From: a virus | Virus record (IMG/VR): IMGVR_UViG_3300046514_000338 | Coordinates: 1-64,000 of that record | Strand: one strand, 5' to 3' | Length of the DNA: 64,000 bases | Shown here: piece after piece, positions 1-64,000 of the stretch | Numbering within the stretch: the stretch's first letter is position 1 | Layout: each line of letters opens with the position of its first letter | Program-made: the position numbers and the translations under genes | Notes under the pieces: model-generated | What the model saw: the letters and a program-made list of their open reading frames with translations, nothing else | Told to the model about the DNA's origin: nothing | The model's database searches: none

Positions 1-150
1 AGTTTGAAGATAGTTCATTGATTCTCAGCTACTTATATTCGACTGATTATCAATACATTACAACTGTTTATTATGTAATACAAATCCGACTTTTGGGAAC
101 GCGGAAAGCCCCGGTGGGGCTAAAGGCACTAAACACCTATGGTAGATATA

Positions 151-726
151 TTAATCTAACCTGAATGAAAGGCTGATGAAGGCTATGTCATGAATCAACT
201 CTTCATAGTAACATGCAGATGCGGAGTGGATTGGGTTGAGTGTATTGTAGTCATCGTTTGCAATGATACCAGCGGCAATGAGTAAATCCTGAATTGATTG
301 TTGTTTGTTCACTGTATCTGTTCTGTATCTGTCTTTGAAGTATAGACGAAGTGATAGTGTGGATTTTTTTAGAGGGAACAGTAGGTTACGGTACTGTAGG
401 TTATCTACCCAAAACTTACATTGTTCGTGTAATACTGGCTTCATGCGCTCTACCCAGTTCTGATATTCTTTGTTTGGTCGAACCTTTGATTTGCACATCG
501 TTATTACTTTATTTACCATATCCCATGTTGGTCTTTTACCAGCTTTCCTTGCATATGCGACCCAATTCCTTGCATACTTCCTTACTACAACAGACATTTG
601 ATTATTTTTTTTCGATGGGATTTTTCCTGTGAGCACAAATCTTATGCAGACACTACCGGCACCAAGTTTTTGTTCTTTGAATGGAGGTATAGGAACACCA
701 AAGTATGTTTGGAAACGTTTATTCAT
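151..726 (-). CDS. RusA-like Holliday junction resolvase
   Basis: N-terminal GKIPSKKN and C-terminal RTDTVNKQQSIQDLLIAAGIIANDD resemble the RusA DxDN..K...D.L...G...DD motif. Confidence 0.65.
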   Translation of the reverse strand: MNKRFQTYFGVPIPPFKEQKLGAGSVCIRFVLTGKIPSKKNNQMSVVVRKYARNWVAYARKAGKRPTWDMVNKVITMCKSKVRPNKEYQNWVERMKPVLHEQCKFWVDNLQYRNLLFPLKKSTLSLRLYFKDRYRTDTVNKQQSIQDLLIAAGIIANDDYNTLNPIHSASACYYEELIHDIAFISLSFRLD

Positions 727-749
727 AAAAATATATGTGGTATAGGTGT

Positions 750-1613
750 TTACTGATTGAGTTTATTGTAGTTTTCCTCGAACTTCCATAGCCAATCACG
801 CGCTTGCTTCACCCGGTCATACACTCTTTCGCGCTCAAAATCTGTGAATGGCTCTACTTTGATGCGATTAACACGCAGATAGCATGAGATATGGTCGAAA
901 TTCATACTCCTGTGCATCTTCCCCCACCGTTTTAGGAACTCCGGCGACTCGTCGCTGACGTAACCCCACTGATATGACAGCCTTCGCCTGAAGTCTAGCT
1001 GCATTATTTCCGGCATGCTGACCAAACATCGTGCAACCTCTGCCTCCGGTGCCCCGGTAATGTCACAATAGCCCTTTAGTTGGAACTCATAGCCATTTTC
1101 GAGTGGCTTGTTGAGTTGTTTCAGGAAAATCGGGTAGTCAAATGAGTTTTTTATGTCGGTTATCTTCTCTGCGGCCATTATGTCTGCTCCCTTGAACACA
1201 TCGGGAAGGCCGGAAAGGTATTCGTTGGTTATGCGCTCACCCTCATATTTGCGGTACACCACTCCTTCGACTATAGATAGCAAATTAATGGCATCCTGCT
1301 CTGCTAGGTTGCCCTTTTTTGTCTGCTCTAACTCTAATTCCTTCAACACGGACACCGCACCTTGCGTCTCCCATGCGTAATGTTCCATGAGATAGTCAAT
1401 TGCGGTGTCACCAAATACCACCTTATCCTTGTTGGCTAGTAACGTTTGTAGCCTAGCTACTTCTTCGGCTTGCTTAATGCTAAGTGCTGGCCGTTTCTCT
1501 AAATCTTTAAGGGTAGCGTGTTGCTTTTCGGTTATTTGCTGACCTTCTCTGCCTGTTGTAAGCAATTTTGCGATGGCCGAACACCTGCATTTAAAATTAT
1601 CCCAGTTAATCAT
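750..1613 (-). CDS. YqaJ/lambda-exonuclease-like PD-(D/E)xK nuclease
   Basis: RCSAI, KGNLAE, SGLPDV, DIKNS and YEFQLKGY motifs in the usual order. Confidence 0.75.
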   Translation of the reverse strand: MINWDNFKCRCSAIAKLLTTGREGQQITEKQHATLKDLEKRPALSIKQAEEVARLQTLLANKDKVVFGDTAIDYLMEHYAWETQGAVSVLKELELEQTKKGNLAEQDAINLLSIVEGVVYRKYEGERITNEYLSGLPDVFKGADIMAAEKITDIKNSFDYPIFLKQLNKPLENGYEFQLKGYCDITGAPEAEVARCLVSMPEIMQLDFRRRLSYQWGYVSDESPEFLKRWGKMHRSMNFDHISCYLRVNRIKVEPFTDFERERVYDRVKQARDWLWKFEENYNKLNQ

Positions 1614-1813
1614 CGCCTTTTATTGGTTGGGTAACGAAATTTTTTTATTCTGAACGGTGTTTCAAATGGAAGTTTTGCGTCCCCGGACAAAAACATTAAC
1701 CTATCGTACGCCTGTTGCCTCACCTCAAAATGGGGGCAATAAACCAATATCGTTTCAAGCGTAGCCAATAATTCAGCTTTTAACATCAAATATTCGCCTC
1801 TCCCCGCTGTCAT
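1610..1813 (-). CDS. hypothetical protein
   Basis: ATGA overlap with the downstream gene in a leftward operon. Confidence 0.6.
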   Translation of the reverse strand: MTAGRGEYLMLKAELLATLETILVYCPHFEVRQQAYDRLMFLSGDAKLPFETPFRIKKFRYPTNKRR

Positions 1814-1818
1814 TGTTT

Positions 1819-2061
1819 CTACTTTTTTAGTTTTAATGCGGTGAAAAATGCGTCAATCTCATTGGCAATATCAAATAGGTCTGGTTTGGTCATGTTGTTT
1901 GCGTTAGCATCTGCCACTATTTTCCACCCATGCTGACGAATTAATCCTGACCATCTTTCTTGTAGCAACGTTAACTCATCTTGTTTTTCAACTGCCCGTA
2001 ATTGTAGCGGCTGATTAAATAATTGTTGTTCTGCGTATTTATCGAATTGGTCGTTTTTCAT
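1819..2061 (-). CDS. hypothetical protein
   Basis: Tightly packed ORF with ATGA coupling. Confidence 0.65.
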   Translation of the reverse strand: MKNDQFDKYAEQQLFNQPLQLRAVEKQDELTLLQERWSGLIRQHGWKIVADANANNMTKPDLFDIANEIDAFFTALKLKK

Positions 2062-2414
2062 GGTGTTATTTTTTCGAGTTCACGCAACCTTCTGTTGTAT
2101 GCTTCCTGAATGCGGGCATCAGATGGAGCGACGATGCGGTATGTTTTTAATTGATTAACTCCTTCAAAGGCGACACATTTGTTTATCTGTTCGATAATCA
2201 TGTCTGCGGTATCGGGAGATGACATTTGCACCTTTGTATTGTACGCCGTTGGTTCAGGAGCCGTAGGTATCGCTGCGAACACAAGTTCCTTTAGCTGCTC
2301 AATAACCTTTAATGGGTCTTCACCTTCCTCTACTTCGGCCTTGAAGCCTCCCCTTACCCAATAGGAAGGGGAAACCTCAACTGATATGCCGAAATGTGCT
2401 TCATTTACTTTCAT
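2058..2414 (-). CDS. hypothetical protein
   Basis: Coupled to neighbours at both ends. Confidence 0.7.
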   Translation of the reverse strand: MKVNEAHFGISVEVSPSYWVRGGFKAEVEEGEDPLKVIEQLKELVFAAIPTAPEPTAYNTKVQMSSPDTADMIIEQINKCVAFEGVNQLKTYRIVAPSDARIQEAYNRRLRELEKITP

Positions 2415-2620
2415 GGTTGGTCTGCAATTTTTTGTTTGGCCGTTTTGTTCGCCCCGGTAACCACCTTACTATTCGTGATAAGGGAATTAAGTATTGTAGC
2501 CTTTGCCATCTCTAGTACGCCAAGTACCTCATGACTGCTACAATTGAATTGATTTATTTCTACCCCTATATTGCTACCTTCCATTGTAATGATTAATTCG
2601 ATACGCTTATCCTGTGACAT
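2411..2620 (-). CDS. hypothetical protein
   Basis: A-rich start context and coupled stop. Confidence 0.65.
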   Translation of the reverse strand: MSQDKRIELIITMEGSNIGVEINQFNCSSHEVLGVLEMAKATILNSLITNSKVVTGANKTAKQKIADQP

Positions 2621-2651
2621 TTTTATTTATTAAATAGTTAATGAAAATTGT

Positions 2652-2909
2652 TTACGATGTGGTTCTTTCTTCATGCAGTCTGCTAATAATAGCCCTTGTT
2701 TTTTCGTAATCAGCTATTGCATCGGCCATCTCCTTCGGGCTTTTACCATCCATTACCTCTTTTGTGAGAGCAAGAATACACATGCTGCAAATTTTATGAA
2801 ACGCTCTGTCTGATTTGGCAATATCGTATTCTTCTATCGCTTCTTTAAGAGACGCAATAATAGCTTCTTTTGGCAATGACCCCCCTAGGATGAGTGCTAT
2901 ATCTATCAT
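2652..2909 (-). CDS. hypothetical protein
   Basis: Operon packing. Confidence 0.65.
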   Translation of the reverse strand: MIDIALILGGSLPKEAIIASLKEAIEEYDIAKSDRAFHKICSMCILALTKEVMDGKSPKEMADAIADYEKTRAIISRLHEERTTS

Positions 2910-3115
2910 GGTGTTTTAAGTTTTTCAAGTTCAATAATTAGTTCAGTTAGTTCATAGGCGATGGCGGTGACACATAATCCCTGCGCATCTTTTGGAACAG
3001 GCAGGCGAGACTTAACGACACGAATGCAATGTTCGATGCCGACATTTTTTGCTTCGTTTAAACTTTTCGTGAGCGTGTCACCGAATATTACGTCCCAAGA
3101 TTTATCTTCCGGCAT
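2906..3115 (-). CDS. hypothetical protein
   Basis: Operon packing. Confidence 0.6.
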   Translation of the reverse strand: MPEDKSWDVIFGDTLTKSLNEAKNVGIEHCIRVVKSRLPVPKDAQGLCVTAIAYELTELIIELEKLKTP

Positions 3116-3126
3116 TGTGGTTGTGT

Positions 3127-3546
3127 TTAAAGGTTAGCAAGAATGTCAGCGGCCTCGTTGATTTTACTTAGCGCCAACTTAATCCTGTCGGGTAGCCCGG
3201 ATAGATACGACATGGTATTGTTTGCCGGCGCTGCGCTTGGTGCTGCCGCCTTTGGCTTTGTTGGACCCTGTGGCGCATGATTGTTGTTGGCAAACTTGGC
3301 GTAATTCCTCCGCACACCTTTTTTCCTGCCGAATCCTTTTGCTTTTGCAAGCCACAAATAAATACTAGATGGTGTCACCTTGTATAATGAGGCAAGTGTT
3401 GCAACGGCATCTCCGTCTTTTACGCGGGCGATGATTTCTTTTTTCAATTCCTTTGGATAGGTGATGTGTGGAACACCCAATCTAGGTGACTTATTTACTG
3501 TGGGGTCTGTCGTTTCTGTGACAAGACCATTTTCTGCTTGTTTCAT
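3127..3546 (-). CDS. helix-turn-helix DNA-binding protein (HTH_Tnp_1-like, no transposase domain)
   Basis: YPKELKKEIIARVKDGDAVATLASLYKVTPSSIYLW followed by a low-complexity tail. Confidence 0.65.
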   Translation of the reverse strand: MKQAENGLVTETTDPTVNKSPRLGVPHITYPKELKKEIIARVKDGDAVATLASLYKVTPSSIYLWLAKAKGFGRKKGVRRNYAKFANNNHAPQGPTKPKAAAPSAAPANNTMSYLSGLPDRIKLALSKINEAADILANL

Positions 3547-3713
3547 GATTTGATTTTTATTTTTTGATTGTTTGAATGAGCGGGTTTGCTTTTATGTACA
3601 GCCGATTCGAGCAAAATCTTTACCATTTCGCTGAAACTTCTTCTCTCTTTTTCGGCTAATTTGTTGATTTCGTCGATTGTCTTATTGGTTAGGCTAGCTG
3701 AAATCTGTGGCAT
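3543..3713 (-). CDS. ribbon-helix-helix (CopG/Arc-like) regulator
   Basis: QISASLTNKTIDEINKLAEKERRSFSEMVKILLE; start moved to ATG 3713 because the GTG at 3731 abuts the promoter -7 box. Confidence 0.75.
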   Translation of the reverse strand: MPQISASLTNKTIDEINKLAEKERRSFSEMVKILLESAVHKSKPAHSNNQKIKIKS

Positions 3714-3732
3714 AATGTTACGGTATTTCACA

Positions 3733-3765
3733 CTAAGGTAAGGTACTTAGCCCGGTACTTCCAAA
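3733..3765 (-). promoter_or_regulatory. Bacteroidota-type sigma promoter with GGTACTT direct repeats in the spacer
   Basis: Minus strand TTTG-N21-TACCTTAG. Confidence 0.7.
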
Positions 3766-3806
3766 TATTTCTTTAATTATTTTTAAAAAAGGCTGAAAAT
3801 AGTAAA

Positions 3807-3916
3807 GTGATTGGCGCTTATTTGCTACCCCGGCGCACTTTCAACGCAACTATAAGAGGTGATGAGCCTCTTTGCTTTTCCTTTCTATTAAGCTACGGGG
3901 ATGCAACACCAACCAC
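3807..3916 (-). ncRNA. candidate rod-shaped structured RNA (~110 nt)
   Basis: GUGGUUGGUG/CGCCAAUCAC closing stem with G-U pairs only on the minus strand; UUGC..CCCCG/CGGGG..GCAA stem; apical AGAGG/CCUCU hairpin. Confidence 0.45.
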
Positions 3917-3960
3917 TCCTTTCCCGAATGGGCATCAAAAACATTTATTTCATTAGCAAT

Positions 3961-4314
3961 TTAGGTACAAATTTCTGTTTTTAATTGGTAGTGGCTAGCT
4001 AAATCAATCATCATTTTTGTTCCCTTGCTTTGACCATCCCAAAAGCAGACACAGTGGGTTGCGTATTCCGCCATCTGTTTATTCCTAATATACCCCGCCT
4101 GCTTCCCGTATAGTTTCCATTCTGCGGGGAATCTTGTAATACCATATCCACTATCATCTGCATACCGCTCTCCTAGCTTATCGGCACCGTTGGCGCAACC
4201 ACTAACAATTTCAACTTGCAGCACTCCGCGATGCCTCTCAATGAAACTATCGCAGTAAGATTTCAATAATCCGTAATCATTAAACGTCCGTGAACCCGCA
4301 ATAATTAATCGCAT
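3961..4314 (-). CDS. SLOG-family protein (DUF2493/YspA-like)
   Basis: IIAGSR, IVSGCANGADKLGERYA, AGYIRNKQM and FWDGQSKGTKMM motifs. Confidence 0.85.
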   Translation of the reverse strand: MRLIIAGSRTFNDYGLLKSYCDSFIERHRGVLQVEIVSGCANGADKLGERYADDSGYGITRFPAEWKLYGKQAGYIRNKQMAEYATHCVCFWDGQSKGTKMMIDLASHYQLKTEICT

Positions 4315-4788
4315 ACAGCAAACTTACAAAAACCTTACGCAGGTGTTCCCGCTTCTTGGTTAAATCCATATTCACACACCTAGCCTCTAGCGGAAGACCC
4401 CGCCCGGATTTTGGGGGGCGGCCACGAAGGGTTTCGTAAACCTCAGAACCGGGTGGCTCTATTTCCTTTGCCCCAATTGTCAGCTTGTTTGCTTGTCCTG
4501 CCTTGTCCGGTTTATGGTTATTGGGTAAACTGTTATCTGATGGTTGCCCTAGTTGTTGTTAACCCTCCTATATTGGCTCTGTGGCTCGTGTAGCTGGCTA
4601 AATTTGGGAGTTGTGGCCTTGTGTGGTCTGTTGTCCTGTTTACTGCCATCCTGAACGGGAGCGGGAGATATTGGCCGCGCCCTAGTGTGTTGTGTTTTGC
4701 GACAACATTGGAACCCGGCAAAGATTTTTTTACAATTCATACATGTTTTGTGAGATGTGAATGTAGCTAGATAATACAGATACTATAT

Positions 4789-4838
4789 AATAAACGTTTA
4801 TTTATTTTTGGCATAAACGTTTATTTCGTTTACTTTTA
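4789..4838 (+). promoter_or_regulatory. promoter with two ATAAACGTTTAT palindromic operator candidates
   Basis: Palindromes at 4789-4802 and 4813-4824; TTTG-N20-TACTTTTA. Confidence 0.6.
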
Positions 4839-4842
4839 ATTT

Positions 4843-5115
4843 ATGAAATGCTTAGAGTGTAACAAAGAGGTTAAGCAGACCCCCGGAAAACGCGAAAAGC
4901 AGTTTTGCGGTTCTAGCTGCCGGTCTAATTTTTGGCAAAAGGCTAAAAGAAAAATAGCGGCCAACAATAAGCCCGAAAATAAAAAGCGTATTCAAAAAGA
5001 AAGAGACGCTCCGGTTAATAAGAATCAAATTCCACAACCGCGTCTACTATCAGATATGGAGGCCGAATTTCAATCACTTTTAAAATCAAACAAAAATGGG
5101 AAAAGTTCCAGATGA
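4843..5115 (+). CDS. zinc-finger DNA-binding-like protein
   Basis: CLEC...FCGSSCR followed by a basic helix. Confidence 0.65.
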   Translation: MKCLECNKEVKQTPGKREKQFCGSSCRSNFWQKAKRKIAANNKPENKKRIQKERDAPVNKNQIPQPRLLSDMEAEFQSLLKSNKNGKSSR

Positions 5116-5380
5116 AGCATACAACCAAAACTGGGTTTCGCTGCTTAATATCTTTAAAAAAATAAATCGTCACGAAGTCGGAGCGAAAGAAAAATACTTA
5201 TCGTTAATCGAACTTGCAAAGACGAAGTTATTAACGCCACACCAAATAGACGGTATTCTTGGCCGCTGCCAATATCAAATTAGCCTTATTGATAACCCCG
5301 AACAAGAGCCGTGGTCAAATATGGAGAAAGCAGAAAAACGCTTAACCCTACCAAAGGAACAATCAAACGGCAAGCAATGA
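5096..5380 (+). CDS. hypothetical protein
   Basis: Overlap-coupled ORF in a short rightward operon. Confidence 0.65.
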   Translation: MGKVPDEAYNQNWVSLLNIFKKINRHEVGAKEKYLSLIELAKTKLLTPHQIDGILGRCQYQISLIDNPEQEPWSNMEKAEKRLTLPKEQSNGKQ

Positions 5381-5673
5381 AAAAAATAATCCTACTATTC
5401 CTTCTTCTATCCTGCAATAAACCGCAAAGCCGTGTTGCTAGTTGCGATGATGTAATGCTAGTCAGAGATGTTCGCGCTTGGGGTTATAACGGTTTATCTG
5501 GTTACATTTGGCTGAGATTAGATACCATGTGGCGAGACCAAAATGCTTGCGGGAGTGTGCTTGATAGTATGCTGGCCTTACCGCTTAGTTATGATTATGT
5601 AAGCGGGGATAGTTCTGGGTATCGGTGGAACTTAACTTATAGAATGGTATTTAAAATCAATTATGTGCCATGA
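5377..5673 (+). CDS. putative lipoprotein
   Basis: Start at the ATGA overlap gives MKKIILLFLLLS-C, a signal peptidase II-type signal. Confidence 0.65.
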   Translation: MKKIILLFLLLSCNKPQSRVASCDDVMLVRDVRAWGYNGLSGYIWLRLDTMWRDQNACGSVLDSMLALPLSYDYVSGDSSGYRWNLTYRMVFKINYVP

Positions 5674-5972
5674 AAATAGACCCCAAACAATATTTGCCAC
5701 ACATGAACAAACCCGTAAAGGTGTTTACTATCTACGGCGAAGAACGAAACGCTATATACGGCGGCTTCCCGATGGCAGGATTTTTAGCTACCGACTGTAC
5801 CCATCCAATGCAAAATTGTAATCTTAGTGGAATTATAAATCATTGGGAGTATGTGAATATGGAGGATGAATTAGATTGTTTATTTGTAGTAAATCACGTA
5901 CATCATTATTTTGAAGGGCAGAAAATCTTAGACCAAATACAACAAAAATATTGGTGGCAATTTTGGAAATAA
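5670..5972 (+). CDS. hypothetical protein
   Basis: ATGA-coupled; ends KYWWQFWK. Confidence 0.6.
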   Translation: MKIDPKQYLPHMNKPVKVFTIYGEERNAIYGGFPMAGFLATDCTHPMQNCNLSGIINHWEYVNMEDELDCLFVVNHVHHYFEGQKILDQIQQKYWWQFWK

Positions 5973-6046
5973 AAATATAGAATGGTTTTTAAAATAAACT
6001 ACGTGCCGTGAATTGTGATTGTGTTATTTCTTTAGTTGAGTTGAAA

Positions 6047-6247
6047 CTATGTGTAAGTAATGGCTTGAAGACGTTTAAGCAAGGAAATAATTTGTTTATT
6101 ATCCTCAATCGCCTTTTCTTGCAGTTCTATTAATTTTTTTTGCTCGCTTAATAATAACCTCTGAATGGCTACTAATTTTTTAGCCATACGCAAACTATAA
6201 AACAGATAGACAATAATCATCCATATTATAATAATAGTTACCCACAT
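6047..6247 (-). CDS. small membrane-anchored coiled-coil protein
   Basis: N-terminal hydrophobic helix followed by a heptad pattern. Confidence 0.6.
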   Translation of the reverse strand: MWVTIIIIWMIIVYLFYSLRMAKKLVAIQRLLLSEQKKLIELQEKAIEDNKQIISLLKRLQAITYT

Positions 6248-6250
6248 TGT

Positions 6251-6454
6251 TTATTTCTTTAGTTGATTGAGTTTGGAAATTAATTGGTAGCTATCTATCA
6301 ACCAATAATCATCTTTTAAGCCATGATTTAAACTATAAAGTTTCATTTTATTGATTATTATTAATGCGTCAGTGATAGCTAGGTTATAGGTACTCTTACA
6401 CATTCCAGATACTATACCCTTATCGTCTATTATGGGATTGTCTTGGGGTGTCAT
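6251..6454 (-). CDS. hypothetical protein
   Basis: Operon packing. Confidence 0.6.
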   Translation of the reverse strand: MTPQDNPIIDDKGIVSGMCKSTYNLAITDALIIINKMKLYSLNHGLKDDYWLIDSYQLISKLNQLKK

Positions 6455-6627
6455 GGTTGGGGGATTTTTGATTTACGTTTTCTATTTCGTCTTTTCATTT
6501 TCTGAATCTCTTGTGAACGATGCTTTCCAGATTTCGGTGGTGTACGGCCTACCCAATGTTCTGACATAGAAGCAAGTTTAAGTTGGGTTGGCTTTTTGTC
6601 CTTAATTCTTTTTGCTGTCTTGCTCAT
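6451..6627 (-). CDS. small very basic protein (58 aa, below the ORF-track cutoff)
   Basis: Manual translation MSKTAKRIKDKKPTQLKLASMSEHWVGRTPPKSGKHRSQEIQKMKRRNRKRKSKIPQP fills the gap exactly. Confidence 0.6.
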   Translation of the reverse strand: MSKTAKRIKDKKPTQLKLASMSEHWVGRTPPKSGKHRSQEIQKMKRRNRKRKSKIPQP

Positions 6628-6632
6628 ACTCT

Positions 6633-6938
6633 TTATATTTTAGATTGGTTGTTTAATGATTCAATGTATTGTTGGTAGAGGTCATCATCTGAAATAATTT
6701 CATTTTCTATTCTTCCTTTTGTTGGCCTCATACCTTCCCACGCATCTTTCCATATTGGACGGTATATAACATCAATCCTACCTAATACCCATCTACAAAA
6801 ATCCATCGTAACCCCTTTAGCATATTCGTCCATTGATTCAATAATGTCTTTCTTACTCCCCTCAACTAAATCTGTTTCCTCTTTATTTGTGTAATAAACC
6901 AAATTCATTTTGTTAAGTATATCCTCTGCACTTGTCAT
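6633..6938 (-). CDS. hypothetical protein, paralog of 6935-7180
   Basis: Shares I.E.MDEYAK.V...F..W and L..QY...LN.QSK with its neighbour. Confidence 0.7.
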   Translation of the reverse strand: MTSAEDILNKMNLVYYTNKEETDLVEGSKKDIIESMDEYAKGVTMDFCRWVLGRIDVIYRPIWKDAWEGMRPTKGRIENEIISDDDLYQQYIESLNNQSKI

Positions 6939-7180
6939 TTAGATTGGTTTAGGTGTTGGAGATATTGGTTGAATAATTGTTCGGTGGTATATGTCTTTTC
7001 GTAAAAAATTCCAATGTACCATACATCTCCGAATGAACTTGCTTCTTTGACATTGTTTTGCCCCATCCATCCAGCAAACCCAACAGCCACTTCTTTAGCA
7101 TATTCATCCATTGCTTCAAGAATATATTTCATTGGCATTTGGCGAACTCCGAACCTATTAATTATTTCGGTCTTTGTCAT
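6935..7180 (-). CDS. hypothetical protein, paralog of 6633-6938
   Basis: Same shared motifs as 6633-6938. Confidence 0.7.
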   Translation of the reverse strand: MTKTEIINRFGVRQMPMKYILEAMDEYAKEVAVGFAGWMGQNNVKEASSFGDVWYIGIFYEKTYTTEQLFNQYLQHLNQSK

Positions 7181-8481
7181 TTCAATGAGTTTTTGTAGTC
7201 TTTAAAAGTTTTGTATCTATCTATTACACCACGATATTCTAATGGATTTGATGTAATTGGGGACATTTGCCTTTCTCTTGCTGCATTAAAGGCTTTCTCC
7301 AAATCTTCATTGTACTTCCAAGCTGACATATAGGTGTACCCGTCCTTATCCCAAACAACAATGTTTTCACCATTCAATACTCTTTCAATGGCGGATTTGA
7401 TTAATGGGAATTTTTCTTTTGGGATATTGCAATCGTTTTCTGTATAAAATAGATACTGCCACCTGTTTCTGGGCCAACTAACGAAACTTCCCGCCCTATC
7501 AAATTCTACCAATTCCGTCACTTCAATTCTTTCTTTACTATCTGCTGTATTGGATGACCGTCTTAATTTATGAAGTTCGGCTAATTCTTTTTCTGATTGT
7601 TCCATTGCATCAATGGTTGCTTTTCTTGATTTTTCTAACTCTGCCGTGAGATCGTTCATTCGTTGGAATATATTATTGGATGGTTGCTTGGATTTAATGA
7701 AATCGTCAATATCTTTTTGGGTAGCCACTACTCCTGTCATACTACCAAGAAATTCTTCAACCAACGCCATCGTCCATTCAAAGGGTGTTTCTTTCTCAAC
7801 ATCAATAGCTACCCCGACTGGCCTTTCCTTGCTTTTTATCCTTGATGCCATATCTGCCGATATACATTTTTCCACTTCTCTTATTGCTGCGGCGCAATCA
7901 AAATTTTGCTCCTTAACCATTTTATTCTTTAACCTAATTACCAATTCAATCAATTCATCCCACGTTGTTTCTTTCTTTGGTTCTTGTTTGTTGGACGGAA
8001 TATGTTTTGGATTTTTGCGTATATACTGTAATTCATAGCTGCCTGCGCTATTCCCATGTTGTAGATAATGCGCAAATATTCTATCCCCCACTATTGCAAA
8101 CTTTTCTATTGGCTGCACTACATCAAAAGATGGATAATCCTCTAAACAAACACTATCTCCAATATTAAACACTTCCCTGTCTGATAGGCGACGAACAGCA
8201 TAAATACTATCACTCCCGCTAGGTAACATATCCGTGTACCAAATGTTGCCACGCTCATCCATTGCGCCAACTATCTCCCATTCTTTTTTGAGTGGTTCTT
8301 CAATGAGTTGGAACCAATTTGGATTATTTTCAACGTATTTTTTCATGTAACACGAATATGGTTCACAATAATTGATGGCCTCTGATTCGGTTTTATACTT
8401 ATACCTTTTGTTATCATACACAAATATTGTCCCCTTTTCATGGTCGGGCAAATCCTTTAATAGTTTGTATCGCTTACTCAT
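7177..8481 (-). CDS. mosaic hypothetical protein with a UvrB/C-like hairpin segment
   Basis: Long ORF; RLKNKMVKEQNFDCAAAIRE resembles the UVR motif; lies just downstream of a promoter. Confidence 0.7.
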   Translation of the reverse strand: MSKRYKLLKDLPDHEKGTIFVYDNKRYKYKTESEAINYCEPYSCYMKKYVENNPNWFQLIEEPLKKEWEIVGAMDERGNIWYTDMLPSGSDSIYAVRRLSDREVFNIGDSVCLEDYPSFDVVQPIEKFAIVGDRIFAHYLQHGNSAGSYELQYIRKNPKHIPSNKQEPKKETTWDELIELVIRLKNKMVKEQNFDCAAAIREVEKCISADMASRIKSKERPVGVAIDVEKETPFEWTMALVEEFLGSMTGVVATQKDIDDFIKSKQPSNNIFQRMNDLTAELEKSRKATIDAMEQSEKELAELHKLRRSSNTADSKERIEVTELVEFDRAGSFVSWPRNRWQYLFYTENDCNIPKEKFPLIKSAIERVLNGENIVVWDKDGYTYMSAWKYNEDLEKAFNAARERQMSPITSNPLEYRGVIDRYKTFKDYKNSLK

Positions 8482-8498
8482 AAACAAATAATATTACA

Positions 8499-8531
8499 CT
8501 AAGGTACGGTAATGTAATATTATATTCCAAA
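8499..8531 (-). promoter_or_regulatory. Bacteroidota-type promoter
   Basis: TTTG-N21-TACCTTAG, same boxes as 3733-3765; ATATTACA/TGTAATAT inverted repeat around the -7 box. Confidence 0.7.
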
Positions 8532-8551
8532 TTTATTTTTTACCAAGCCGG

Positions 8552-8791
8552 TCAGGGGACAATATCTGAAACGTCCTTTATGTTTTGGTCAAGCTGCGCA
8601 CAAACCTTGTCTGTCTCATCAGAACTAAGGCCGGCGTTGTTTAGCTGGTCTTGGAGCGCCGCGATGGTTTTGTCTTTTTCGGTAATTGTGGTATTGAGGC
8701 TGCTAATAACCACCTCAAATTGCCGTTTTTCGTCTGCTATTTGTTGCGTGAGGGCGTTAATCCTGCTCTGCACATCTGCGAAGTTGCTCAT
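8552..8791 (-). CDS. coiled-coil protein
   Basis: Heptad pattern starting at MSNFADV. Confidence 0.7.
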   Translation of the reverse strand: MSNFADVQSRINALTQQIADEKRQFEVVISSLNTTITEKDKTIAALQDQLNNAGLSSDETDKVCAQLDQNIKDVSDIVP

Positions 8792-8858
8792 GATAATTAG
8801 TTTTAAGTTTTTATAGTTCCTATTAAACACCGATTAAAAGTAATCAAAATTTGCTGAT

Positions 8859-9022
8859 AAAAAAACCAGCGTGGAAACGCTGGTCGGTTGTTAAAATCGT
8901 ACTTATGAGTTATCGACCACAAAAATACAAAACCCCGCATAGAAATGCAAGGTTTTATTCATCTAATAATCGTTGCTTGCAACATAAAAAGAATCCCAAC
9001 AGCCGGGAACGGGTTGGGATTT
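8859..9022 (-). terminator. three tandem intrinsic-terminator-like hairpins
   Basis: ACCAGCGT-N4-ACGCTGGT, AAAACC..GCAT-N4-ATGC..GGTTTT and AATCCCAAC..GTTGGGATT, each followed by a U-rich run on the minus strand. Confidence 0.6.
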
Positions 9023-9074
9023 CTAATTTTCAAAACTATAAAAAAACAAAAATCTATGCGAAACAGTCGCTAAG

Positions 9075-9323
9075 TTAATATTTTAGCGTGAGATATTTCA
9101 CAACATTCATTTGGCAGTTTAAAATTTCTCCGATAACATGGCCGCGAAGCGTGTTCTGCATTGGCGTGACCTCTTCCCCGTCAGGACATACCATATCCGC
9201 GAGTTCTGCACATAATCTCTTGACGTAATCAATCTTGGGGTCATTAGATGGGTTGAATGAAATACTTACTAACTTTTCTCCAAATGTCATCTGTCGTTTT
9301 TGAAGATTGTCTTCTTGTGACAT
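9075..9323 (-). CDS. small helical-hairpin protein, Acb2/Tad1-like sponge candidate
   Basis: TFGEKLVSISFNPSND..VKRLCAELAD...EILNCQMNVVK pattern recalled from this family. Confidence 0.45.
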   Translation of the reverse strand: MSQEDNLQKRQMTFGEKLVSISFNPSNDPKIDYVKRLCAELADMVCPDGEEVTPMQNTLRGHVIGEILNCQMNVVKYLTLKY

Positions 9324-9453
9324 ACGCTTATATTTTTATTATTAAAATTAAAAGCCGCCACCAGTTGTCATTTTTTTAACCGATTATAACGTGGTTCAAC
9401 CAATGGCGGCCTTGGTGCATCGTCAGTTTAGTGTCCTCCGGTGCGACAGACAT

Positions 9454-9867
9454 TTATTTTAATGATTTATGGTGATATATTTTAAACAACAACTGCGCCG
9501 CTAACTCTTGGTTTGTCTTTTGTAACTTAAAGGTCATAGAATCGGCGCTATACCTTAGCTCTTCCATAAATTTATCAATAAACAAAGAAGCGTGTACTCT
9601 AAGGCCATACCCGGTGCCGGAACTCCTGAGTATATATCCCCGGTTTAGATTGGTCTTGCAAACAAACCACTCATCTTCTATTTTAACAAACTCTACGCTA
9701 TCGTTCCAGCCAAGTTCCATCAACCTACACGCCATTGCATTAAACCGTATGTGCCTGTGCCTATTTGCGCTTTTGTCAAACGTAATGGTTGCGCCACCCA
9801 TATTCCTTTCTGTGTATCGGTTAAATACTATCGGCTCTTTGGTTGCCGTTGTGTGGTTATTCTCCAT
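9454..9867 (-). CDS. hypothetical protein
   Basis: Probable start MENNHT overlapping the upstream gene. Confidence 0.65.
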   Translation of the reverse strand: MENNHTTATKEPIVFNRYTERNMGGATITFDKSANRHRHIRFNAMACRLMELGWNDSVEFVKIEDEWFVCKTNLNRGYILRSSGTGYGLRVHASLFIDKFMEELRYSADSMTFKLQKTNQELAAQLLFKIYHHKSLK

Positions 9868-10126
9868 TTTTGGCGGTTTTATTTTTTTCAACAATACTAA
9901 AACTATCATTCGATAGCCAATCGGCGGGGATGGCTTCAAGCCTATCATCCATCCCTAAATCTTTCAATATTATTCCCGCATTAAACGCAGCCTTCTTCCC
10001 ATAGCCGGGAGTTACTTTATACACTAGCATGTCTTGGTACACAGACACTTTTACTCCTCCGTATGCCTGCATAAAAATCATCAAATCTTCCTGAAGGTGT
10101 CTTTGTGGCTTTATTTGTGGTGTCAT
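9857..10126 (-). CDS. hypothetical protein
   Basis: Operon packing. Confidence 0.65.
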   Translation of the reverse strand: MTPQIKPQRHLQEDLMIFMQAYGGVKVSVYQDMLVYKVTPGYGKKAAFNAGIILKDLGMDDRLEAIPADWLSNDSFSIVEKNKTAKNGE

Positions 10127-10470
10127 GGGAACAAAGATTGTTGTTGTGAAGGTTTATCGTCGGGTAAGGTAAAAACAACACACATTTTTGGCTCGTCTAT
10201 TATACCAGATTTTTGCCACACCGTCCCCGGCAGCCCGGACGAAAGTTTTCTCGTTACCCCGGTATTAAATATTGTTCCATCTCGCTCCATTTCTGAAAGG
10301 CGCTTCCAAACCTGCGCATCTTTCATCGCGCATGATTTTGCTATTTCCTCAAACGTGCCTCCGACACGCAACTTCTCTAACCCAACCAACACCTTTTGTT
10401 TATGATTTGGTTTAAAGGGTTTAATAAAGGCTTCTGCCGCCTTAGACGTTGGTGAATGTTTTCGTTTCAT
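10123..10470 (-). CDS. winged-helix DNA-binding protein
   Basis: GGTFEEIAKSCAMKDAQVWKRLSEMERDGTI. Confidence 0.65.
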   Translation of the reverse strand: MKRKHSPTSKAAEAFIKPFKPNHKQKVLVGLEKLRVGGTFEEIAKSCAMKDAQVWKRLSEMERDGTIFNTGVTRKLSSGLPGTVWQKSGIIDEPKMCVVFTLPDDKPSQQQSLFP

Positions 10471-10533
10471 AACAAATGTTTTTAAAAAATTAGTTTCATA
10501 GATTTGGCGGCACAACTTTGGTTATTCATAGAC

Positions 10534-10737
10534 TTATAGCTTATCTATTTTTTTATTAACGTCTTCGATATTTACTTTATACTTCATAGCTTCGGCGTAA
10601 GTTGGGAATGATTTTAAAACATTTGAATCAACCACCTGCCCGACTAACTTAAATGCGCTTACCATTGCTTCCCTAGATGCTCTTGTTGTTATAAACAAAC
10701 TTTCATCATCCTTATTTCTGCACACCAAGTACGTCAT
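10534..10737 (-). CDS. hypothetical protein
   Basis: Operon packing. Confidence 0.6.
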   Translation of the reverse strand: MTYLVCRNKDDESLFITTRASREAMVSAFKLVGQVVDSNVLKSFPTYAEAMKYKVNIEDVNKKIDKL

Positions 10738-10960
10738 ATTTAAGTTCCAATTTATTAATCAACTCAGCTATCAGCGGGTACTCATTAATCATTTCGCTTG
10801 CGGTAAGATTTATTAAAAATGTTTTCTGCGCTGCTGTATCAGTAACAACTCCACGCTTTTTTGTTCGCATATTTTCAAATTCATTTTCACCATGATAAAA
10901 ATAAATATCCTGCGTATTAACATTCCGCACAACTGGTTTAAAAATCAACGGCATCTCCAT
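10712..10960 (-). CDS. hypothetical protein
   Basis: Overlaps the end of the helicase gene; probable start MEMP. Confidence 0.6.
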   Translation of the reverse strand: MEMPLIFKPVVRNVNTQDIYFYHGENEFENMRTKKRGVVTDTAAQKTFLINLTASEMINEYPLIAELINKLELKYDVLGVQK

Positions 10961-12824
10961 TATCGTCTTTATAGGGTAAATAAACATAACCATTTGACAT
11001 TACGGCTGGCAATTTCGAGCCTTGCATTTTTGAAAGTTGCGGGTCACATGGCATCCTACCGCTTTCTTCCGCAAATCTTTTCCTAGCCCACATTAATGTC
11101 ATAGGGAAGTTGCCAAGTTTCCCACCAGTTCTTTTTCTCTTTACTTTTTGAAGATAAATTTCTACTTCTGGGCTATTTTTATCTTCATGGAATCTTGGCC
11201 GGTGATAAGAAATTATTTGGTCTGCCTTATTCCCCCACATTGCTCCGCCAGCTATATCGTATATGTCAACAACGGGCAACACTTTCCCTTCTTGGTAGGT
11301 AGGATTTTTAGGATGAACGATGATATTGTAAACCAAATTGTTTAAAAGGGCAAAACGCTTAATATCCTTCAACACCTCTGATATATACTGGTCTTCTCTT
11401 TGATATGCTTTTTGTAAGTGGTCAAGTTGATTAAACGGGTCTACCAACACTCCGTCAACACCTTTCTTTAAAACCAAGTACCTAAATTTTTCATTTATTG
11501 AATGAATATCATGACCGTCTTCTGGGTAAACATAAAAAATATGTTCACCAATAAATTTTGCGCCCAAAGTATATTCTTCCTCCGACATTTGATTTAACCA
11601 TTTGCCAACAAACATTTCAATCAGGTCATCATAAAAATCATTGGCGGGGTAGTTCTCTGGACAAAACACAGCCCACCGCCATCCATCCCAAATACTCTTA
11701 GTTAGCATTATTTGTAAAACAAAAAATGTTTTTCCCCAGTTTGCATAGCCGGTAAACAAGTTTATGTCACCTTTCTTCCACCTAAAATATTCATCCATTT
11801 CATCAAACCGGCTTGTTGGCGCAAGTTGGATGCCTTTATTAAAATTTTCAAGCATGGACGGGAAAATATCGTCTACATAATAAACCCCTTCTATTGGGAT
11901 AGGGTCGGCATTATTGATGGAGTTATACACAGCCTCCTTACCTAAGTATTGCAGCACCTCGTTAAAATCTTTACATCTCCTTTTTAATCCGTTTTGCATC
12001 GGGACAACCCCTTCGATGGGATAGTTTATTGTTTTACACCTCTCAACTCCAAGCCGCCTAATCAATTCATCTCTCAATATTATCCCCGCCTCATCATCAT
12101 CTGTGGCGATGATTATTTCGTGAAATCCAACAAACCAATCAGAGCAATTATCAAGGTACTCCATGCGTTGATTCCCCTTGCTTGCACCATTAGGAACACT
12201 AACCACGCACCATTTTGAAAATTCTTCGTTCATTAATTCCCCTTCGTCGTTTGCTTTTTGGTCAACCCCAAACCCCGCCTCATACACACTCATGCAATCA
12301 ATTTCTCCTTCCGTGATGATGCAATATTTTTTTTCACCAATAGTATTCAGATTAAAGAAAATTAATTCTGCGTCCTTAACCATCTTAAAACTCTTTCTGC
12401 CGTCCCGGTACTTAATGTTGACCATTTCCCCATCCCTAAAATATGGGAAACAAATACAACTTTCCTCTTTTTGGGTTTGGGGCATCCACTCTTGTTTGCA
12501 AAAAATCATAAACTTATCAAGTGTGCTTTTGGAGATACCCCTACTAGCAAACCAAGACACCACAGCCGCTTTAAGGCTTAAATTTCGTAGTACATCTTGT
12601 GGTGGCTTCTCGTACTTCTTTTTATCCAATCGCCTTTCCTTACTTCTTACATTCCCCTTAAAGCCGCAATTATGACAATTATACTCCCCAGTGGTGATGT
12701 TTACCGAAAGTGGTTTATCGTTTTTATTCTTCCTTCCGTCAGAGCATTGCGGGCATTTTGTTTTCTCATTTCCCATCCGGCGGCTGAGTTTAATTCCTAG
12801 GTCTGATAACTTGTCGTAGTACAT
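10938..12824 (-). CDS. bifunctional DNA primase-helicase (T7 gp4/Twinkle-like)
   Basis: Zn ribbon CPQC..CHNC, TOPRIM TEGEID and ATDDD, Walker A GYANWGKT, LVDPFN and HP motifs. Confidence 0.92.
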   Translation of the reverse strand: MYYDKLSDLGIKLSRRMGNEKTKCPQCSDGRKNKNDKPLSVNITTGEYNCHNCGFKGNVRSKERRLDKKKYEKPPQDVLRNLSLKAAVVSWFASRGISKSTLDKFMIFCKQEWMPQTQKEESCICFPYFRDGEMVNIKYRDGRKSFKMVKDAELIFFNLNTIGEKKYCIITEGEIDCMSVYEAGFGVDQKANDEGELMNEEFSKWCVVSVPNGASKGNQRMEYLDNCSDWFVGFHEIIIATDDDEAGIILRDELIRRLGVERCKTINYPIEGVVPMQNGLKRRCKDFNEVLQYLGKEAVYNSINNADPIPIEGVYYVDDIFPSMLENFNKGIQLAPTSRFDEMDEYFRWKKGDINLFTGYANWGKTFFVLQIMLTKSIWDGWRWAVFCPENYPANDFYDDLIEMFVGKWLNQMSEEEYTLGAKFIGEHIFYVYPEDGHDIHSINEKFRYLVLKKGVDGVLVDPFNQLDHLQKAYQREDQYISEVLKDIKRFALLNNLVYNIIVHPKNPTYQEGKVLPVVDIYDIAGGAMWGNKADQIISYHRPRFHEDKNSPEVEIYLQKVKRKRTGGKLGNFPMTLMWARKRFAEESGRMPCDPQLSKMQGSKLPAVMSNGYVYLPYKDDNGDAVDF

Positions 12825-12825
12825 T

Positions 12826-12925
12826 GTTCGTTTTTAAAGAAAAAAAGAAAAAAGTAACAAAAAAGAAATAAAAGAAATACACTATACCTTATCCTTATCC
12901 TTGACCCTATCCTTGACCACCCTTA
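12826..12925. repeat. A-tract plus CCTTAT/CCTTGA short repeats, candidate replication origin
   Basis: AAAAAAAGAAAAAAGTAACAAAAAAGAAATAAAAGAAA next to CCTTATCCTTATCCTTGACCCTATCCTTGACC at the 3' end of the initiator-like gene. Confidence 0.35.
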
Positions 12926-13283
12926 GTCCTCTAATTGAGGACAACTTGACCTCAACCTTATCATATATCTTCGCAATACTCTCGTGTAGCCTATTATTAC
13001 CATTAAAATTGTCTCCGTACTGAAACGTGAAAAATTCCTCTATTAGCCAACAACTTCCATTCACCTTGCGTAATCTTTTTTTGCCTTTGTTAAATAACTC
13101 AAACGCTAAATCACTATCTATTTTAACACCATGCAATTGATTGAAAGTCTTTGTATTTACCTTAAACATTCCAGCATGGTCACACTTATCTTTCATATAA
13201 AACCAAAAAAACTTATATGCTAGTGGCATCTCTATAAACCAATCTTCTTCCCAAATTTCTGTTGACGTAAATCTTTTAGCCAT
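12882..13283 (-). CDS. phage replication initiator/replisome-organizer-like N-terminal domain
   Basis: MAKRFTSTEIWEEDWF..YKFFWFY..DKCDHAG and a KDKDK tail; directly upstream of the primase-helicase. Confidence 0.65.
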   Translation of the reverse strand: MAKRFTSTEIWEEDWFIEMPLAYKFFWFYMKDKCDHAGMFKVNTKTFNQLHGVKIDSDLAFELFNKGKKRLRKVNGSCWLIEEFFTFQYGDNFNGNNRLHESIAKIYDKVEVKLSSIRGLRVVKDRVKDKDKV

Positions 13284-13312
13284 TTCAAAATGATATGGAT
13301 ATAGCGGTTAAT

Positions 13313-13454
13313 AAAAAACAGAAAGCCCGGTCAAATTAATGACCGAGCCTCCGCACCTTTAAGCAAAAAATGTTTATTAAACGATATTGGCCGCAATATA
13401 CGGCAAAAAAATCATAGTATGAGAAATTAAAAATCATTGTTTGCTTAAAAGGTG
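13313..13454 (-). promoter_or_regulatory. structured 5' leader/attenuator of the replication operon
   Basis: 13354-13367 pairs with 13440-13454; terminator-like hairpin with U run at 13313-13348. Confidence 0.55.
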
Positions 13455-13457
13455 TTA

Positions 13458-13490
13458 CAAACTTAATATAATCTATGTGGCATTTCCAAA
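13458..13490 (-). promoter_or_regulatory. consensus Bacteroidota promoter
   Basis: TTTG-N21-TAAGTTTG. Confidence 0.8.
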
Positions 13491-13524
13491 TTTAGTTTTC
13501 AACATATATCATACTTCAAGTGTT

Positions 13525-13761
13525 TTATTGTTCGGTTGATTGTGGTTTTATTGTTTTTTTTGCTTTATTCCACTCTGCTATTCCTCTCAACGCCGCATTG
13601 GTTTCATTAATTTCTTTATGCAATTTGGGTATATCTTTCAATGAAAAATCTTTTTTCTTACCAGCGAATGAGTTAGGATTATCGGCATAAATAGTAATAG
13701 ATAAAATCCTATTCTCTAATTGATTTAGGCGATCATAAAGAAAGTTTGTCAATGCGCTCAT
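13525..13761 (-). CDS. hypothetical protein
   Basis: ATGA-coupled start MSALT. Confidence 0.6.
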   Translation of the reverse strand: MSALTNFLYDRLNQLENRILSITIYADNPNSFAGKKKDFSLKDIPKLHKEINETNAALRGIAEWNKAKKTIKPQSTEQ

Positions 13762-13964
13762 TGTTCCTGTTTTTGATTTTTCATTTCCTCTGGTTGGAGT
13801 ATTTTCATCCAATGGGTTGCGGGTATGATTGAGTTCAATCGTAAAATTCTCAACGAAAATCTACCCCAATTACCATTAGAAAATTTAAAAAGCACATCCT
13901 CATCCAATTCTGGCAAAGGGTTTCCTTCTTTTATCTCTATCCAAGTAAAGGGGGGAATGTTCAT
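13758..13964 (-). CDS. DUF551-like small protein
   Basis: WIEIKEGNPLPELDEDVL...ATHWM. Confidence 0.6.
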   Translation of the reverse strand: MNIPPFTWIEIKEGNPLPELDEDVLFKFSNGNWGRFSLRILRLNSIIPATHWMKILQPEEMKNQKQEQ

Positions 13965-14158
13965 GGTTGTTGCTTTTTTAGTGATTGCCAATTATCGTAA
14001 CCTTCGCAATTAACGATTCCAGATATTGAAATTATTTCCTCAGCCGACAAACATCTTTCTTTCCAATATTTAGCCTTTGATGTTTTTCTGCCTATATAAA
14101 TTCCAGCGGCGAAGCCATAAACAATAGTGAATATTACGGCCATTTCAATAGTTGTCAT
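13961..14158 (-). CDS. small membrane protein
   Basis: N-terminal transmembrane helix. Confidence 0.6.
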   Translation of the reverse strand: MTTIEMAVIFTIVYGFAAGIYIGRKTSKAKYWKERCLSAEEIISISGIVNCEGYDNWQSLKKQQP

Positions 14159-14212
14159 GGTTTACTGTTTTGATTGTTTGCTTGAATTGTTTTTTGGGGC
14201 ACGGATTAAAGA

Positions 14213-14431
14213 TTAATTGGCCGGAACCGCATCGGGAACGGGAAGCCTTGCAATTCTTTCCAGTAAGCATTGGCTATAGGTTAGCATTGCCTGTGATTGA
14301 ATGTTCAGTATGGTTATCTGAACCGAATCAATAGTGTCGATCTTCTCACTTTCAAGAAATGCTACAAGTTTTGTCCGGCGGTCATCAAGTTGTGCCTTTT
14401 CTTCTAAAAGGCGGTCTCTAAAGTTTGACAT
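14213..14431 (-). CDS. crAss001_48-like helical protein
   Basis: RLLEEKAQLDDR..KL.AF....QSQAM.TY...L.ERI pattern. Confidence 0.6.
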   Translation of the reverse strand: MSNFRDRLLEEKAQLDDRRTKLVAFLESEKIDTIDSVQITILNIQSQAMLTYSQCLLERIARLPVPDAVPAN

Positions 14432-14454
14432 ATTATTTTATTTTAAATTGTTAC

Positions 14455-15093
14455 TTACTTTGATTGTTTGAAAATTTGGTATAGTTCGGGTATGGAATAA
14501 TCAGCCTTGTATTCTGGCAAATCGGTTTCCCACGTATATTTATCGGCCGGGTCATCATATACTTCATGACAGTGTTTTTCGATAAACAATCCAAACTCTA
14601 TTGCTTCCTCTTGGGTGGCTTCCTGAATAGTATTTTCATTTAGTAATTCAATAAGTTTTTTGGCGTTGTCTGCGTAATGATCTTCGTTCCAGTTTTGGTG
14701 TGAATATTTTTCATGGATAGCCAATAGCCCCCGTAAAACATAAATGATTTTTTCTTTATCAATATTTTGGGTGGCTTCCTTTGCTGGATAATATTTTGGA
14801 ATAATCTTCGCCCCGCCGCATACATCGCAAATACCAAGACCACCACTCACCAAAGTAGTTCCTGTTGACCTAAACGGGAAGTAAACATCTCCAACGCCAT
14901 TACATTTCGGACAAAGTTGATATTCGATTCCTTCCTTTACTGCGGGTTGGGATGAATTAAAATATTGCTCTATTTTTTTTATTTGAGGTTCGCTAAAATG
15001 TTCTCCGTTTACAAGGATAGTCAACTCCTGCCGCCCATCTTGATTTCTTCCTTCAAAAACGTAAACCTTCGGTTCTCTTTCTGTATTGCTCAT
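14455..15093 (-). CDS. mosaic protein with a DnaJ-type zinc finger
   Basis: CPKCNGVG and CDVCGGAK. Confidence 0.65.
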   Translation of the reverse strand: MSNTEREPKVYVFEGRNQDGRQELTILVNGEHFSEPQIKKIEQYFNSSQPAVKEGIEYQLCPKCNGVGDVYFPFRSTGTTLVSGGLGICDVCGGAKIIPKYYPAKEATQNIDKEKIIYVLRGLLAIHEKYSHQNWNEDHYADNAKKLIELLNENTIQEATQEEAIEFGLFIEKHCHEVYDDPADKYTWETDLPEYKADYSIPELYQIFKQSK

Positions 15094-15103
15094 AAAATAG
15101 GTA

Positions 15104-15400
15104 TTAAAGATTGTTTTCGTTTTTGAATGCGGAAAACGTTTCATGTTTATAGTAGCCGCCGTCAATTTCAAGTGCATCTCTCGATAAATCATAAGACTTA
15201 TTCCATGCTTTTTTAATCAATTCTTTCAGTCTCACTATCTCTGCATCTTTATCTTCTGAAGTAGGGGAAGGGGCTGCAAGAAAATTATCAATATCATTAA
15301 TACACTCCTGTACGTGCCGATATAATTGGCCGTGATTCCCCTCCGTGACGTTTAATTTCTTTCTGATTGCCATTAACGCTTCTATTTCTGTATTGCTCAT
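15104..15400 (-). CDS. hypothetical protein with a DKDAEI..LK module
   Basis: C-terminus paralogous to 15412-15921. Confidence 0.65.
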   Translation of the reverse strand: MSNTEIEALMAIRKKLNVTEGNHGQLYRHVQECINDIDNFLAAPSPTSEDKDAEIVRLKELIKKAWNKSYDLSRDALEIDGGYYKHETFSAFKNENNL

Positions 15401-15411
15401 GGTAATAGTTT

Positions 15412-15921
15412 TTAAAGATTGTTTAGTTTTGAATATTCGTACCACTCTTCTTCAACTTCTTCATTTATACTTTGTGTGCTTCGGGCGTCATCCTCACTAG
15501 CATTGCTTAACTCAAAAGAAAGCGATATATATACACTCTTCAATAATCCTTTCAATCTCTCAATCTCTGCATCTTGCTCTTTAAACTTATCTAGAATTGC
15601 ATCGAATAGTGGCTGATTCGGCTCTCCAATATCGTTCCTACCAAAAATAAACTCCCTAACTTTATCAGTTGTCTCCCGATAAAACTCTACCTTCTTTTTA
15701 TACAAATCAAGTTCTGCATCTTTATCTTGAATGGATGGAGGGAGTTCGATAAGATATTCTTTGATTGACCATCTATGAAAATGTTTAGGCCACACCGTCC
15801 CCATTGCTCCGCCTTCCATTATTACAAAGTATGGTAATGCCTTTTCGGGGGGCACATTTCCATCATATTTTACTGCTCTATAGAGTTTTTCACTTGTGCC
15901 CGATTGGTTGTTGTTTTCCAT
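15412..15921 (-). CDS. hypothetical protein with two DAE(I/L) modules
   Basis: QDKDAELD and EQDAEIERLK; ends NNL like its neighbour. Confidence 0.7.
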   Translation of the reverse strand: MENNNQSGTSEKLYRAVKYDGNVPPEKALPYFVIMEGGAMGTVWPKHFHRWSIKEYLIELPPSIQDKDAELDLYKKKVEFYRETTDKVREFIFGRNDIGEPNQPLFDAILDKFKEQDAEIERLKGLLKSVYISLSFELSNASEDDARSTQSINEEVEEEWYEYSKLNNL

Positions 15922-16150
15922 GAGTTTTAGTTTTAAGCCCTTTTCTTGCTGGTGAATTTGGCGTTGTCATTACTAAGATTTCTTTCACTTCCGCCTGAAA
16001 CATTCTGATAGCATCCGCCCTAAATCGGCCATAGGCCGAAAGATTATATTTTGCTGAATAAATAATCCACATATCAGTGGCCTTGTCCTTAAATTCAATC
16101 GCCTTAATAGGGACATTTATTTCAACGCTGGTTCGTTTCTTATCTGACAT
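15890..16150 (-). CDS. HicB-like fold protein
   Basis: WIIYSAKYNLSAYGRFRADAIRMF resembles the HicB N-terminal domain. Confidence 0.45.
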   Translation of the reverse strand: MSDKKRTSVEINVPIKAIEFKDKATDMWIIYSAKYNLSAYGRFRADAIRMFQAEVKEILVMTTPNSPARKGLKTKTHGKQQPIGHK

Positions 16151-16153
16151 AGC

Positions 16154-16396
16154 TTATGGGGTTTGCATTGCTGCTTTTAAAACATCAATTTGTTTCTGCT
16201 GCTGTTCGATAACCCGCCACATTGACTTTGCAATATCATCAAACCACCACACGGGAATATTCGCTTCGAAATGAATTTCTGACCCCTTCTCGGTTTTACC
16301 TCTTAGTTCAAGTGTTGCATTATTTGTTACACGCCAACCGCCAAGTCGGAAATCAAAAACTTCTTCTAATTTATATTTTCGTATTTTATTTGCCAT
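16154..16396 (-). CDS. hypothetical protein
   Basis: Operon packing. Confidence 0.6.
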   Translation of the reverse strand: MANKIRKYKLEEVFDFRLGGWRVTNNATLELRGKTEKGSEIHFEANIPVWWFDDIAKSMWRVIEQQQKQIDVLKAAMQTP

Positions 16397-16415
16397 GATG
16401 CTTATGGGGTTTAAT

Positions 16416-16682
16416 TTATTTAAATGCTCCTTTTGCCGAATCAATTTTTGGGTCGCCTAAATCAGGCTGCTTTGGAGTAATATCTTTATAGGTTTTGGCC
16501 GCTTCTTTCAAAGCATCAATTAACCATTTGTCCTTTCGAAATTTCTCTCTCCATTTAGACCGCAAAAAGATAACATCGGGTATATCACCCATCGCAAAAG
16601 TGTAAATATCTTTTAGCAGCCTATCCCGTTCTCCCTGCATCTTTGCAAATGCAGCCCGTGAAACATAAGTTCCTTTTTTCAT
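16416..16682 (-). CDS. hypothetical protein
   Basis: Operon packing. Confidence 0.6.
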   Translation of the reverse strand: MKKGTYVSRAAFAKMQGERDRLLKDIYTFAMGDIPDVIFLRSKWREKFRKDKWLIDALKEAAKTYKDITPKQPDLGDPKIDSAKGAFK

Positions 16683-16683
16683 C

Positions 16684-17346
16684 TTACGTGGTTTTAGTTT
16701 CTTTGGATAATAGTTCTGGGGTTTCGTAAATATTGCCGATTATTAATTTGTAGATGCTGTATGTTTCGCCGTCGTTAATTGGACTACCGTCTGAAAATTG
16801 AAACTGGCAAGTGTCATCATTCCATTCAACCCACAAAATGTTACCATTCAAAAACCGAATTAAGTCTCCTTCGTAAATTTCTTTATTGCTGTCATCCTTT
16901 AGGCCAGTAAAGGTTCCCCGGTATTCAAATTTTCCGCGTCTGAACGTTTTTGAGATAAGCTGACCCAGCGTAAAGACTGTTGTTATATTTCTATCCTTAT
17001 CATATAGCCTGAACTTTTTTTCATCGAAGATGGGTGATGTGCTAATAAATGCTCCGTTCTGATTCCTTTCACCCAAATGACCAACAGCATGATCCTTTGG
17101 ATTAGTTAGTTTAAGGTTTTCAATGCGGTTATCGTCTCGAATCTCATTAATGTGATGAACAAGTTCTTTTCTCGGGACTAAATATCTGCCCAACTGATTC
17201 TCTACTATCAATCTATGCTCCATTAAATACCCCCTTTTGTTGGCATGGGGATGGTATGATACCTTTCTCAACTGATAGCCATTTTCTTTATAGCCAAGAG
17301 TTTTATCTCCGTCCCATGCCCTGAATTTTATTTCTCGCTGTTCCAT
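16684..17346 (-). CDS. YopX-family protein with an inserted HNH endonuclease domain
   Basis: YopX ends REIKFRAWD and [23 protein letters not shown] enclose EHRLIVE...[16 protein letters not shown]. Confidence 0.85.
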
Positions 17347-17347
17347 A

Positions 17348-17785
17348 TTACTTACTTTTAGTTTCGTGATCAGAAAGGATAATATCTATTTGTGTCTGGC
17401 TGCATACTTCCAATACCTTTATTCTCAATACACCAATATCTATTTTCAACCTCTCATTTCTATCCTTTAGTGATTGTAGTTCGGTTTCTTTTTTAATTAA
17501 TAGCTGCGTTAAATCAGAGCATCGCTTAGACCATTTCTCTGACCTTGTTTTCCACGTAAGGGTTTCCGCATCAACGAAATCTTTAATCGCCCTAATTTTA
17601 CTGCCATGAAGGGACATACCCTTTAATCCAACTATTAAGTCACTAATCTTGCCAGTAAGGTCGTCCTCAATATTTAAAGTATCTGTCATGGTTGTTAATT
17701 TGTTTGTTGATAATATTTTTTCCCTACATAAAAACCAATTTACCATAGCCTGCGCATATTTTATATATTCATTTTCCTCTGTCAT
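17348..17785 (-). CDS. hypothetical coiled-coil protein
   Basis: ORF in operon; start uncertain (17785 or about 17689). Confidence 0.55.
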
Positions 17786-17810
17786 GGTTTGTTGTTTACC
17801 TGTTGGTGAA

Positions 17811-18116
17811 TTAAATTGTTTTGCTATCGCCTGTACTACTATCATCGCCTGTTGTGTCACTCACTTGTACGTTCTGTTCGCTATTCAGCATTTTGAAACA
17901 AGGGCAAGTAGCGCAATATTCAGGCGAAATATTTGTCCTTAATCCATTTGGCTCATTGTCGGTAAGTGACCAGCAACCCATTACACCCATTAATGCATCC
18001 GGATAACTGCACCATGTCGGCTGAGAATAATTATCAATGACAAACTGAGTAGTAACTTTCCTTTCAACAAGGCCATCAATTTCCGATTGCGATATTTCGT
18101 GCCAAAATGGTTTCAT
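17811..18116 (-). CDS. Cys-rich hypothetical protein
   Basis: WCSY, GCWSL and CATCPC. Confidence 0.65.
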   Translation of the reverse strand: MKPFWHEISQSEIDGLVERKVTTQFVIDNYSQPTWCSYPDALMGVMGCWSLTDNEPNGLRTNISPEYCATCPCFKMLNSEQNVQVSDTTGDDSSTGDSKTI

Positions 18117-18127
18117 AACCTATTGTT

Positions 18128-18538
18128 TTAACTGTTAGGTGTTGCTTTGTCAATTTTATTGTAATGTCTTATAACATAAGATAGCTTGTATCTGAAACTT
18201 ACGTGGCGTAGTTGCTGAATTATATCTCTTAATTTCAGTATATCTTCCTTCGGAACTATTTTAACAAGCAAATCAATTAACAAATCATCGTGAACGCAGT
18301 GTATTGTTTCCTGAAAACTATCGCCCGTCACGCCTTCATCCGCATCATCATACATTTTAAGTCGGGTTGCTATTTGGGCGCAATGCTTATGAGTTTTCCA
18401 ATCATAAAGTGTCCCTTCATGCTTGTGGGTAGATTTCATGTAAACCTCTCCCACCTTTATTTTTTCACAACAAAAATCACAACGATGCTCTTTTGCTGCC
18501 GTTGTCTCCGTAGCATATAATAAAGTTTCAATACTCAT
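18128..18538 (-). CDS. zinc-finger protein
   Basis: AKEHRCDFCCEKI..GE.Y...HKHC. Confidence 0.65.
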   Translation of the reverse strand: MSIETLLYATETTAAKEHRCDFCCEKIKVGEVYMKSTHKHEGTLYDWKTHKHCAQIATRLKMYDDADEGVTGDSFQETIHCVHDDLLIDLLVKIVPKEDILKLRDIIQQLRHVSFRYKLSYVIRHYNKIDKATPNS

Positions 18539-18559
18539 GTTGCTTTGTTTTATTTACTA

Positions 18560-18900
18560 GGTTTGGCGGTGTGGGGAGCCGTTCGGCGTTCCTTCCTATT
18601 TCATCCGTTGCAACGGAATCATTCAACTCCCCCACTACCATAAAATAATTTATTCCGCCACTACACCCAATCACAGTATGTATTTATAAGAGCCTTGAAA
18701 AACCCGTCTTTCCGGGTTGTCACGATTTGTATGTCTGCTCGACAATGGTTTTGCCGCTATTACACCGATGACATTTGGCGGGGACGTCCTACAGCCCGGT
18801 AATCCCATTCGTTTTATACGCTGATAATGATTAACGGCATTATCATTCGAGGTGCACCCCTACGTAGCTGACCGAAAAATATTTTTAAGAACTCATTTCC
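18560..18900 (-). ncRNA. structured non-coding region with boxA/boxB-like elements
   Basis: About 400 bp gene-free gap with several stems, an AACCCG-GAAAGA-CGGGUU hairpin, GCTCTTATAAAT and GTTCTTAAAAAT. Confidence 0.4.
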
Positions 18901-18946
18901 CCCGTACAGAACTAGCCAGTTATCAAATCATATACATATACCCCAC

Positions 18947-19522
18947 TTACTTTAACAACGCTAGCAACACCTCCGGTATGTTCTTGTTTTCTTTTGGCGG
19001 GACTATTGGGTGCAACTTTGTTAAAAACACACCTACCACTCGCGGCCAAATTTTCATGGTAGTAGCGTTGTACCAATTTGAATCATAGAACCCGTGGCAT
19101 CCGCATAAATGACCGCCCCACGATGGAAACAAAACTATATGATTATCCCTATTTGACGCAAGAGAGGGGAAGCCGTAATTTTTTTTCTTAGGTAAAATAT
19201 GAGCCTGACACGCCCGCCAAATTTTTTCATAACCCGGCGATTTTAACCAATCAGCCCTAAATCCGCATTCAGCACACACCGGCTCAGATACCTCCATGAA
19301 ATAATCAAACCATTGATTTACTTCTTCTTTCTCGTCTTGTTTCCCGTGGAACACACCAATCGGCCTAGCTGCATTAACTAAGGCTAGTTGCTCTTTTTCT
19401 TCAGCTAACTCAACCTTTCGTTTATCGCTGACCTTTTTTATTGGCTTCTTTGGCTTTGCCCCGGTAGTTTTTTTCTCTAAGCCTAGTTTTATTCGGCGGT
19501 ATTGTTCTCTGTCGTATGTCAT
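18947..19522 (-). CDS. HNH/NinG-like zinc-binding nuclease
   Basis: CAECG...AHILPK...DNHIVL...CGCHGFYD. Confidence 0.6.
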   Translation of the reverse strand: MTYDREQYRRIKLGLEKKTTGAKPKKPIKKVSDKRKVELAEEKEQLALVNAARPIGVFHGKQDEKEEVNQWFDYFMEVSEPVCAECGFRADWLKSPGYEKIWRACQAHILPKKKNYGFPSLASNRDNHIVLFPSWGGHLCGCHGFYDSNWYNATTMKIWPRVVGVFLTKLHPIVPPKENKNIPEVLLALLK

Positions 19523-19734
19523 TCGGGGTAGAATTGGTCAATGTTGCGTTTATGCTCTTCTGCAATCTTTACTAATTGTTCTCTAAGGGAGTGTTTTTCT
19601 GTAGGGGTTGTCTTTGTGAATTGCAGCAACATATCATAGGTTTGGCGATACCCGAAAAGAAGGTCATTAAATCGTTTAAGCGACTCTACACATTTGTATG
19701 GCGGTATCACTTCTTGGTTGCTATTCTTTGCCAT
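19519..19734 (-). CDS. hypothetical protein, first gene of the leftward operon
   Basis: ATG at 19734 just downstream of the promoter. Confidence 0.65.
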   Translation of the reverse strand: MAKNSNQEVIPPYKCVESLKRFNDLLFGYRQTYDMLLQFTKTTPTEKHSLREQLVKIAEEHKRNIDQFYPE

Positions 19735-19755
19735 TGTGTTTTTGCTTTTGTTGTA

Positions 19756-19825
19756 CGAAGATACATAACATTTAATAACATTTCCAAATATTATTTTGGT
19801 GTAATCAACATTTGTATTATTTTTG
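19756..19825. promoter_or_regulatory. back-to-back divergent promoters with AACATTT repeats
   Basis: Minus strand TTTG-N21-TATCTTCG; plus strand TTTG-N19-TATTTTTG. Confidence 0.7.
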
Positions 19826-19829
19826 ACCC

Positions 19830-20015
19830 ATGCCAAATTACGACCATAACGGGAAGGAGGTGAAAAAACAAGCCACGCAAAATGTGGCAATTCCAAAAAA
19901 ATCATACCACAAACTTAGGTCATTCGCCTATAGCAAGGGTTGGAGAATTGGTTGGTTCTTTGAGCAAGCGGCGATAGAAAAAATGGAAAACGAAATTCAA
20001 AAAGAAAAAAAATAA
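19830..20015 (+). CDS. small ribbon-helix-helix-like regulator
   Basis: QNVAIPKKSYHKLRSFAYSKGWRIGWFFEQAAIEKM strand-helix-helix pattern. Confidence 0.55.
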   Translation: MPNYDHNGKEVKKQATQNVAIPKKSYHKLRSFAYSKGWRIGWFFEQAAIEKMENEIQKEKK

Positions 20016-20016
20016 T

Positions 20017-20343
20017 ATGAACAAACGAACCGCCATCAACCACGCAGCAGTTTCAATATTTTCTATTTTTATTATTTCGATTTTGTGCATCGCGGGGTAT
20101 AGAGATAGTGACGCACGACCCACGCAGCGACACTCGCCGGTCATTAAAACATATATGTTCGCCGTGGATAGTCCCACTTATGTATTTATGGATAGCGTAT
20201 GGAGGGCTTCAATACGGAATACTGGTTATACAATGTCTGCGCCGGATGCCGACCAACTTCGCGCAACCCAAGCGGGGATAGTTAACTTTTTCCAAACACA
20301 ACGGGTGCAGCAGGATAGCGCGGCCAAAAAAACAAAAAAATAA
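20017..20343 (+). CDS. exported or membrane-anchored protein
   Basis: N-terminal hydrophobic segment; DSV and DSA sequons. Confidence 0.6.
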   Translation: MNKRTAINHAAVSIFSIFIISILCIAGYRDSDARPTQRHSPVIKTYMFAVDSPTYVFMDSVWRASIRNTGYTMSAPDADQLRATQAGIVNFFQTQRVQQDSAAKKTKK

Positions 20344-20345
20344 TT

Positions 20346-20750
20346 ATGAATAAACAGCAAACAACACTCGCCATCATTGGCGCTATTGCAGTCGTCACCG
20401 TCTTTTTGTTCGGATGGCCGCAATATAAAGTGTGGCAGCAAAGAAAGGAAGGACAAGCCATGTTAGCACATGCGCAATACGCGAAAGAGGTAGCCGTAGC
20501 AGAAGCAAAAGCAAAAAAAGAAAGTGCCGCATTGTTATCTGAAGCCGATACTTTAAGAGCACATGGAACCGCAAGGGCTAATGAAATTATCGGTAAGTCA
20601 ATCACCAAAGAATACCTTCAATGGTTTTGGACAGAATCGCTAAAGGAAAATCAAGGCCGTGAGCAAGTGATATATGTTCCATCGGGGCAACTAGGCGTAC
20701 CAATAATGGAGGCGGGAAGATTGGGTGTAGCAGATACGGGATTTCGCTAA
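20346..20750 (+). CDS. membrane protein resembling the SPFH/prohibitin coiled-coil C-terminus
   Basis: TM helix, AEAKA..EA..A.G.A.AN..I, and VIYVP. Confidence 0.6.
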   Translation: MNKQQTTLAIIGAIAVVTVFLFGWPQYKVWQQRKEGQAMLAHAQYAKEVAVAEAKAKKESAALLSEADTLRAHGTARANEIIGKSITKEYLQWFWTESLKENQGREQVIYVPSGQLGVPIMEAGRLGVADTGFR

Positions 20751-20751
20751 A

Positions 20752-20779
20752 TAAAAAAGCCCCGACTTCGAGGCTTTTC
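20752..20779. terminator. bidirectional terminator between convergent genes
   Basis: AAAAAAGCCCCGACTTCGAGGCTTTT. Confidence 0.6.
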
Positions 20780-20804
20780 ATAGAATGCTCTTTTACAAAC
20801 CAGA

Positions 20805-21080
20805 CTAAGCGTTTGCAAGCGTTTGGATAGCTGCGGGTGTCAGGTTAGAGAAGAAAATTGCGCCCGGAATCGCAGCGGTGCGAACCGAACTGTAGATTAA
20901 CGCCGCTCCTGCCACGCCGCAAGCCTGAAGCTGTTGCAGTGTAGCACCCGTATTTGGTTGCACCTGAATAGACGCACCAGCGAACATCATAATGTTACCA
21001 AAGGGGTAAAGCGTTCTGTCAATCAATTGCTGACTTCCGATTTGGTATATCGGAATAGGAATTAACGTTGACGTAGCCAT
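20805..21080 (-). CDS. small nearly uncharged protein, possibly virion-associated
   Basis: Lone leftward gene with its own TATTTTTG box and terminator. Confidence 0.65.
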   Translation of the reverse strand: MATSTLIPIPIYQIGSQQLIDRTLYPFGNIMMFAGASIQVQPNTGATLQQLQACGVAGAALIYSSVRTAAIPGAIFFSNLTPAAIQTLANA

Positions 21081-21163
21081 TTTCTAGTAGTTGTAGTTAA
21101 AAAATGTTGTTGACGTTCAAAAATAATTAAAAAAATCAATATTTTTTGAAAACTTTTCAATAA

Positions 21164-21964
21164 ATGGCTATAACCTGCCTTCATTCATTTAACGCTGGCG
21201 ACCTTATTACCATCCTACCGGGGTTCCAAAACCTATATATGTCGCTTAAAAAAAAGACCACCATCTACCAAAGGCTAGGTCTTCCCGCTTATTATTATGA
21301 TGATGCGCAGCACCCAGTACAACAGGACGGGAAGCAGGTATGTATGAATCAGCAAGTGTTCGATATGATGAAGCCGCTGCTAATGGTGCAACCATATATT
21401 CAATCATTTGAAGTGTGGGAAGGGCAGGAAGTTCATTTCGATATTGATAAAACGCGGCAATCATCCCAAATACCATTACCGGGTGGAGATATTCATGCGT
21501 GGCCTACCCTTATTCATCCGCAACTAGCGTGTGACTTAAGTGTGCCTTGGATTCATGTTGGTGGGAAGCGGGAAGGGTTTGCTGATAAGATTGTTATTAA
21601 CCGCACCACTCGCTACAGGAATCATTATATACAATATTTTTTCCTAAAGGACTATGAAGACAAAATTGTTTTTATTGGCCTCGAACATGAGCATAAGGAT
21701 TTTTGCGAACAATTCAAATTAAAAATTCCATTATTCACCGCGACAAATTTTTTAGAATTAGCTGAAGTAATATCTTCGGCTAGATTTGGGATTTTTAATC
21801 AATCATTAGCGTGGCACTTAGCCGATGCGCAAAAAACAAAACGAATACTAGAGGTATGTACTGTTTATCCCAACTCCTTTGCAACAGGGAAGGATGGGTA
21901 TAATTTCACGCAGCAAGAGTCTTTAGAATATAGATTTCATGAACTTTTAAAACAGACCGAATGA
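21164..21964 (+). CDS. GT-B glycosyltransferase, GT9 (heptosyltransferase)-like
   Basis: HSFNAGDLI...P and ELAEVISSARFGIFNQSLAWHLADA. Confidence 0.65.
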   Translation: MAITCLHSFNAGDLITILPGFQNLYMSLKKKTTIYQRLGLPAYYYDDAQHPVQQDGKQVCMNQQVFDMMKPLLMVQPYIQSFEVWEGQEVHFDIDKTRQSSQIPLPGGDIHAWPTLIHPQLACDLSVPWIHVGGKREGFADKIVINRTTRYRNHYIQYFFLKDYEDKIVFIGLEHEHKDFCEQFKLKIPLFTATNFLELAEVISSARFGIFNQSLAWHLADAQKTKRILEVCTVYPNSFATGKDGYNFTQQESLEYRFHELLKQTE

Positions 21965-23379
21965 CCAATTTGCCAAATGTAACACTCTGCATCATTGACT
22001 GTGTAAACTACGGTCCAGCTATTCAGGCAATCAGAAAAAGCCTGAGTCAAATCACTCCCGCTAAGACTATTTTCCTGACAGATATTTCCGCCGTCAACCC
22101 AAACTTCCCGTTTGAGATAATAAAAATTCCAAAAATTGACTCAAAGGAAGCCTACTCAACATTCGTCATAAAGGAACTACACAAGTATATAAGTACAGAT
22201 TATGTGCTTATTATTCAGCATGACGCATGGGTTCTTGACGGAAGCGTGTGGGATGATGGATTTTTGGAGTACGATTATATAGGTGCGCCGTGGCTGTATA
22301 TCGACGGTAGAAACGTTGGCAACGGGGGATTTAGTCTTCGTAGTAAAAGGCTGCATGATATATTAGCTAGTGATGAATTTATATTGCCGGTTCACCCGGA
22401 GGATGATGCGATTTGCAGAACATATCGTCACTATCTTGAACGCAAGTATAACATAAAGTTTGCGCCGGAAGATATTGCTGATAAGTTTTCGTTTGAACTC
22501 AGAGAGCCGTCACAAAAAACATTTGGGTTCCACGGAAAATTTCATAAACAATTTAAGCCAACGGTTGTGGTTAAAAGAACTGGTGCGTTAGGGGATTTGG
22601 TCGCCGTAGAACCGCTGCTTAAATATTATTTTGATAAAGGATATAATGTTGTTATAGATGCGCCGCTGCATCTTGCGATGATTTATTCGCAACACTATTT
22701 CCCCGTCAGGCATATTTCGCAACTAACAGATGGTCGCGTTCCTTATACGCTTATTGATTTGGATGGTGCATATGAAACAAATCCAAAACAACTTCATTTG
22801 AAAAGTTATTATGATAGAGCAGGCATTACCGATGGTGAAATAAGAAGCCCGAAATTGAACATGGTCGCAGATGAATTTAATCGACTCTTTGTAGGTAAGT
22901 ATGCAGTTATTCATAACGATGTGCGCGACCAACCATCGCGTAATATTTACGGAGTGGATTGGGGAAAAGTAGTTGAACGTTTGCACGACGAAGGATTCAT
23001 CGTTATCCAAGCGGGAATGTCGCCGCACTTACCAATCGAAGGAGCGATTGATATGAGAACGGTAACTGTTAACATGCTAGTCTACCTCATGGCAGGCGCT
23101 TCTCTTTTTGTTGGCATAGATAGTGGCATTTCAAATATTGCGGCAGCGTTCCATGTACCATCGGTAATATGCGTTGGGTCTGTCAACCCAGAATATATTT
23201 ATCCCGATATGTCCAACATCGAAATCGTGAACAATCACCCATGCTGCGAAAAAAAGTATTGCTGGAACGAAGTGGTGTCAACAACGGGTCAGGATTGCTA
23301 CATAGATAAAAACAATCCGCCGTGTACGAATTTTGAAACAGACAAAGTAATTAATGCCATAAATCAATTCTTTGAGTGA
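21961..23379 (+). CDS. DUF5672 (GT-A-like) plus GT9-like glycosyltransferase fusion
   Basis: QHDAWV..YDYIGAPW..VGNGGFSLRS, then RTGALGDL and FVGIDSGISNIAAA. Confidence 0.8.
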   Translation: MTNLPNVTLCIIDCVNYGPAIQAIRKSLSQITPAKTIFLTDISAVNPNFPFEIIKIPKIDSKEAYSTFVIKELHKYISTDYVLIIQHDAWVLDGSVWDDGFLEYDYIGAPWLYIDGRNVGNGGFSLRSKRLHDILASDEFILPVHPEDDAICRTYRHYLERKYNIKFAPEDIADKFSFELREPSQKTFGFHGKFHKQFKPTVVVKRTGALGDLVAVEPLLKYYFDKGYNVVIDAPLHLAMIYSQHYFPVRHISQLTDGRVPYTLIDLDGAYETNPKQLHLKSYYDRAGITDGEIRSPKLNMVADEFNRLFVGKYAVIHNDVRDQPSRNIYGVDWGKVVERLHDEGFIVIQAGMSPHLPIEGAIDMRTVTVNMLVYLMAGASLFVGIDSGISNIAAAFHVPSVICVGSVNPEYIYPDMSNIEIVNNHPCCEKKYCWNEVVSTTGQDCYIDKNNPPCTNFETDKVINAINQFFE

Positions 23380-24125
23380 TATACGATTGTTTCATATATA
23401 ATGGAGAGCGGGAACTGTTAGACATTCGGATAAACGAAATGAGCCTATGCAAAGAACCTGTTGCCTGTGTTTGCGTAGAGGCTAATGTAACGCACACCGA
23501 CGAGAGTAAAAGTATTGAGCGGATTACTACCGAAGGAGTCTATCATTTTATGGTTGGCCTTCCGTCAGGAGCAACCCCTAGGGAGATGGAGGCCATTCAG
23601 AGAAATAAAATCATAGATTCGCTGCTCCAATTAAAACCAAAGGATGACGACATTATTATCATATCAGATATTGACGAAGTGCCAAGGGCTAGGCAGATTA
23701 ATCTTTTTAAGCCACAAGTAGAGTTTGCCGCGCTTATCATGGATAAATATGGGTATTACCTGAACTGGTTAGAATCAGCACAATCATGGGATAGGGCGAG
23801 AATTATGTCATGGCACTATCTTAAAGACAAAGAACCGGAAGCTGTAAGGAACAGCGGGTATGATTTTTCTCTTCATCATGCGGGGTGGCATTGGAGTTAC
23901 CTTTGGAACAGGGCGCACCAAAAATTGAAAACATTTTCACACCAAGAATTAAACAATGAGGCCAACCACGAAGCTGTTACGGCAAAAGAAAATTTTTGGA
24001 GCGGAGAAAAACTGAAACGAATAGAACTTGACCTTTCCCACCCGGAGTGGTTGCTTAAAAACGAAATTACATTTGCGCACCTAATAGACAACCCATCATT
24101 TAAATATATATATGAAAGTATATGA
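23376..24125 (+). CDS. GT17-like (beta-1,4-GlcNAc transferase-like) glycosyltransferase
   Basis: IYDCF.YN.E..LL.IR, ISDIDEVP and AGWHWSY. Confidence 0.8.
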   Translation: MIYDCFIYNGERELLDIRINEMSLCKEPVACVCVEANVTHTDESKSIERITTEGVYHFMVGLPSGATPREMEAIQRNKIIDSLLQLKPKDDDIIIISDIDEVPRARQINLFKPQVEFAALIMDKYGYYLNWLESAQSWDRARIMSWHYLKDKEPEAVRNSGYDFSLHHAGWHWSYLWNRAHQKLKTFSHQELNNEANHEAVTAKENFWSGEKLKRIELDLSHPEWLLKNEITFAHLIDNPSFKYIYESI

Positions 24126-24870
24126 TTGCTTTCCGTTTTTTAACGAACTGGATTTATTGAAAATAAGACTTGAAACGCTAAAGGAATTAGACCCCATTCA
24201 TGTGCTCGTAGAGGCCACTACTACTCATACGGGGCTACCAAAGCCGCTATACTTTGAAGAGAATAAGGAATTGTTCAAAGACTATAATATCCGCCACATC
24301 ATAACCGAACTCCCAAACAACGGCGACTATTGGCTTGCAGAAAATAAACAAAGGGATGCTATCATTGCCGGCCTTTATGATGCAGAAGATGAAGACTTGA
24401 TTATTATAAGCGACTTGGACGAAATTGCAAGACCGGACAGAATACGCCTTTTTGACGCAAGCGTACATATTGTAGCGGGGCTGAAGATGGATAAATATAG
24501 TTACTATATTAACTGCCTTGAAGGAGCGCAGTGTTGGGAAGTCCCGAAGTTGACTACATTCGCGCACCTAAAGACAACTACCCCAAACAAACTTCGTAAC
24601 GGCGGCCACGACACCATTATCCTTGATGCAGGGTGGCACATGAGTTTTTTGGGCGGCGTAGCAAAGATGAGAGAAAAGTTATTTTCTTATGCGCATACAG
24701 AAACGGTTACGGCGGATTTGTTAAACAACTTGGAGCGAAAGTTTGAGCGAGGGGAATCAATGTGGGGAACTGACCTTTGGCGGTTTGTACGAGTAGATGA
24801 AACGTTCCCGAAGGTCGTGCAGGAGAACAAACAATTTTATGAACAAATCGGTTTATTGAAAAAATTATGA
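24112..24870 (+). CDS. GT17-like glycosyltransferase (tandem paralog)
   Basis: VYDCFPFFNELDLLKIRL, SDLDEI and AGWHMSFLGG. Confidence 0.85.
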   Translation: MKVYDCFPFFNELDLLKIRLETLKELDPIHVLVEATTTHTGLPKPLYFEENKELFKDYNIRHIITELPNNGDYWLAENKQRDAIIAGLYDAEDEDLIIISDLDEIARPDRIRLFDASVHIVAGLKMDKYSYYINCLEGAQCWEVPKLTTFAHLKTTTPNKLRNGGHDTIILDAGWHMSFLGGVAKMREKLFSYAHTETVTADLLNNLERKFERGESMWGTDLWRFVRVDETFPKVVQENKQFYEQIGLLKKL

Positions 24871-25553
24871 TGTACGTTGATGGTAAAGATATGGGCTATA
24901 AAGCAAAAGCAGGCTGGTGGAATGACCCCTCAGATAAAGATGCGTTTCGTATCGCTGAACTAAACAATGATTATCCTTACGAATATTTTTCAACAGACCA
25001 CGTTTCAGAAACGGTGGTTACGGCCTATTGCGATAGCGTAGTCCGGGCGTATGAATTATTGTCGGGAGCGCCGCTAAAAACAATTGTAGAGTTTGGGGCA
25101 GCGGGAGGGTGGTTCACATCTGAATTTTTTAAAAGAGGTTACCACATTTGGGGATTCGATGGTGCTGAAAGTGGTCTTGCGAAATGTTTTGACAGAAAAA
25201 TATTTTTTGCAGATGCGCAGGATTTTCGCAAACCAATGGCAGAGCCGTATAGAAAGTTTGACATTGCTCTTTGCACCGAAGTAGCAGGGCATATTGAGCC
25301 TCCGTTTAGTGCTATGCTAGTTTCAAATTTAGTAAAACACTCAGATGTGATATGGTGGAGTAGCGAAGAAGTTGGTGTAACAAAACCACACTTGCACCAT
25401 CCCAACGAACAGCCTTATCAGTATTGGATAAATATTTTTGAGTTTTATGGCTATAAGGCAAAAAAGATAAGCGACGAAATATTTTACGCCTGCGAAGGGC
25501 GCGGGAGATATATTTTTTATAACAGCAACACATATGATAATGCGAACACTTGA
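24867..25553 (+). CDS. class I SAM-dependent methyltransferase
   Basis: VEFGAAGGWF, FDIALCTEVAGHI and HPNEQP..YW. Confidence 0.8.
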   Translation: MMYVDGKDMGYKAKAGWWNDPSDKDAFRIAELNNDYPYEYFSTDHVSETVVTAYCDSVVRAYELLSGAPLKTIVEFGAAGGWFTSEFFKRGYHIWGFDGAESGLAKCFDRKIFFADAQDFRKPMAEPYRKFDIALCTEVAGHIEPPFSAMLVSNLVKHSDVIWWSSEEVGVTKPHLHHPNEQPYQYWINIFEFYGYKAKKISDEIFYACEGRGRYIFYNSNTYDNANT

Positions 25554-26175
25554 CGAAATAGCTATTGAATGTGGTACCGATAAATCAAGTCGTGGTCATT
25601 CCTACTGCCAGTATTACGACATATTCTTTGACCAACTAAGGTACAAGTCAATTAATCTGCTAGAAATAGGCATTGATAAGGGCGATTCATTGCGAATGTG
25701 GCATAAATATTTTCCCCACTCTGAAATTCACGGCATCGACCTGCGTGGCGATTATGAGTACCTGCATGAACTAGGAATAAAAACACACATAGTTGACCAC
25801 AGCAATCGCGGCGAATTAATAGTGTTTGGTGAGCAATACGACCAGCATTTTGATATAATTATCGAAGACGGTAGCCACATGAGCGAAGATTCTGTACTTA
25901 CTTTCGAGACTCTTTTTCGCTATCTTAAACCGGGCGGTAATTATGTCATTGAAGATATGCTATGCGATTATGATAGTCGGTGGAACAGCGGGAGAAGTTC
26001 CATAGAGCGGGTAAAGAGAATGGTCAGCGAGGTAAACATGAGCGACGGTATAAGTCACGATAATCTATGCTCTAACAAAAAAGAAGCAGTAAAAAAATAT
26101 GGCGGAACTTATTTTGATTTGAAAATAGAGTCTATATTCGTGAGTTGCGGCCTTTGTATCATTAAAAAAATGTAA
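25534..26175 (+). CDS. SAM-dependent sugar O-methyltransferase-like (MycE-type)
   Basis: GTDK..HSY, LLEIGI..G.SLRMW, FDIIIEDGSH and LKPGG.YVIED. Confidence 0.8.
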   Translation: MIMRTLDEIAIECGTDKSSRGHSYCQYYDIFFDQLRYKSINLLEIGIDKGDSLRMWHKYFPHSEIHGIDLRGDYEYLHELGIKTHIVDHSNRGELIVFGEQYDQHFDIIIEDGSHMSEDSVLTFETLFRYLKPGGNYVIEDMLCDYDSRWNSGRSSIERVKRMVSEVNMSDGISHDNLCSNKKEAVKKYGGTYFDLKIESIFVSCGLCIIKKM

Positions 26176-26178
26176 ACC

Positions 26179-26709
26179 ATGAGTCTCTTTTGCCCGGTAG
26201 AAACATTACAGAACTCCAAAGAACTTGCTGAGATGGTTGACCTTTATCAAAAAGTAAAACCAAAAACGGTACTAGAGATAGGCAGTCTGTACGGCGGAAC
26301 GCTTTATCATTGGATGGATAAGGCAGATTGGCTGGTAAAGATTGTGTCAATAGATTTAGAAGTGAGAAATAAAGAGATGTGGTTTTCGTGGCTAAAGGAT
26401 GGGCAAAGCCTTGTTGCATTTCAGGGAAATTCATCAAACCCCGAAATGGTGGAATCGGTTTTAAAAACATTCCCGGATGGGGTTGATTGGTTATTTATCG
26501 ACGGCGGCCATGCGTATCACGAAGCAAGAGATGATTATTTTAATTATTTCCCGTTGGTGCGCCCCGGTGGTTATTGCCTTTTCCATGACATTATTGGCGA
26601 ACTAGGCGTAGTCGCATTGTGGAAGGAGATAAAAGCGGCAGGTGTCAATGTAACTGAAATTTCTCACGAACCACCCTATCTTGGGATAGGCATAATTCAA
26701 AAGGCATGA
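26179..26709 (+). CDS. Methyltransf_24-like O-methyltransferase
   Basis: VLEIGSLYGGT, LFIDGGHAY..A..D and VRPGG...HD. Confidence 0.8.
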   Translation: MSLFCPVETLQNSKELAEMVDLYQKVKPKTVLEIGSLYGGTLYHWMDKADWLVKIVSIDLEVRNKEMWFSWLKDGQSLVAFQGNSSNPEMVESVLKTFPDGVDWLFIDGGHAYHEARDDYFNYFPLVRPGGYCLFHDIIGELGVVALWKEIKAAGVNVTEISHEPPYLGIGIIQKA

Positions 26710-27437
26710 GCGATAAGATTACCTTGGTGACGGTGAACTGGAACCAACAACCATGTGTTGAGTTGTTGCTAAAATCGTTTGTTGAGCATCATCATTCGCT
26801 TCGCCCGATACGGCTTTGCTTGGTTGACAACGGCTCTACGGATGGGTCAAAAGAATGGCTTAAGGAAAACGGAATACCGTTTATTGACCTCAAAGAAAAT
26901 ATAGGCCATGAGAATGCGCTGAACCATGTGTATAACGACATAAAAACTAGGTACGTGATACTAAACGATACCGATGTTGAATATCATAACAACGTATATG
27001 ATTACATTTGGGAACTTGGCGACAAACGAATCAGCGTTGGAGAACTTATTGACCAAAATCAAATGAATGGCATTCACATTAAAGATAGAATTTCGCCTTG
27101 GTTTTGGATTTTTGACATATACGCCATGCGCAATCGCGGCGTAAAATATTTCCGTGACCCGGCAGTTGGTGATTGGACATACGATGTGGGGTCTTGGCAT
27201 TGGGATAAAATGAAGGAAAATGGTTTTGAAAATCTTCCAATCAATCGCAAACATTGGAACCAAGATTCTGAAATTGTGAGTATGCCGTATGAGCGGTTTG
27301 ACCACATAGGAAAAGTATCTTGGGATTTGGATAACCACGGTGACCGATATTCAGAAGTAATGCGCAGGAGATATTACATAAAAGACAGGCTGAAAGATTA
27401 TGAGCACATTGACCTAAAAGGAAAATTTATACCATGA
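26706..27437 (+). CDS. GT2-family glycosyltransferase
   Basis: VTVNWN, VDNGSTDGS, NIGH..ALN and LNDTD. Confidence 0.8.
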   Translation: MSDKITLVTVNWNQQPCVELLLKSFVEHHHSLRPIRLCLVDNGSTDGSKEWLKENGIPFIDLKENIGHENALNHVYNDIKTRYVILNDTDVEYHNNVYDYIWELGDKRISVGELIDQNQMNGIHIKDRISPWFWIFDIYAMRNRGVKYFRDPAVGDWTYDVGSWHWDKMKENGFENLPINRKHWNQDSEIVSMPYERFDHIGKVSWDLDNHGDRYSEVMRRRYYIKDRLKDYEHIDLKGKFIP

Positions 27438-28174
27438 CACTAGGCGGCATATTAATGATAAGGGAGGGCGTAAAGTACGATTATTGTTTTGAAGAGGCCA
27501 TCGTATGCCTAAAGGAATTATGTGACGAAGTGGTTGTGCTTGCAATAGATGGTGACGACAACACCGTTGAAATTTGTAAGACATACGAAGACCAACACAC
27601 TATGGTCGTCGTCTTAGATTCTTTAGAATGGTACCGGCAAAAAGGGAAAGAGCGACTTTCGTATTTTCAAAACATTGCTAAATCGTTTTTGACCACCGAT
27701 TATTATTTTTTATTGCAGAGCGATGAAATTGTCCATGAATATTCGTTTCCCGATATAAGGAAAGCTATAGAGACCGGGAAAGAGGCATTCCCGGTTCACA
27801 GGATAAATCTTTGGAGAGACTGCAATAGTTATTTAAGTGTAGGGCAGCACAGGCAACCATGCAATACAAGCCCAATAAGACTTGCTAAAATAAAATACGA
27901 TTCTGTTGGCGATGGGGAGAGTATAGGTGCCGAAGGAGAATGGGGCTTGCAATATTATATAAAAATGTATCACTATGGCTTCGTAAGGAAAAGAGAGGTG
28001 ATGAAAGCAAAGGTGACCAATATGCAAGAAACGGTATTTGGTATAGACCACGACCCAAAACTTGACCAAAGCGAAGAATTTGATTGGCGATTGTGGTTTA
28101 GCGAAGAAGACCTAAAGCCTATTAGTGGCACTCACCCGAAATTTATCAAAGATTGGATTATCACACGACCTTAA
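27434..28174 (+). CDS. GT2-like glycosyltransferase
   Basis: CDEVVV...DDNT, LQSDE and YHYGFVR. Confidence 0.75.
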   Translation: MTLGGILMIREGVKYDYCFEEAIVCLKELCDEVVVLAIDGDDNTVEICKTYEDQHTMVVVLDSLEWYRQKGKERLSYFQNIAKSFLTTDYYFLLQSDEIVHEYSFPDIRKAIETGKEAFPVHRINLWRDCNSYLSVGQHRQPCNTSPIRLAKIKYDSVGDGESIGAEGEWGLQYYIKMYHYGFVRKREVMKAKVTNMQETVFGIDHDPKLDQSEEFDWRLWFSEEDLKPISGTHPKFIKDWIITRP

Positions 28175-28183
28175 TTATTAAAT

Positions 28184-29791
28184 ATGCAAAAGAAAATTTT
28201 ATTCGCAAAAGAAGCAAGAGAAAAATTAAAGAAAGGAGTTAACGTTATCGCTGACGCAGTATCGGTGACCCTTGGGGCTAGCGGCAAAAACGTTCTCATT
28301 GGGAACTCTTACACGCAGGATTATAATGTATTTCATTTAAAAACGAGAGTAACGAAAGACGGCGTTACTGTTGCGCGGGAGGTTAATTTGATTGACCCCG
28401 CCGAGCACCGTGGCGTGATGATGCTCCGGGAAGCCTCGGAAAAAACAATGAGCCATGCAGGAGATGGGACTACATCAACAATTGTGCTTGCGAGGGCTAT
28501 TGTTAACGAAGGGCTGGCATTAATTGAACGTGGCGCAAATTCTATGGAACTAAAAAGAGGTATTGATGCCGCCACTGAAGATGTGGTAGAGCAATTAAAG
28601 GCAATGGCTACTCCTATCGGGAATGACATTGAAAAGATACGGCAGATTGCTACCATAGCCGCCAACAACGACACCAACATAGGTAACCTTATTGCAGAAG
28701 CCTATGCAAAAATTGGTAGTGATGGAGTAATCAATATTGAAGAATCGCTTAGCGAAGTAACAGAAATAAAGGTTACTGAAGGAGTGAAGATTGATAGCGG
28801 ATGGATTGTACCACATTTCAACACCAATAATCCGAGACAAGAATGCGAACTAAATGACCCTATTATACTACTATACGAAAAATCAATAAGCAAAATAGCG
28901 CAGCTAAAACGAGTTGTTGAACATGCGGCATCAACTAGAAGACCGCTATTTATATGTTGCAATGATATGGATGGGGAAGCCCTTGCCTTTCTTATTGTAA
29001 ACACCAAGCCGATGAATGGCAAATTGCCGGCATTAAATGGGGCGTGTGTGATAAAAAACCCATCATTCGGCGCAGGCAGGATTGACGAAATGGAAGATTT
29101 GGCGGTATCAGTAGGAGCCACGTTTGTCTCTGACCTAAAAGGAATCGCTATTGAAAAAATGAGTCTTCAAAATCTAGGCGCGGCAAAAAAGATTATCATT
29201 TCCAAAGACCAAACCATCGTTATTGAAGGGGAGAAGGACGGAGATGTTTACGATGACCACATAAATAATCTAAAAATGAATCACGCCCAATCAGAAGGAG
29301 ACGACAAGGATAAACTAGAAAAGAGAATCGCAAAACTCACCGGCGGCATAGCGGTTATTTCAGTAGGCGGCGTAACAGAAGTTGAAATGAAGGAACGCAA
29401 AGACAGAGTTGATGACTCAATAAGGGCAACCAAGTCTGCTATTGCAGAGGGCTACCTTCCGGGAGCGGGAACTTCGCTTATAAGAGTTCATGAGCGGCCA
29501 TATTTTCAGGATTCAGATTTCGATAAAGGACGCATGGCTTTATTCTGCTCATTAAAATCTCCGCTTATACAGATATGTGAGAACGGCGGTGCTGATGCAG
29601 GCGATGTGTTTAGTAAAGTTGTAAATGCGGAAGGGAGTGTTGGATATAACGCCGTAACTGGGAAAGTCGAAGACTTAGTGACTTCTGGCGTTATTGACCC
29701 ACTAAAGGTGGTAAGAAACGCGCTTATTAATGCCGCATCGGTAGCCGGTATGATTATAACATCTGAGTGCTTAATCGTTGATGATTATTAA
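28184..29791 (+). CDS. groEL: chaperonin GroEL (phage-encoded)
   Basis: VTKDGVTVA, AGDGTTS, ERKDRVDD and GVIDPLKV; lacks the GGM tail. Confidence 0.97.
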   Translation: MQKKILFAKEAREKLKKGVNVIADAVSVTLGASGKNVLIGNSYTQDYNVFHLKTRVTKDGVTVAREVNLIDPAEHRGVMMLREASEKTMSHAGDGTTSTIVLARAIVNEGLALIERGANSMELKRGIDAATEDVVEQLKAMATPIGNDIEKIRQIATIAANNDTNIGNLIAEAYAKIGSDGVINIEESLSEVTEIKVTEGVKIDSGWIVPHFNTNNPRQECELNDPIILLYEKSISKIAQLKRVVEHAASTRRPLFICCNDMDGEALAFLIVNTKPMNGKLPALNGACVIKNPSFGAGRIDEMEDLAVSVGATFVSDLKGIAIEKMSLQNLGAAKKIIISKDQTIVIEGEKDGDVYDDHINNLKMNHAQSEGDDKDKLEKRIAKLTGGIAVISVGGVTEVEMKERKDRVDDSIRATKSAIAEGYLPGAGTSLIRVHERPYFQDSDFDKGRMALFCSLKSPLIQICENGGADAGDVFSKVVNAEGSVGYNAVTGKVEDLVTSGVIDPLKVVRNALINAASVAGMIITSECLIVDDY

Positions 29792-29793
29792 TT

Positions 29794-30072
29794 ATGATTG
29801 AAACATTACAGGCAGTAAACACATTCGTTTTGATTGTTCGTGACGAAGAACAGTCGGAGATTGGCGGCCTCATCCTCCCAGACCAAGCCCAAGTAAGACC
29901 CGCTACCGGTAAAATTATTTCCGTTGGCGATAAAGTGACTGACAAAAACATTGAGGTTGGTAAAACAGGTGTATGGAATAAAAATGTAGGGTGGGAAATT
30001 GAGATAGGCGAACAATCACTAACCGTTATCTACGCCGGGGAAAAAGATTCACAACTAATCGCCGTATTCTGA
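29794..30072 (+). CDS. groES: co-chaperonin GroES
   Basis: GGLILPD mobile loop and GKIISVG; adjacent to groEL. Confidence 0.85.
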   Translation: MIETLQAVNTFVLIVRDEEQSEIGGLILPDQAQVRPATGKIISVGDKVTDKNIEVGKTGVWNKNVGWEIEIGEQSLTVIYAGEKDSQLIAVF

Positions 30073-30611
30073 TGCAGTCTGTTTGCGAAAAAATATTGGT
30101 GCAAGTTAATATGGAGCAAAAAGAATTTGCTGATATTGGGGGTATTCCGTGTTTCCTTGCCACAAGCTATAACCCAAATCACAGGGAAAAGAACCCGGTA
30201 TTAGCATTAGTGCTTCAAGGGAACGATGAGATTCCCGGTGGCTCACTCATCGTAACACACCACAATTATTTTATCGAATACTCTCCCTTTGAGGTGGCTG
30301 ATGGAATATTTTCTATCCCATACACAGAAAATATCTTTGCGGTTATAGATAAAGACGGCAACCCAACTCCGGTATGTGGCAATATTATAGCAGAACGAAT
30401 ACAGGAGAATGAGTATATCGGCATGGCAAACCCAAAGCGACTTCACTTTCATGACCGCGCAAAAGTGGTATCTGATGCCTGCGGTTTTAAGACCGGGGAT
30501 GAGATATTGATGCTCCCGTTTAGCGACTATGAAATAGTGTACAATTGGCGTGGTATTGAGCGTAGCGTTATTCGGGTCTATTCAAAAAATATAGTAGCTG
30601 TTGTGAAGTAG
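30072..30611 (+). CDS. putative tandem GroES-like-fold protein
   Basis: Two beta-rich halves, each with a V..D..(F/I)..G(D/S) type segment and ending NI(F/V)AV. Confidence 0.45.
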   Translation: MQSVCEKILVQVNMEQKEFADIGGIPCFLATSYNPNHREKNPVLALVLQGNDEIPGGSLIVTHHNYFIEYSPFEVADGIFSIPYTENIFAVIDKDGNPTPVCGNIIAERIQENEYIGMANPKRLHFHDRAKVVSDACGFKTGDEILMLPFSDYEIVYNWRGIERSVIRVYSKNIVAVVK

Positions 30612-30651
30612 CTAAAAAAGTGTATTTTTATTAAAAAATATCTAATATCCG

Positions 30652-33159
30652 ATGGCCGCCCCAACCGCAACTCAGAGCCAGCAGGACAATCCGCCGGCAA
30701 AATTCAACGATGTACTCCTTCAACTGGATTTTGACGACCCGCGACAATTAACCAAAAAAGAAACGGGACAAAAAATTGCAGAGGCAATTTTTACTAATCA
30801 AACTAGCAACACGCATAGCCTTAATTTTTTTGTCGCAAGGGCAGCCCGCTTCCTGACATTAGAGCATTGGTCGAATGGTACGCAGGATATGACAGAGTTC
30901 TTAGACTTCTTCAATGTGTCTGATGGTAACAAAGCATATCTTAAAATAGATATGTCACCTGTGATGGTAGGACCACAATTCGTCGGGACACTTGTGGATT
31001 CTATGTGCAAAACAGAGGAATACCCTTGCGTGAAAGCCGTGGATGAAGATAGCTTGGCCGAAAAACAAAAACGAAAACATGATGCGCTTTTTAGAATGCA
31101 CGAAGTTGAAACAATAGATGCGGTGCAACAACAGTCGGGGATGCAACTAGAGCCTACCAACGCATATGTCCCAGATGACGAACTAGCAGCAGAAGTCTAT
31201 TTTTCTCTACAAGACCAACTACCAAAAGAAATAAACTTTGAAGAATATCTTACCCGCGCACTATTATATAATCAATACGACAGAGTGTTGAAGCCAAAGT
31301 TTATTCGCGACCTCATCGTAAATAACATCGAATGCAATAAGATAGAGCGTGATATTTACGGCAAAAGAACTATAAGGAGGGTTGTTCCCAAAAACCTTAT
31401 GTACAATTACTTCATAGGTGATACTGGCAGACTCGAACTTCGTTATATAGGTGATGTATATAACATGAAAATTTGCGACATAAGAATTAAGTACGGAAGG
31501 TCAGACAACAGGCCGGATGGACTTACCGAACTTGACCTATATAACCTTGCAAAATTTTCAACAGGGAATAACACCGGCATTGGATTTGCCTACCCGTGGC
31601 AACCTCAATATATGGTCTATGATAATCGTCGCCCTTGGGATGATAATAGTGTTTATATTTTCGACTTCGAGTACCGGGCAAATGAAACAGAGTATTATAC
31701 AAATCGCGTTGATAGATTTGGCAAAGAGAACATTACTCCAAAAAAAGGTAAGCCAGAGCCTACAGGAGATAAGACGAAAGTGTTATCAAAAGAAAAGGTG
31801 CGCTGGTATAACGGCATCTACGCTCCATATGCCAAGATAATTATATACTGGGGACTGCCTGACCTAGTAATTTTCCCATATACTGATGTATATATGGGAT
31901 TATCAAACTACACCATTAATATCCCGTTCAATAATGGCGAGTATGTGCCTGCTTTATTTGAAAGAGCAATGGAGCCATTAAAGGAGTATGCGCTCACGAA
32001 ACTTAAACGCAAGCAACTTATATCAAAACTTCGTCCATCCGGTATAAGGATTGACGTTGAAAGCGCCAGAAATATTGACCTTGGGAACGGTAATACTATA
32101 TCATGGGAAGAAATAGTTAGGATATATGACCAGACCGGGAACGAACTATGGAGCAGCCTAGGAATAAACCCAAATGAACGGCAAATGCCCGCTCTTACCG
32201 CAACGGCGGTTGATGACACTATTATGAAGGTTGTGCAACTCACAAATGTTTTGCAAGCAAACATAATGGATATACGCTCATTATTGGGTGTTCCACTTTA
32301 CCGTGATGGTAGTGATTTACCAGAGAGAACATCGGGGAAACAAGCAGAACTTCAAAACGCCTCTTCATTCAATGTGACTAGCTTCATTGAAAATGCCCAT
32401 AATCAGTTTATGAGCGAAACATTGTATAAATTATGTTTGCTCGAATGGCAGGAAATAGTAACCACTAAGCCCGATTCTGCGCAAGACCTAATCAATACAA
32501 AGTTTGACGTATCTGTGAAAATGAAAATGACAGAATATGAAAAACAGTTAATGCAGCAGCGCATTCAAACGGCGATGCAGACAATAGACCAAGATACCGG
32601 GAAGCCGCTCATTTCGTTTAAAGACGCTTTCATGGTTGAACAAATCGACAACTTCAAACTCGCTTACAATTTTTTAGCCAACACAATAGCAGACAATGAA
32701 CGAAAGGCAGAGATGGGCAGACAACAAAGGGAGCAAGCTAATGCAGATGCTCAACAGCAGACCGCTGCGCAATCGGCTGATGCTGAAAAGCAAATGCAGG
32801 CGGATAAAAATGAGGCAGAAAAAGATTTACTAGATTTTAAATCTACTAAGGATAAAGAATTAAAGGCTCTTGAAATTGCAGGGATGGTCGCCGCAAAAGG
32901 TCTTCCGTTACCCGATTTTATGCAGGCGATGATAAGTCAGTTAGTCCCGAACATAACTATCCCGCTAGCCCAAGAGAATAAGCAGATGGCGCAGGCGATT
33001 CAGGCGCAGGCAGCGGCAGAGCAGCAACAGGCTATACAGGAACAAGCAATGCAGCAACAAGGACAGCAGCCGGGGCAGCCGCAACAACAGGATATGCAGC
33101 CGCAACAAGGTAACCCGCAAATGCAAAATCAGCAACAGCCGCAAATGGCAATGGCGTAA
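30652..33159 (+). CDS. portal protein (crAss-like/podovirus type)
   Basis: 835 aa, largely helical, Q-rich tail; position next to the terminase. Confidence 0.8.
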   Translation: MAAPTATQSQQDNPPAKFNDVLLQLDFDDPRQLTKKETGQKIAEAIFTNQTSNTHSLNFFVARAARFLTLEHWSNGTQDMTEFLDFFNVSDGNKAYLKIDMSPVMVGPQFVGTLVDSMCKTEEYPCVKAVDEDSLAEKQKRKHDALFRMHEVETIDAVQQQSGMQLEPTNAYVPDDELAAEVYFSLQDQLPKEINFEEYLTRALLYNQYDRVLKPKFIRDLIVNNIECNKIERDIYGKRTIRRVVPKNLMYNYFIGDTGRLELRYIGDVYNMKICDIRIKYGRSDNRPDGLTELDLYNLAKFSTGNNTGIGFAYPWQPQYMVYDNRRPWDDNSVYIFDFEYRANETEYYTNRVDRFGKENITPKKGKPEPTGDKTKVLSKEKVRWYNGIYAPYAKIIIYWGLPDLVIFPYTDVYMGLSNYTINIPFNNGEYVPALFERAMEPLKEYALTKLKRKQLISKLRPSGIRIDVESARNIDLGNGNTISWEEIVRIYDQTGNELWSSLGINPNERQMPALTATAVDDTIMKVVQLTNVLQANIMDIRSLLGVPLYRDGSDLPERTSGKQAELQNASSFNVTSFIENAHNQFMSETLYKLCLLEWQEIVTTKPDSAQDLINTKFDVSVKMKMTEYEKQLMQQRIQTAMQTIDQDTGKPLISFKDAFMVEQIDNFKLAYNFLANTIADNERKAEMGRQQREQANADAQQQTAAQSADAEKQMQADKNEAEKDLLDFKSTKDKELKALEIAGMVAAKGLPLPDFMQAMISQLVPNITIPLAQENKQMAQAIQAQAAAEQQQAIQEQAMQQQGQQPGQPQQQDMQPQQGNPQMQNQQQPQMAMA

Positions 33160-33164
33160 ATAAA

Positions 33165-33308
33165 ATGTATAGGGGAATGTCCAATGAATACTTTGAAGGT
33201 TGTGGTGAGATATTTTTTGTCATCGAATATTTGCGGTGTAAAAATGTTTGTGTAATATTTATTGACCATGAAGCATACGGGGAAGTGTTCCCAATCATCC
33301 TAAACTAA
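33165..33308 (+). CDS. small hypothetical protein (47 aa)
   Basis: Manual ORF filling the gap after the portal gene. Confidence 0.35.
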   Translation: MYRGMSNEYFEGCGEIFFVIEYLRCKNVCVIFIDHEAYGEVFPIILN

Positions 33309-33316
33309 AAATAATC

Positions 33317-33517
33317 ATGAAAGTAAGACTTAAAAAAACCGCTCCCGGTCAGAAAACTATAACCTTCAACAAAGGCGGCTTGCATGAATCAACCGGAACG
33401 CCACAGGGTCAGCCTATTCCTGCCGCGAAAAAAGAAGAAGCACTCGAAGGAGAACTTGGTAAGAAAGCCAAAATGCAAGCATTGTTCGCCCGTAATGTCC
33501 TTACCGGAAAGAAATAA
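33317..33517 (+). CDS. small basic phage protein
   Basis: KGGLHESTGTPQGQPIPAAK motif; coupled to the terminase start. Confidence 0.65.
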   Translation: MKVRLKKTAPGQKTITFNKGGLHESTGTPQGQPIPAAKKEEALEGELGKKAKMQALFARNVLTGKK

Positions 33518-35607
33518 TGGCCTGCCAAGAGATACAGGGGATTAATGTTTTCTGGCGAGACCTGCGCGATGGCGAAAGCATTTTGTATGAAAACCTTTCC
33601 CGCGAGGAACAATTTTTCCGCCGCGTGGAATCGCCATTTACAGAAGACGAACTAGATGACCTAGTTGAAATATCCTATGATGAACGCTCCAAGCATTACA
33701 CTCCAAAACAAAAAGATTGGGTAGATAGAGAAGAAAAGCGCATGACCTACGGCGAAGGTGTGTATGCGTATATTAACGGCATCCTGACATACATTCCCGC
33801 ATCATATTGGGGATATATAAATCATTGGACACTTGAACATGGCGAAAAGCCTGACTACCGTGAGGCCGACAGAAGATTTTTTGTATTCATGGAGTATATA
33901 TGCTTCGAGACAGAGGTGCTAGGTATAACAAGAGGGAAAGGTAGAAGACAGGGTGCCACATCGCTAGGTTACTATTGGCAGTGGTGGATATGCGGGAGAG
34001 AGAAAGATAAAATTGGCGGCTCAATTTCCTATAACGATGAAATCGCCCAAAAGAATTTTAAGGGAATGTTTATGCGCGGCTTCAGGGAGATGCTTACTTG
34101 TTTTTTGAGGGACTTCGATAGCGCCGGAGAAAATTTCGTCAGCTTCAGAAAAAAGTCACCAACAGGAACAAAGAAAGGAGTGATGCGGAAAAGACAGGGG
34201 CTTAATAGCTTCGTTGATTATCTTTCAAACTCAGTGAATAGCTATGATGGCGGGAGAGTATCGTTTTTACTTCCCGACGAAACAGGTAAGTATGCTAAGA
34301 TGAACATTAATACCTATTGGTCAAAAGTGTCCCCAACACTTAAGATAGGTAGAAAAAAAGTAGGGTTTGCTTACATGCCAACCACGGTTAATCCAAAAAA
34401 ATTAGGTGGAGAAAATTTCAGGCAATTTTGGAATGATGCCAACCAATTCGCGGTTAACCCAAATACAAAAGAACCTTACGGCCTGAATACGCCGCATAAG
34501 GTCATTCGATATTTTGTCCCCGCTACTGAGGGGTATGTTGGGTGTATAGATAAGTTTGGCGCTTCTGTGATAGAAGACCCAGTGGAACCAATCATGGGCA
34601 ATGACGGAGAGTGGATTACCGAAGGGTCTCGCTCGGTAATATTAAGGGACAGGGCACCGAAAAAAGACGATCAGTTGATGGAGCATAGACGAGATTTCCC
34701 GCTTACAGAGTTAGAGATGTTTGCCTTTGAGATGGGAGTGTGCGAGTTTGATTATGACAGGTTGTATGAGCAACTAACAACACTTGAATCAGAGCCTCCA
34801 TATTTAAGACGGGTAAGATTAATTGAGCACAACGAGGTTACAAAGGCCGTTATCCCTAACGGGAAGGATAGAAAAAAAAGATGGGTGTCATTCATGGACG
34901 ACGATGCGGGTAATTGGCTTATTTTAGAAGCACCGTCAACCCCAAATAAATTCGACTATTTTGGTGATGTTATTTCCCCAAGGAATACGCATGAGTACGC
35001 TGCGGGTGTAGATACATTCAGAATTGGATTTGCCGAAGATGGCTCCAAAGGAACGATTTGTATTTTCAAAAAATCACGAAAGGTAAATGGCGTTGAAGAG
35101 GGGAATTACCCAGTAGCATTATATGTTGGTCGCCCTCGGCTGATACAATTTTTATACGACGAAGTGATAAAAGTTTGCATGTGGTACGGCTGCAAAGTAA
35201 ATTTTGAGATAAGCGCAGGTGACTTTTTCTACGGCTACTTTTACGAAAAACATTGCAGCAATCTTTTGTACTGGACTCCCGCTCTTGACCCAAACAAACC
35301 TCACCCAAAGTTAAAACCCGGAACAGAAAGCGCATCTCCTTTTGAACTAGCGGCTCAACTTGAAGCAGCTAAGATATTTTTTGATGGTAACGACCCGGTA
35401 AGCTACAATGGACATTGCCACAGAGTTAAATTTCCAACGTTAATCAGGCAGGCTATGGAGTATGACCATTCGGCTAGAACACCCTATGATGAAATGATTT
35501 CTTTAATGATGGCGCTGTTGCCCGTACTGAAGCCAAGGTCATTTGATAAACCTCAAACAAAACCAATAAAACTGCTACCAACGTATAAGATAAAAAAGTA
35601 TGCGTAA
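33517..35607 (+). CDS. terminase large subunit
   Basis: KGRRQGAT Walker A-like, LPDETGK Walker B, AGVD nuclease motif, C-terminal YDEMIS. Confidence 0.88.
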   Translation: MACQEIQGINVFWRDLRDGESILYENLSREEQFFRRVESPFTEDELDDLVEISYDERSKHYTPKQKDWVDREEKRMTYGEGVYAYINGILTYIPASYWGYINHWTLEHGEKPDYREADRRFFVFMEYICFETEVLGITRGKGRRQGATSLGYYWQWWICGREKDKIGGSISYNDEIAQKNFKGMFMRGFREMLTCFLRDFDSAGENFVSFRKKSPTGTKKGVMRKRQGLNSFVDYLSNSVNSYDGGRVSFLLPDETGKYAKMNINTYWSKVSPTLKIGRKKVGFAYMPTTVNPKKLGGENFRQFWNDANQFAVNPNTKEPYGLNTPHKVIRYFVPATEGYVGCIDKFGASVIEDPVEPIMGNDGEWITEGSRSVILRDRAPKKDDQLMEHRRDFPLTELEMFAFEMGVCEFDYDRLYEQLTTLESEPPYLRRVRLIEHNEVTKAVIPNGKDRKKRWVSFMDDDAGNWLILEAPSTPNKFDYFGDVISPRNTHEYAAGVDTFRIGFAEDGSKGTICIFKKSRKVNGVEEGNYPVALYVGRPRLIQFLYDEVIKVCMWYGCKVNFEISAGDFFYGYFYEKHCSNLLYWTPALDPNKPHPKLKPGTESASPFELAAQLEAAKIFFDGNDPVSYNGHCHRVKFPTLIRQAMEYDHSARTPYDEMISLMMALLPVLKPRSFDKPQTKPIKLLPTYKIKKYA

Positions 35608-35613
35608 AAAAAT

Positions 35614-35646
35614 TTTGAAGATTTCTAATAAAAAGATATAATTTTA
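35614..35646 (+). promoter_or_regulatory. promoter for the scaffold/capsid genes
   Basis: TTTG-N21-TAATTTTA. Confidence 0.5.
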
Positions 35647-35665
35647 CGAAAACGTCAATATCATT

Positions 35666-36862
35666 ATGGCCGAAACCGCTGAAGTTGTTCAGGAACCAAC
35701 GCAAGAACAATTAGTCGCAAAGCAGGAATTTGAGAATCACATGGCGATGGCTTTTAACGAGCCACTAAAAACACCGCCTACTGCAACGGCAACCGCTGCC
35801 GATACTTCAGTTACGCAAACACCCGCTGCCGGCTCAGCAGCAGTAACTCCCGGCGATGATACAGAAGTTTTAGACTATGAGGCCGCTCTTAAAAATGATT
35901 TTGGTTGGGAATCTACAGAGCAAGCACTAGCTGAAATAACAGAACTACGCGCATTAAAAGAAAAACCACAAACACCTGAAATTGCTTGGGCTGATGACCA
36001 AAGCAAACAGATACACGAACTCATCCGTCAGGGCAAAAGAAAAGAGGTTCGTGAGTTCCTAGAAACACAGGAACGACTCGAAGCGTTTACCACAGGTGAC
36101 GTTACAAAAGATAATGCTCCCGAAATTATTAAACTAGGTATGAAACTTGGGAACAAGTTGCTTACTGATGACGAAATACACTTTCAATATAAGCAGGACT
36201 ACGGAGTGCCGAAAGAACCTGTGCAGAAAGCGATAGAGGAAGATGATGATTTTGCAGAGCGTCACCAAGAGTGGAAGGACAGGGTTGCCGCTATTGAGAT
36301 GAAGAAAATTGTGGCCGCTAAAATGGCCGTTCCGCAATTACAATCACTTAAATCAAAAATTGAACTACCAGAAATTATATCGCCGAAAGATGACCGACAA
36401 AAGGAATTTGAAGCCATTGAAGCAAGTAATGCACAGGCTTTGGAAGCCTATAACAAAGTTATCGCACCGGCCATTAATTCTCTTAAGGAATCTGACCTTA
36501 AGTTCACTGTAAAAGTTGATGACCCCAATAATAAGATGCAATTTGAAGTTTCGGTTGCACCTGAATCGGACGACTTCAACTTAGTGAAACAAGAATCCCT
36601 TGACACATTCGGGTGGCTGAATAAAATCGCATTCGATGAAAAGGGGAATTTTTTACCGCAACGACTCAACCGCGCAATCCTTCTCGAAAAGAACTTTGAC
36701 AAGTTTGCCCAAAGTATCGCCCGACAAGCGGTTAATGCTGAAAGAGCAAGATTAGTTGCAGCCAATTCAAATCAAAAAGGAAACGGGATGCGTGATTTTA
36801 ACGTAACCCCGCAAGAAAAGAGTGAATTGGCATCGCAGATGGAAAGAGCAATGTCTGTGTAG
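35666..36862 (+). CDS. scaffolding-like protein
   Basis: Acidic and helical; directly upstream of the capsid gene. Confidence 0.6.
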   Translation: MAETAEVVQEPTQEQLVAKQEFENHMAMAFNEPLKTPPTATATAADTSVTQTPAAGSAAVTPGDDTEVLDYEAALKNDFGWESTEQALAEITELRALKEKPQTPEIAWADDQSKQIHELIRQGKRKEVREFLETQERLEAFTTGDVTKDNAPEIIKLGMKLGNKLLTDDEIHFQYKQDYGVPKEPVQKAIEEDDDFAERHQEWKDRVAAIEMKKIVAAKMAVPQLQSLKSKIELPEIISPKDDRQKEFEAIEASNAQALEAYNKVIAPAINSLKESDLKFTVKVDDPNNKMQFEVSVAPESDDFNLVKQESLDTFGWLNKIAFDEKGNFLPQRLNRAILLEKNFDKFAQSIARQAVNAERARLVAANSNQKGNGMRDFNVTPQEKSELASQMERAMSV

Positions 36863-36907
36863 GGCAATAAGTGGTATTAATTAATTTATTTAAACATTTA
36901 ATCCATC

Positions 36908-38317
36908 ATGGCAACACCCGGAATATATAGGGGTGCTACGGGCGCACCCGGTACTGTTGCATACCCAAGTGGTATTACAACTGGTATTTTCAACGAATTA
37001 AATTTCGTCATCCCCGATTATATACCTCAACTTATCGCAAAGTATGGCAATGATTCATACATGCTGGTAAGTGAGATTTTAGGTCGTAGTACGGTGGAAG
37101 AAGCCTCTACTACTACAAATACCTATTCGCACTTTGAGCGTGGCCGTCTTTTCGGAGTCGGCATCAACCTCAATAGCGTTGGAGGTTTGACTTCAGGTAG
37201 CGCAGCATCAATCACATTTAAGTCGCCCGACTCTTATGTGGATGCAGCCGGAACGCAATCGGCTTTCCTCAACAACCAAACGGTTAAACTCCGGTCAAAT
37301 GGTAAAAAGGCAACAATCTCCGCTATCTCCCGCGCTTCTGCCGGAGCATTTACGGCTACATTAACACCCACGGGTGCGTATGTACTTAACTCCGGTTCTT
37401 CTGGTACCGTTCTGCTTGCTGGTGAAGGTTTGGAAACTTTCGGTAACCAACTTGCGGGTGAATCTTCCGATTCACAAGGTACGCAGCAACCAAAGTTGTA
37501 TCGTTACGACAATACAGCAACCGTACTTCGCGCCTCTGTAAAGTCATCTGACCTTACAGGGATGAATAAGACCCAAATCGACTTTGGTGACGGCAACAAC
37601 TATGAACCATATCTTGCTGTAAAGGCGATGAACATGCAGATGATGGTTTCAATCGAAGATGCCGTTTTAGAAGGCGTACCTTATGCCAATACTGCGAATA
37701 TCGGCACAGTTGGTATCATCCCCGATGTTACAGCAAGAGGAACAGAAGTTGACTACAACCAATACAACTTCACGGTAGGTGATTTCCAAAACATGACTCG
37801 TGTGTGGGACTACAATGGCGGTCCAAAAGAATATCACGGTGTTCAGGAAATTCAGCAACGCCAAGACATTAACCGCACCTTGTTTGGTCTTTATCCAAAT
37901 GGTGCCATCAGTTACGGAAGTGTTGGGTACAACCAAGAGGCATCTGTCTCTTACGGGTTCCAATCCTTCGCAACCGATACATACGCCATCCATTTTCACC
38001 GCTACAAAGGGTTCTCTGCACCTTCAGTTTTTGGTTATCAACCAACGGTAGGTGACTACCGCGCATTCTTCGGGCTTTTTGCTCCACAGGGCATGGTGGC
38101 CGATGCGAAATTGAATGCTAGCCGTCCCTACATGCAGTGGGTGTATCAGCGTAACCCGGATATTCCTGCCGGAATGAAAATTTACAGTTGGGAACTTGGT
38201 TATACCAAGGCAACAAAGACAACGGAAGCATCCAACAAGTATGAGCAGATAGCATACGTTGGTAGCCGTACAGTCGCAGCCGAGCAGTTTACAATACTTA
38301 AAGGGTTGGCGGCCTAA
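36908..38317 (+). CDS. major capsid protein
   Basis: 469 aa with biased high-expression codon use, GNQLAGESS and GIIPDVTARG segments, followed by a terminator. Confidence 0.82.
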   Translation: MATPGIYRGATGAPGTVAYPSGITTGIFNELNFVIPDYIPQLIAKYGNDSYMLVSEILGRSTVEEASTTTNTYSHFERGRLFGVGINLNSVGGLTSGSAASITFKSPDSYVDAAGTQSAFLNNQTVKLRSNGKKATISAISRASAGAFTATLTPTGAYVLNSGSSGTVLLAGEGLETFGNQLAGESSDSQGTQQPKLYRYDNTATVLRASVKSSDLTGMNKTQIDFGDGNNYEPYLAVKAMNMQMMVSIEDAVLEGVPYANTANIGTVGIIPDVTARGTEVDYNQYNFTVGDFQNMTRVWDYNGGPKEYHGVQEIQQRQDINRTLFGLYPNGAISYGSVGYNQEASVSYGFQSFATDTYAIHFHRYKGFSAPSVFGYQPTVGDYRAFFGLFAPQGMVADAKLNASRPYMQWVYQRNPDIPAGMKIYSWELGYTKATKTTEASNKYEQIAYVGSRTVAAEQFTILKGLAA

Positions 38318-38328
38318 CATTTTCTAAC

Positions 38329-38356
38329 AAGCGGGGGATTTATGTCTCCCGCTTTT
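38329..38356 (+). terminator. intrinsic terminator after the capsid gene
   Basis: AAGCGGGGGAT-TT-ATGTCTCCCGCTTTT. Confidence 0.75.
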
Positions 38357-38366
38357 AAACTTTTTT

Positions 38367-39287
38367 ATGGCAACGAAAAACGCTACACTAGATTTACAGG
38401 ACACTATTATTGATTTGGAACCAAAAAAACACACCTATGTTCTTTCACAAGAACTAGACAAAAGGGGGATGGTCTATGATGAGCATAACCGGCCACGCGC
38501 AGACCAGAAATACCCGAAGCAGCGGAACCTTATGCTTCGTAGTTCTATCGTATGGAAGGGAGGTGCAGACCCATTCTCAAAGAAAGAACGTCAAAGAGGG
38601 CGATACCTTATTCGCTATTACGATGGATGCTCAACATTATTCATCGACGACCAACCAAAGGACAAAGAGACTATTGAGCAGCTTATAAGGAGCACACGGG
38701 ATTTGTTTTTCCAAAACGGTTACCTGCACATTTATGATTACGATACCATGCTTGTAACTTATATGGATTGGTGTAGTTGGAATGAAGACAGTCCATACAA
38801 GGTATCGACGATTGATTCGTCTTTCAGGAAACTAGACCCTGAAAGAGAACATGAACTAGAAGGTGCTTCGGTTGATGAGGTTGAGAAGGCTCTTAAGATT
38901 GCAGGCTCGGCAGATGAAAAAAGGATGATGATACATTCCCGGTTCCTAGAAGTTCCGATGATTGACCATCGCACAGGACAGCCGTTTAGCCCTAAAGCAA
39001 TCCGCGTAGAATACCGGAAAACTGCAATGAACAACACGAAAAAATTTCTTGAAACATATAATGATAAGTCCCTTGCTTATCGGTTCTGGATTGAAAAGGC
39101 ACTTGATAACAGTGATATTAATACGACGATTGTGCCAAACCAAGCGGCATGGGGGAAGAAAGGAAAAGTTATTTGCGATATTTCTGGGCTTAAAGAGCGG
39201 GCGCTTATCTTAAACAAACTCGTAGAATTTTCGCAGAGTGAAGAAGGTATTGGTTTTAAGGAGGAACTGCAACAACTTTACAGTTAG
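38367..39287 (+). CDS. conserved-position protein downstream of the capsid gene
   Basis: Synteny with crAss-like/Bacteroidota podoviruses; IRYYDGCSTLFIDDQ. Confidence 0.6.
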   Translation: MATKNATLDLQDTIIDLEPKKHTYVLSQELDKRGMVYDEHNRPRADQKYPKQRNLMLRSSIVWKGGADPFSKKERQRGRYLIRYYDGCSTLFIDDQPKDKETIEQLIRSTRDLFFQNGYLHIYDYDTMLVTYMDWCSWNEDSPYKVSTIDSSFRKLDPEREHELEGASVDEVEKALKIAGSADEKRMMIHSRFLEVPMIDHRTGQPFSPKAIRVEYRKTAMNNTKKFLETYNDKSLAYRFWIEKALDNSDINTTIVPNQAAWGKKGKVICDISGLKERALILNKLVEFSQSEEGIGFKEELQQLYS

Positions 39288-39315
39288 TCGCTAACGGTGA
39301 TATTATATACAGCAG

Positions 39316-39347
39316 CGGCTAACCCATAAATAGGTTGGCCGTTTTTT
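39316..39347 (+). terminator. intrinsic terminator
   Basis: CGGCTAACC..GGTTGGCCG followed by TTTTTT. Confidence 0.75.
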
Positions 39348-39360
39348 CAATAAAAGTAAA

Positions 39361-40050
39361 ATGGCATTATCCGTAGATTATAATTACAAGTTCGCTCTTG
39401 ATTTAATCCTGAAGTCTCAAAGCGCAGGATTAAAGTCTACGGCATATGCTAATCATTGGAACGATGCCCAATCAACATACTTTGATGACCTACTGGGGAG
39501 ATTTCAGGCAAGAGGTAATGGTAAGGAAGGGGCTAACACAGGACTCATAGTATCGGAAACAATACTTCAGAAACTTTCACCTTTCACTAAAGTTGTTACC
39601 CTAGGTGTAACAAATGGTGTTGTTAATAAACCGGACGACTTTGCATACAGGCTTTCCATAAGAAGCGGTGAGGCTCCGTGTGTAAAAATACTTCCGGGGT
39701 CGATAGGGTATGTTAATAGCAGTGTGATTGACCCACCATCGACAAGTTCACCGTCTTCCATTAGCCCAAGTTTATATTTTTCTGAATATCAAAATTATTA
39801 CAGCGTTCTTCCGATTACGCTAACAAGTATTCAGCTAGAATATATCGCACGACCTAATGACGTTTTATGGGGATTTACTTTTGATATGGATGACAGGCAA
39901 GTGTATAATGAAGGTGCCAGTATTCAACCGCAATGGGATAATTCAAGTTGCAGGGAAATTACTAAAAGAATGCTTACTAATTTAGGAGTAGCATTTAAAG
40001 ATAACGATTTTGTAAACTTTGGTAAAAGCGTACAGCTAACGGGCGAATAA
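39361..40050 (+). CDS. head-tail adaptor/tail ring protein
   Basis: Size, position and LEYIARP.DV.WG motif. Confidence 0.6.
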   Translation: MALSVDYNYKFALDLILKSQSAGLKSTAYANHWNDAQSTYFDDLLGRFQARGNGKEGANTGLIVSETILQKLSPFTKVVTLGVTNGVVNKPDDFAYRLSIRSGEAPCVKILPGSIGYVNSSVIDPPSTSSPSSISPSLYFSEYQNYYSVLPITLTSIQLEYIARPNDVLWGFTFDMDDRQVYNEGASIQPQWDNSSCREITKRMLTNLGVAFKDNDFVNFGKSVQLTGE

Positions 40051-40062
40051 AAATTTACTACT

Positions 40063-40518
40063 ATGCCAACCACACTAGATACAACCAATCTTACAGTAAC
40101 CATTTCGGAGCAACTCACTTCAAATGGGCAAACACTTAATTTCTCAAATCAACTTGTGTTGCCGAATATAAAACCATTTGACCCACGGGTGATGACTATT
40201 CCGATTACCGAAATTACCGTAATGCAGTTCGGAGCAACACCCGCAGCGGGGCAGTTTATTAGCGCAAACGTTAGGTACATTCGTATTACCAATAAAGACG
40301 ATACCAATTTTATCCGCATAAGGGTTATCAAAAGTGGAGGGCAGACATTTGATGTGAAACTAGAAGCCGGGAAATCATTTATTATGGGCAATACAAAAGA
40401 AAGTGCAAACACAACCGGAGCGGCGTTTTCTGCATTTGTAGATATGGACAACATAAGTGCGCAATCAGACACATCTCCATGCGATATTGAATATTTTGTA
40501 GCATCAATTGCTTCGTAA
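40063..40518 (+). CDS. beta-rich virion protein
   Basis: VRYIRITNKDDTN and CDIEYFVAS. Confidence 0.6.
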   Translation: MPTTLDTTNLTVTISEQLTSNGQTLNFSNQLVLPNIKPFDPRVMTIPITEITVMQFGATPAAGQFISANVRYIRITNKDDTNFIRIRVIKSGGQTFDVKLEAGKSFIMGNTKESANTTGAAFSAFVDMDNISAQSDTSPCDIEYFVASIAS

Positions 40519-40521
40519 CAT

Positions 40522-41181
40522 ATGTCATCATTAATAGCATATACAAAGCAGGCTTTAATAGAAAGAGTGCAGCGCCACATGACAAATGGGTGGCCTACTA
40601 CTTCATTTTCTACTACTCCCGCCGAAATACTTTTGTATATCGACCAAGCGGCAGCACCGACTATGGTAGGGCAGGCTTATCAGGGCGCAAAGATTGATGG
40701 TAATATCGCGGTACCCGAAGCATGGTACACTACATACCAACTTCCGGCAACGAAACAAGATATTCCATCTGGCTATTGGTACTCTACACTTCCACAGCCT
40801 CCGGTAAGTCTTCCTTTAGGCTATTCAATAAACAGGGTTTATGCAGCATCAAATGGGGATGGTCAGAGCCTTGATTTTTTGCCGATAGAGGCCAAGAGGG
40901 TAGGAATGCGCGAATATCTTCCAAAGCCTCCCGGCGCAAGGTACTGGGTAACGGGTGATAAAATTTGGCTTGCATCTAACGATGGCGGTTCCTTGGATAT
41001 ATATACTGTATATGCCGAAATGATGAAATCAAGAACTGAATCATTGTCTGAAACACTAAACATGCCGGACGATGCAATAGAACTCATCTTTCAAAACGTA
41101 GTAGCAAAAATCAAAGACAGGATGGGAATACCAAAAGATATTATTGTTGATGATTTACCGGCTGGTAATAAAACTAGTTAA
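40522..41181 (+). CDS. tail ring-like protein
   Basis: Position and size. Confidence 0.55.
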   Translation: MSSLIAYTKQALIERVQRHMTNGWPTTSFSTTPAEILLYIDQAAAPTMVGQAYQGAKIDGNIAVPEAWYTTYQLPATKQDIPSGYWYSTLPQPPVSLPLGYSINRVYAASNGDGQSLDFLPIEAKRVGMREYLPKPPGARYWVTGDKIWLASNDGGSLDIYTVYAEMMKSRTESLSETLNMPDDAIELIFQNVVAKIKDRMGIPKDIIVDDLPAGNKTS

Positions 41182-41183
41182 CC

Positions 41184-41906
41184 ATGCAGTTTGAACCACT
41201 AAAAACTATTGTGGCATTTGCCTTAGACGCGAATGGAAAATCTCAGAAGGATTTTGATAAAGCGTGGTTGCTTGCTTTTAGGGCATTATCTGACCTGAAA
41301 CGTAGCTTTGCTGCCTTACCAAAGAGTGTTCGCATCCCTGTTAATGCAAATAAAACCGTTACTCTTCCGGCAGATTATAATGCATGGAGTAAGATAGGTG
41401 TCCTAAATAGTCACGGCGAAGTTTGTTCTTTGAAAGTAAATAACGGCCTTTCTATTTGGAGAGACAATAACCCTAATCGACTCACATCTCTTACACCAGA
41501 TGTTACCGATAGTATGCCGCTTATCACCAACAATCCATTCTATCTTAATTATTATTACAACGGCGTATATGGTAACCTGTTTGGAACAGGTGGCGGGTTG
41601 ATTCAGTACGGAGCCTGCCGCGTAGATGAGCGTAACAATATTATTTTGCTTGAAGATAATTTTCAATACGACAGCGTTATTTTGGAATATATCAGCGCCC
41701 CGGAACGTGACCAAGATTATATGGTAGAAGAGGCGTTGCGTGAAGCTATTATTGCTTTTATAGAATGGAAAATGAAACTAGCGCCAGAAAAAAGTTACTA
41801 CGATAGGGCAATTGAAGCAAGAAGAAGTCTTCCGGGCAAGCGCGTTACATTGCAAAATATAAACCAAGTAATAAGGGAAGCAACAGGACAATATCTAAAA
41901 TCTTAA
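41184..41906 (+). CDS. tail ring-like protein
   Basis: LPADY, ILEYIS and EAIIAFIEW. Confidence 0.6.
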   Translation: MQFEPLKTIVAFALDANGKSQKDFDKAWLLAFRALSDLKRSFAALPKSVRIPVNANKTVTLPADYNAWSKIGVLNSHGEVCSLKVNNGLSIWRDNNPNRLTSLTPDVTDSMPLITNNPFYLNYYYNGVYGNLFGTGGGLIQYGACRVDERNNIILLEDNFQYDSVILEYISAPERDQDYMVEEALREAIIAFIEWKMKLAPEKSYYDRAIEARRSLPGKRVTLQNINQVIREATGQYLKS

Positions 41907-41916
41907 AATCACAACC

Positions 41917-42222
41917 ATGTCACAACCCTTTCCAACTTCAGGAACCACATTTTCAAGCATATTAGGCATCCACGGGATGAAAGCCCCGACTATTATTTTA
42001 CAGCAGCGACCCGGAGGGGCAAGTGCCTACGGATTTACTCTTGTGAATGATGATTGGGTATTTGGAACAGTAGTAGCCACTTATCCAAACTGCCCAAACT
42101 GGTGCATAAATGATATTGTGTTTTTTGATTTAACAAAAGCGGTACGGTTTCTATTCGGGACTATAAACTATTACGCCATCGACGAAGCCTATATTTATTT
42201 TGCTGAAACACCTGTACTGTAA
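41917..42222 (+). CDS. small protein, possibly GroES-like fold
   Basis: GTVV...INDIVFF...YYAIDEAYI pattern. Confidence 0.45.
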   Translation: MSQPFPTSGTTFSSILGIHGMKAPTIILQQRPGGASAYGFTLVNDDWVFGTVVATYPNCPNWCINDIVFFDLTKAVRFLFGTINYYAIDEAYIYFAETPVL

Positions 42223-45200
42223 TGGGAACCGACCTGAAACAATATTTGCGGGCGCTAAATCTTGACGATAGCCTTTTTAACCTAAAGGCCGACGAATATA
42301 TTGATGCCCTAAATGTTTCAAAGGATGCCGTTGACCCATCATTTGATAACGCCTTGACAAATGTTACAGGGAACAGGCTTGTTCCTTATAATAAACCGGC
42401 AGGAAGTAACGTAGTAATAGGCGCAAAGGCTGACCTTACCAGAAATAGAGTGTACGAGTTCATATGGAACTCAGTTGGCAAACATTCTATAGTAATATTT
42501 GACAGACCTACCCGTACTAGAACTAAATTGATTGAAAACCTAACAGATACTAATCAGATTGACGTTTTAGGGTTCAGGCGAAATAAAAAAATAATTCATG
42601 CAGATATTATTTACCGTGACCAATCAGAGGGAGATTTACTATTCTGGACAGACGGAAGTGTAAGCCCAAGAAAGGCAAACGTAAAACATCTGAAAGACGG
42701 TATTTATTCCTATGTGAAAACCCCGTTCATAGAAACGGCCAAACAGCCGCCGCGAGTACCCGTCATCGCAGTATATGGGAGTGACCCACTGAGAAATGCT
42801 AATTCACTCCGAAAGAAATTAGCGATGACCACCTATCGCTATGTGTATGACGATTTTGAGAAGTCTACTTTTACTACTTACAGTAAGATTCCACTTCCAA
42901 GCGGGTACTACGGCAGCGACAATGACACAAATGACACAAAAAACAATTTTATCAAACTTACTGTTGAAACAGGCGACGAAAATGTAACTGCCATTGAGGT
43001 AGCTATAAGATTTAATGTCGCTGGTAATTGGCAAGATTTTGTTTTAGTGGCAACATTAAATAAAGCACAGTTAGGCATACCAAGCAATACTACCTACGAC
43101 TACTTTTTCTACAATGACGCAATATATCCTCCTATTGCTGTGGATGAGGTGATACAGCTTTTTGATTGGGTTCCACGGCTTGCAAAATCTCAATGCAGCG
43201 CCAATGGGAACACTATTGAATATGGCGCAATAACTGAAAACTATAACAATTATCCGCTTAATCAATTGGACGTAACGATTACAACTGAAAATTTATCAAA
43301 TTCTCCACCAGATACCGACCCGCCTCAAATTACTTATACTAACGATGGTCCGGGTACAGAGATAAATTATACATTCACCGTTATCGGTAGTGTTCCAATA
43401 GGGTCGGAGTATGAGATAATTGTGTATGACCCAACTCAACCAGACCCATATATACTTGTATTCTATACGTCTATTCCGGGTGACACAATAGATAGTATTG
43501 TGACTAAATTATTTAACCTGTTCCCCGTATTCAACAGGACTATAATAACGTCACCATCATTTATTGTTACATTTCCATCTGGAAGTTCTGTGCTTGCGTG
43601 TTCCGTCATTGCCGGCTCCGGCTCACCATCTGTTATTTCAACCGAAAAAACATGGTTGTGGGGTTCAAATTATTTGTTTGGGTTAATATATAAGGACGAC
43701 CAAGGAAGAATTATGCCGGGCGTATTGACGTTTAATCTTCCAATTAGTAGTGATAACGACTTCATGATTACAACGGGAGAGTTTTCATTAGACACAATCA
43801 ATCCGCAAACGCCTGTAGTTAATGCTCAAATAAATCACTTGCCACCAACCGGCGCTGTATCATATGCGTGGGTAAGGAGAAGGATGACATACGCCAACTT
43901 TTTATTTTACGAGACTTGCGATATGCAATCCGATGCTGATTTTTATTATTTCTGTCTTGCAAATATTGAGCAGTATAAAATAGATAACAGCCAATTTGTT
44001 TATGGTACCGCGCCAATAACAAACGACAGCAGGATAAAGGTGATTGCAGGTATTACCGGAAGTTCTTACAATGGGCAATTGTGGAATCAGGATTACGAGA
44101 TACTTGGGCAGGTGACAAGAACATTAACAGGAGGGGCAGCACCAGCCGATAATAGGTTTTATATAAAGGTAAAAAAGACAACCGCCGCTGTAAGCCCTGC
44201 CTACACCGCAAATATGTTGGTAATGGTCTATACGCCAATGCAAAATCCAACTAATGCAGCCGACAGCGTGTATTTTGAGTGGGGCGAAGAGTTCCCTATT
44301 TACGAATTGCTAACCATGACTTATTCTATTTTGTCTAGTGTAATTGTATCAGGAGAAACAGTCATTGGTTCAATCAGCGGAGCAACCGCAACCGTAGTAT
44401 TCAATGATACGACAAGCAAACTTTATCTTGATAATCGACTGCGCACCTTCGTAGCAGGAGAAACTATAACGGGGCAAACTAGCGGAGGTAAGGTTCATCT
44501 TATTTCATTTACTACCGTCAACTATCATCGCGGCGGAACGCAAGACCAAAATGCTACACAGCCCGCTAAATTCTTTTGGCCCGAAGGAGATGTGTATTTT
44601 CATAAGAGGTCGATGTATCGTCAAATCAGGGCAGGTCTTCCATTTACGGCAGACAAAGTTAGCATCATGGATGCCGGTTTTTCTGATTTCTTCCCAAGCG
44701 GTGTAAATGATAATGGTCGCGGTATTACCATAGAAGCAAACGCAAGGGAAACATATTTCCCGGCAACAATTCGTTTCAGCAGGGAGTATCAGCAAAATAC
44801 AAGCATCAACCAAACAAACAGATTTTTCTTTAATAACTTTATCGACCTTGACCGTTCTTTTGGCGACATATTTAAAATGTCATTGCACGACAGGTATATC
44901 AGAATAGGGCAGCGGTATAAGATTGGTGCTGTCCCTATTTTTAACCAACTTACAAAAGACTCAGCCAATACTTCATTGCTTGCGGCTACAGATGCTTTGC
45001 TAAATCCTGTTCAATATTATTCTGGTGACTTTGGCGTTGGCCGGGAGTTCCCCGTGTGGGTTGATTTTAATAATTCAAGTTATTTCTTCGACACAAATAG
45101 AGGCATTTGGTGCAGACTGTCATTAGATGGTATTATACCTATTTCGGTATTATATAATATCAATTCATGGTGTACGAGGCATGGTATTCTTCGCACAGGA

Positions 45201-45824
45201 GATTTCTTTATCTACGGAACCTTTGATTCAAAATTAAACAACTGCCTATTTACTTTTGAGGCCACAGATACCGATGCAGCCGCTACCATTAGTTTCGACG
45301 AAGAAACAAATTCGTATGAGGCATTCCTTTCGTTCCAGCCTGAGTTCATGGCATCTCTTGGCGACCTTCTGATTACTTACAAAAATGGTGATACATGGAC
45401 ACATGATGGAGATTTATTTAATAACTTTTATGGCACTCAATTCCCATCTACTATAACGCCCGTTTTTAATCAAGCCTCACAGGTCAAAAAGAAATTTTTG
45501 TCTGTAGCATACCGCTCAAACAAAGTGTGGTCATCCCCGTCAAAGGGAGATGTAATGACAAGTACGGTTAATCAGCAGACCAACATGCAACAACAAAGTA
45601 AGATACTAGAGAGCCAGTATGAGTTGCAGGAAACGATTTTAACTAGCGCATTCAACTATGACATGAACAGCAGGAGCGACGAACGAATGGGGCTTTGGGA
45701 AGGTGACCCTCTTGGCGGGGATTATTGTGTAGTTAAGTTTGTGTGTCCGGCAGCTTCGTCAAGAGAATTAGTTCATTTTAATTTACCGTATATTAACTAT
45801 ATTCCGTCATCCAAAATATTTTAA
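42222..45824 (+). CDS. tail nozzle/muzzle (P22 gp10-like stabilization) protein
   Basis: 1200 aa; LNLDD..EYIDALN start, LFWTDG..PRK, FGDIFK and beta-propeller-like C-terminal half. Confidence 0.75.
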   Translation: MGTDLKQYLRALNLDDSLFNLKADEYIDALNVSKDAVDPSFDNALTNVTGNRLVPYNKPAGSNVVIGAKADLTRNRVYEFIWNSVGKHSIVIFDRPTRTRTKLIENLTDTNQIDVLGFRRNKKIIHADIIYRDQSEGDLLFWTDGSVSPRKANVKHLKDGIYSYVKTPFIETAKQPPRVPVIAVYGSDPLRNANSLRKKLAMTTYRYVYDDFEKSTFTTYSKIPLPSGYYGSDNDTNDTKNNFIKLTVETGDENVTAIEVAIRFNVAGNWQDFVLVATLNKAQLGIPSNTTYDYFFYNDAIYPPIAVDEVIQLFDWVPRLAKSQCSANGNTIEYGAITENYNNYPLNQLDVTITTENLSNSPPDTDPPQITYTNDGPGTEINYTFTVIGSVPIGSEYEIIVYDPTQPDPYILVFYTSIPGDTIDSIVTKLFNLFPVFNRTIITSPSFIVTFPSGSSVLACSVIAGSGSPSVISTEKTWLWGSNYLFGLIYKDDQGRIMPGVLTFNLPISSDNDFMITTGEFSLDTINPQTPVVNAQINHLPPTGAVSYAWVRRRMTYANFLFYETCDMQSDADFYYFCLANIEQYKIDNSQFVYGTAPITNDSRIKVIAGITGSSYNGQLWNQDYEILGQVTRTLTGGAAPADNRFYIKVKKTTAAVSPAYTANMLVMVYTPMQNPTNAADSVYFEWGEEFPIYELLTMTYSILSSVIVSGETVIGSISGATATVVFNDTTSKLYLDNRLRTFVAGETITGQTSGGKVHLISFTTVNYHRGGTQDQNATQPAKFFWPEGDVYFHKRSMYRQIRAGLPFTADKVSIMDAGFSDFFPSGVNDNGRGITIEANARETYFPATIRFSREYQQNTSINQTNRFFFNNFIDLDRSFGDIFKMSLHDRYIRIGQRYKIGAVPIFNQLTKDSANTSLLAATDALLNPVQYYSGDFGVGREFPVWVDFNNSSYFFDTNRGIWCRLSLDGIIPISVLYNINSWCTRHGILRTGDFFIYGTFDSKLNNCLFTFEATDTDAAATISFDEETNSYEAFLSFQPEFMASLGDLLITYKNGDTWTHDGDLFNNFYGTQFPSTITPVFNQASQVKKKFLSVAYRSNKVWSSPSKGDVMTSTVNQQTNMQQQSKILESQYELQETILTSAFNYDMNSRSDERMGLWEGDPLGGDYCVVKFVCPAASSRELVHFNLPYINYIPSSKIF

Positions 45825-45827
45825 AAC

Positions 45828-46457
45828 ATGCCGTCACCAGATTTAATTGGCTCAATAGGGCAGGCAGCGGGGGGGATAGCCAAAGGAGTAGTAGGTTACT
45901 TCCAGAATAGAAAGGCCAATAAGCTACTTAAAGGTCTTCAATATCCCACAGAGACAATGCCATCGGCGTTAGTAGAAAACCAAAATCGCTGGCGGCAACT
46001 TGCAGGTCAGGGTCTTCCATCTCAGCAATATGCCCAAGCCATGAGAAATCTTCAGCGCACACAACTTTCGTCGCTGATGGCAGCGCATGACCGAAGGGGT
46101 GGCCTTGGTTCCATTGCAGGAATACAGCAGGGTACCAATGACGCATCTCTAAATTTAGATACGGCGGATGCCCGCATGAGACTTCAAAACGAGCAAGGGT
46201 TGATGAACGTAAACAATCAGGTGGCCGCTACGCAGCGTGATTTATTCCAAAAGAACATAAGGGATAAACATACGCAGGATTATGGTTACGCAATGAGGTT
46301 AAAAGGGCAAGGCAATCAAAATATGTTTGGCGGCCTTGACCAATTGCTAGGAGCGGGGCAGTATTATGCCGCATCTAAGCGCCCCGGATATGGAGGCGGT
46401 TATGGAGGCGGGTACCAACAATACGGTCCCGGATATTTACCACCAAACTTAGGTTAA
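45828..46457 (+). CDS. ejection/internal virion protein
   Basis: G/A/Q-rich helical protein after the nozzle gene. Confidence 0.6.
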   Translation: MPSPDLIGSIGQAAGGIAKGVVGYFQNRKANKLLKGLQYPTETMPSALVENQNRWRQLAGQGLPSQQYAQAMRNLQRTQLSSLMAAHDRRGGLGSIAGIQQGTNDASLNLDTADARMRLQNEQGLMNVNNQVAATQRDLFQKNIRDKHTQDYGYAMRLKGQGNQNMFGGLDQLLGAGQYYAASKRPGYGGGYGGGYQQYGPGYLPPNLG

Positions 46458-46465
46458 ACTAAAAC

Positions 46466-47923
46466 ATGCCAACCCCACAACCATACGGAGATATTTTCCA
46501 AGCAAATACGCCTTATACTGACAAGGCTACAAATTATTTATTGCAGGAGCAGCGCCAGCGCGAACTATACAAGCAAAAACAGGCAGAGCAGATAGACAAC
46601 GAACTCCGCACGACAATGCAGGGTGTCAGAAGCGGAGATGTGTCAAAAATGGCCGACCTGTATAATGATTACAAAACATCATGGCAAAAACTAAATTTCA
46701 ATCCACCAAAAAATCAAAAAGAATATTTACAGGCGCAGCGTGATTTGGTTGAAAAAAAAGCAGCCATGTTTAATCACGTTGCGCTAAGTAAGGAACAGGC
46801 GGCGAGGGACGATTATGCGTTGCGGGCAGTTGGGGTAGATAAAAATGACCAGTTCGTACATAATGCTTATGACCTTATCATGCAGAGAAAGAAGCTGCCG
46901 TATGACCAAATGGTTCAAACTACTGATGAGAACGGCAAACCTGTTACTATTGACCCAACAGACCTAGACCAAATAAAAAGACAAATAGATGTGCCCGGAG
47001 TAATGAAAGCTGTTACCGCCGCAAGAGGGAAAGAGCAGACTTACAAAGGCGATAGATACAAGGCAACGCCAAATGACCTTAAGTACACGCAAGACACATA
47101 CGCCTATGGAAACAAGCCAAAACAATTCTTTGATAGCATGTCTCTTTCTGCAACTCAAAACCCTACTAAGTTTTTAAATACGTTACAAGAGCCATCGCCG
47201 CAGGAGTATATCAAAACAGAGCAGGAATATTATGCAGCCATGACACCAGAGGTAAAAAAAGCATGGCGCATAGGCGAAGGAGAAGAACTGCCAGATGACG
47301 AGGGGCTTTCAGATGTTCAGAAGGCTATAAAATACCAAGCAATGAAGTACGCCATTATGAACCCACCAAGGAAAAGTCCGTCATATATCACAGACGAAGA
47401 GCAAAAAATGGCAGATGAAGAGGCAAAACAAAAAAGACTTATATCATACCGTGAATCAGTAGGAGATATTTATAAAAAAGCGCGTATTGATTATCGAAAT
47501 TCAGCAAATGACCAACAAAAAGAAGGTGTCATTCAAAAATTGGTCGATGATTCATTTGATGCGGGGCAGCAAAAAGTTGCCACAGCCGTAAATGGTAAAT
47601 ACACTCCGGCAAGGCTAATATCAGTTCCGGTAGAGTTTGCGAAACAGTATGAGAAGGCAGACCCAAAACTTTCTGGTGCTAAAGTAAGACCAGTATTCTA
47701 TATGACCGAAGACAAGAAATATGTTGTACCGCGTTATCCTAGAGAAGAGTCATATGGCCAAACACCAATTCCAATTAAGACGTACAAGGCAGAAATAGGT
47801 AAAATTATTCTAAGCAAAAAAGATAACGAAGCAGAGATTGAGTTAGATAACACTAATCCAGAAAAACCAACAACATCTCCGGCAACTAAAACTAAAAAAT
47901 CAAAAGTAGGAGCACTTAACTAA
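46466..47923 (+). CDS. ejection/internal virion protein
   Basis: Helical Q/K-rich protein at the podovirus core-protein position. Confidence 0.55.
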   Translation: MPTPQPYGDIFQANTPYTDKATNYLLQEQRQRELYKQKQAEQIDNELRTTMQGVRSGDVSKMADLYNDYKTSWQKLNFNPPKNQKEYLQAQRDLVEKKAAMFNHVALSKEQAARDDYALRAVGVDKNDQFVHNAYDLIMQRKKLPYDQMVQTTDENGKPVTIDPTDLDQIKRQIDVPGVMKAVTAARGKEQTYKGDRYKATPNDLKYTQDTYAYGNKPKQFFDSMSLSATQNPTKFLNTLQEPSPQEYIKTEQEYYAAMTPEVKKAWRIGEGEELPDDEGLSDVQKAIKYQAMKYAIMNPPRKSPSYITDEEQKMADEEAKQKRLISYRESVGDIYKKARIDYRNSANDQQKEGVIQKLVDDSFDAGQQKVATAVNGKYTPARLISVPVEFAKQYEKADPKLSGAKVRPVFYMTEDKKYVVPRYPREESYGQTPIPIKTYKAEIGKIILSKKDNEAEIELDNTNPEKPTTSPATKTKKSKVGALN

Positions 47924-50900
47924 TGGCATTTGTTGATACCGATATACCAGAAGCACCACTAGCGCCGCCGCCTAATGGTGACCCGTTAAAGGATATGTAT
48001 AATATACTTTCGAGTCCAGATAATAAATATTATACAAAATCATTTGACGAGTTTAAAAAGAAGTACAGCAGCAAAGACGAGGTGGATAAGTTATTTGATT
48101 TCGTCAGCGGAGAGCAGCTTTATACAAAATCAAAGGATGATTTCTATGGTAAATATTTCCCATCGTTAACTGATAAAAAAAAAGAAGATTTTCCACTTTT
48201 ATATCCAAGGTCAAAGCCTTCTTCAATTCAATCTACTTTAGGTGGCCGGTTGCAAGGCGAAGAAAGTAAGCCTGTTGGTGTTAACACCAAGGAAGAGGTA
48301 GCGCAATTTCAGTTTCCCAAAACAAGTCAACTGCCGGAGAATTTCAGTTCTAAGGATATTCAAAAAGAAGCAGAGCGGCAGATTGCAGAACAGGGAAGTA
48401 GAATATCGCCAACGGAAACAGACCCTCTTGGGGCAATAATGAAAGGCGGCCAAACAAATGAAGCCGATATAGTAGGTCAACAAACATCTCCTTATAAATA
48501 TCAGAACAAAGGCGCTGAAACAGTAGTAGAACAAAAAAAACAAGATATTTTAAATGGCGCTTTCCCGTCAGCCGACCAAGCAAAATCATATCTAACCTCT
48601 GTTGGTATAACTAACATAGATACAAGAAATGTTGGGGAATTACTTCAGCAGGCAGGAAATAATTTAACCAAACAGGTAGCCATCGGTAAGTACGAAAACT
48701 TTAAGAACGTAGAAAAAGCGTTTGATTACGGTAAACGCACACTTGGGGAAGCTGCCGCTCATTGGGCTGCCGACCACGGAAACGAAGATGTGAAATATCT
48801 CATAGATAATCGCCATCCAATAAATGATGCTACGATGGGAGATTTGAAGATGCAATTTTTACAGACACCTGAACTTTTTGAACTAGCTGATAAAAACCCT
48901 GCACTCAAACAAGAAATTAACGAAGAGATTTCAAATTTCCCTGCCACGCATCCAGAAACGGCAGCAAAGATACTTGGAGATATGCTTGCTGATGAGCGTG
49001 AACAGTTAGGACAAAATAGTAGTTGGTCAAATATCGTATCAAAAGAAAGCGGCGATAAGTTAATGAAGGGGTTGATAGATAGCGGTAAGATACCGATGAG
49101 TTATATGTCCGTGTATCAAAATGAAATCCGTCCAAAGTTGGGAACGATTAACGGAATCGGACGACTTATTGGAAATGCAATCCCTGTTGTAAACAAAGCA
49201 GTAAACGAAGACCCTATCACAACGCCGGGAGCATTACAAGGACTTGTAAGAGGCGCAGAAAATGTTGAAACAGACCTTGCCAAAGGCATCGTTAACCTAA
49301 CCGGATTGAATCCTCTTTCAAAGGAGCAGAACATTCAGGTGCTATTGCATCAGCAGGCGGCGAAATCTCAATTTGAACCAACGTCATCTCTACATCAGTT
49401 AACTATGCACGGTTCAGAAATGTTACCATTTGTGGCCTCTGTGTTTTTGGGCGGCAATCTTCTTCGTGCCGCAAACATTGTAAAAAGCCCAGAACTAGCT
49501 AGTGCTTTATCTATGGTTATAAATTCACATGGGCAGCAAGTAGATAAAGCCTTAATGTTATTCCCAGACAATGATTTTAAGCAATACACCTACATAGGAA
49601 CAATGGATTTGGCAAATGGGTTTTTAGGACGGTTACTACCGGGGCAAAAACTATTTGGTGCGGCGGAAGATAGTGAGGTGGCTGGCATACTTTCTAGCAT
49701 GGTTGATGGAAAGATTTCTACAGACGCAGCAAAGAATCAGATTATTAATTTCTTTAAAACCACCATCAAAGGAGCCGCAAAAGGTGCGCTTGGTGGCGCT
49801 GAATACAGTGGCGCTATGTCAGGACTTGATGATGCGTTAACAAGACTCTTGCAGAATAAAGGTGTTGACCTATCGCAGACATTCAGTAAAACATGGGAAG
49901 GCGCAAAACTAGGGCTATTGAGCACAATCCCGGCAGCAGGTCTTGAAGGAATGTCCGAGGGAGCCAAGGGTGTTGCACAAAATAAAGGAATCAGGAATGA
50001 GTACATCAATTTCGCCCATTATGCCGACTATTACAAGGGATTAATTGCAGACCACGCAAAGAGTGACCCTGAGTTTGCAAAACTAGCACCTGACATATTA
50101 AGCAACTTAGAACATCTTTCGCAAACATACACCGACATTAGTGATAAGGGTATGGGTGAAGACAGGCTAGGCCGTTATTTAGCAAATTCTCTTTCAGAAA
50201 AAATAGCCAACGACAAACTTAAAGTAACCACCGACCCAAGGGTAAAGCAGGAGATAAAGGATAAGATTGAAAAACTTGACGAAGACCAAAATAAAATCCT
50301 TGGAGAAAAAGAGGCCGTGGCTGTTACAACACCAAGAAAAACAGGAAGGGAAGTAACCAAGAACGGGGTAACAGTAACGATGCCAGCGCCGCCAGAAAGA
50401 AAGTCAACGGCTGTTATCATGCCTCATGAAAATGTTGTTCCTGAAAATGTACCATTAAAAAAAGAACCATCAGCCGAAGAACCCACACCTAAAGAAGTAG
50501 GTGCTGTATCTGATGAAAAAACTAAATTTCTTGAAGAAAATCCACATTCAGGGGGGGCATTGACTGGCAATCCAGATAAATTCGATAAACTTCCAGATGA
50601 TTCAGAAGTGTGGGTATTTACTGCCACTACTCCAAACAATGCTAAAAATATTATAGAAGGAGGAGAAGAATATGTACCTGAATTGCAAGGACAGAATATA
50701 AAAGGGGAATCAAAAAATGTTTATGTTGGGTCAGACCCAAGGGTAGTATCTGGATTAGGGAAGACAATCGTAGCTTTTAAAGTTAAAAAATCTGATTTAG
50801 GTCTTTCCCCAGAAGCAGAAAAAGCAAATCAATCTCTTGGCAGAGCAGTTGTTTCATCTGCAACAGGGGCTATATTAAAAGGTAAGCCAATAGAGTCCCA

Positions 50901-51642
50901 CATAGTAGAAAATCAAAGTAAATATCACGAATCGTCCAAAGAAGCATTTGATGTTTTAGCACCATATCTAACAGAGAAACCACCTACTGTATCTGAACCA
51001 AGTGCTGAAGAATTTACAGCAAATGGCGGCAATAAAATAGTAGACAAAAATGGTCAGCCTGTAACATTATTGCATGGAACCAATAATGATAATATAAAGT
51101 TTGACAAAGGAACAGTATTTTATGCCACAGACGATAAACAATTTGCAGACGTATATGGGGAAAAACATTTTCCAGTACAGATAGTCCTTAAAAATCCATA
51201 CGACTTAACTAATAGCGAAGACGGAATAATTAAAGATGAACAAGGCAATCCTATGCTAGATAAAGAAGGGCACCCATATTCCATAAATTATATTGACCAA
51301 AATGTTGTAAATGACCTAAAAAGCCGTGGATATGATGGCGTTAGAATGGGGAACCAAAGTGTTGTAGCGTTTGATAAATCGCAAATAAGAGAGCCATCTG
51401 AATCAAAAAAACAACCAAGTGAAACTCCCCAAGAACTTACTGAACCGACTAATAAATTAGAGGCAGAGAAACAGCAGAAGATAGACGAAGCCATGAAACC
51501 TGAATTACCTGAAATAAAGGAAATCAGCGATAAGGATTTAGTGAAGGCAAAGGATAGGGGGAATGTAATGATAAGGCATGATGAGATAACCGACAAACTT
51601 GATAAACTAAAAAAAATTATTGATTGCGTATGGGCGGCGTAG
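47923..51642 (+). CDS. polyvalent internal virion protein with a C-terminal ADP-ribosyltransferase-like (ART-PolyVal) domain
   Basis: VDKNGQPVTLLHGT..FYATDD..A.VY..LKNP..LKSRGYDGV...VVAFDKSQI. Confidence 0.72.
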   Translation: MAFVDTDIPEAPLAPPPNGDPLKDMYNILSSPDNKYYTKSFDEFKKKYSSKDEVDKLFDFVSGEQLYTKSKDDFYGKYFPSLTDKKKEDFPLLYPRSKPSSIQSTLGGRLQGEESKPVGVNTKEEVAQFQFPKTSQLPENFSSKDIQKEAERQIAEQGSRISPTETDPLGAIMKGGQTNEADIVGQQTSPYKYQNKGAETVVEQKKQDILNGAFPSADQAKSYLTSVGITNIDTRNVGELLQQAGNNLTKQVAIGKYENFKNVEKAFDYGKRTLGEAAAHWAADHGNEDVKYLIDNRHPINDATMGDLKMQFLQTPELFELADKNPALKQEINEEISNFPATHPETAAKILGDMLADEREQLGQNSSWSNIVSKESGDKLMKGLIDSGKIPMSYMSVYQNEIRPKLGTINGIGRLIGNAIPVVNKAVNEDPITTPGALQGLVRGAENVETDLAKGIVNLTGLNPLSKEQNIQVLLHQQAAKSQFEPTSSLHQLTMHGSEMLPFVASVFLGGNLLRAANIVKSPELASALSMVINSHGQQVDKALMLFPDNDFKQYTYIGTMDLANGFLGRLLPGQKLFGAAEDSEVAGILSSMVDGKISTDAAKNQIINFFKTTIKGAAKGALGGAEYSGAMSGLDDALTRLLQNKGVDLSQTFSKTWEGAKLGLLSTIPAAGLEGMSEGAKGVAQNKGIRNEYINFAHYADYYKGLIADHAKSDPEFAKLAPDILSNLEHLSQTYTDISDKGMGEDRLGRYLANSLSEKIANDKLKVTTDPRVKQEIKDKIEKLDEDQNKILGEKEAVAVTTPRKTGREVTKNGVTVTMPAPPERKSTAVIMPHENVVPENVPLKKEPSAEEPTPKEVGAVSDEKTKFLEENPHSGGALTGNPDKFDKLPDDSEVWVFTATTPNNAKNIIEGGEEYVPELQGQNIKGESKNVYVGSDPRVVSGLGKTIVAFKVKKSDLGLSPEAEKANQSLGRAVVSSATGAILKGKPIESHIVENQSKYHESSKEAFDVLAPYLTEKPPTVSEPSAEEFTANGGNKIVDKNGQPVTLLHGTNNDNIKFDKGTVFYATDDKQFADVYGEKHFPVQIVLKNPYDLTNSEDGIIKDEQGNPMLDKEGHPYSINYIDQNVVNDLKSRGYDGVRMGNQSVVAFDKSQIREPSESKKQPSETPQELTEPTNKLEAEKQQKIDEAMKPELPEIKEISDKDLVKAKDRGNVMIRHDEITDKLDKLKKIIDCVWAA

Positions 51643-52058
51643 AAGAAAAAAATGGTCAGCGACAATTCCTATTGGAGGAAGCAAGGCATGAAGAAATACT
51701 ATCTGCTTTAAAGCGTATTGCGTCATCTGTTGAAAGTGAATCAAAGAACGAAATAATATCAAAATCAATAGAGAACAATACAAAAGAAATTGCTAATTTC
51801 GGGAGTAAGTTGGGAGAATTGGAAGTAAGGGTTGATGCTCCCATTGTGAACGTGCAGACAAATCAGCAACAAGTAATAGCAGCTATAAATGAACTGAAAG
51901 CCCAAGGAGCAAGGATTGAGCAGTTACTTACAGAACAGAACAGGTATTTTGAAGAAATGTGCAGGCCAAAAGATTATGAGTTTAAGTTTGACCGAAATCA
52001 TTTGGGAGTAATGCAAAGTCCAATAACAGCAAAAGTAAAACCCACTTATAACAATTAA
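51624..52058 (+). CDS. coiled-coil protein
   Basis: Heptads, APIVNV and terminal YEFKFDRN.LG hairpin. Confidence 0.65.
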   Translation: MRMGGVEEKNGQRQFLLEEARHEEILSALKRIASSVESESKNEIISKSIENNTKEIANFGSKLGELEVRVDAPIVNVQTNQQQVIAAINELKAQGARIEQLLTEQNRYFEEMCRPKDYEFKFDRNHLGVMQSPITAKVKPTYNN

Positions 52059-52071
52059 AAACTAAAACAAA

Positions 52072-52521
52072 ATGCGTAGATATTCAGGTAGCGGCAACAC
52101 AAACGCCGGAACAAACTTAACCATTGGTGAAATGGTTGCTGTAGGAAACACAACTCGCGCCCGTATTTATGACATATTTATCGGGTCAGACGCTACACCC
52201 GCCGATGTAGCTACAAAATTCAGGGTGATACGCGGCACCGTGTCCGGTACGGCAGCAAGCACATTTACTCCTACAGCACCAGACCCCGGCGACCCTGCAT
52301 CGCTGATGAGTTTTAAAGTAGGGACGTTTACTGGGCAATCAAAGACAGCAAGTAGTCAACTATTGGAAATTGCGCTGAATCAACGCGCAACGGTACGTTG
52401 GGTGGCCGTCCCCGATAGCGAACTTGTTTCTCCTGCAACGACTGATAATTGGATTGGGCTTGAATCAATAGCTTCCGGCGGTACTCCTACAATTAGCGTA
52501 ACATTTTTATGGCAAGAATAA
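52072..52521 (+). CDS. beta-sandwich putative virion protein
   Basis: T/G/A-rich beta pattern. Confidence 0.6.
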   Translation: MRRYSGSGNTNAGTNLTIGEMVAVGNTTRARIYDIFIGSDATPADVATKFRVIRGTVSGTAASTFTPTAPDPGDPASLMSFKVGTFTGQSKTASSQLLEIALNQRATVRWVAVPDSELVSPATTDNWIGLESIASGGTPTISVTFLWQE

Positions 52522-52525
52522 ATAT

Positions 52526-52813
52526 ATGAAAGCATCAGACATTCTTATCATAAACGGACAGCAAAACTTTGAGGCCGAATCGGTGCGTAAGCCGAGCGGC
52601 CACATTATTGTTGAAGGTCAGGAGGTCGCAGATACTTTGCAGTGTAAGCATTGCAATAGTCATTTTGTGGTTATAAAAGGAAGCGGGGTAAAACGTGGAT
52701 GGTGTACTCATTGCAATGGTGCGCTATGTGGAAGCCCAGAATGTATGGAATGTGTTGACTTCCGAAAAAAATTGGATGAATATGAATCTGGAAGGCGTAA
52801 AACTTTAAAGTAA
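52526..52813 (+). CDS. Cys-rich zinc-binding protein
   Basis: CKHC..WCTHC..LC...C..C. Confidence 0.7.
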   Translation: MKASDILIINGQQNFEAESVRKPSGHIIVEGQEVADTLQCKHCNSHFVVIKGSGVKRGWCTHCNGALCGSPECMECVDFRKKLDEYESGRRKTLK

Positions 52814-52819
52814 TAAACT

Positions 52820-53377
52820 ATGCAAAGCCCATTTTACAATGATATAATGCCACCTTTCATATCAGGTGATATTGGTCAGGTTACTCTTGCTACAACAGCT
52901 AAAGCATTATATGGTCAATCAAATTTCCCTGTACTTGGTGGTAACTTTTTTGGGTTTATAGGCAGGGCGATAAGGATAGAACTTTGGGGACGTATCACAA
53001 CGGCGGCAACTCCCGGTAATGGAAGTTTTGATATTTATTATGGTTCAGGTGCAGATGCTAATGGAACAATACTTGCTTCATCGGCTGCACTTGCATTAAG
53101 TATAAATCAAACAAGTGTATCATGGATGGCCGTTGTTGATGTTCATTGTAGAACGATTGGTAATGCTGGAACATTATTTTGCACAGGATATGCTTTATTT
53201 AATGTTGGCGTTCTTGCAAGCACTCTTTCACCAATGTTTATTCCGGCTAACACAGCAGTAGTATCAGCGGGTATTGACCTTACGGCAGCAAATATTATTT
53301 CTGTTCAGTTTAAACGGTCTGGGTCAACAGCAGAAACTATGCAAATTCACAACATGCGAGTAATTGCCTTAAATTAA
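52820..53377 (+). CDS. beta-sandwich putative virion protein
   Basis: Uncharged, beta-rich sequence. Confidence 0.6.
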   Translation: MQSPFYNDIMPPFISGDIGQVTLATTAKALYGQSNFPVLGGNFFGFIGRAIRIELWGRITTAATPGNGSFDIYYGSGADANGTILASSAALALSINQTSVSWMAVVDVHCRTIGNAGTLFCTGYALFNVGVLASTLSPMFIPANTAVVSAGIDLTAANIISVQFKRSGSTAETMQIHNMRVIALN

Positions 53378-53390
53378 TCAATAAAAAGAT

Positions 53391-55352
53391 GTGGCATATC
53401 GGGACTCATCGTTTACATCGGCGAATGCACTTTCGCTAAACGCCACTAAACCTACTCTTACACAAGTAGGCGATATTCTTTATACATATTTTTTTACAGA
53501 TGGTGGATTAAATTCTGGTATCACTCTAACGCCACCTACAGGATGGACACTTGTTCCCGGCAGCAATCAAGGTGCTAATACAGGTGCGCCCGATGGATGG
53601 TCTTCGTGGGTGTACTGGAAAATGGCTGGTCCAAGCGAACCGGCGACCTACACATGGACGATTGGCGGCATCCCTGCCACAGATATTTCCGCTTACATAG
53701 TAGCCTTATCGGGAAGAAAAGCATCCCCTCCGGTCATTTCTCACGGCACAGTAAACACAACAGGTAATGCCACACCTGTAACGGTTTCTGATAGTGGCAT
53801 AACACCACTTAATAGAGATGATGTTTTAGTCTTTGCTATAGGAGATATTACGGTAGGCACAGATGCGTGGTCATTCGGGACACTTACAAATTATACTAGA
53901 CGGCAGAATACACAAAATGGCTTTAATGTAGGTGTTTGTTATACGCGAGACGATGTTGCTGCCGCCGCTACCGGGACAATATCGGTAACGCTAACCCGAA
54001 ATTCTGGAACGGGAACGTCAGGATGGGGAATGTTTGTATTATCTGTTCCCGCCGCTACAGTCGCGCCAACATCAAACCCAACACGACGTCTATTTCGGGG
54101 AGGTAATGTAAAACTTGTTCGGCTAGGAAGAATGCCACTTGCCCCGCTTCCCGATACTACAAATATTTCATGGATTGTTCCCGCTGAACCATTACCACGA
54201 ACCAAGTCGTTACCAACGGCATTATTAACAGACTCATCGTTTTTTGTTCAGGTATTAAGCCAAGAAGTTATAACGGTAGATAAGTGGGTACAACCAATTT
54301 CCCAACCATATTTAAAGACAGCGTATAGGCAAACGGGTGGCGAAGCAAGATTTGAAGTTCCACGAACTATACTTGTTACCGATTGGTTTCAGCTAGCAAG
54401 TGAGCCTGTAAGAAGAAAGCCTACGCAATTATTGGGAGGAGAATTTAGATTTGAATTACCTAGAGCGATATTAGTTACCGATTGGTTCCAAGAAGCTAGC
54501 CAACCATATTTTTCAAAAAGAAGAGACACTAATTTCGGGGAGTACAGGTTTGAAGTACCACGGGCTATTTTACTTAGCGATTGGTTTCAGCCAACGTCAG
54601 TTCCTTATTTTTCAAAGCTAAGAAACTCAAATTTCGGTGAATATAGATTTGAACTTCCAAGAACCATTTTAGTTACTGATTGGTTCCAGCCACTATCTGC
54701 ACCATATTTTACTAAAAGAAGGGATGCCAATACTGGAGAATACAGGTTTGAGTTGCCTAGAGAGATATTGCTATCGGATTGGTTCAATGAAACGAGCCAG
54801 CCGGTACAAAAACTAATAAGGCAGCTACTCGGCGGCGAGGTGAGGATTGATGTGCTTACCCCTGCCGAAATAATCACCCTTGATAAGTGGTACAATGACA
54901 CTAGCCAGCCCTATTTTAATCGAAAAACAAATAGTAACTTTGGTGAGTACCGTTTTGAAGTACCGAGGGAGATATTACTTTCAGATTGGTTTCATGATAC
55001 AAGCCAGCCTGTAAAAGATAAAGTGCGGCAGTTGTTGGGCGGTGCGGTAAGTATCGAAATAATAATTCCTCCCGAAGTAATCACGCTTGATAAATGGTAT
55101 CAGGAAACGCAACAGCCGTACTTTACTAGGTTAACGCAGACAGACCAATATGAGTTCAGGGTTGATGTGGTTGAAACGCCGCCACCGACAGGGACAGTAC
55201 CATACCAATTTGTAGAAATAATTAACGAACCGGAGGGCGGTAGTCACAACGAAAGAAGAAGGCAGGAAGAGCAACAAAATATCAATGAAATATTAAAAGA
55301 CGATGAAGCTATTAGGTTTATATTAAAAAAATGGTTAAACCACTTTAATTAA
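53391..55352 (+). CDS. beta-domain protein with about nine 33-36 aa tandem repeats
   Basis: N-terminal TPPTGWT..YWKMAG.SEP.TYTW domain followed by EYRFE.PR.IL..DWF...S.P repeats. Confidence 0.8.
   Translation: MAYRDSSFTSANALSLNATKPTLTQVGDILYTYFFTDGGLNSGITLTPPTGWTLVPGSNQGANTGAPDGWSSWVYWKMAGPSEPATYTWTIGGIPATDISAYIVALSGRKASPPVISHGTVNTTGNATPVTVSDSGITPLNRDDVLVFAIGDITVGTDAWSFGTLTNYTRRQNTQNGFNVGVCYTRDDVAAAATGTISVTLTRNSGTGTSGWGMFVLSVPAATVAPTSNPTRRLFRGGNVKLVRLGRMPLAPLPDTTNISWIVPAEPLPRTKSLPTALLTDSSFFVQVLSQEVITVDKWVQPISQPYLKTAYRQTGGEARFEVPRTILVTDWFQLASEPVRRKPTQLLGGEFRFELPRAILVTDWFQEASQPYFSKRRDTNFGEYRFEVPRAILLSDWFQPTSVPYFSKLRNSNFGEYRFELPRTILVTDWFQPLSAPYFTKRRDANTGEYRFELPREILLSDWFNETSQPVQKLIRQLLGGEVRIDVLTPAEIITLDKWYNDTSQPYFNRKTNSNFGEYRFEVPREILLSDWFHDTSQPVKDKVRQLLGGAVSIEIIIPPEVITLDKWYQETQQPYFTRLTQTDQYEFRVDVVETPPPTGTVPYQFVEIINEPEGGSHNERRRQEEQQNINEILKDDEAIRFILKKWLNHFN
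54260..55175 (+). repeat. degenerate ~99-bp coding tandem repeat
   Basis: Recurrent GATTGGTT/GATAAGTGG cores spaced 99-108 bp apart. Confidence 0.85.
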
Positions 55353-55353
55353 A

Positions 55354-58300
55354 ATGGCAGTCACCGAAAAAAATTGCTTTGAAATCCACGGTAGAAAAGA
55401 TTTGGGAAGTCTTTTCAGAGATAAAGTGAAAAGCGGTATCGACGAAAAGCAGGCCGCAAGGGAAGTGATACTTGATGAACATAAGAGCCTCTACGACCAA
55501 ATGCAATCATTGGGCAAAGAGGTGCTTGGTAAAAAGTATAAAGCATCCCCTTATGAAAAACCCGATAACGCCGCAGAAATAAGTCAAATCAATAAGGAAC
55601 ATGAAAACGTTGTCACAAAATCTACTCAACAAACTAAACAAGTCCCCGCAGAAAAAAAAGTCGGAACAACTAAACCTACTACTGAAACTAAGCGAAAAGC
55701 AAAAGAAGTCAAGGCTGAACCAAAAAAGTCCGTCCTTGATAAACCGTTTAAAGAAGTCTCTATAGATGATATACTAGGAGAGTTAACTAGGCTTCGCGGA
55801 GGTAATGAGGAAAGGGTAGGTGCCGGCGGTAAGGCAGCAGGCGGCGCAACAGCAGCAGAGCACATGAGGATGGCAAAGACTGTACTTGGCAAACTTTTCC
55901 CCAAAGCAACATTCGAGTCGTATAATACAACAGAAGAGTATCTTAAAAATGGTGGCATAGAGGGGTCAAGGGGAAGGTTTCTTGCTGATAAAAATGGTGA
56001 GCACAGAATTTTACTTGACCTTCAAAAAATGGCCGAACATGGTGTAACTAAAACGCCAACACATGAAGTCCTCCATGCAATCGTTTATGGTAAATATGGA
56101 ATAAACACAGATGCCTTAAAGAAAACATGGAATGAACTTTCTACGACAATGAAAGGTGTAAAAGGGATGGATGCCGTATTCTCCCACCTTGAAAATTACG
56201 ATGAGCCAAGGCAACTGCCATCCGAAGGAATCACAGAACTGCTTACCCAACTAGTACACGGCAACATTGATATAAAAGACCTTCCACTATTAAGGCAAAA
56301 TAAAATCATAGAAGTAGTTAATAAACTGCTTAAACAAATTGGTGTTGATTTCCAGTTTGGCAATGCAGACGATTTCCAAAAATTCGCGCAGGAAGTAAAA
56401 AATACATTTGAAGGTAAAGGTGAGGAAGGTTTGCAGAAAATACTTTCAGAAAAAAGAACCGACAAGTATCACACAGATTATGAAAGGCAACTTGCTCAGT
56501 TAGAGATAGACCCGGAGCACGTAAAGAAGTTACGCGCTCTGCTATCTATTAAATTAAAAATGGAAGTTGATTCTGGCAGATTGTCGCAAGAACAAGCCAA
56601 TGAGTATTTAAAAAAAGCAGGAGTACAACCAACGGAGGCAAAAGCAAAGGGGGCTGCCGTTACTATGCCAAAAGAAGAACCGAAGGAAGAGGACGTAGCC
56701 GACGAAGTAGACAAACTTGAATCAGGTAAACCGCCGCATAAAGGAGATGAGTTTGCATTAGGTACTGAAGTAGAGGAAGAGGGAACCGGCATTAGGAAAG
56801 AAGCAACTGACGCAATAAGAGAAAAATATGGTCTTTCAGAAAGCAAACGAGACAATCCAACGCATGCAGAATTAGAGGCACAAGCAGAGGCGGCGATACG
56901 AAAAGGGTATAACCCGGAAACGCTAGTTGCACAAATGGAGCGCGGTATTACCAACAATGGGGTAGAAAATTTCATAGCTAAAAAATATTTGGCTACACTA
57001 GAGGCTCAATATGAGCGTGACGCAGACCCGGCTACTCTTGAAAAAATCAATAGGTTCACCAAAGCTACTCGTCAGGTAGGTTCTCTTGCATCGGAATCAT
57101 TAAGCACTAGACGCGGATTAGTCCCCACAGAAGATAGCCGCGCTGATTTTTTCATTAACGAATTAGACACCAACAATGGCGCTCCGCTCACAGAGCAGCA
57201 AAACAAAACTGCAAGCGAAGAGTATGAAAAATTAAAAATAGCTAGGAAGAAACTTGATGATGACACTAAGGCATTTGAAGAAAAAGTGAAAGCATTAAAA
57301 GCCGAAAAACAAATTGGTTCAACTACCAAAGGTAAGAGTAAGCCAACAACCGAAAGAAAAGCAACGCTTGCAGACGAGCGCAAGGATATTTTAAAATCTA
57401 TTTCCGCTAAATGGAAAACTGCCGGTAAGGATAAACTGTCTAGCGACCTTCCATACAGACAGCAAATTGCGGCCATTGCTCCTGACGTAGTAAAATTAGG
57501 CAGGAATCTTTTTGAGGATGGTGTTACGCGGCTCGAAGATGTTGTAAATAAAATTTACGACACAATAAAAAGCGATGTGGATATTACGCCACAAGATATT
57601 CATGATATTTTAGCAGGTGAGTACAAGCAAACAAGACCAACCAAAAGTGAGGCCGCTATTGCTTATGAAACACTCCGGCAGAAAGCTACCTTAATCAATA
57701 AACTTGAAAAAGCGCAATCAGGCCAAGCGCCCACTGAAAAGAAACAAAGGAAAAAAAATCAGGAGATAGAGGCGTTTAAAAAAGAACTTGGTCTTGATAA
57801 GTTTGAACAATTGCAGGCATTGAAAAACAGGACGAATGAGAATGTAGAAAAAGCACTTGCCCAACTTAACAGTGGGAACTTCGCGCCTCCTAAAGAAAAG
57901 AAAATTCCATTGATGGAAGATAAGGAGTTGCAAAAACAATTTCCTAAAGAGTTTAATCAAGTTAAAAATTCAATCAACCAATACATTGACCTTAAAAGGC
58001 AGATTGCATTACGCAGGTTAAAAGAAATGTATGAGCAAAAACCACTTGAAGAAAAAACACTTGATGTATTTACCAAGGCATTGAACATTCCCCGTACACT
58101 AATGGCATCTTTTGACTATTCAGCACCATTAAGGCAGGGTATTGTAGCAAGTATCTCCCATCCTATAATGGCGAAGCAAGCATTAAAATTTATGTTTCAA
58201 GCATCCGCTAGCCAGCATGTTTACAACAGGTGGCTTGATGCTGTTCATAAAGACCCAAGATGGGAGGTAGCACAAAAAACAGGTCTAGGTATAACAGACC

Positions 58301-59319
58301 CGGAATCTATTCATTTAAGACAAGCAGAAGAAGCGTTTCAGGGTGCTCCGTATGCAGAAAAAATACCGTTAGTGGGTCTTGGCGTAGTAGCAAGTGAACG
58401 TGCGTACATAGGTTATCTGAATCATCTCCGGTGGAATATGTTTAATATGTATGTTACTAGATTTGAAGACCAAGGTTTTACTTATGAAAATAACAAAAGA
58501 CTATATGAAGGAATTTCTTCTCTCATCAATAGTGAAACAGGGCGTGGCGGCATGGGATTAAAGCCACTTGAAAAAGCCGCTCCCGTTATGAACTGGCTTT
58601 TGTTTGCCTCAAAGCTAATGGCCTCCCGAATGAATATGCTTGGCCTTACTGATATTCCCAATTTAGCTATCAGGGGAGCCACATTTGGTAAATATGGTAT
58701 TGACTACGGATTTTACACAAGACTTCCTAGACCATTACGCATAGATGCAGCAAAGGACATGGTTCGTTTCATTGGTGTTGGTGTGGCTACACTCATTATA
58801 GCAAAACAATTAGGAGCAGACGTAGAAACAGACCCACGGAGTTCTGACTTCGGGAAAATTCGTCATGGTAATACACGATGGGACGTTTGGGGAGGCTTTC
58901 AACCATACGCAAGAGTATTAACGCAGTTTCTCACAGGAGAACGTAAATCTGCAAGTAGCGGGAAGATACAGGAGTTAACGGGTAAAAGTTTTATGGGAGA
59001 AACAAGAGGAACGCCAATACTTTCATTTTTAAGAGGGAAGTTAGCGCCTATTCCCGGTGCGCTTTTTGACCAATTTTTCGCAGGAGGTCGTGATGTAACG
59101 GGTCAGCCGGTATCTCCATTGGGTGAGTTGCCAAAAAACCTAATCCCATTACTTTTTCAAGACGTATATCAGGCTATGCAAGACCAAGGTGTGAAAGCTA
59201 TTTTCACGGTGGGCGTACCATCGGCGTTTGGGGTAGGAGTGCAGACATATCAGCCTAGGCTAATTAAAAATCCACACGAAAGACGGGCAAGGGGAGTGCG
59301 AAAAGTAACAACAGAATAA
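55354..59319 (+). CDS. large polyvalent protein with a zincin-like HExxH metallopeptidase domain
   Basis: RGRF..ILLD..THEVLHA..EGITE, followed by a long helical region. Confidence 0.7.
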   Translation: MAVTEKNCFEIHGRKDLGSLFRDKVKSGIDEKQAAREVILDEHKSLYDQMQSLGKEVLGKKYKASPYEKPDNAAEISQINKEHENVVTKSTQQTKQVPAEKKVGTTKPTTETKRKAKEVKAEPKKSVLDKPFKEVSIDDILGELTRLRGGNEERVGAGGKAAGGATAAEHMRMAKTVLGKLFPKATFESYNTTEEYLKNGGIEGSRGRFLADKNGEHRILLDLQKMAEHGVTKTPTHEVLHAIVYGKYGINTDALKKTWNELSTTMKGVKGMDAVFSHLENYDEPRQLPSEGITELLTQLVHGNIDIKDLPLLRQNKIIEVVNKLLKQIGVDFQFGNADDFQKFAQEVKNTFEGKGEEGLQKILSEKRTDKYHTDYERQLAQLEIDPEHVKKLRALLSIKLKMEVDSGRLSQEQANEYLKKAGVQPTEAKAKGAAVTMPKEEPKEEDVADEVDKLESGKPPHKGDEFALGTEVEEEGTGIRKEATDAIREKYGLSESKRDNPTHAELEAQAEAAIRKGYNPETLVAQMERGITNNGVENFIAKKYLATLEAQYERDADPATLEKINRFTKATRQVGSLASESLSTRRGLVPTEDSRADFFINELDTNNGAPLTEQQNKTASEEYEKLKIARKKLDDDTKAFEEKVKALKAEKQIGSTTKGKSKPTTERKATLADERKDILKSISAKWKTAGKDKLSSDLPYRQQIAAIAPDVVKLGRNLFEDGVTRLEDVVNKIYDTIKSDVDITPQDIHDILAGEYKQTRPTKSEAAIAYETLRQKATLINKLEKAQSGQAPTEKKQRKKNQEIEAFKKELGLDKFEQLQALKNRTNENVEKALAQLNSGNFAPPKEKKIPLMEDKELQKQFPKEFNQVKNSINQYIDLKRQIALRRLKEMYEQKPLEEKTLDVFTKALNIPRTLMASFDYSAPLRQGIVASISHPIMAKQALKFMFQASASQHVYNRWLDAVHKDPRWEVAQKTGLGITDPESIHLRQAEEAFQGAPYAEKIPLVGLGVVASERAYIGYLNHLRWNMFNMYVTRFEDQGFTYENNKRLYEGISSLINSETGRGGMGLKPLEKAAPVMNWLLFASKLMASRMNMLGLTDIPNLAIRGATFGKYGIDYGFYTRLPRPLRIDAAKDMVRFIGVGVATLIIAKQLGADVETDPRSSDFGKIRHGNTRWDVWGGFQPYARVLTQFLTGERKSASSGKIQELTGKSFMGETRGTPILSFLRGKLAPIPGALFDQFFAGGRDVTGQPVSPLGELPKNLIPLLFQDVYQAMQDQGVKAIFTVGVPSAFGVGVQTYQPRLIKNPHERRARGVRKVTTE

Positions 59320-59347
59320 ATTATTTTTAAACCCAAAATTATACATT

Positions 59348-59527
59348 ATGCCATTCGATAGCAAAGCACAGATGAGGGCTGCATTTGGAGGCTACCTCGG
59401 AAAAGAAATGAAAGATAAAGCGCAGGAATTTGCTGCCGCTACGCCAAACATCAAATCACTTCCGCAGCATGTGGGCGACAGTAAAAAGAAGGTAAAAGTG
59501 CGCGTAAAAAAGAAGCCAAAAAGTTAA
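59348..59527 (+). CDS. small basic phage protein (59 aa)
   Basis: Manual translation MPFDSKAQMRAAFGGYLGKEMKDKAQEFAAATPNIKSLPQHV...KKKPKS. Confidence 0.7.
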   Translation: MPFDSKAQMRAAFGGYLGKEMKDKAQEFAAATPNIKSLPQHVGDSKKKVKVRVKKKPKS

Positions 59528-59568
59528 GAAAAAAGTATTATTTTTAACCGTAAATCCAACATCAAACC

Positions 59569-60090
59569 ATGCCTCTAGTCCCTAATTTTTCTACTAGCCA
59601 AAGTCTAGCCACGCTTTCAAATGTAACATTTACCGACACTAGCACAGGGTCAGATGGCACTATCACCACACGACGAATTACAGTTGTCCTTCCAAACGGG
59701 AATTATCTTACCGCTGCCGGGGAATCGACTACACCAGCTTATATCAATTGGCCGTATGCGCAACCATCTATTACGGTATCACTTCTTTCAAAATCTAAGG
59801 CTGCAACAGTAGTAGTAGAGTGGTTTGCTGGTGCTGTTTCTACATATGTAAAAGTTCTTATTTCACTTTGGGATTTGTATGATTATGTCTACGGCATTGG
59901 CCTTATTTCTGACATGACTAGTGACCCAGACATTATTTCAGACAAGGATTGGTATTCAAATTTCTTCAAATTCGTGACGAATATATGGATAGCAGAATCG
60001 GCGATAACTTATGGTAGTGATACATATAGTTCGCAGCGGGCGCTAAATGTGAATCAAAGTATGATGACGCATAGCAATCAGGTATTCTAA
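59569..60090 (+). CDS. virion protein, tail hub/fibre-attachment-like
   Basis: FTDTSTG Ig-like start; position before the fibre gene. Confidence 0.55.
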   Translation: MPLVPNFSTSQSLATLSNVTFTDTSTGSDGTITTRRITVVLPNGNYLTAAGESTTPAYINWPYAQPSITVSLLSKSKAATVVVEWFAGAVSTYVKVLISLWDLYDYVYGIGLISDMTSDPDIISDKDWYSNFFKFVTNIWIAESAITYGSDTYSSQRALNVNQSMMTHSNQVF

Positions 60091-60614
60091 TGCCAACAAC
60101 AGCAGAAATATTATCATTTGCGCCGGGAGCAGCTTACCTTGCTGCAAATAATGTAGGCAAGTCAAATCTCTATAATAACGGTGCAACACTCAACCCAAAT
60201 CTACCACAACAGATATATGCGCTCTACTTTGTTCTGAATAAAATATATACACTTGACCCTAACTATTCGGGTCTTTATGCAAATGTTCAATACTTGTGGG
60301 AAATAATGGGAAGATATGGCCTAGCCTCACAGGGATTATCAGGAAGTGGCGGGTCTGCCGGTGGTATCACGCCTACGGGTCTATTCCCTATATTTATTAC
60401 GAGTTCAAACTTCACTACTGCAACGGCGTACAATAACCCAAACATAGTTGGTCAGAACATAGCAATATTTGTAAATGAATATTCTCAGCAGTGGATGGTT
60501 GCGGGCGCAACTACATTTACCATGACCTCAACCGGAATAAACATAACACTACCGGGTTTTGATGCCACTGCATTTCAGTACACTATATTAATTGATAAAC
60601 TCGGAAGCGGATGA
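60090..60614 (+). CDS. virion protein
   Basis: Helical N-terminus, Gly linker and beta C-terminal domain. Confidence 0.55.
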   Translation: MPTTAEILSFAPGAAYLAANNVGKSNLYNNGATLNPNLPQQIYALYFVLNKIYTLDPNYSGLYANVQYLWEIMGRYGLASQGLSGSGGSAGGITPTGLFPIFITSSNFTTATAYNNPNIVGQNIAIFVNEYSQQWMVAGATTFTMTSTGINITLPGFDATAFQYTILIDKLGSG

Positions 60615-62914
60615 AAAAATTAATCGCTATAATATTTATCCTGTTCTCATTTTCTGCAATAGCGCAGCAAGTAGTACCGCGTTCAAACGGGTCTATAACT
60701 ATTCAGGACTACAGAAGTTACCCAAAATATAATTTATTTGTTCCAACATATGACGATACTATTGCTGCCAATACTGGCACAAATCCTGGGTTGAATTTAG
60801 TTGGAGCAATAATATTCACAACAACAGACCAAAACTTTTGGGGTCGCAAAGCACTTTCTGGAACAACTGGGCTATATTGGTCTTCTCTTGGCGGCGGGGC
60901 AGCAAACGCAAGAAACGCATTAAATGTAAACAATGGATTTGTAGAAATAGGCGGCGCGGCAACAAAGCTAGATTCTATATTTATAGGCTCACAGGACTTT
61001 CCTCCAAGCTATCCATTTAGCATAGCAGAGCATCCTAATAATGCCAATGCCCTTACTGTTGATTTTTCCCAAACAGGCGCAGGTGGCGTAACAGCAGGAG
61101 CGGTAACATTAACTAATAAAGATTTTTCAGGCGTTGGATTTGGATTCATTGGGTTAGACCCCGGATTTGTCCGTGACCAAGTTGAAAATACTACTACACC
61201 TACGGACCCCGGTGGCTGTTGTGGTGGTTATAGAAGCACCGCAGTTGGGTTCGCGGCAAAACTAACTTACGCAAATATGGTTTCGCAATGGTTCATGGGA
61301 GTTGAAAACAATGGCTTTGCTGATTCAGCATTAATGATACGATGTACCGGGAGAAACATTCAGTTTGCAGTAGATAATAACGGTTCGTTTTGGTTCAAGG
61401 GTTCAGCATCGAATATGACTAGCGTCTATGGCGGCTTCATGGGTGTCAGCAATGGCACAGGAAGATTTGGTGTAGGCACAACAACGCCGGGACAAAAATT
61501 GACGGTAATAGGCTCTGGTAGCTTTACTGATTCACTTTCAATTTGGACACCCGTCTCTGTATCTGGGAATGATTCCGTCTTAGTTAAAAGCGGAAACTTA
61601 GTGAAAGCAATTGTACAATCTTCTATAACCGGAGTAAATATTTATAGTGCAGATGGAACATTGTCAGCAAACAGAACGTTAACCGGAGCGGCTAATTCTC
61701 TCATCTTCTCTGGGCTAGGAGGATTTAAATTTGACCAGCAACCAGTAGTACAGGTAAATTCCACAAATGTTAGCGGGACTACAATTAACTCATCTCTTGA
61801 TTTGTCTAATTCCAATCTAACGACAGGAACGGGATTTTATAATGTTGGTAATGCCCTTACAACAGGTGTATTGGAACAAATTTCAACTACATCAACTACG
61901 CTTGCAGCAGGGAATAGATTGCTAGAATTAAGTATGTCAGGAGCAAACGGGACTAATGCTATTACAGCAAACGCATTACTAGTATCTGTTATAAATACTA
62001 ATGCTACATCTGGAACTAACACCGCCGCTATATTCAAAGCATCAGGCGCAACAACGGCTAACTGGGCAGTATTTACAGGTTCAGTAACAGGAGGCGATGG
62101 GCGGATAAATGTGAATAATGCCACCAATGTAGCCAACCAAGTAATAGTAATAAAATCATTGACCAACACAGCAGGGGATGGTATAGTAATTAAATCAAAC
62201 AATGAAACCTCCAATATGCAAATAGGCTATCAAACTATTGCAACAAATGGAGGAATGATTTTAAATAGTTCTGCAACTGGCGTTCAGGTTCAATCAAGAT
62301 TATATGTAGGAGCATCTGGAACATCGCCAACTGCGCTTATTCATATTTTAGGGGGAACTACATCGGCCAATTCCGCCCCAATAAAACTAACGTCAGGAAC
62401 TTCAATGAGTACCGCAGAGGCAGGGTCATTTGAATATACAACACCTCAGTTATTTTTTACCAATGGTGGCGCACAACGTCAAGAATTATTTCAGGGACAA
62501 CAATCAAGAGTATCTACTCAATTTGATAAGGCCAATGCCACTCTTGCGGATATTACGGGACTAACAGCTACATTGGTAGCTGGTAAAACATATAGGTTTG
62601 AAACCGTTCTATACACTACATCAAATGTAGCTTCAGGTGTTAAATTTGCGATAGCCGGTACAGCAACAGCAACGAATATAATTTATGAAGCAGTGGTTAT
62701 AGACGCAAATGTTAATGCTGCGCAAACAAGAGCAACCGGATTAGCCACAACGGTAGGTGCAGTAACAGCAGTTACCAATGCCCTATGTAAAATAACAGGC
62801 ACAATAACTGTAAATGCAGCCGGAACATTAACGGTTCAATTTGCGGATAATGCAGGAGTAAATACTAGCAGCGTACTTGTGGGCAGTACGTTTGTGGTAA
62901 CAGAAATGTTATAA
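60611..62914 (+). CDS. tail-fibre/adhesin-like protein with a Sec signal peptide
   Basis: MKKLIAIIFILFSFSAIA-QQ; GRFGVGTTTPGQKLTV and IYSADGTLSANRT fibre-type motifs; T/S/N/G-rich. Confidence 0.7.
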   Translation: MKKLIAIIFILFSFSAIAQQVVPRSNGSITIQDYRSYPKYNLFVPTYDDTIAANTGTNPGLNLVGAIIFTTTDQNFWGRKALSGTTGLYWSSLGGGAANARNALNVNNGFVEIGGAATKLDSIFIGSQDFPPSYPFSIAEHPNNANALTVDFSQTGAGGVTAGAVTLTNKDFSGVGFGFIGLDPGFVRDQVENTTTPTDPGGCCGGYRSTAVGFAAKLTYANMVSQWFMGVENNGFADSALMIRCTGRNIQFAVDNNGSFWFKGSASNMTSVYGGFMGVSNGTGRFGVGTTTPGQKLTVIGSGSFTDSLSIWTPVSVSGNDSVLVKSGNLVKAIVQSSITGVNIYSADGTLSANRTLTGAANSLIFSGLGGFKFDQQPVVQVNSTNVSGTTINSSLDLSNSNLTTGTGFYNVGNALTTGVLEQISTTSTTLAAGNRLLELSMSGANGTNAITANALLVSVINTNATSGTNTAAIFKASGATTANWAVFTGSVTGGDGRINVNNATNVANQVIVIKSLTNTAGDGIVIKSNNETSNMQIGYQTIATNGGMILNSSATGVQVQSRLYVGASGTSPTALIHILGGTTSANSAPIKLTSGTSMSTAEAGSFEYTTPQLFFTNGGAQRQELFQGQQSRVSTQFDKANATLADITGLTATLVAGKTYRFETVLYTTSNVASGVKFAIAGTATATNIIYEAVVIDANVNAAQTRATGLATTVGAVTAVTNALCKITGTITVNAAGTLTVQFADNAGVNTSSVLVGSTFVVTEML

Positions 62915-62931
62915 ACTAAAAAATAATTTAT

Positions 62932-63948
62932 ATGCAACAGAATTATTTAGTAGATGCGAACAGCAATGTATTGGTAGAAACAAATGTTACCATTACTCCG
63001 GTAACGCCTCCGCCACCAACCAATCAGCCACCAGTGGTTAATGCGGGGGCTAATCAAACAGTTACTTTGCCAGCCAATGCCACCCTCAAAGGAACAGCAA
63101 GTGACCCTGACGGAACGGTAGTAAGTTATTTGTGGGAGCAAGTAGCTGGTGGGGCTGCAACAATAACTAATCCTAATTCAGCTACAACAACAGTTACCTC
63201 GTTAGCAGCAGGTAATTATATTTTCAGATTGACAGTACAGGATGATAAAGGGGCAACTTCAAGTTCGACAACCAATGTACAGGTATTGCCGGTGGTCGTT
63301 CCTCCCGTTGATAATCCATCGTATCAAAATCCCTACAATGTTCCAAGTGACATAAATTCAAATCAACTTGGCCGTGGTGGTTTAAGTTCAATACAATTTC
63401 TTTCCGGTGGTAATTCATTCAGGTCTGAAGTAAGAGCCGGTGACCCCGCTATTTCACAAGGATGGCGTAGCGAGCAACAATATGACCAAGCATCTCAAAA
63501 TCCAACTGAAGGAAGGGTTGAGTATGATGTGTTCTTTGAAAATTGGAAAGATGTTTCTGGTAATGGCGGCGGTCACTCAGTTCAATGGCATCCAAATACA
63601 GGAGGTGGCAGCGCAATAATCTCAATGCAGAATTATGCCATGAAATTTGATATTGTTCGCTCAATTGGTGGAACAAACTGGCACCAGCAAGGCACATTAA
63701 GGTCGGTAATACCGAATAAGTGGTATCACATGAAATGGGAGTTCAGGTGGTCAACAGGGGCAGATGGCTATGTCAGGCTTTATATGGACGGAGAAACAAC
63801 GCCTTATTTCTCATTCAATGGGAAAACAGCAGATGGAAGTGGACAGTATTTCAAATTAGGACAGAACAGGTGGCCTTGGGGTTCAGCGACGACGATGGGT
63901 TCTACAACTGTATGCTATTATGATAACTTAAAAATATACAGTGTTTAA
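62932..63948 (+). CDS. PKD/Ig domain plus polysaccharide-lyase-like jelly-roll domain
   Basis: NQPPVVNAG..SDPDGTVVSYLWEQ..FRLTVQDDKGA, then RSE, NKWY..W..GADGYV..DG and YFKLG. Confidence 0.75.
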   Translation: MQQNYLVDANSNVLVETNVTITPVTPPPPTNQPPVVNAGANQTVTLPANATLKGTASDPDGTVVSYLWEQVAGGAATITNPNSATTTVTSLAAGNYIFRLTVQDDKGATSSSTTNVQVLPVVVPPVDNPSYQNPYNVPSDINSNQLGRGGLSSIQFLSGGNSFRSEVRAGDPAISQGWRSEQQYDQASQNPTEGRVEYDVFFENWKDVSGNGGGHSVQWHPNTGGGSAIISMQNYAMKFDIVRSIGGTNWHQQGTLRSVIPNKWYHMKWEFRWSTGADGYVRLYMDGETTPYFSFNGKTADGSGQYFKLGQNRWPWGSATTMGSTTVCYYDNLKIYSV

Positions 63949-63949
63949 G

Positions 63950-63976
63950 GACAGCCAAACGATAGGTGTTTTTTTA
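63950..63976 (+). terminator. probable terminator
   Basis: GACAGCC..GGTGTTTTTTT. Confidence 0.45.
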
Positions 63977-64000
63977 GCAGTAGCTATTTTAGCCGGGATA

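Follow-up and report, generated by a model that had tools for sequence, protein, structure and literature searches.

The nine genes at positions 21164-28174 (+ strand) of an uncultured soil phage appear to encode a cytoplasmic glycan-assembly line, which would be transcribed first in a unit running on to the chaperonin, portal, terminase and capsid genes. We tentatively favour one or more particle proteins of the phage itself as acceptor, with somewhat less than even confidence. In this phage and in at least 14 relatives, soluble glycan-building enzymes would open the particle-building operon. All coordinates refer to the window, i.e., the whole stretch of 64,000 nt that was analysed (positions 1-64,000 of the 74.9-kb record IMGVR_UViG_3300046514_000338).

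The nine ORFs (g1-g9) share one direction and most of them overlap. From g1 to g9, the junctions are overlaps of 4, 4, 14, 4 and 20 nt, a gap of 3 nt and overlaps of 4 and 4 nt. A gap of 9 nt leads from g9 to groEL, followed after 2 nt by groES, which overlaps a 179-aa gene by 1 nt; 40 nt separate the latter from the portal gene. The ORFs match the extent given in the first-pass annotation exactly, and the junction lengths agree with its picture of mostly overlapping genes leading into groEL-groES-portal. Within the window, no convincing terminator was found between g9 and groEL.

Upstream, RNAfold and sequence reading identify a bidirectional terminator-like hairpin (20755..20778), which has -16.0 kcal/mol and a U-tail when read on the minus strand and -10.7 kcal/mol when read on the plus strand. 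It ends the upstream rightward unit (20017-20750) as well as a lone leftward small gene, so that a new transcription unit starts with g1. Between hairpin and g1 lies an A+T-rich spacer of 83 bp (21081..21163, +), presumed to be the promoter region of the glyco-morphogenesis unit. A search of this spacer for the Bacteroidota-type TTTG...TAnnTTTG promoter gave no exact match and no promoter was called with confidence. Co-transcription of g1-g9 with the morphogenesis genes is structurally plausible.

Three genes form the core. Neither g1 (21164..21964, +; 266 aa) nor g9 has a Pfam match at E<=0.01, and both were assigned via AlphaFold (AF2) models. The g1 model (pLDDT 94.8) has a GT9-type GT-B fold and makes g1 a probable heptosyltransferase. 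Its VIA Z scores are 17.1 for WaaF, 16.8 for WaaC and 15.2 for TibC, with the next non-GT9 GT-B chain at 10.5 and none of the others above that value; residues G12-D13 are invariant. That is, g1 is structurally slightly nearer to the LPS heptosyltransferases than to the protein heptosyltransferase TibC, an observation that speaks against a virion acceptor.

The second core gene, g2 (21961..23379, +; 472 aa), is a fusion of a DUF5672 domain (residues 59-191; 70.3 bits) and a GT9-like domain (about residues 200-472; Glyco_transf_9 27.3 bits, cut-off 22) with a C-terminal four-Cys cluster. It matches the GT9 and TibC models of NCBIfam just weakly. The third, g9 (27434..28174, +; 246 aa), is predicted to adopt a GT-A fold (pLDDT 97.5) with Foldseek matches to SunS/ThuS, WrtF, TarP/TarS and SpsA. 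D42, D97-E98 and H180 are invariant or nearly so. The g9 family counts 527 library representatives, is not captured by Pfam, and its member is always the final gene ahead of the packaging block.

The remaining genes constitute the cassette between g2 and g9. The GT17-like g3 (23376..24125, +; 249 aa; PF04724, Glyco_transf_17, 62.7 bits), a GT-A transferase, and g4 (24112..24870, +; 252 aa; PF04724 92.7 bits) are paralogues with 33% identity. The former retains its D98-x-D100-E101 motif and other invariant residues; homologues of the latter occur in 26 viral contigs. They are followed by the class I SAM methyltransferase g5 (24867..25553, +; 228 aa; Methyltransf_23 34.3 bits), for which we found neither a match among PDB sequences nor a tblastn orthologue in the 14 relatives. 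Next, g6 (25534..26175, +; 213 aa; Methyltransf_24) resembles MycE/TylE-type sugar O-methyltransferases (PDB 3ssm, MycE, E 3.4e-19; 8ia9, demethylmacrocin O-methyltransferase, E 2e-16) and phrog_21658 (E 1.4e-29). A further Methyltransf_24 protein, g7 (26179..26709, +; 176 aa; PF13578 48.9 bits), is CmcI-rhamnosyl-O-methyltransferase-like (PF04989, RMNT_CmcI, 41.1 bits, cut-off 23.2), and g8 (26706..27437, +; 243 aa; PF00535, Glycos_transf_2, 42.8 bits) is a GT2 transferase of GT-A type. Orthologues of both g6 and g8 are present in L028, L029, L030, L039 and L041. Pfam together with the two predicted structures thus bears out six glycosyltransferase (GT) genes and three SAM methyltransferases. 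The accompanying count of seven GT domains does not stand in full, since it includes DUF5672 as a GT domain without proof: hhalign, run with DUF5672 against the GT-A profile of g9, gave no significant match.

The module recurs in 14 related phage contigs with a common order, i.e., g1, g2 (DUF5672+GT9), a variable GT/methyltransferase cassette, g9 and then the packaging genes. g1 was found in 14/14 relatives, and a GroES-like gene, TerL and portal lie directly downstream of the module in every one. DUF5672+GT9 proteins form an Atlas cluster of 597 members, 96% of them viral, and g1-like genes also have GT17-like neighbours in viral contigs that are unrelated. The first-pass annotation had considered the pairing of GT17- and GT9-like enzymes unusual, a view that this recurrence does not support. 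Its crAss-like label likewise lacks support: TerL shares about 25% identity with its counterparts in Cellulophaga phi13:2-type Pachyviridae and in podoviruses of Flavobacterium and Maribacter, and, judged by such comparisons, Pachyviridae are the nearest cultured relatives.

Natural fusions indicate that the parts belong to one pathway. L040 encodes a GT17-Methyltransf_24 protein; g9-GT17 and g9-Methyltransf_24 fusions occur elsewhere; and DUF5672 is found fused, mostly in viruses, to GT9, GT2 or Methyltransf_24. Together with the g6 and g7 matches, these fusions support the earlier proposal of a single assembly line with sugar O-methylation.

The sugar chain is probably heptose-containing and methylated. 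Heptose is pointed to by one sub-clade (L032-L034), in which a PfkB kinase, a cupin and a cytidylyltransferase-like gene are inserted between g1 and g2. For the kinase/adenylyltransferase pair, NCBIfam gives as best matches the two domains of HldE, rfaE_dom_I with 112 bits and rfaE_dom_II with 88 bits, neither of which reaches its equivalog cut-off. HldE-like genes also stand beside g1-like genes in unrelated viral contigs. As had been noted before, the cluster itself holds no sugar-nucleotide, flippase, polymerase or base-modification gene by Pfam, and the same applies to 69 more ORFs of the 74.9-kb record; phosphoglycosyltransferase and ligase families are absent from both as well. The host must therefore supply the donors, as was also suggested earlier, and an ADP-heptose adenylyltransferase scores above cut-off in 75/101 genomes of the candidate host family.

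Given these parts, we propose that the core (g1, the GT9-like C-terminal half of g2, the DUF5672 domain and g9) would lay a heptose-containing base from host nucleotide sugars. With its pair of GT17-like enzymes, its GT2 and its two or three sugar O-methyltransferases, the exchangeable cassette would then lengthen and methylate it. None of the nine enzymes contains a hydrophobic segment and their pI values range from 4.95 to 6.26; such soluble, acidic enzymes would not need lipid-carrier machinery. Particle proteins might receive the glycan in the cytoplasm, either ahead of assembly or while it proceeds, in parallel to the capsid and tail-tube glycosylation of mycobacteriophages and the capsid glycosylation of chloroviruses. 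The absence of ThyA, C5-methyltransferase and TET/JBP, along with that of phosphoglycosyltransferase, flippase, polymerase and ligase, from this record leaves no route to other known targets. It counts against a particle protein that, among the phage ORFs, we found no poly-Ser/Thr tract (longest S/T run 6 residues) and no collagen-like repeat.

Alternatively, the enzymes could work on a lipid-linked acceptor of the host on the cytoplasmic side of the inner membrane, which we consider only a little less likely. The first-pass annotation had named both options, virion proteins and host surface glycans, and the two are about on a par. The acceptor would be the lipid A-Kdo core or another lipid-linked oligosaccharide, the product an alternative methylated heptose-containing core that the host's own MsbA/Lpt or ABC exporter brings to the surface. 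Such remodelling would alter the receptor landscape, e.g., by blocking superinfection or by keeping progeny from being lost on debris. GT9 is the family of the LPS inner-core heptosyltransferases, to which the best structural matches of g1 belong. Core-type assembly requires just soluble or peripheral GTs and no phage flippase or polymerase, in agreement with the gene content, and a conserved core with variable outer enzymes mirrors the inner and outer core of LPS.

Conservation can be counted for either reading. Judged from sequence identity to distant relatives, g1 (49.5%), g2 (48.6%) and g9 (44.6%) are under strong constraint and twice as conserved as portal (25.0%) and TerL (25.2%). For the acceptor, a conserved host molecule thus fits no worse than a virion protein that evolves fast. 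Further, g1-like genes (28-34% identity) occur in 11/201 genomes of the candidate host family, and at the six chromosomal loci examined they neighbour GT2, GT4, FkbM methyltransferase, DUF5672 and MsbA-like ABC transporter genes. Given these exporters, the ancestral acceptor of the g1 family was probably lipid-linked, which is a further observation at odds with a particle protein.

On the other hand, no Kdo transferase gene adjoins the chromosomal loci, and newly made LPS would be diluted during the lytic cycle by that already on the surface. The module heads the morphogenesis unit in all 14 relatives, whereas genes for exclusion and host takeover are, as a rule, early genes whose position varies. 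The phage enzymes are also acidic (median pI of the g1 family 5.99), while the chromosomal g1-like proteins of Chitinophagaceae (pI 7.2-9.2) and a neighbouring canonical GT9 are basic, as expected of membrane-peripheral enzymes. This charge argument is weakened since the whole phage proteome is acidic (median pI 5.99).

Soluble, acidic enzymes would also suit a host protein or small molecule as target, or the making of a free methylated oligosaccharide, i.e., an anti-defence or host-takeover role unrelated to the particle. We regard this as improbable. The best solved match of g9 is the peptide S-glycosyltransferase SunS/ThuS, but its structural matches are generic for GT-A (TM about 0.5). Protein partners are suggested by the frequent fusion of bacterial DUF5672 proteins to long arrays of TPRs and to SEC-C motifs. 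A conserved, almost uncharged protein of 79-92 aa is encoded divergently beside g1 in the window and in 13/14 related loci; its conserved Cys is, however, missing in two relatives. No specific candidate is supported, and six to nine genes would be a high price for modifying one effector.

Hypermodification of the phage DNA, with GTs glycosylating and methyltransferases further decorating a modified base before packaging as protection from host nucleases, is very unlikely. Phage GT-A/GT-B enzymes related to LPS and teichoic-acid enzymes do add hexose, HexNAc and heptose chains to 5hmC, and in one tested cluster a HAD/APH-like bifunctional enzyme, a cytidylyltransferase and a GT-B yield mono-/di-heptosyl 5hmC (Pyle et al., bioRxiv 10.1101/2023.12.21.572611). 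Like the genes studied here, such clusters recruit GT-A/GT-B enzymes from cell-envelope pathways, sometimes with heptose-activating enzymes, and can adjoin structural genes; a site just ahead of the packaging genes would suit post-replicative modification. Known routes, however, all need a hydroxylated base and always include a thymidylate-synthase (ThyA) homologue or a C5-methyltransferase with a TET-like dioxygenase (5mYOX) (ibid.; Lee et al., PMC13326640). The respective families (PF00303, PF00145, PF12851) are absent from the 74.9-kb record, as they are from two relatives that are 100% complete, which makes these routes unlikely. Moreover, TGT, Que and other base-modification families are absent among the 69 further ORFs, all nine enzymes are acidic, and the methyltransferases are of small-molecule or sugar rather than DNA type.

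Among known systems, T4-like cyanophage sugar islands share the DUF5672 gene (Synechococcus phage S-H68, MK016663.1; 36% identity to the N-terminal domain of g2), which stands there among GT11, epimerase and dehydratase genes in an island of putative function. In contrast to our module, these islands hold full sugar-nucleotide pathways, are not attached to packaging genes and lack the g1 and g9 families. DUF5672-holding islands of cyanomyoviruses are usually read as envelope remodelling (e.g., PMC12801897), albeit without proof. TibC/Aah (BAHT; TIGR04414), which heptosylate protein in the cytoplasm before export or assembly (PMC4358343), have the GT9-like fold, and the four-Cys cluster of g2 lies about 20 residues past the C-lobe Gly motif, where TibC has its iron finger. 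The TIGR04414 score is only 24.9 bits (cut-off 200), g1 has no N-terminal beta-barrel and the phage has no autotransporter-like or serine-repeat acceptor. With WaaC/WaaF (CAZy GT9, PF01075; PDB 2h1h, 1psw), both g1 and the C-terminal domain of g2 have the fold in common (Z 16.5-17.1), as well as the catalytic Gly-Asp motif that follows the first strand; the donor, ADP-heptose, is probably shared too. Differences are that g1 is about 60 residues shorter and below the Pfam threshold, that NCBIfam equivalog scores are far under cut-off, and that the phage enzymes, encoded in a morphogenesis operon, are acidic and not known to use lipid A-Kdo.

Two further parallels concern virion glycosylation. 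PBCV-1 A064R combines two GT domains with a methyltransferase domain. The capsid glycan machinery of this chlorovirus, a eukaryotic giant virus (review PMC9614988), is related by analogy only: its glycan is N-linked to a capsid protein that is known, and no GT9-type heptosyltransferase is known to take part. Shared is a virus-encoded cytoplasmic line of GT-A enzymes and sugar O-methyltransferases, partly as GT-methyltransferase fusions, that works without host ER or lipid carriers. In mycobacteriophages (Che8 gp110, Corndog gp38, Myrna), GTs were shown to glycosylate subunits of both the capsid and the tail tube (Freeman et al. 2023, via PMC12363180, PMC12619734). The glycan is demonstrated there, whereas ours is predicted; hosts are Actinobacteria instead of probable Bacteroidota, and these accounts, as far as they go, report no GT9, DUF5672 or GT17. 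Both systems nevertheless have in common soluble phage-encoded glycosyltransferases that come without lipid-carrier machinery.

The record is linear (IMG/VR), 74,936 bp long and 64% complete according to CheckV, and the window covers its first 64 kb. Nine plus-strand ORFs (g1 to g9) fill positions 21164-28174, exactly as given in the first-pass annotation. The start/stop overlaps described there are real, i.e., 7/8 internal junctions overlap by 4-20 nt and the remaining one is a 3-nt gap, and the cluster does run on into the groEL-groES-portal genes: groEL starts after 9 nt and groES after another 2 nt, a gene for 179 aa overlaps the end of groES by 1 nt, and 40 nt separate it from the portal gene. 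Portal, large terminase (TerL) and structural proteins lie downstream. On the other side, a hairpin at 20755-20778, readable on both strands (-16 kcal/mol plus a U-tail on minus, -10.7 kcal/mol on plus), divides the preceding genes from the g1 unit, and an A+T-rich spacer of 83 bp is located 5' of g1. Inside the unit, terminator-like matches are not enriched (20 vs. 15.6 +/- 3.8 in shuffled sequence), which makes it plausible that the glyco and morphogenesis genes are co-transcribed. The GC content is uniform over the region (0.41-0.42). Together with the synteny across the clade, this led us to reject a recent horizontal acquisition from a host as the reason why the cluster is present.

Next, we assigned the nine products. 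Here, g1 and g9 are without Pfam, PHROG, NCBIfam or meaningful PDB sequence match (only weak PDB matches to unrelated proteins); for g1, Pfam PF01075 is not matched and nothing is found at E<=10. PHROGs offers no useful family for 7/9 genes. We report predicted structures (pLDDT of 94.8 for g1 and 97.5 for g9) and homologue alignments (117 sequences for g1, 527 for g9). The g1 model is a GT-B fold that is closest to solved GT9 enzymes, with Z-scores of 17.1 (1psw, WaaF), 16.8 (2h1h, WaaC; 3tov, a Veillonella GT9) and 15.2 (4rap, TibC) over 226-236 aligned residues, while the next non-GT9 family reaches 10.5. That is, g1 is predicted to be a GT9-type GT-B enzyme. The model of g9 (PF00535 at 14.9 bits, below the cut-off) has a GT-A fold with invariant acidic residues D97-E98 and His180, so that g9 is a predicted GT-A enzyme. 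Both folds come from structure prediction, which the first-pass annotation had proposed as a check.

The second protein, g2, consists of a DUF5672 domain and a Glyco_transf_9 domain according to Pfam. Its residues 370-431 match PF01075 with 27.3 bits (cut-off 22), such that within g1 and g2 the Pfam GT9 match is limited to g2. Gly12-Asp13 is invariant across the 54 aligned g1 homologues, as is G211-D212 across the 14 aligned g2 orthologues. Judged from their position in the fold, both pairs represent the catalytic Gly-Asp motif of GT9 enzymes after strand 1. The respective catalytic residue of WaaC is Asp13. That of TibC is Asp110 (PMC4358343).

The remaining genes are covered by Pfam. Both g3 and g4 belong to PF04724 (Glyco_transf_17, GT17; 62.7 and 92.7 bits, cut-off 26) and are paralogues with 33% identity. 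The acidic GT17 motif D98, D100, E101 (D-x-D-E) is invariant in 12 sequences and kept in both of them. In a PDB sequence search, g4 finds weak matches to unrelated proteins only, and g5, a generic class I methyltransferase (Methyltransf_23), finds none. For g6 (Methyltransf_24), the matches are sugar O-methyltransferases, namely MycE (3ssm, E 3.4e-19) and demethylmacrocin O-methyltransferase, and g7 is of type Methyltransf_24/RMNT_CmcI (PF04989, 41.1 bits vs. 23.2). By significant match, g6 (MycE/TylE type) and g7 (RMNT_CmcI) are thus putative sugar O-methyltransferases. Finally, g8 is a GT2 (PF00535, Glycos_transf_2, 42.8 bits vs. 23.3). In summary, Pfam and the predicted folds of g1 and g9 confirm the six transferase genes and three methyltransferases counted in the first-pass annotation. 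DUF5672, which it also counts as a glycosyltransferase domain, is at most a candidate transferase: an hhalign comparison of the g2 orthologue alignment with the g9 profile is collinear at a probability of about 1% (E 0.06), and neither this comparison nor that of g2 with the g1 profile is significant. DUF5672 was found in 0/14 model genomes in a control search, and there is therefore no model-organism homologue to guide its functional assignment.

We then surveyed the synteny of related loci, as had also been proposed. In total, 14 loci were compiled, i.e., 13 from viral contigs via a search with the g1 alignment and one from a genome collection. One gene order is found in 14/14: a small reverse-strand gene (13/14), g1 (sometimes followed by small genes), g2, a variable cassette, g9, in some cases GroEL/GroES, a GroES-like gene and the packaging genes, where for locus L041 the small reverse-strand gene and the GroES-like gene were outside the check and the contig of L028 stops at the GroES-like gene and hence shows no packaging genes. 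In every related locus, g2 is a DUF5672-GT9 fusion. The cassette holds 0-3 GT17 genes, g6-like and other methyltransferases, g8-like GT2 genes and two unannotated families, and no orthologue of g5 or g7 is present among the relatives. When comparing the window with ten distant members, identities are 49.5% for g1, 48.6% for g2 and 44.6% for g9, compared to 25.0% for portal and 25.2% for TerL. Therefore, g1, g2 and g9 are the best-conserved genes seen in the clade. GenBank phages gave no blastn match to the cluster as a whole, and tblastn with g1 and g9 was likewise without result. When viral contigs were scanned by portal, no relative was returned, because the pattern method used there reaches close relatives only.

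Several smaller features accompany this order. Directly upstream of g1 and divergent from it, a lone small gene (20805-21080, minus strand) encodes an almost uncharged product of 79-92 aa across the clade. It is found in 13/14 related loci (e.g., L028 9635-9910, L029 9665-9940, L030 6514-6753, L032 8292-8540), while the small reverse ORF that L040 has at this place is unrelated. Y12, G28, F33 and T81 are invariant, many copies end in LANA, and no family is matched. With this gene, the early/middle genes end and the glyco-morphogenesis unit begins. The closest relative has a homing endonuclease gene (HNH/NUMOD1/NUMOD4; L028 12595-13419) between g2 and the first GT17, which is the sole such case within a cassette; a related family also precedes TerL in L033 and L034. 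GroEL is encoded in the window (28184-30072, with GroES), in two of the three nearest relatives (L029 15917-17785, L039 17343-19177) and in L041 (about 17068-18597), as an insertion that follows g9 and precedes the GroES-like gene, and is absent from the ten more distant members. For GroES, matches were obtained in the window, in L029 and in L039. The gene for 179 aa that follows groES (30072-30611) is kept in 13/13 IMG/VR relatives (179-289 aa), including those that lack GroEL/GroES.

The position of this gene also relates to the identity of the phage. TerL is about 25% identical to that of the Cellulophaga phages phi13:2, phi19:3 and phi46:3 (Pachyviridae), Flavobacterium 'elemo' phages and the Maribacter phage Panino. 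In phi13:2, gp096 (200 aa, annotated as 'co-chaperonin GroES') is the positional counterpart of the 179-aa gene and is followed by a small TerS-like gene, TerL and portal. Given this position and the retention without GroEL/GroES, the gene is part of the packaging block and not of a chaperonin insert. The packaging order itself differs, i.e., portal, a 66-aa gene and TerL in the window (30652-35607) compared to TerS-like, TerL and portal in distant relatives (L030-L038). TerL and the position of the 179-aa gene point to a distant relative of the Pachyviridae, and the crAss-like context assumed in the first-pass annotation is not supported; the phage is probably not crAss-like.

Phage DNA is present in many rhizosphere and soil metagenomes, and the phage is known from metagenomes only. 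L041 (JADJOC010000005.1, 78,326 bp) is a whole phage genome of the clade that binning had placed in a Chitinophagaceae MAG, which is a weak hint at a Chitinophagaceae host. For the contigs of L029, L034 and L031 (G001, G002, G005), IMG/VR lists inverted terminal repeats, which could be real genome ends or an assembly effect; two of the three are rated 100% complete (58.7 and 62.9 kb). Among further ORFs (right arm of the window, L046), Pfam reports a polysaccharide lyase, K319L-like PKD, PKD, Big_9, YopX, an HNH endonuclease and YAcAr (SLOG). The lyase suggests that the phage may degrade host capsule or exopolysaccharide.

Whether the module parts act together can be read from natural gene fusions. 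GT17 is fused to Methyltransf_24 in L040, and proteins of the g9 family occur fused with GT17 (either domain can come first) or with Methyltransf_24/TylF-type domains. DUF5672 is joined to GT9 (one cluster of 597 proteins, 96% of them viral), GT2 and Methyltransf_24, while bacterial DUF5672 fusions comprise TPR arrays, SEC-C motifs, GT2, GT4, GT9 and GT41. These fusions link the parts into one pathway. GT17-like genes were also found in 26 other viral contigs of unrelated phages, often adjoining g1-like and DUF5672 genes within large sugar-nucleotide islands.

A candidate donor sugar emerges from L032-L034 (one genome 100% complete), where a PfkB kinase, a cupin and a cytidylyltransferase-like gene lie exactly between g1 and g2. 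The best NCBIfam matches of kinase and cytidylyltransferase-like gene are the two halves of HldE, an ADP-heptose enzyme, with 112 and 88 bits, both under the equivalog cut-offs. In L033, the HldE-like kinase, the cupin (mannose-6-phosphate-isomerase-like) and the HldE-like adenylyltransferase span 8349-9845 between the two GT9-like genes, and the HldE-like pair also accompanies g1-like genes in unrelated contigs. No HldE-like gene was found among the 69 further ORFs screened in the window phage. ADP-heptose adenylyltransferase is above cut-off in 75/101 genomes of the candidate host family. Heptose drawn from the host pool would thus be our best inference for the donor.

Concerning the acceptor of the glycan, glycosylated DNA bases are highly improbable. 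Known phage DNA glycosylation depends either on a ThyA homologue or on a C5-methyltransferase that is combined with a TET-like dioxygenase (bioRxiv 10.1101/2023.12.21.572611; PMC13326640). PF00303, PF00145 and PF12851 are absent from the window's record G000 (64% complete, such that absence there alone is no proof) as well as from the complete relatives G002 and G005, i.e., the ThyA, C5-methyltransferase and TET families are missing from all three. Phage DNA glycosylation clusters hold an enzyme producing the hydroxylated base, whereas these genomes are without one. A C5-methyltransferase fragment was observed in L041 only (G004:C5:8775-9104, partial match of 42 bits), with the other clade members lacking it. 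Pfam of the nine genes also bears out that the cluster has no nucleotide-sugar, flippase, polymerase or base-modification genes. Furthermore, no initiating phosphoglycosyltransferase, flippase/ABC exporter, polymerase or ligase is encoded by the nine genes or the 69 further ORFs, and the nine proteins have no transmembrane-like segments. The cluster thereby differs from Wzx/Wzy- or ABC-dependent polysaccharide loci, which have an initiating transferase and export, polymerase and ligase machinery.

With these routes absent, with the module in a fixed place where the morphogenesis unit opens, and with soluble, uniformly acidic enzymes, we favor a protein of the phage particle as acceptor, albeit at less than even confidence. 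The isoelectric points of the nine enzymes are 4.95-6.26, those of Chitinophagaceae chromosomal g1-like proteins 7.2-9.2, and a neighbouring canonical GT9 is also basic; this charge contrast is weak evidence, since the whole phage proteome is acidic. Within the phage ORFs, no poly-serine or collagen-like tract marks a candidate acceptor. A host lipid-linked glycan, i.e., modification of the envelope, is a serious, slightly less likely alternative. It fits the canonical role of the GT9 family and the slightly better fit of the g1 model to WaaF/WaaC than to TibC, core-oligosaccharide assembly requires no additional machinery, and the very high conservation of the core genes suits a conserved host acceptor. 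In addition, g1-like chromosomal homologues occur in 11/201 Chitinophagaceae genomes, where the six loci examined hold GT2, GT4, FkbM, DUF5672 and MsbA-like ABC exporter genes. On the other hand, a neighbourhood search placed no Kdo transferase gene adjacent to them. Another soluble target is unlikely.

The chromosomal loci (L053-L058) encode basic g1-like proteins of 28-34% identity within glycan loci that include an FkbM methyltransferase; record G039 additionally holds a g9-like gene as well as a canonical GT9. The phage module may descend from such cellular loci.

Altogether, the cluster is a well-defined module for glycan assembly that recurs among phages, in agreement with the glycan-building operon of the first-pass annotation, while its target stays divided between virion and host envelope. 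Developing the particle-protein reading further, we tentatively propose that the uncultured phages of this clade, which is of family level and has Gram-negative (probably Bacteroidota) hosts, use their most conserved genes, an enzyme line based on heptosyltransferases, to cover the proteins of their own particles with a glycan of methylated heptose. Its outer sugars would be swapped between lineages via the exchangeable GT/MT cassette. To our knowledge, phage glycosyltransferase clusters are common in metagenomes and their targets almost never assigned. Being compact, without donor-synthesis genes, at one genomic position throughout the clade and conserved above portal and terminase, the module is a clean system to study what such clusters do. 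If a virion protein is the acceptor, particle glycosylation would no longer be limited to mycobacteriophages but include phages that infect Gram-negative bacteria of soil and wastewater, which has a bearing on how stable particles are, how they adsorb, and how immune systems or predators recognize them. It would be the first virion glycosylation system beyond actinobacteriophages that we know of and the first function for DUF5672 and two Pfam-less transferase families. If host LPS is the acceptor, this would be a case in which a probably lytic phage alters the core oligosaccharide. In both cases, the DUF5672, g1 and g9 families with their hundreds of mostly viral proteins would gain an annotation.

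Finally, we compared g1 and g2 with the BAHT family (TibC/Aah, TIGR04414). At a cut-off of 200 bits, g2 reaches only 24.9 bits and g1 gives no match. The N-terminal beta-barrel and beta-hairpin thumb of TibC were not found: the g1 model aligns to TibC residues 97-391 only and opens with a Rossmann strand, while g2 bears DUF5672 there instead. Since many GT9 enzymes have C-terminal cysteines, the four-Cys cluster of g2 is at most a candidate BAHT marker. The cysteines of TibC's iron finger, which is inserted in the C-lobe, are C339, C342, C358 and C370. The g2 orthologues carry C434, C446, C455 and a further cysteine about 6 residues upstream; this cluster has a similar distance from the Gly motif and a different spacing.

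Follow-up and report, generated by a model that had tools for sequence, protein, structure and literature searches.

The window analysed here is a stretch of 64,000 nucleotides from the IMG/VR viral record IMGVR_UViG_3300046514_000338. On its forward strand, an open reading frame of 767 amino acids (60611..62914) encodes a protein designated P0001. Among the large genes of the late operon that of P0001 comes last, and it lies close to the lysis cassette. The start ATG overlaps the stop codon of the preceding open reading frame (ATGA), and the two genes are translationally coupled. Only four open codons lie 5' of this ATG and the next methionine downstream is residue 224. A true start downstream of the signal peptide, which the first-pass annotation had named as evidence against its reading, was discarded since no candidate precedes Met224 and a start at that position would remove a conserved N-terminal domain.

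The features of the locus are collected in Table 1. Two small genes lacking signals precede the P0001 gene, and the order small gene 1, small gene 2, fibre is kept in eight loci. Homologues of small gene 1, with 29–34% identity, are found 5' of a signal-bearing fibre in the related loci L002 and L004–L009, and the C-terminal module of small gene 2 is always directly 5' of the signal-bearing fibre. In loci that reach far enough, further signal-bearing proteins and lysis-type genes follow 3' of the fibre. In the window, the gene that follows P0001 encodes a product with neither a signal nor a D[ST] dipeptide, and lysis-type membrane genes lie 3' of it, past the window end. This product and that of 53391-55352, which also lacks a signal, are other candidate receptor-binding proteins of the window. 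The closest matches of the large terminase protein (TerL) were all from Flavobacteriia phages, which together with the Q-rule signal described below points to a Bacteroidota host.

Table 1. Coordinates of the features at the P0001 locus.
Feature	Coordinates	Strand	Remarks
Conserved small upstream gene 1, 173 aa	59569..60090	+	no signal
Conserved small upstream gene 2, 174 aa	60090..60614	+	no signal; translationally coupled to fibre gene
Signal peptide, residues 1-18	60611..60664	+	n-region MKK, h-region LIAIIFILFSF (11 residues), c-region SAIA
Conserved domain at the mature N-terminus, residues 19-110	60665..60940	+	phmmer, AF2
Sequon 1, D49-T50-I51	60755..60763	+	motif Y-x-D-T-x-A-A-N
Variable Gly/Ser/Thr/Asn-rich shaft, residues 111-589	60941..62377	+	
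Sequon 2, D121-S122-I123	60971..60979	+	
Sequon 3, D238-S239-A240	61322..61330	+	
Sequon 4, D307-S308-L309	61529..61537	+	
Sequon 5, D321-S322-V323	61571..61579	+	
C-terminal tip, residues 590-767 plus stop	62378..62914	+	TNF/C1q-like beta-sandwich, AF2 pLDDT 70-88
PKD and polysaccharide-lyase-like protein, 338 aa	62932..63948	+	PF22352 (1e-24), PF14099 (7e-13)

The amino terminus of P0001 agrees with the architecture described in the first-pass annotation, namely a basic start, a hydrophobic core, an AxA site and a glutamine at the +1 position. The n-region is basic, the h-region falls within the ~10–15 residues expected of Sec/signal peptidase I (SPase I) substrates, and the residues at -3 and -1 are small. 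The predicted SPase I cut is A18|Q19, giving a mature N-terminus of QQ that obeys the Bacteroidota Q-rule. When the open reading frames of at least 60 amino acids in the window were all screened crudely for hydropathy and charge, P0001 was the sole large protein with a classic signal. There is no lipobox cysteine in residues 1–30, so the signal is not of the SPase II type, and a lipoprotein was rejected as there is no cysteine near the cleavage site. For the same reason, and given that its 767 amino acids are not small, a superinfection-exclusion lipoprotein resembling Llp or Cor was also discarded.

Conservation of the leader among homologs, a check that had been proposed at the outset, bears out the signal. 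A total of 139 relatives were aligned, all of them metagenomic or viral. Glutamine occupies the +1 position in 135 of these, the average for the phylum being about 71% (PMC10653852), and the -1 residue is S, G, A, C or T in 138 of 139, with small residues at both -1 and -3 near the leader cut. All 25 relatives found by word search begin with MK(K) followed by a hydrophobic core, a small residue and Q. When phmmer was run with the mature N-domain stretch alone, 120 matches (cluster representatives) were obtained, nearly all of which start at residues 19–28 after a leader of ~19 residues; genuine signal-less members were not seen in the family. Judged by this conservation, the signal peptide of P0001 is real and under selection, and the sequences strongly support Sec export followed by an SPase I cut that would expose Gln19.

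Members of the family were found only in viral and metagenomic sequences. Two scans by pattern across 185,579 species genomes identified no relative. In eight IMG/VR viral records, relatives occupy the same position within the late operon. A scan of viral contigs with the single P0001 protein gave no match, nor did cultured phages produce a DNA or protein match for the region, P0001 or P0005. P0001 has no Pfam, PHROG or NCBIfam match and thus is a member of no named family; some relatives have PF13884, PF26696 or PF13472 (SGNH hydrolase). Within the N-domain, Cys64 and Cys81 covary as expected of a disulfide (63 relatives with both, 69 with neither and 7 mixed; Fisher 1e-30, a value inflated by the non-independence of the family sequences), and such a disulfide would be present in about half of the relatives.

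Beyond the signal, P0001 may be considered in terms of a conserved N-terminal domain, a variable shaft and a C-terminal tip, and the family as a whole follows this pattern of a conserved N-end with a modular and variable distal part. AlphaFold2 models the N-domain as an arm that extends from Gln19, followed by a short helix and a small beta-sheet (pLDDT 72, core 80–92), with Q19, R24, T30, D33, P45, D49 and A53 being invariant. A fold search of the N-domain against BFVD gave a best E of 6e-3. A PDB-wide VIA search returned tailspike N-terminal or neck pieces and collagen trimerisation units with a best Z of 3.7, too weak to name a fold; the domain is a candidate attachment or trimerisation module. 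The shaft contains blocks common to relatives (SGANGTNAITA and NTNATSGTN) and its monomer model is unreliable with a pLDDT below 50, the full-length monomer having a pLDDT of 52. Among BFVD models, matches to P0001 were collagen-repeat and tail-fibre proteins of uncultured Caudovirales, with E down to 6e-14.

A sequence profile search identified no relative of P0001 in the PDB. From Foldseek, PDB matches to the tip model (E 1e-4 to 7e-3) included the C-domain of Chlamydia Pgp3, the lectins PLTL and BC2L-C-Nt, the CBD of the cyanophage A-1(L) short tail fibre (8ke9), the fibre tips of Bdellovibrio (8okw, 8okh) and a C1q head; without the C1q head, the E values are 1e-4 to 3e-3. These TNF/C1q-like tips form trimeric knobs that bind sugars or surfaces at the ends of fibres, several being secreted proteins, and they share the fold of residues 590–767; with 9–16% identity and a monomer model of moderate confidence, the shared fold does not fix the ligand. 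At the sequence level, the tip shares 53% identity with the tip of P0026, a signal-less collagen-like fibre (locus L003), and is presumed to be the receptor-binding end. The tail-fibre-like character first proposed for this protein is supported by the P0026 identity, the TNF/C1q-like fold and the BFVD matches. P0001 is probably a modular tail-fibre-type protein, likely trimeric, of a podophage with a Bacteroidota host.

As the first-pass annotation had reported, P0001 contains exactly five D[ST] dipeptides, each followed by A, I, L or V and all within its N-terminal half (residues 49–321, the first 42% of the protein), the tip being free of them. Sequon 1 is retained as D-T-(T/A/V/L/I) in about 126–130 of the 139 relatives, or more than 90% of the family. 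Five sequons compare with 2.45 expected, which is not significant by shuffling (P=0.09), and the chance that all five D[ST] dipeptides precede A, I, L, V, M or T is 0.02. Some cytoplasmic proteins of this phage have the same sequon density as P0001, 0.65 per 100 amino acids. On its own, the sequon count of P0001 is only suggestive. The enrichment test that had been called for gave a suggestive but non-significant result for P0001 alone, and a clear excess at the level of the family.

Counting D-(S/T)-(AILVMT) outside the conserved N-domain, that is beyond residue 100, 119 family proteins contain 790 sequons where 434 are expected (O/E 1.82, bootstrap CI 1.62–2.04). The third position is one of AILVMT in 71% of the D[ST]x tripeptides of the family versus 35–48% for every other X[ST]x, and this Asp-specific bias is kept after sequence contexts are de-duplicated (0.64–0.69 versus 0.37–0.46). 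Signal-less open reading frames of the same loci have no excess (75 versus 102 expected), nor do signal-less fibre and structural proteins (19–21 versus about 24 expected). An excess is also seen in other proteins of these phages that bear signals, in one case with 23 sequons versus 3.6. Along the family proteins, the number of sequons per aspartate is 0.36 at the N-end and declines to 0.04 at the tip. The signal peptide and the family-wide sequon bias are each far beyond chance, and the Asp-specific excess is supported as the footprint of exposure to a periplasmic O-glycosylation system. An Asp-specific structural motif of the shaft retains a small probability as the source of the bias.

According to a review of Bacteroidota O-glycosylation, substrates of the system, like P0001, have a Sec signal and D-(S/T)-(L/I/V/T/A/M) in soluble regions. 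This motif is enriched in non-cytoplasmic proteins, where almost all of its occurrences are occupied, and the system also accepts sequons that are engineered or foreign; unlike P0001, all known substrates are cellular and phages are mentioned 0 times (PMC12871550). From the family excess and the published behaviour of the glycosylation system, P0001 is probably O-glycosylated.

A possible precedent is provided by Cellulophaga phage phi18:3 (NC_021794; Pachyviridae, Baltivirus), a Flavobacteriia podophage of roughly 72 kb with a TerL distantly related to that of the window. Its gp085-087, together with gp084, gp086 and gp087 of phi13:2, begin as P0001 does with MK, a hydrophobic core and (S/A)|Q. 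These proteins are large and late, and are encoded just 5' of the lysis cassette, a position equivalent to that of P0001. The database annotation of gp085-087 is virion structural or tail protein 'based on experimental MS/MS proteomics analysis'. Virion MS/MS can also detect sticky proteins of the lysate. By hhalign, the Cellulophaga proteins share no homology with P0001 beyond the leader, and two of them are pectate-lyase-like spikes. Unlike the P0001 family, they are sequon-depleted with one each versus 3–4.6 expected; signal-bearing yet sequon-poor, they indicate that export and glycosylation need not coincide. No paper remarking on the signals of the phi18:3 and phi13:2 proteins was found in the literature. 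From gene position, architecture and, by analogy, the phi18:3 annotation, P0001 may be a component of the virion.

We know of no tailed phage that routes a fibre through Sec export, and searches of the literature brought up no account of a tailed-phage fibre with a signal peptide. The tail fibres of the related Flavobacterium Elemovirus, unlike P0001, lack a signal. The receptor-binding g3p of filamentous phage and its g8p carry Sec signals and meet the particle outside the cytoplasm, as is proposed for P0001, although inoviruses are extruded through the envelope, unlike a tailed phage (PMC8310372). Like P0001, proteins of Porphyromonas gingivalis prophages bear SPase I signals with Gln at +1, and a role in modifying the envelope of the host has been suggested for them (Matrishin et al. 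2023, PMC10367356; cited in PMC10653852). These differ from P0001 in being small, function-unassigned products of temperate siphophages that are neither fibre-like nor part of a late structural operon, and the study reported no sequon analysis (PMC10367356).

The reading that accommodates most of these observations, to which we give about an even chance of being correct, is that the fibre is exported by Sec, processed to expose Gln19, O-glycosylated by the host and joined to particles after the inner membrane is breached. P0001 would be made late, coupled to the two conserved small genes, and exported by Sec. Signal peptidase I would cut past Ala18 and a host glutaminyl cyclase would convert Gln19 to pyroglutamate. 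In the periplasm, the shaft would be O-glycosylated at D-(S/T)-(hydrophobic) by the general system of the host, leaving the sequon-poor tip, and the N-domain disulfide would form in about half of the relatives. Since there is no signal for outer-membrane export, the mature fibre would be kept in the periplasm. Its N-terminal arm and domain could then dock on cytoplasm-built particles, either when the inner membrane has been breached by holin or within the lysate, a putative timing suggested by gene position, architecture and the analogous phi18:3 proteins. Of the proposal as first made, the export and glycosylation steps are sustained by signal conservation and by family-wide sequon enrichment as a footprint of exposure, with the count in P0001 adding little.

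Its suggestion of display on the infected cell is not favored as neither a T9SS C-terminal domain (CTD) nor a lipobox was found. The CTD had no Pfam match in P0001 at E up to 0.1 and no NCBIfam match at E up to 0.01 in P0001, two relatives and five other signal-bearing proteins. T9SS cargo was discarded, there being no type A or B CTD and the C-terminus being a TNF-like knob. The small gene 2 protein is a candidate adaptor or assembly partner of the fibre. A weak, sub-threshold Atlas lead connects it to the T7 tail-fibre N-terminal domain (score 0.82). For its residues 55–174 paired with the mature N-domain, a complex prediction returned no answer at a score of 0.01, which counts neither way as to binding. 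Atlas structure look-alikes of the small gene 1 product are fn3-like with TM <0.5, a lead only.

More broadly, and somewhat tentatively, this podophage lineage may finish its host recognition apparatus outside the cytoplasm, with fibres and depolymerase-like spikes being exported, modified and mounted when holin opens the membrane. Sec export, pyroglutamylation, disulfides and host O-glycosylation would all contribute, with extra sequons selected on the shaft and not the tip. To our knowledge, the assembly of tailed-phage virions is taken to be wholly cytoplasmic, and they are regarded as beyond the reach of the periplasmic modification systems of the host. The lineage reading, if true, would add an extracytoplasmic last step to tailed-phage assembly and provide the first instance in which phage virions are decorated by a general glycosylation system of the host. 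Passage of fibres through the periplasm would tie the final assembly step to holin action. The virion surface would bear host-type, species-specific O-glycans and pyroglutamate caps, affecting its resistance to proteases, its adsorption and the way in which grazers or immune systems recognise it. Besides the receptor, the Sec, SPase, glutaminyl cyclase and glycosylation machinery of the host would help to set the host range, and a signal peptide would no longer exclude a structural role when Bacteroidota phages are annotated. The idea can be tested directly in cultured systems, either with Cellulophaga phage phi18:3 or phi13:2 or by expression in Flavobacterium johnsoniae.

A less probable reading, though one with some claim to consideration, is that P0001 is exported and probably glycosylated but is no part of the virion, being a periplasmic or released accessory protein assembled from fibre modules. 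Acting from the periplasm, it might mask or modify the receptor or nascent surface polysaccharide, providing superinfection exclusion or keeping progeny from sticking to debris, or serve as a free adhesin or enzyme after lysis. The signal, sequon and disulfide evidence fits equally, as do the SGNH hydrolase domain of some relatives, the resemblance of signal-bearing neighbours to beta-helix or glycosidase enzymes, the proposed role of the P. gingivalis prophage proteins (PMC10367356) and the presence in the window of other, signal-less receptor-binding candidates. Against this, the gene stands at the end of a late structural operon, in translational coupling with conserved genes that lack signals, and the strictly conserved N-module with a highly variable distal part is a hallmark of attached fibres. 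Moreover, the tip is common to the classical fibre P0026, there is no outer-membrane route, T9SS CTD or lipobox, and the analogous phi18:3 proteins are annotated as virion components.

It is improbable that P0001 is a conventional tail fibre of cytoplasmic assembly, its hydrophobic N-terminus being left unused for export late in infection and either kept or turned to use as a membrane tether or assembly handle, and its sequons being incidental. Tailed-phage particles are assembled in the cytoplasm, the sequon count of the single protein is compatible with chance, and the Cellulophaga signal-bearing virion proteins are sequon-poor. This reading does not account for why Gln is near-invariant at +1, next to small -1 and -3 residues, why only signal-bearing proteins have an Asp-specific excess of sequons, or why the two cysteines covary; all of these observations require cleavage of the protein and its exposure to the periplasm if they are to make sense. 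A passenger (moron) bacterial surface or periplasmic gene, or contig contamination, foreign to the biology of the phage would agree with the host-type signal and the lack of a PHROG or Pfam phage family match, and is highly improbable given the two empty scans of species genomes, the relatives at the same late-operon place in viral records, and a GC content and strand skew at P0001 that are continuous with its neighbours.

A functional link of the fibre to the GT/MTase operon of the window, also raised in the first-pass annotation, was not supported. GT17 is missing from five related records with signal-bearing fibres, two of which are complete and gave only sub-threshold GT2-like matches. A requirement of the fibre for the operon was rejected because the operon is not common to related phages with signal-bearing fibres. 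Mycobacteriophages glycosylate their virion proteins in the cytoplasm by means of phage-encoded glycosyltransferases, with no need for an export signal. The two cases would have in common sugars on virion proteins and GT genes in the phage, with the periplasmic machinery of the host being the putative agent for P0001.

The window covers the first 64 kb of an IMG/VR viral record that is 74.9 kb long (linear; CheckV 64%). Among its products are GroEL, a portal, TerL, virion proteins, and some very large proteins that are putatively ejected. Among cultured phages, the relatives of its TerL (approximately 25% identity) are exclusively phages of Flavobacterium, Cellulophaga, Tenacibaculum, and Maribacter, from which a Bacteroidota host is a reasonable inference. 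The gene for the fibre-like protein P0001 begins with an ATG that overlaps the stop codon of the ORF before it (ATGA), and a PKD/polysaccharide-lyase-like gene lies 3' of it. Further along the record is what is probably a holin, spanin, and endolysin cassette, parts of which are kept in the related locus L002. A separate 653-aa protein, with a family assignment limited to a weak PHROG match at its N-terminal end, contains approximately nine tandem copies of a unit of about 37 residues (G-E-Y-R-F-E-V/L-P-R-x-I-L-L/V-S/T-D-W-F ...).

Coordinates of the fibre gene, its neighbours, and the features compared with it
Feature	Sequence	Coordinates	Strand	Remarks
Fibre ORF (P0001)	window	60611-62914	+	767 aa; last large gene of late rightward operon
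Small signal-less gene 1	window	59569-60090		upstream of fibre
Small signal-less gene 2	window	60090-60614		directly upstream of fibre
Adjacent Cys-Cys, P0001 shaft	window	61214-61219		residues 202-203; Gly-rich G-G-C-C-G-G-Y
Probable lysis cassette	full record (G000)	63941-67312		run of small membrane proteins; lipoprotein-like ORF (leader ending LTIAC) overlapping TM-anchored ORF; 166-aa ORF; mostly past window end
Further signal-bearing proteins	L004	11087-13858, 14071-15441		between fibre and lysis genes
Further signal-bearing protein	L007	15528-18725		between fibre and lysis genes
Further signal-bearing protein	L008	12399-13352		between fibre and lysis genes
Further signal-bearing protein	L009	12702-14072		between fibre and lysis genes
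Further signal-bearing protein	L002	11782-12354		between fibre and lysis genes
gp085, gp086, gp087	phi18:3 (L012)	2892-8584		consecutive
Proteins with Q-rule signals	phi13:2 (L011)	31864-37843
GT/MTase operon	window	21961-27437		Pfam: DUF5672 and GT9-like, two GT17, one GT2, three methyltransferases
First and last operon ORFs	window	21164-21961, 27434-28171		no Pfam match
134-aa protein	window	20346-20750		start of rightward operon
653-aa repeat protein	window	53391-55352

When all window ORFs of at least 60 aa were screened in a simple way for hydropathy and charge, P0001 alone among the large proteins showed a classic signal. The sole other strong N-terminal hydrophobic segment among plausible genes is the single transmembrane segment of a 134-aa protein. 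Both the N-terminus of P0001 and its five D-S/T-(I/I/A/L/V) tripeptides agree fully with the first-pass annotation; a true start downstream of the signal, which it had named as a possible objection, does not occur before Met224, and upstream just four codons are open. A word-based search identified 24 relatives that share an N-terminal end and often a C-terminal end around variable middles, and all 24 begin with MK(K), followed by a hydrophobic core, one small residue, and then Gln. Bias from the leader was avoided by searching the mature N-domain alone (residues 19–110) against 1.84 billion cluster representatives. Nearly all of the 120 hits match from residue 19–28 onward, right behind such a leader, and in the remaining few the start seems to be truncated or mis-called. 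Gln occupies +1 in 135 of 139 aligned N-termini (about 71% across the phylum; PMC10653852), and the −1 residue is S, G, A, C, or T in 138. Since conservation sets in with residue 1 of the mature protein (Q19, R24, T30, D33, R35), the sequences suggest that the exposed N-terminus has a function of its own. In 185,579 prokaryote species genomes, two pattern scans yielded no confirmed family member, and the family is absent from the cultured phages searched; eight loci on viral contigs carry it. The signal is thus kept across a large phage-only family, and export and cleavage of P0001 are very likely.

The proposed enrichment of O-glycosylation sequons is weak for P0001 alone (five vs. 2.45 expected, shuffle P = 0.09) and strong at the family level. 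The chance of all five D[ST] pairs preceding one of AILVMT is 0.02, and sequons are just as dense in some of this phage's cytoplasmic proteins. Across 119 family proteins of at least 400 aa, with the first 100 residues excluded so that the conserved N-domain was not counted, 790 D-(S/T)-(AILVMT) sequons were found vs. 434 expected from composition (O/E 1.82, CI 1.62–2.04, bootstrap over proteins), the homologues not being independent; O/E exceeds 1 in 88 of them. The third residue is one of AILVMT in 71% of D[ST]x vs. 35–48% for each of the 19 other first residues; with 47% after N[ST] and 35% after E[ST], the bias is Asp-specific. When similar 11-residue contexts are collapsed, Asp stands at 64–69% vs. 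37–46% for controls. Controls, all drawn from the same genomes and loci, were unbiased, both for signal-less ORFs of at least 200 aa (75 sequons vs. 102 expected, 37%) and for signal-less fibre-like and structural proteins (about 20 vs. about 24). Unrelated signal-bearing proteins in the same loci were strongly enriched (23 vs. 3.6, 6 vs. 1.2, 5 vs. 1.4). The number of sequons per Asp declines steadily along the proteins, from 0.36 in the N-terminal tenth to 0.04 in the C-terminal tenth, and the confinement of all P0001 sites to the N-terminal half, noted at first pass, follows this trend, in which the shaft is rich in sequons and the tip poor. More than 90% of members keep the first of the five sequons (D49-T50-x, within Y-x-D-T-x-A-A-N) as D-T-(T/A/V/L/I).

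According to a 2025 review (PMC12871550), Bacteroidota O-glycosylation is periplasmic and acts on non-cytoplasmic proteins; the motif is enriched in Bacteroidota, sequons are nearly fully occupied, and engineered or foreign sequons are used. Taken together with the family results, these points argue that the family proteins are exposed to the periplasm and that selection favours their glycosylation. A structural cause specific to the shaft is a minor, though not negligible, candidate for the Asp-Ser/Thr-hydrophobic excess. Given export, host O-glycosylation of P0001 is likely.

In the N-domain, positions 64 and 81 (numbered as in P0001) covary as a cysteine pair: both are Cys in 63 cases, neither in 69, and seven are mixed (Fisher 1e-30), mostly as one-column misalignments or adjacent CC pairs. 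The pair probably represents a second footprint of an oxidising compartment. P0001 itself belongs to the Cys-less half of the family. Some relatives have an N-domain CC pair where others have the separated pair, and an adjacent Cys-Cys occurs in the P0001 shaft.

The C-terminal 180 residues of P0001 were modeled as a beta-sandwich with moderate confidence. A Foldseek search matched this tip to knobs of the TNF/C1q-like type, namely Pgp3, the C1q head, the lectins PLTL and BC2L-C-Nt, the CBD of the cyanophage A-1(L) short tail fibre, and Bdellovibrio fibre tips. Matches in BFVD were to collagen-repeat and tail-fibre proteins. The N-domain model (pLDDT = 72) consists of a short helix and a small sheet, with fold matches too weak to use. 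P0001 matches no curated family and therefore belongs to no named one; its relatives carry fibre or spike accessories, including an endosialidase chaperone domain, a PTL trimerisation region, an SGNH esterase, and YadA-head repeats. On another viral contig, a 469-aa protein ends in a P0001-type tip (53% identity); since it has no signal and an N-terminal G-Y-T collagen-like repeat, it is a classical fibre.

In 8/8 related loci, homologues (approximately 30% identity) of two small signal-less genes directly precede the signal-bearing fibre gene. The second encodes a modular, two-part protein (alignment A4). In the related loci L004, L005, L007, and L009, its N-part is encoded by a gene of its own, joined to another C-part, and this gene precedes one for a signal-less fibre-like protein (418–474 aa); a gene with the C-part only adjoins the signal-bearing fibre, directly upstream. 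This suggests that the variants are fibre-specific adaptor cassettes, and the protein would fit the role of an adaptor or assembly partner.

Several loci contain further large signal-bearing proteins downstream of the fibre, followed by lysis genes. Some resemble beta-helix or glycosidase enzymes, one matches a PHROG 'tail protein', and most of those counted are strongly sequon-enriched. Neither a T9SS C-terminal domain nor a lipobox was found in P0001 or the signal-bearing proteins checked; therefore, by known routes, they would stay periplasmic until lysis. That P0001 is an exported accessory protein outside the virion is the main rival explanation, and an unlikely one. The best reading, which we hold to be somewhat probable, is that P0001 is present in virions and attached after holin action. 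The full chain, in which P0001 would be exported, cleaved, O-glycosylated by the host, and then attached to the virion, has about an even chance of being correct. Such a tail fibre with an extracytoplasmic maturation route is testable in existing cultured phages.

In the cultured Cellulophaga podophage phi18:3 (Baltivirus), the genes for gp085, gp086, and gp087 immediately precede the lysis cassette, and their products are annotated in the database as virion structural, structural, and tail proteins 'based on experimental MS/MS proteomics analysis'. All three have signals that follow the Q-rule (Gln at +1), with leaders ending in GYS, VSA, and LNA ahead of QV, QT, and QT, and the same Q-rule signals are found in Cellulophaga phage phi13:2. 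The phi18:3 proteins and P0001 are non-homologous yet alike in bearing such signals near lysis genes. In contrast to the uncultured fibre family, gp085–gp087 are sequon-depleted (one each vs. 2.9–4.6 expected). Signals are lacking on the fibres of a related virus, the Flavobacterium Elemovirus; therefore, the trait is lineage-specific. A literature search returned no report on the signals of these Cellulophaga virion proteins, and the only published note found on phage proteins with Q-rule signals deals with small P. gingivalis prophage proteins of unknown function (PMC10367356, cited in PMC10653852).

The functional link to the GT/MTase operon proposed at first pass was not upheld. Five related records, including two complete ones, have signal-bearing fibres and lack GT17, so fibre export and sequons do not depend on the operon. 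The two complete records gave GT2-like matches below threshold only, and the operon is not conserved in these phages. One Pfam match within the operon is to a rhamnosyl O-methyltransferase family. Methylation is common among O-glycans (PMC12871550), so it is conceivable that the operon enzymes remodel a lipid-linked O-glycan.
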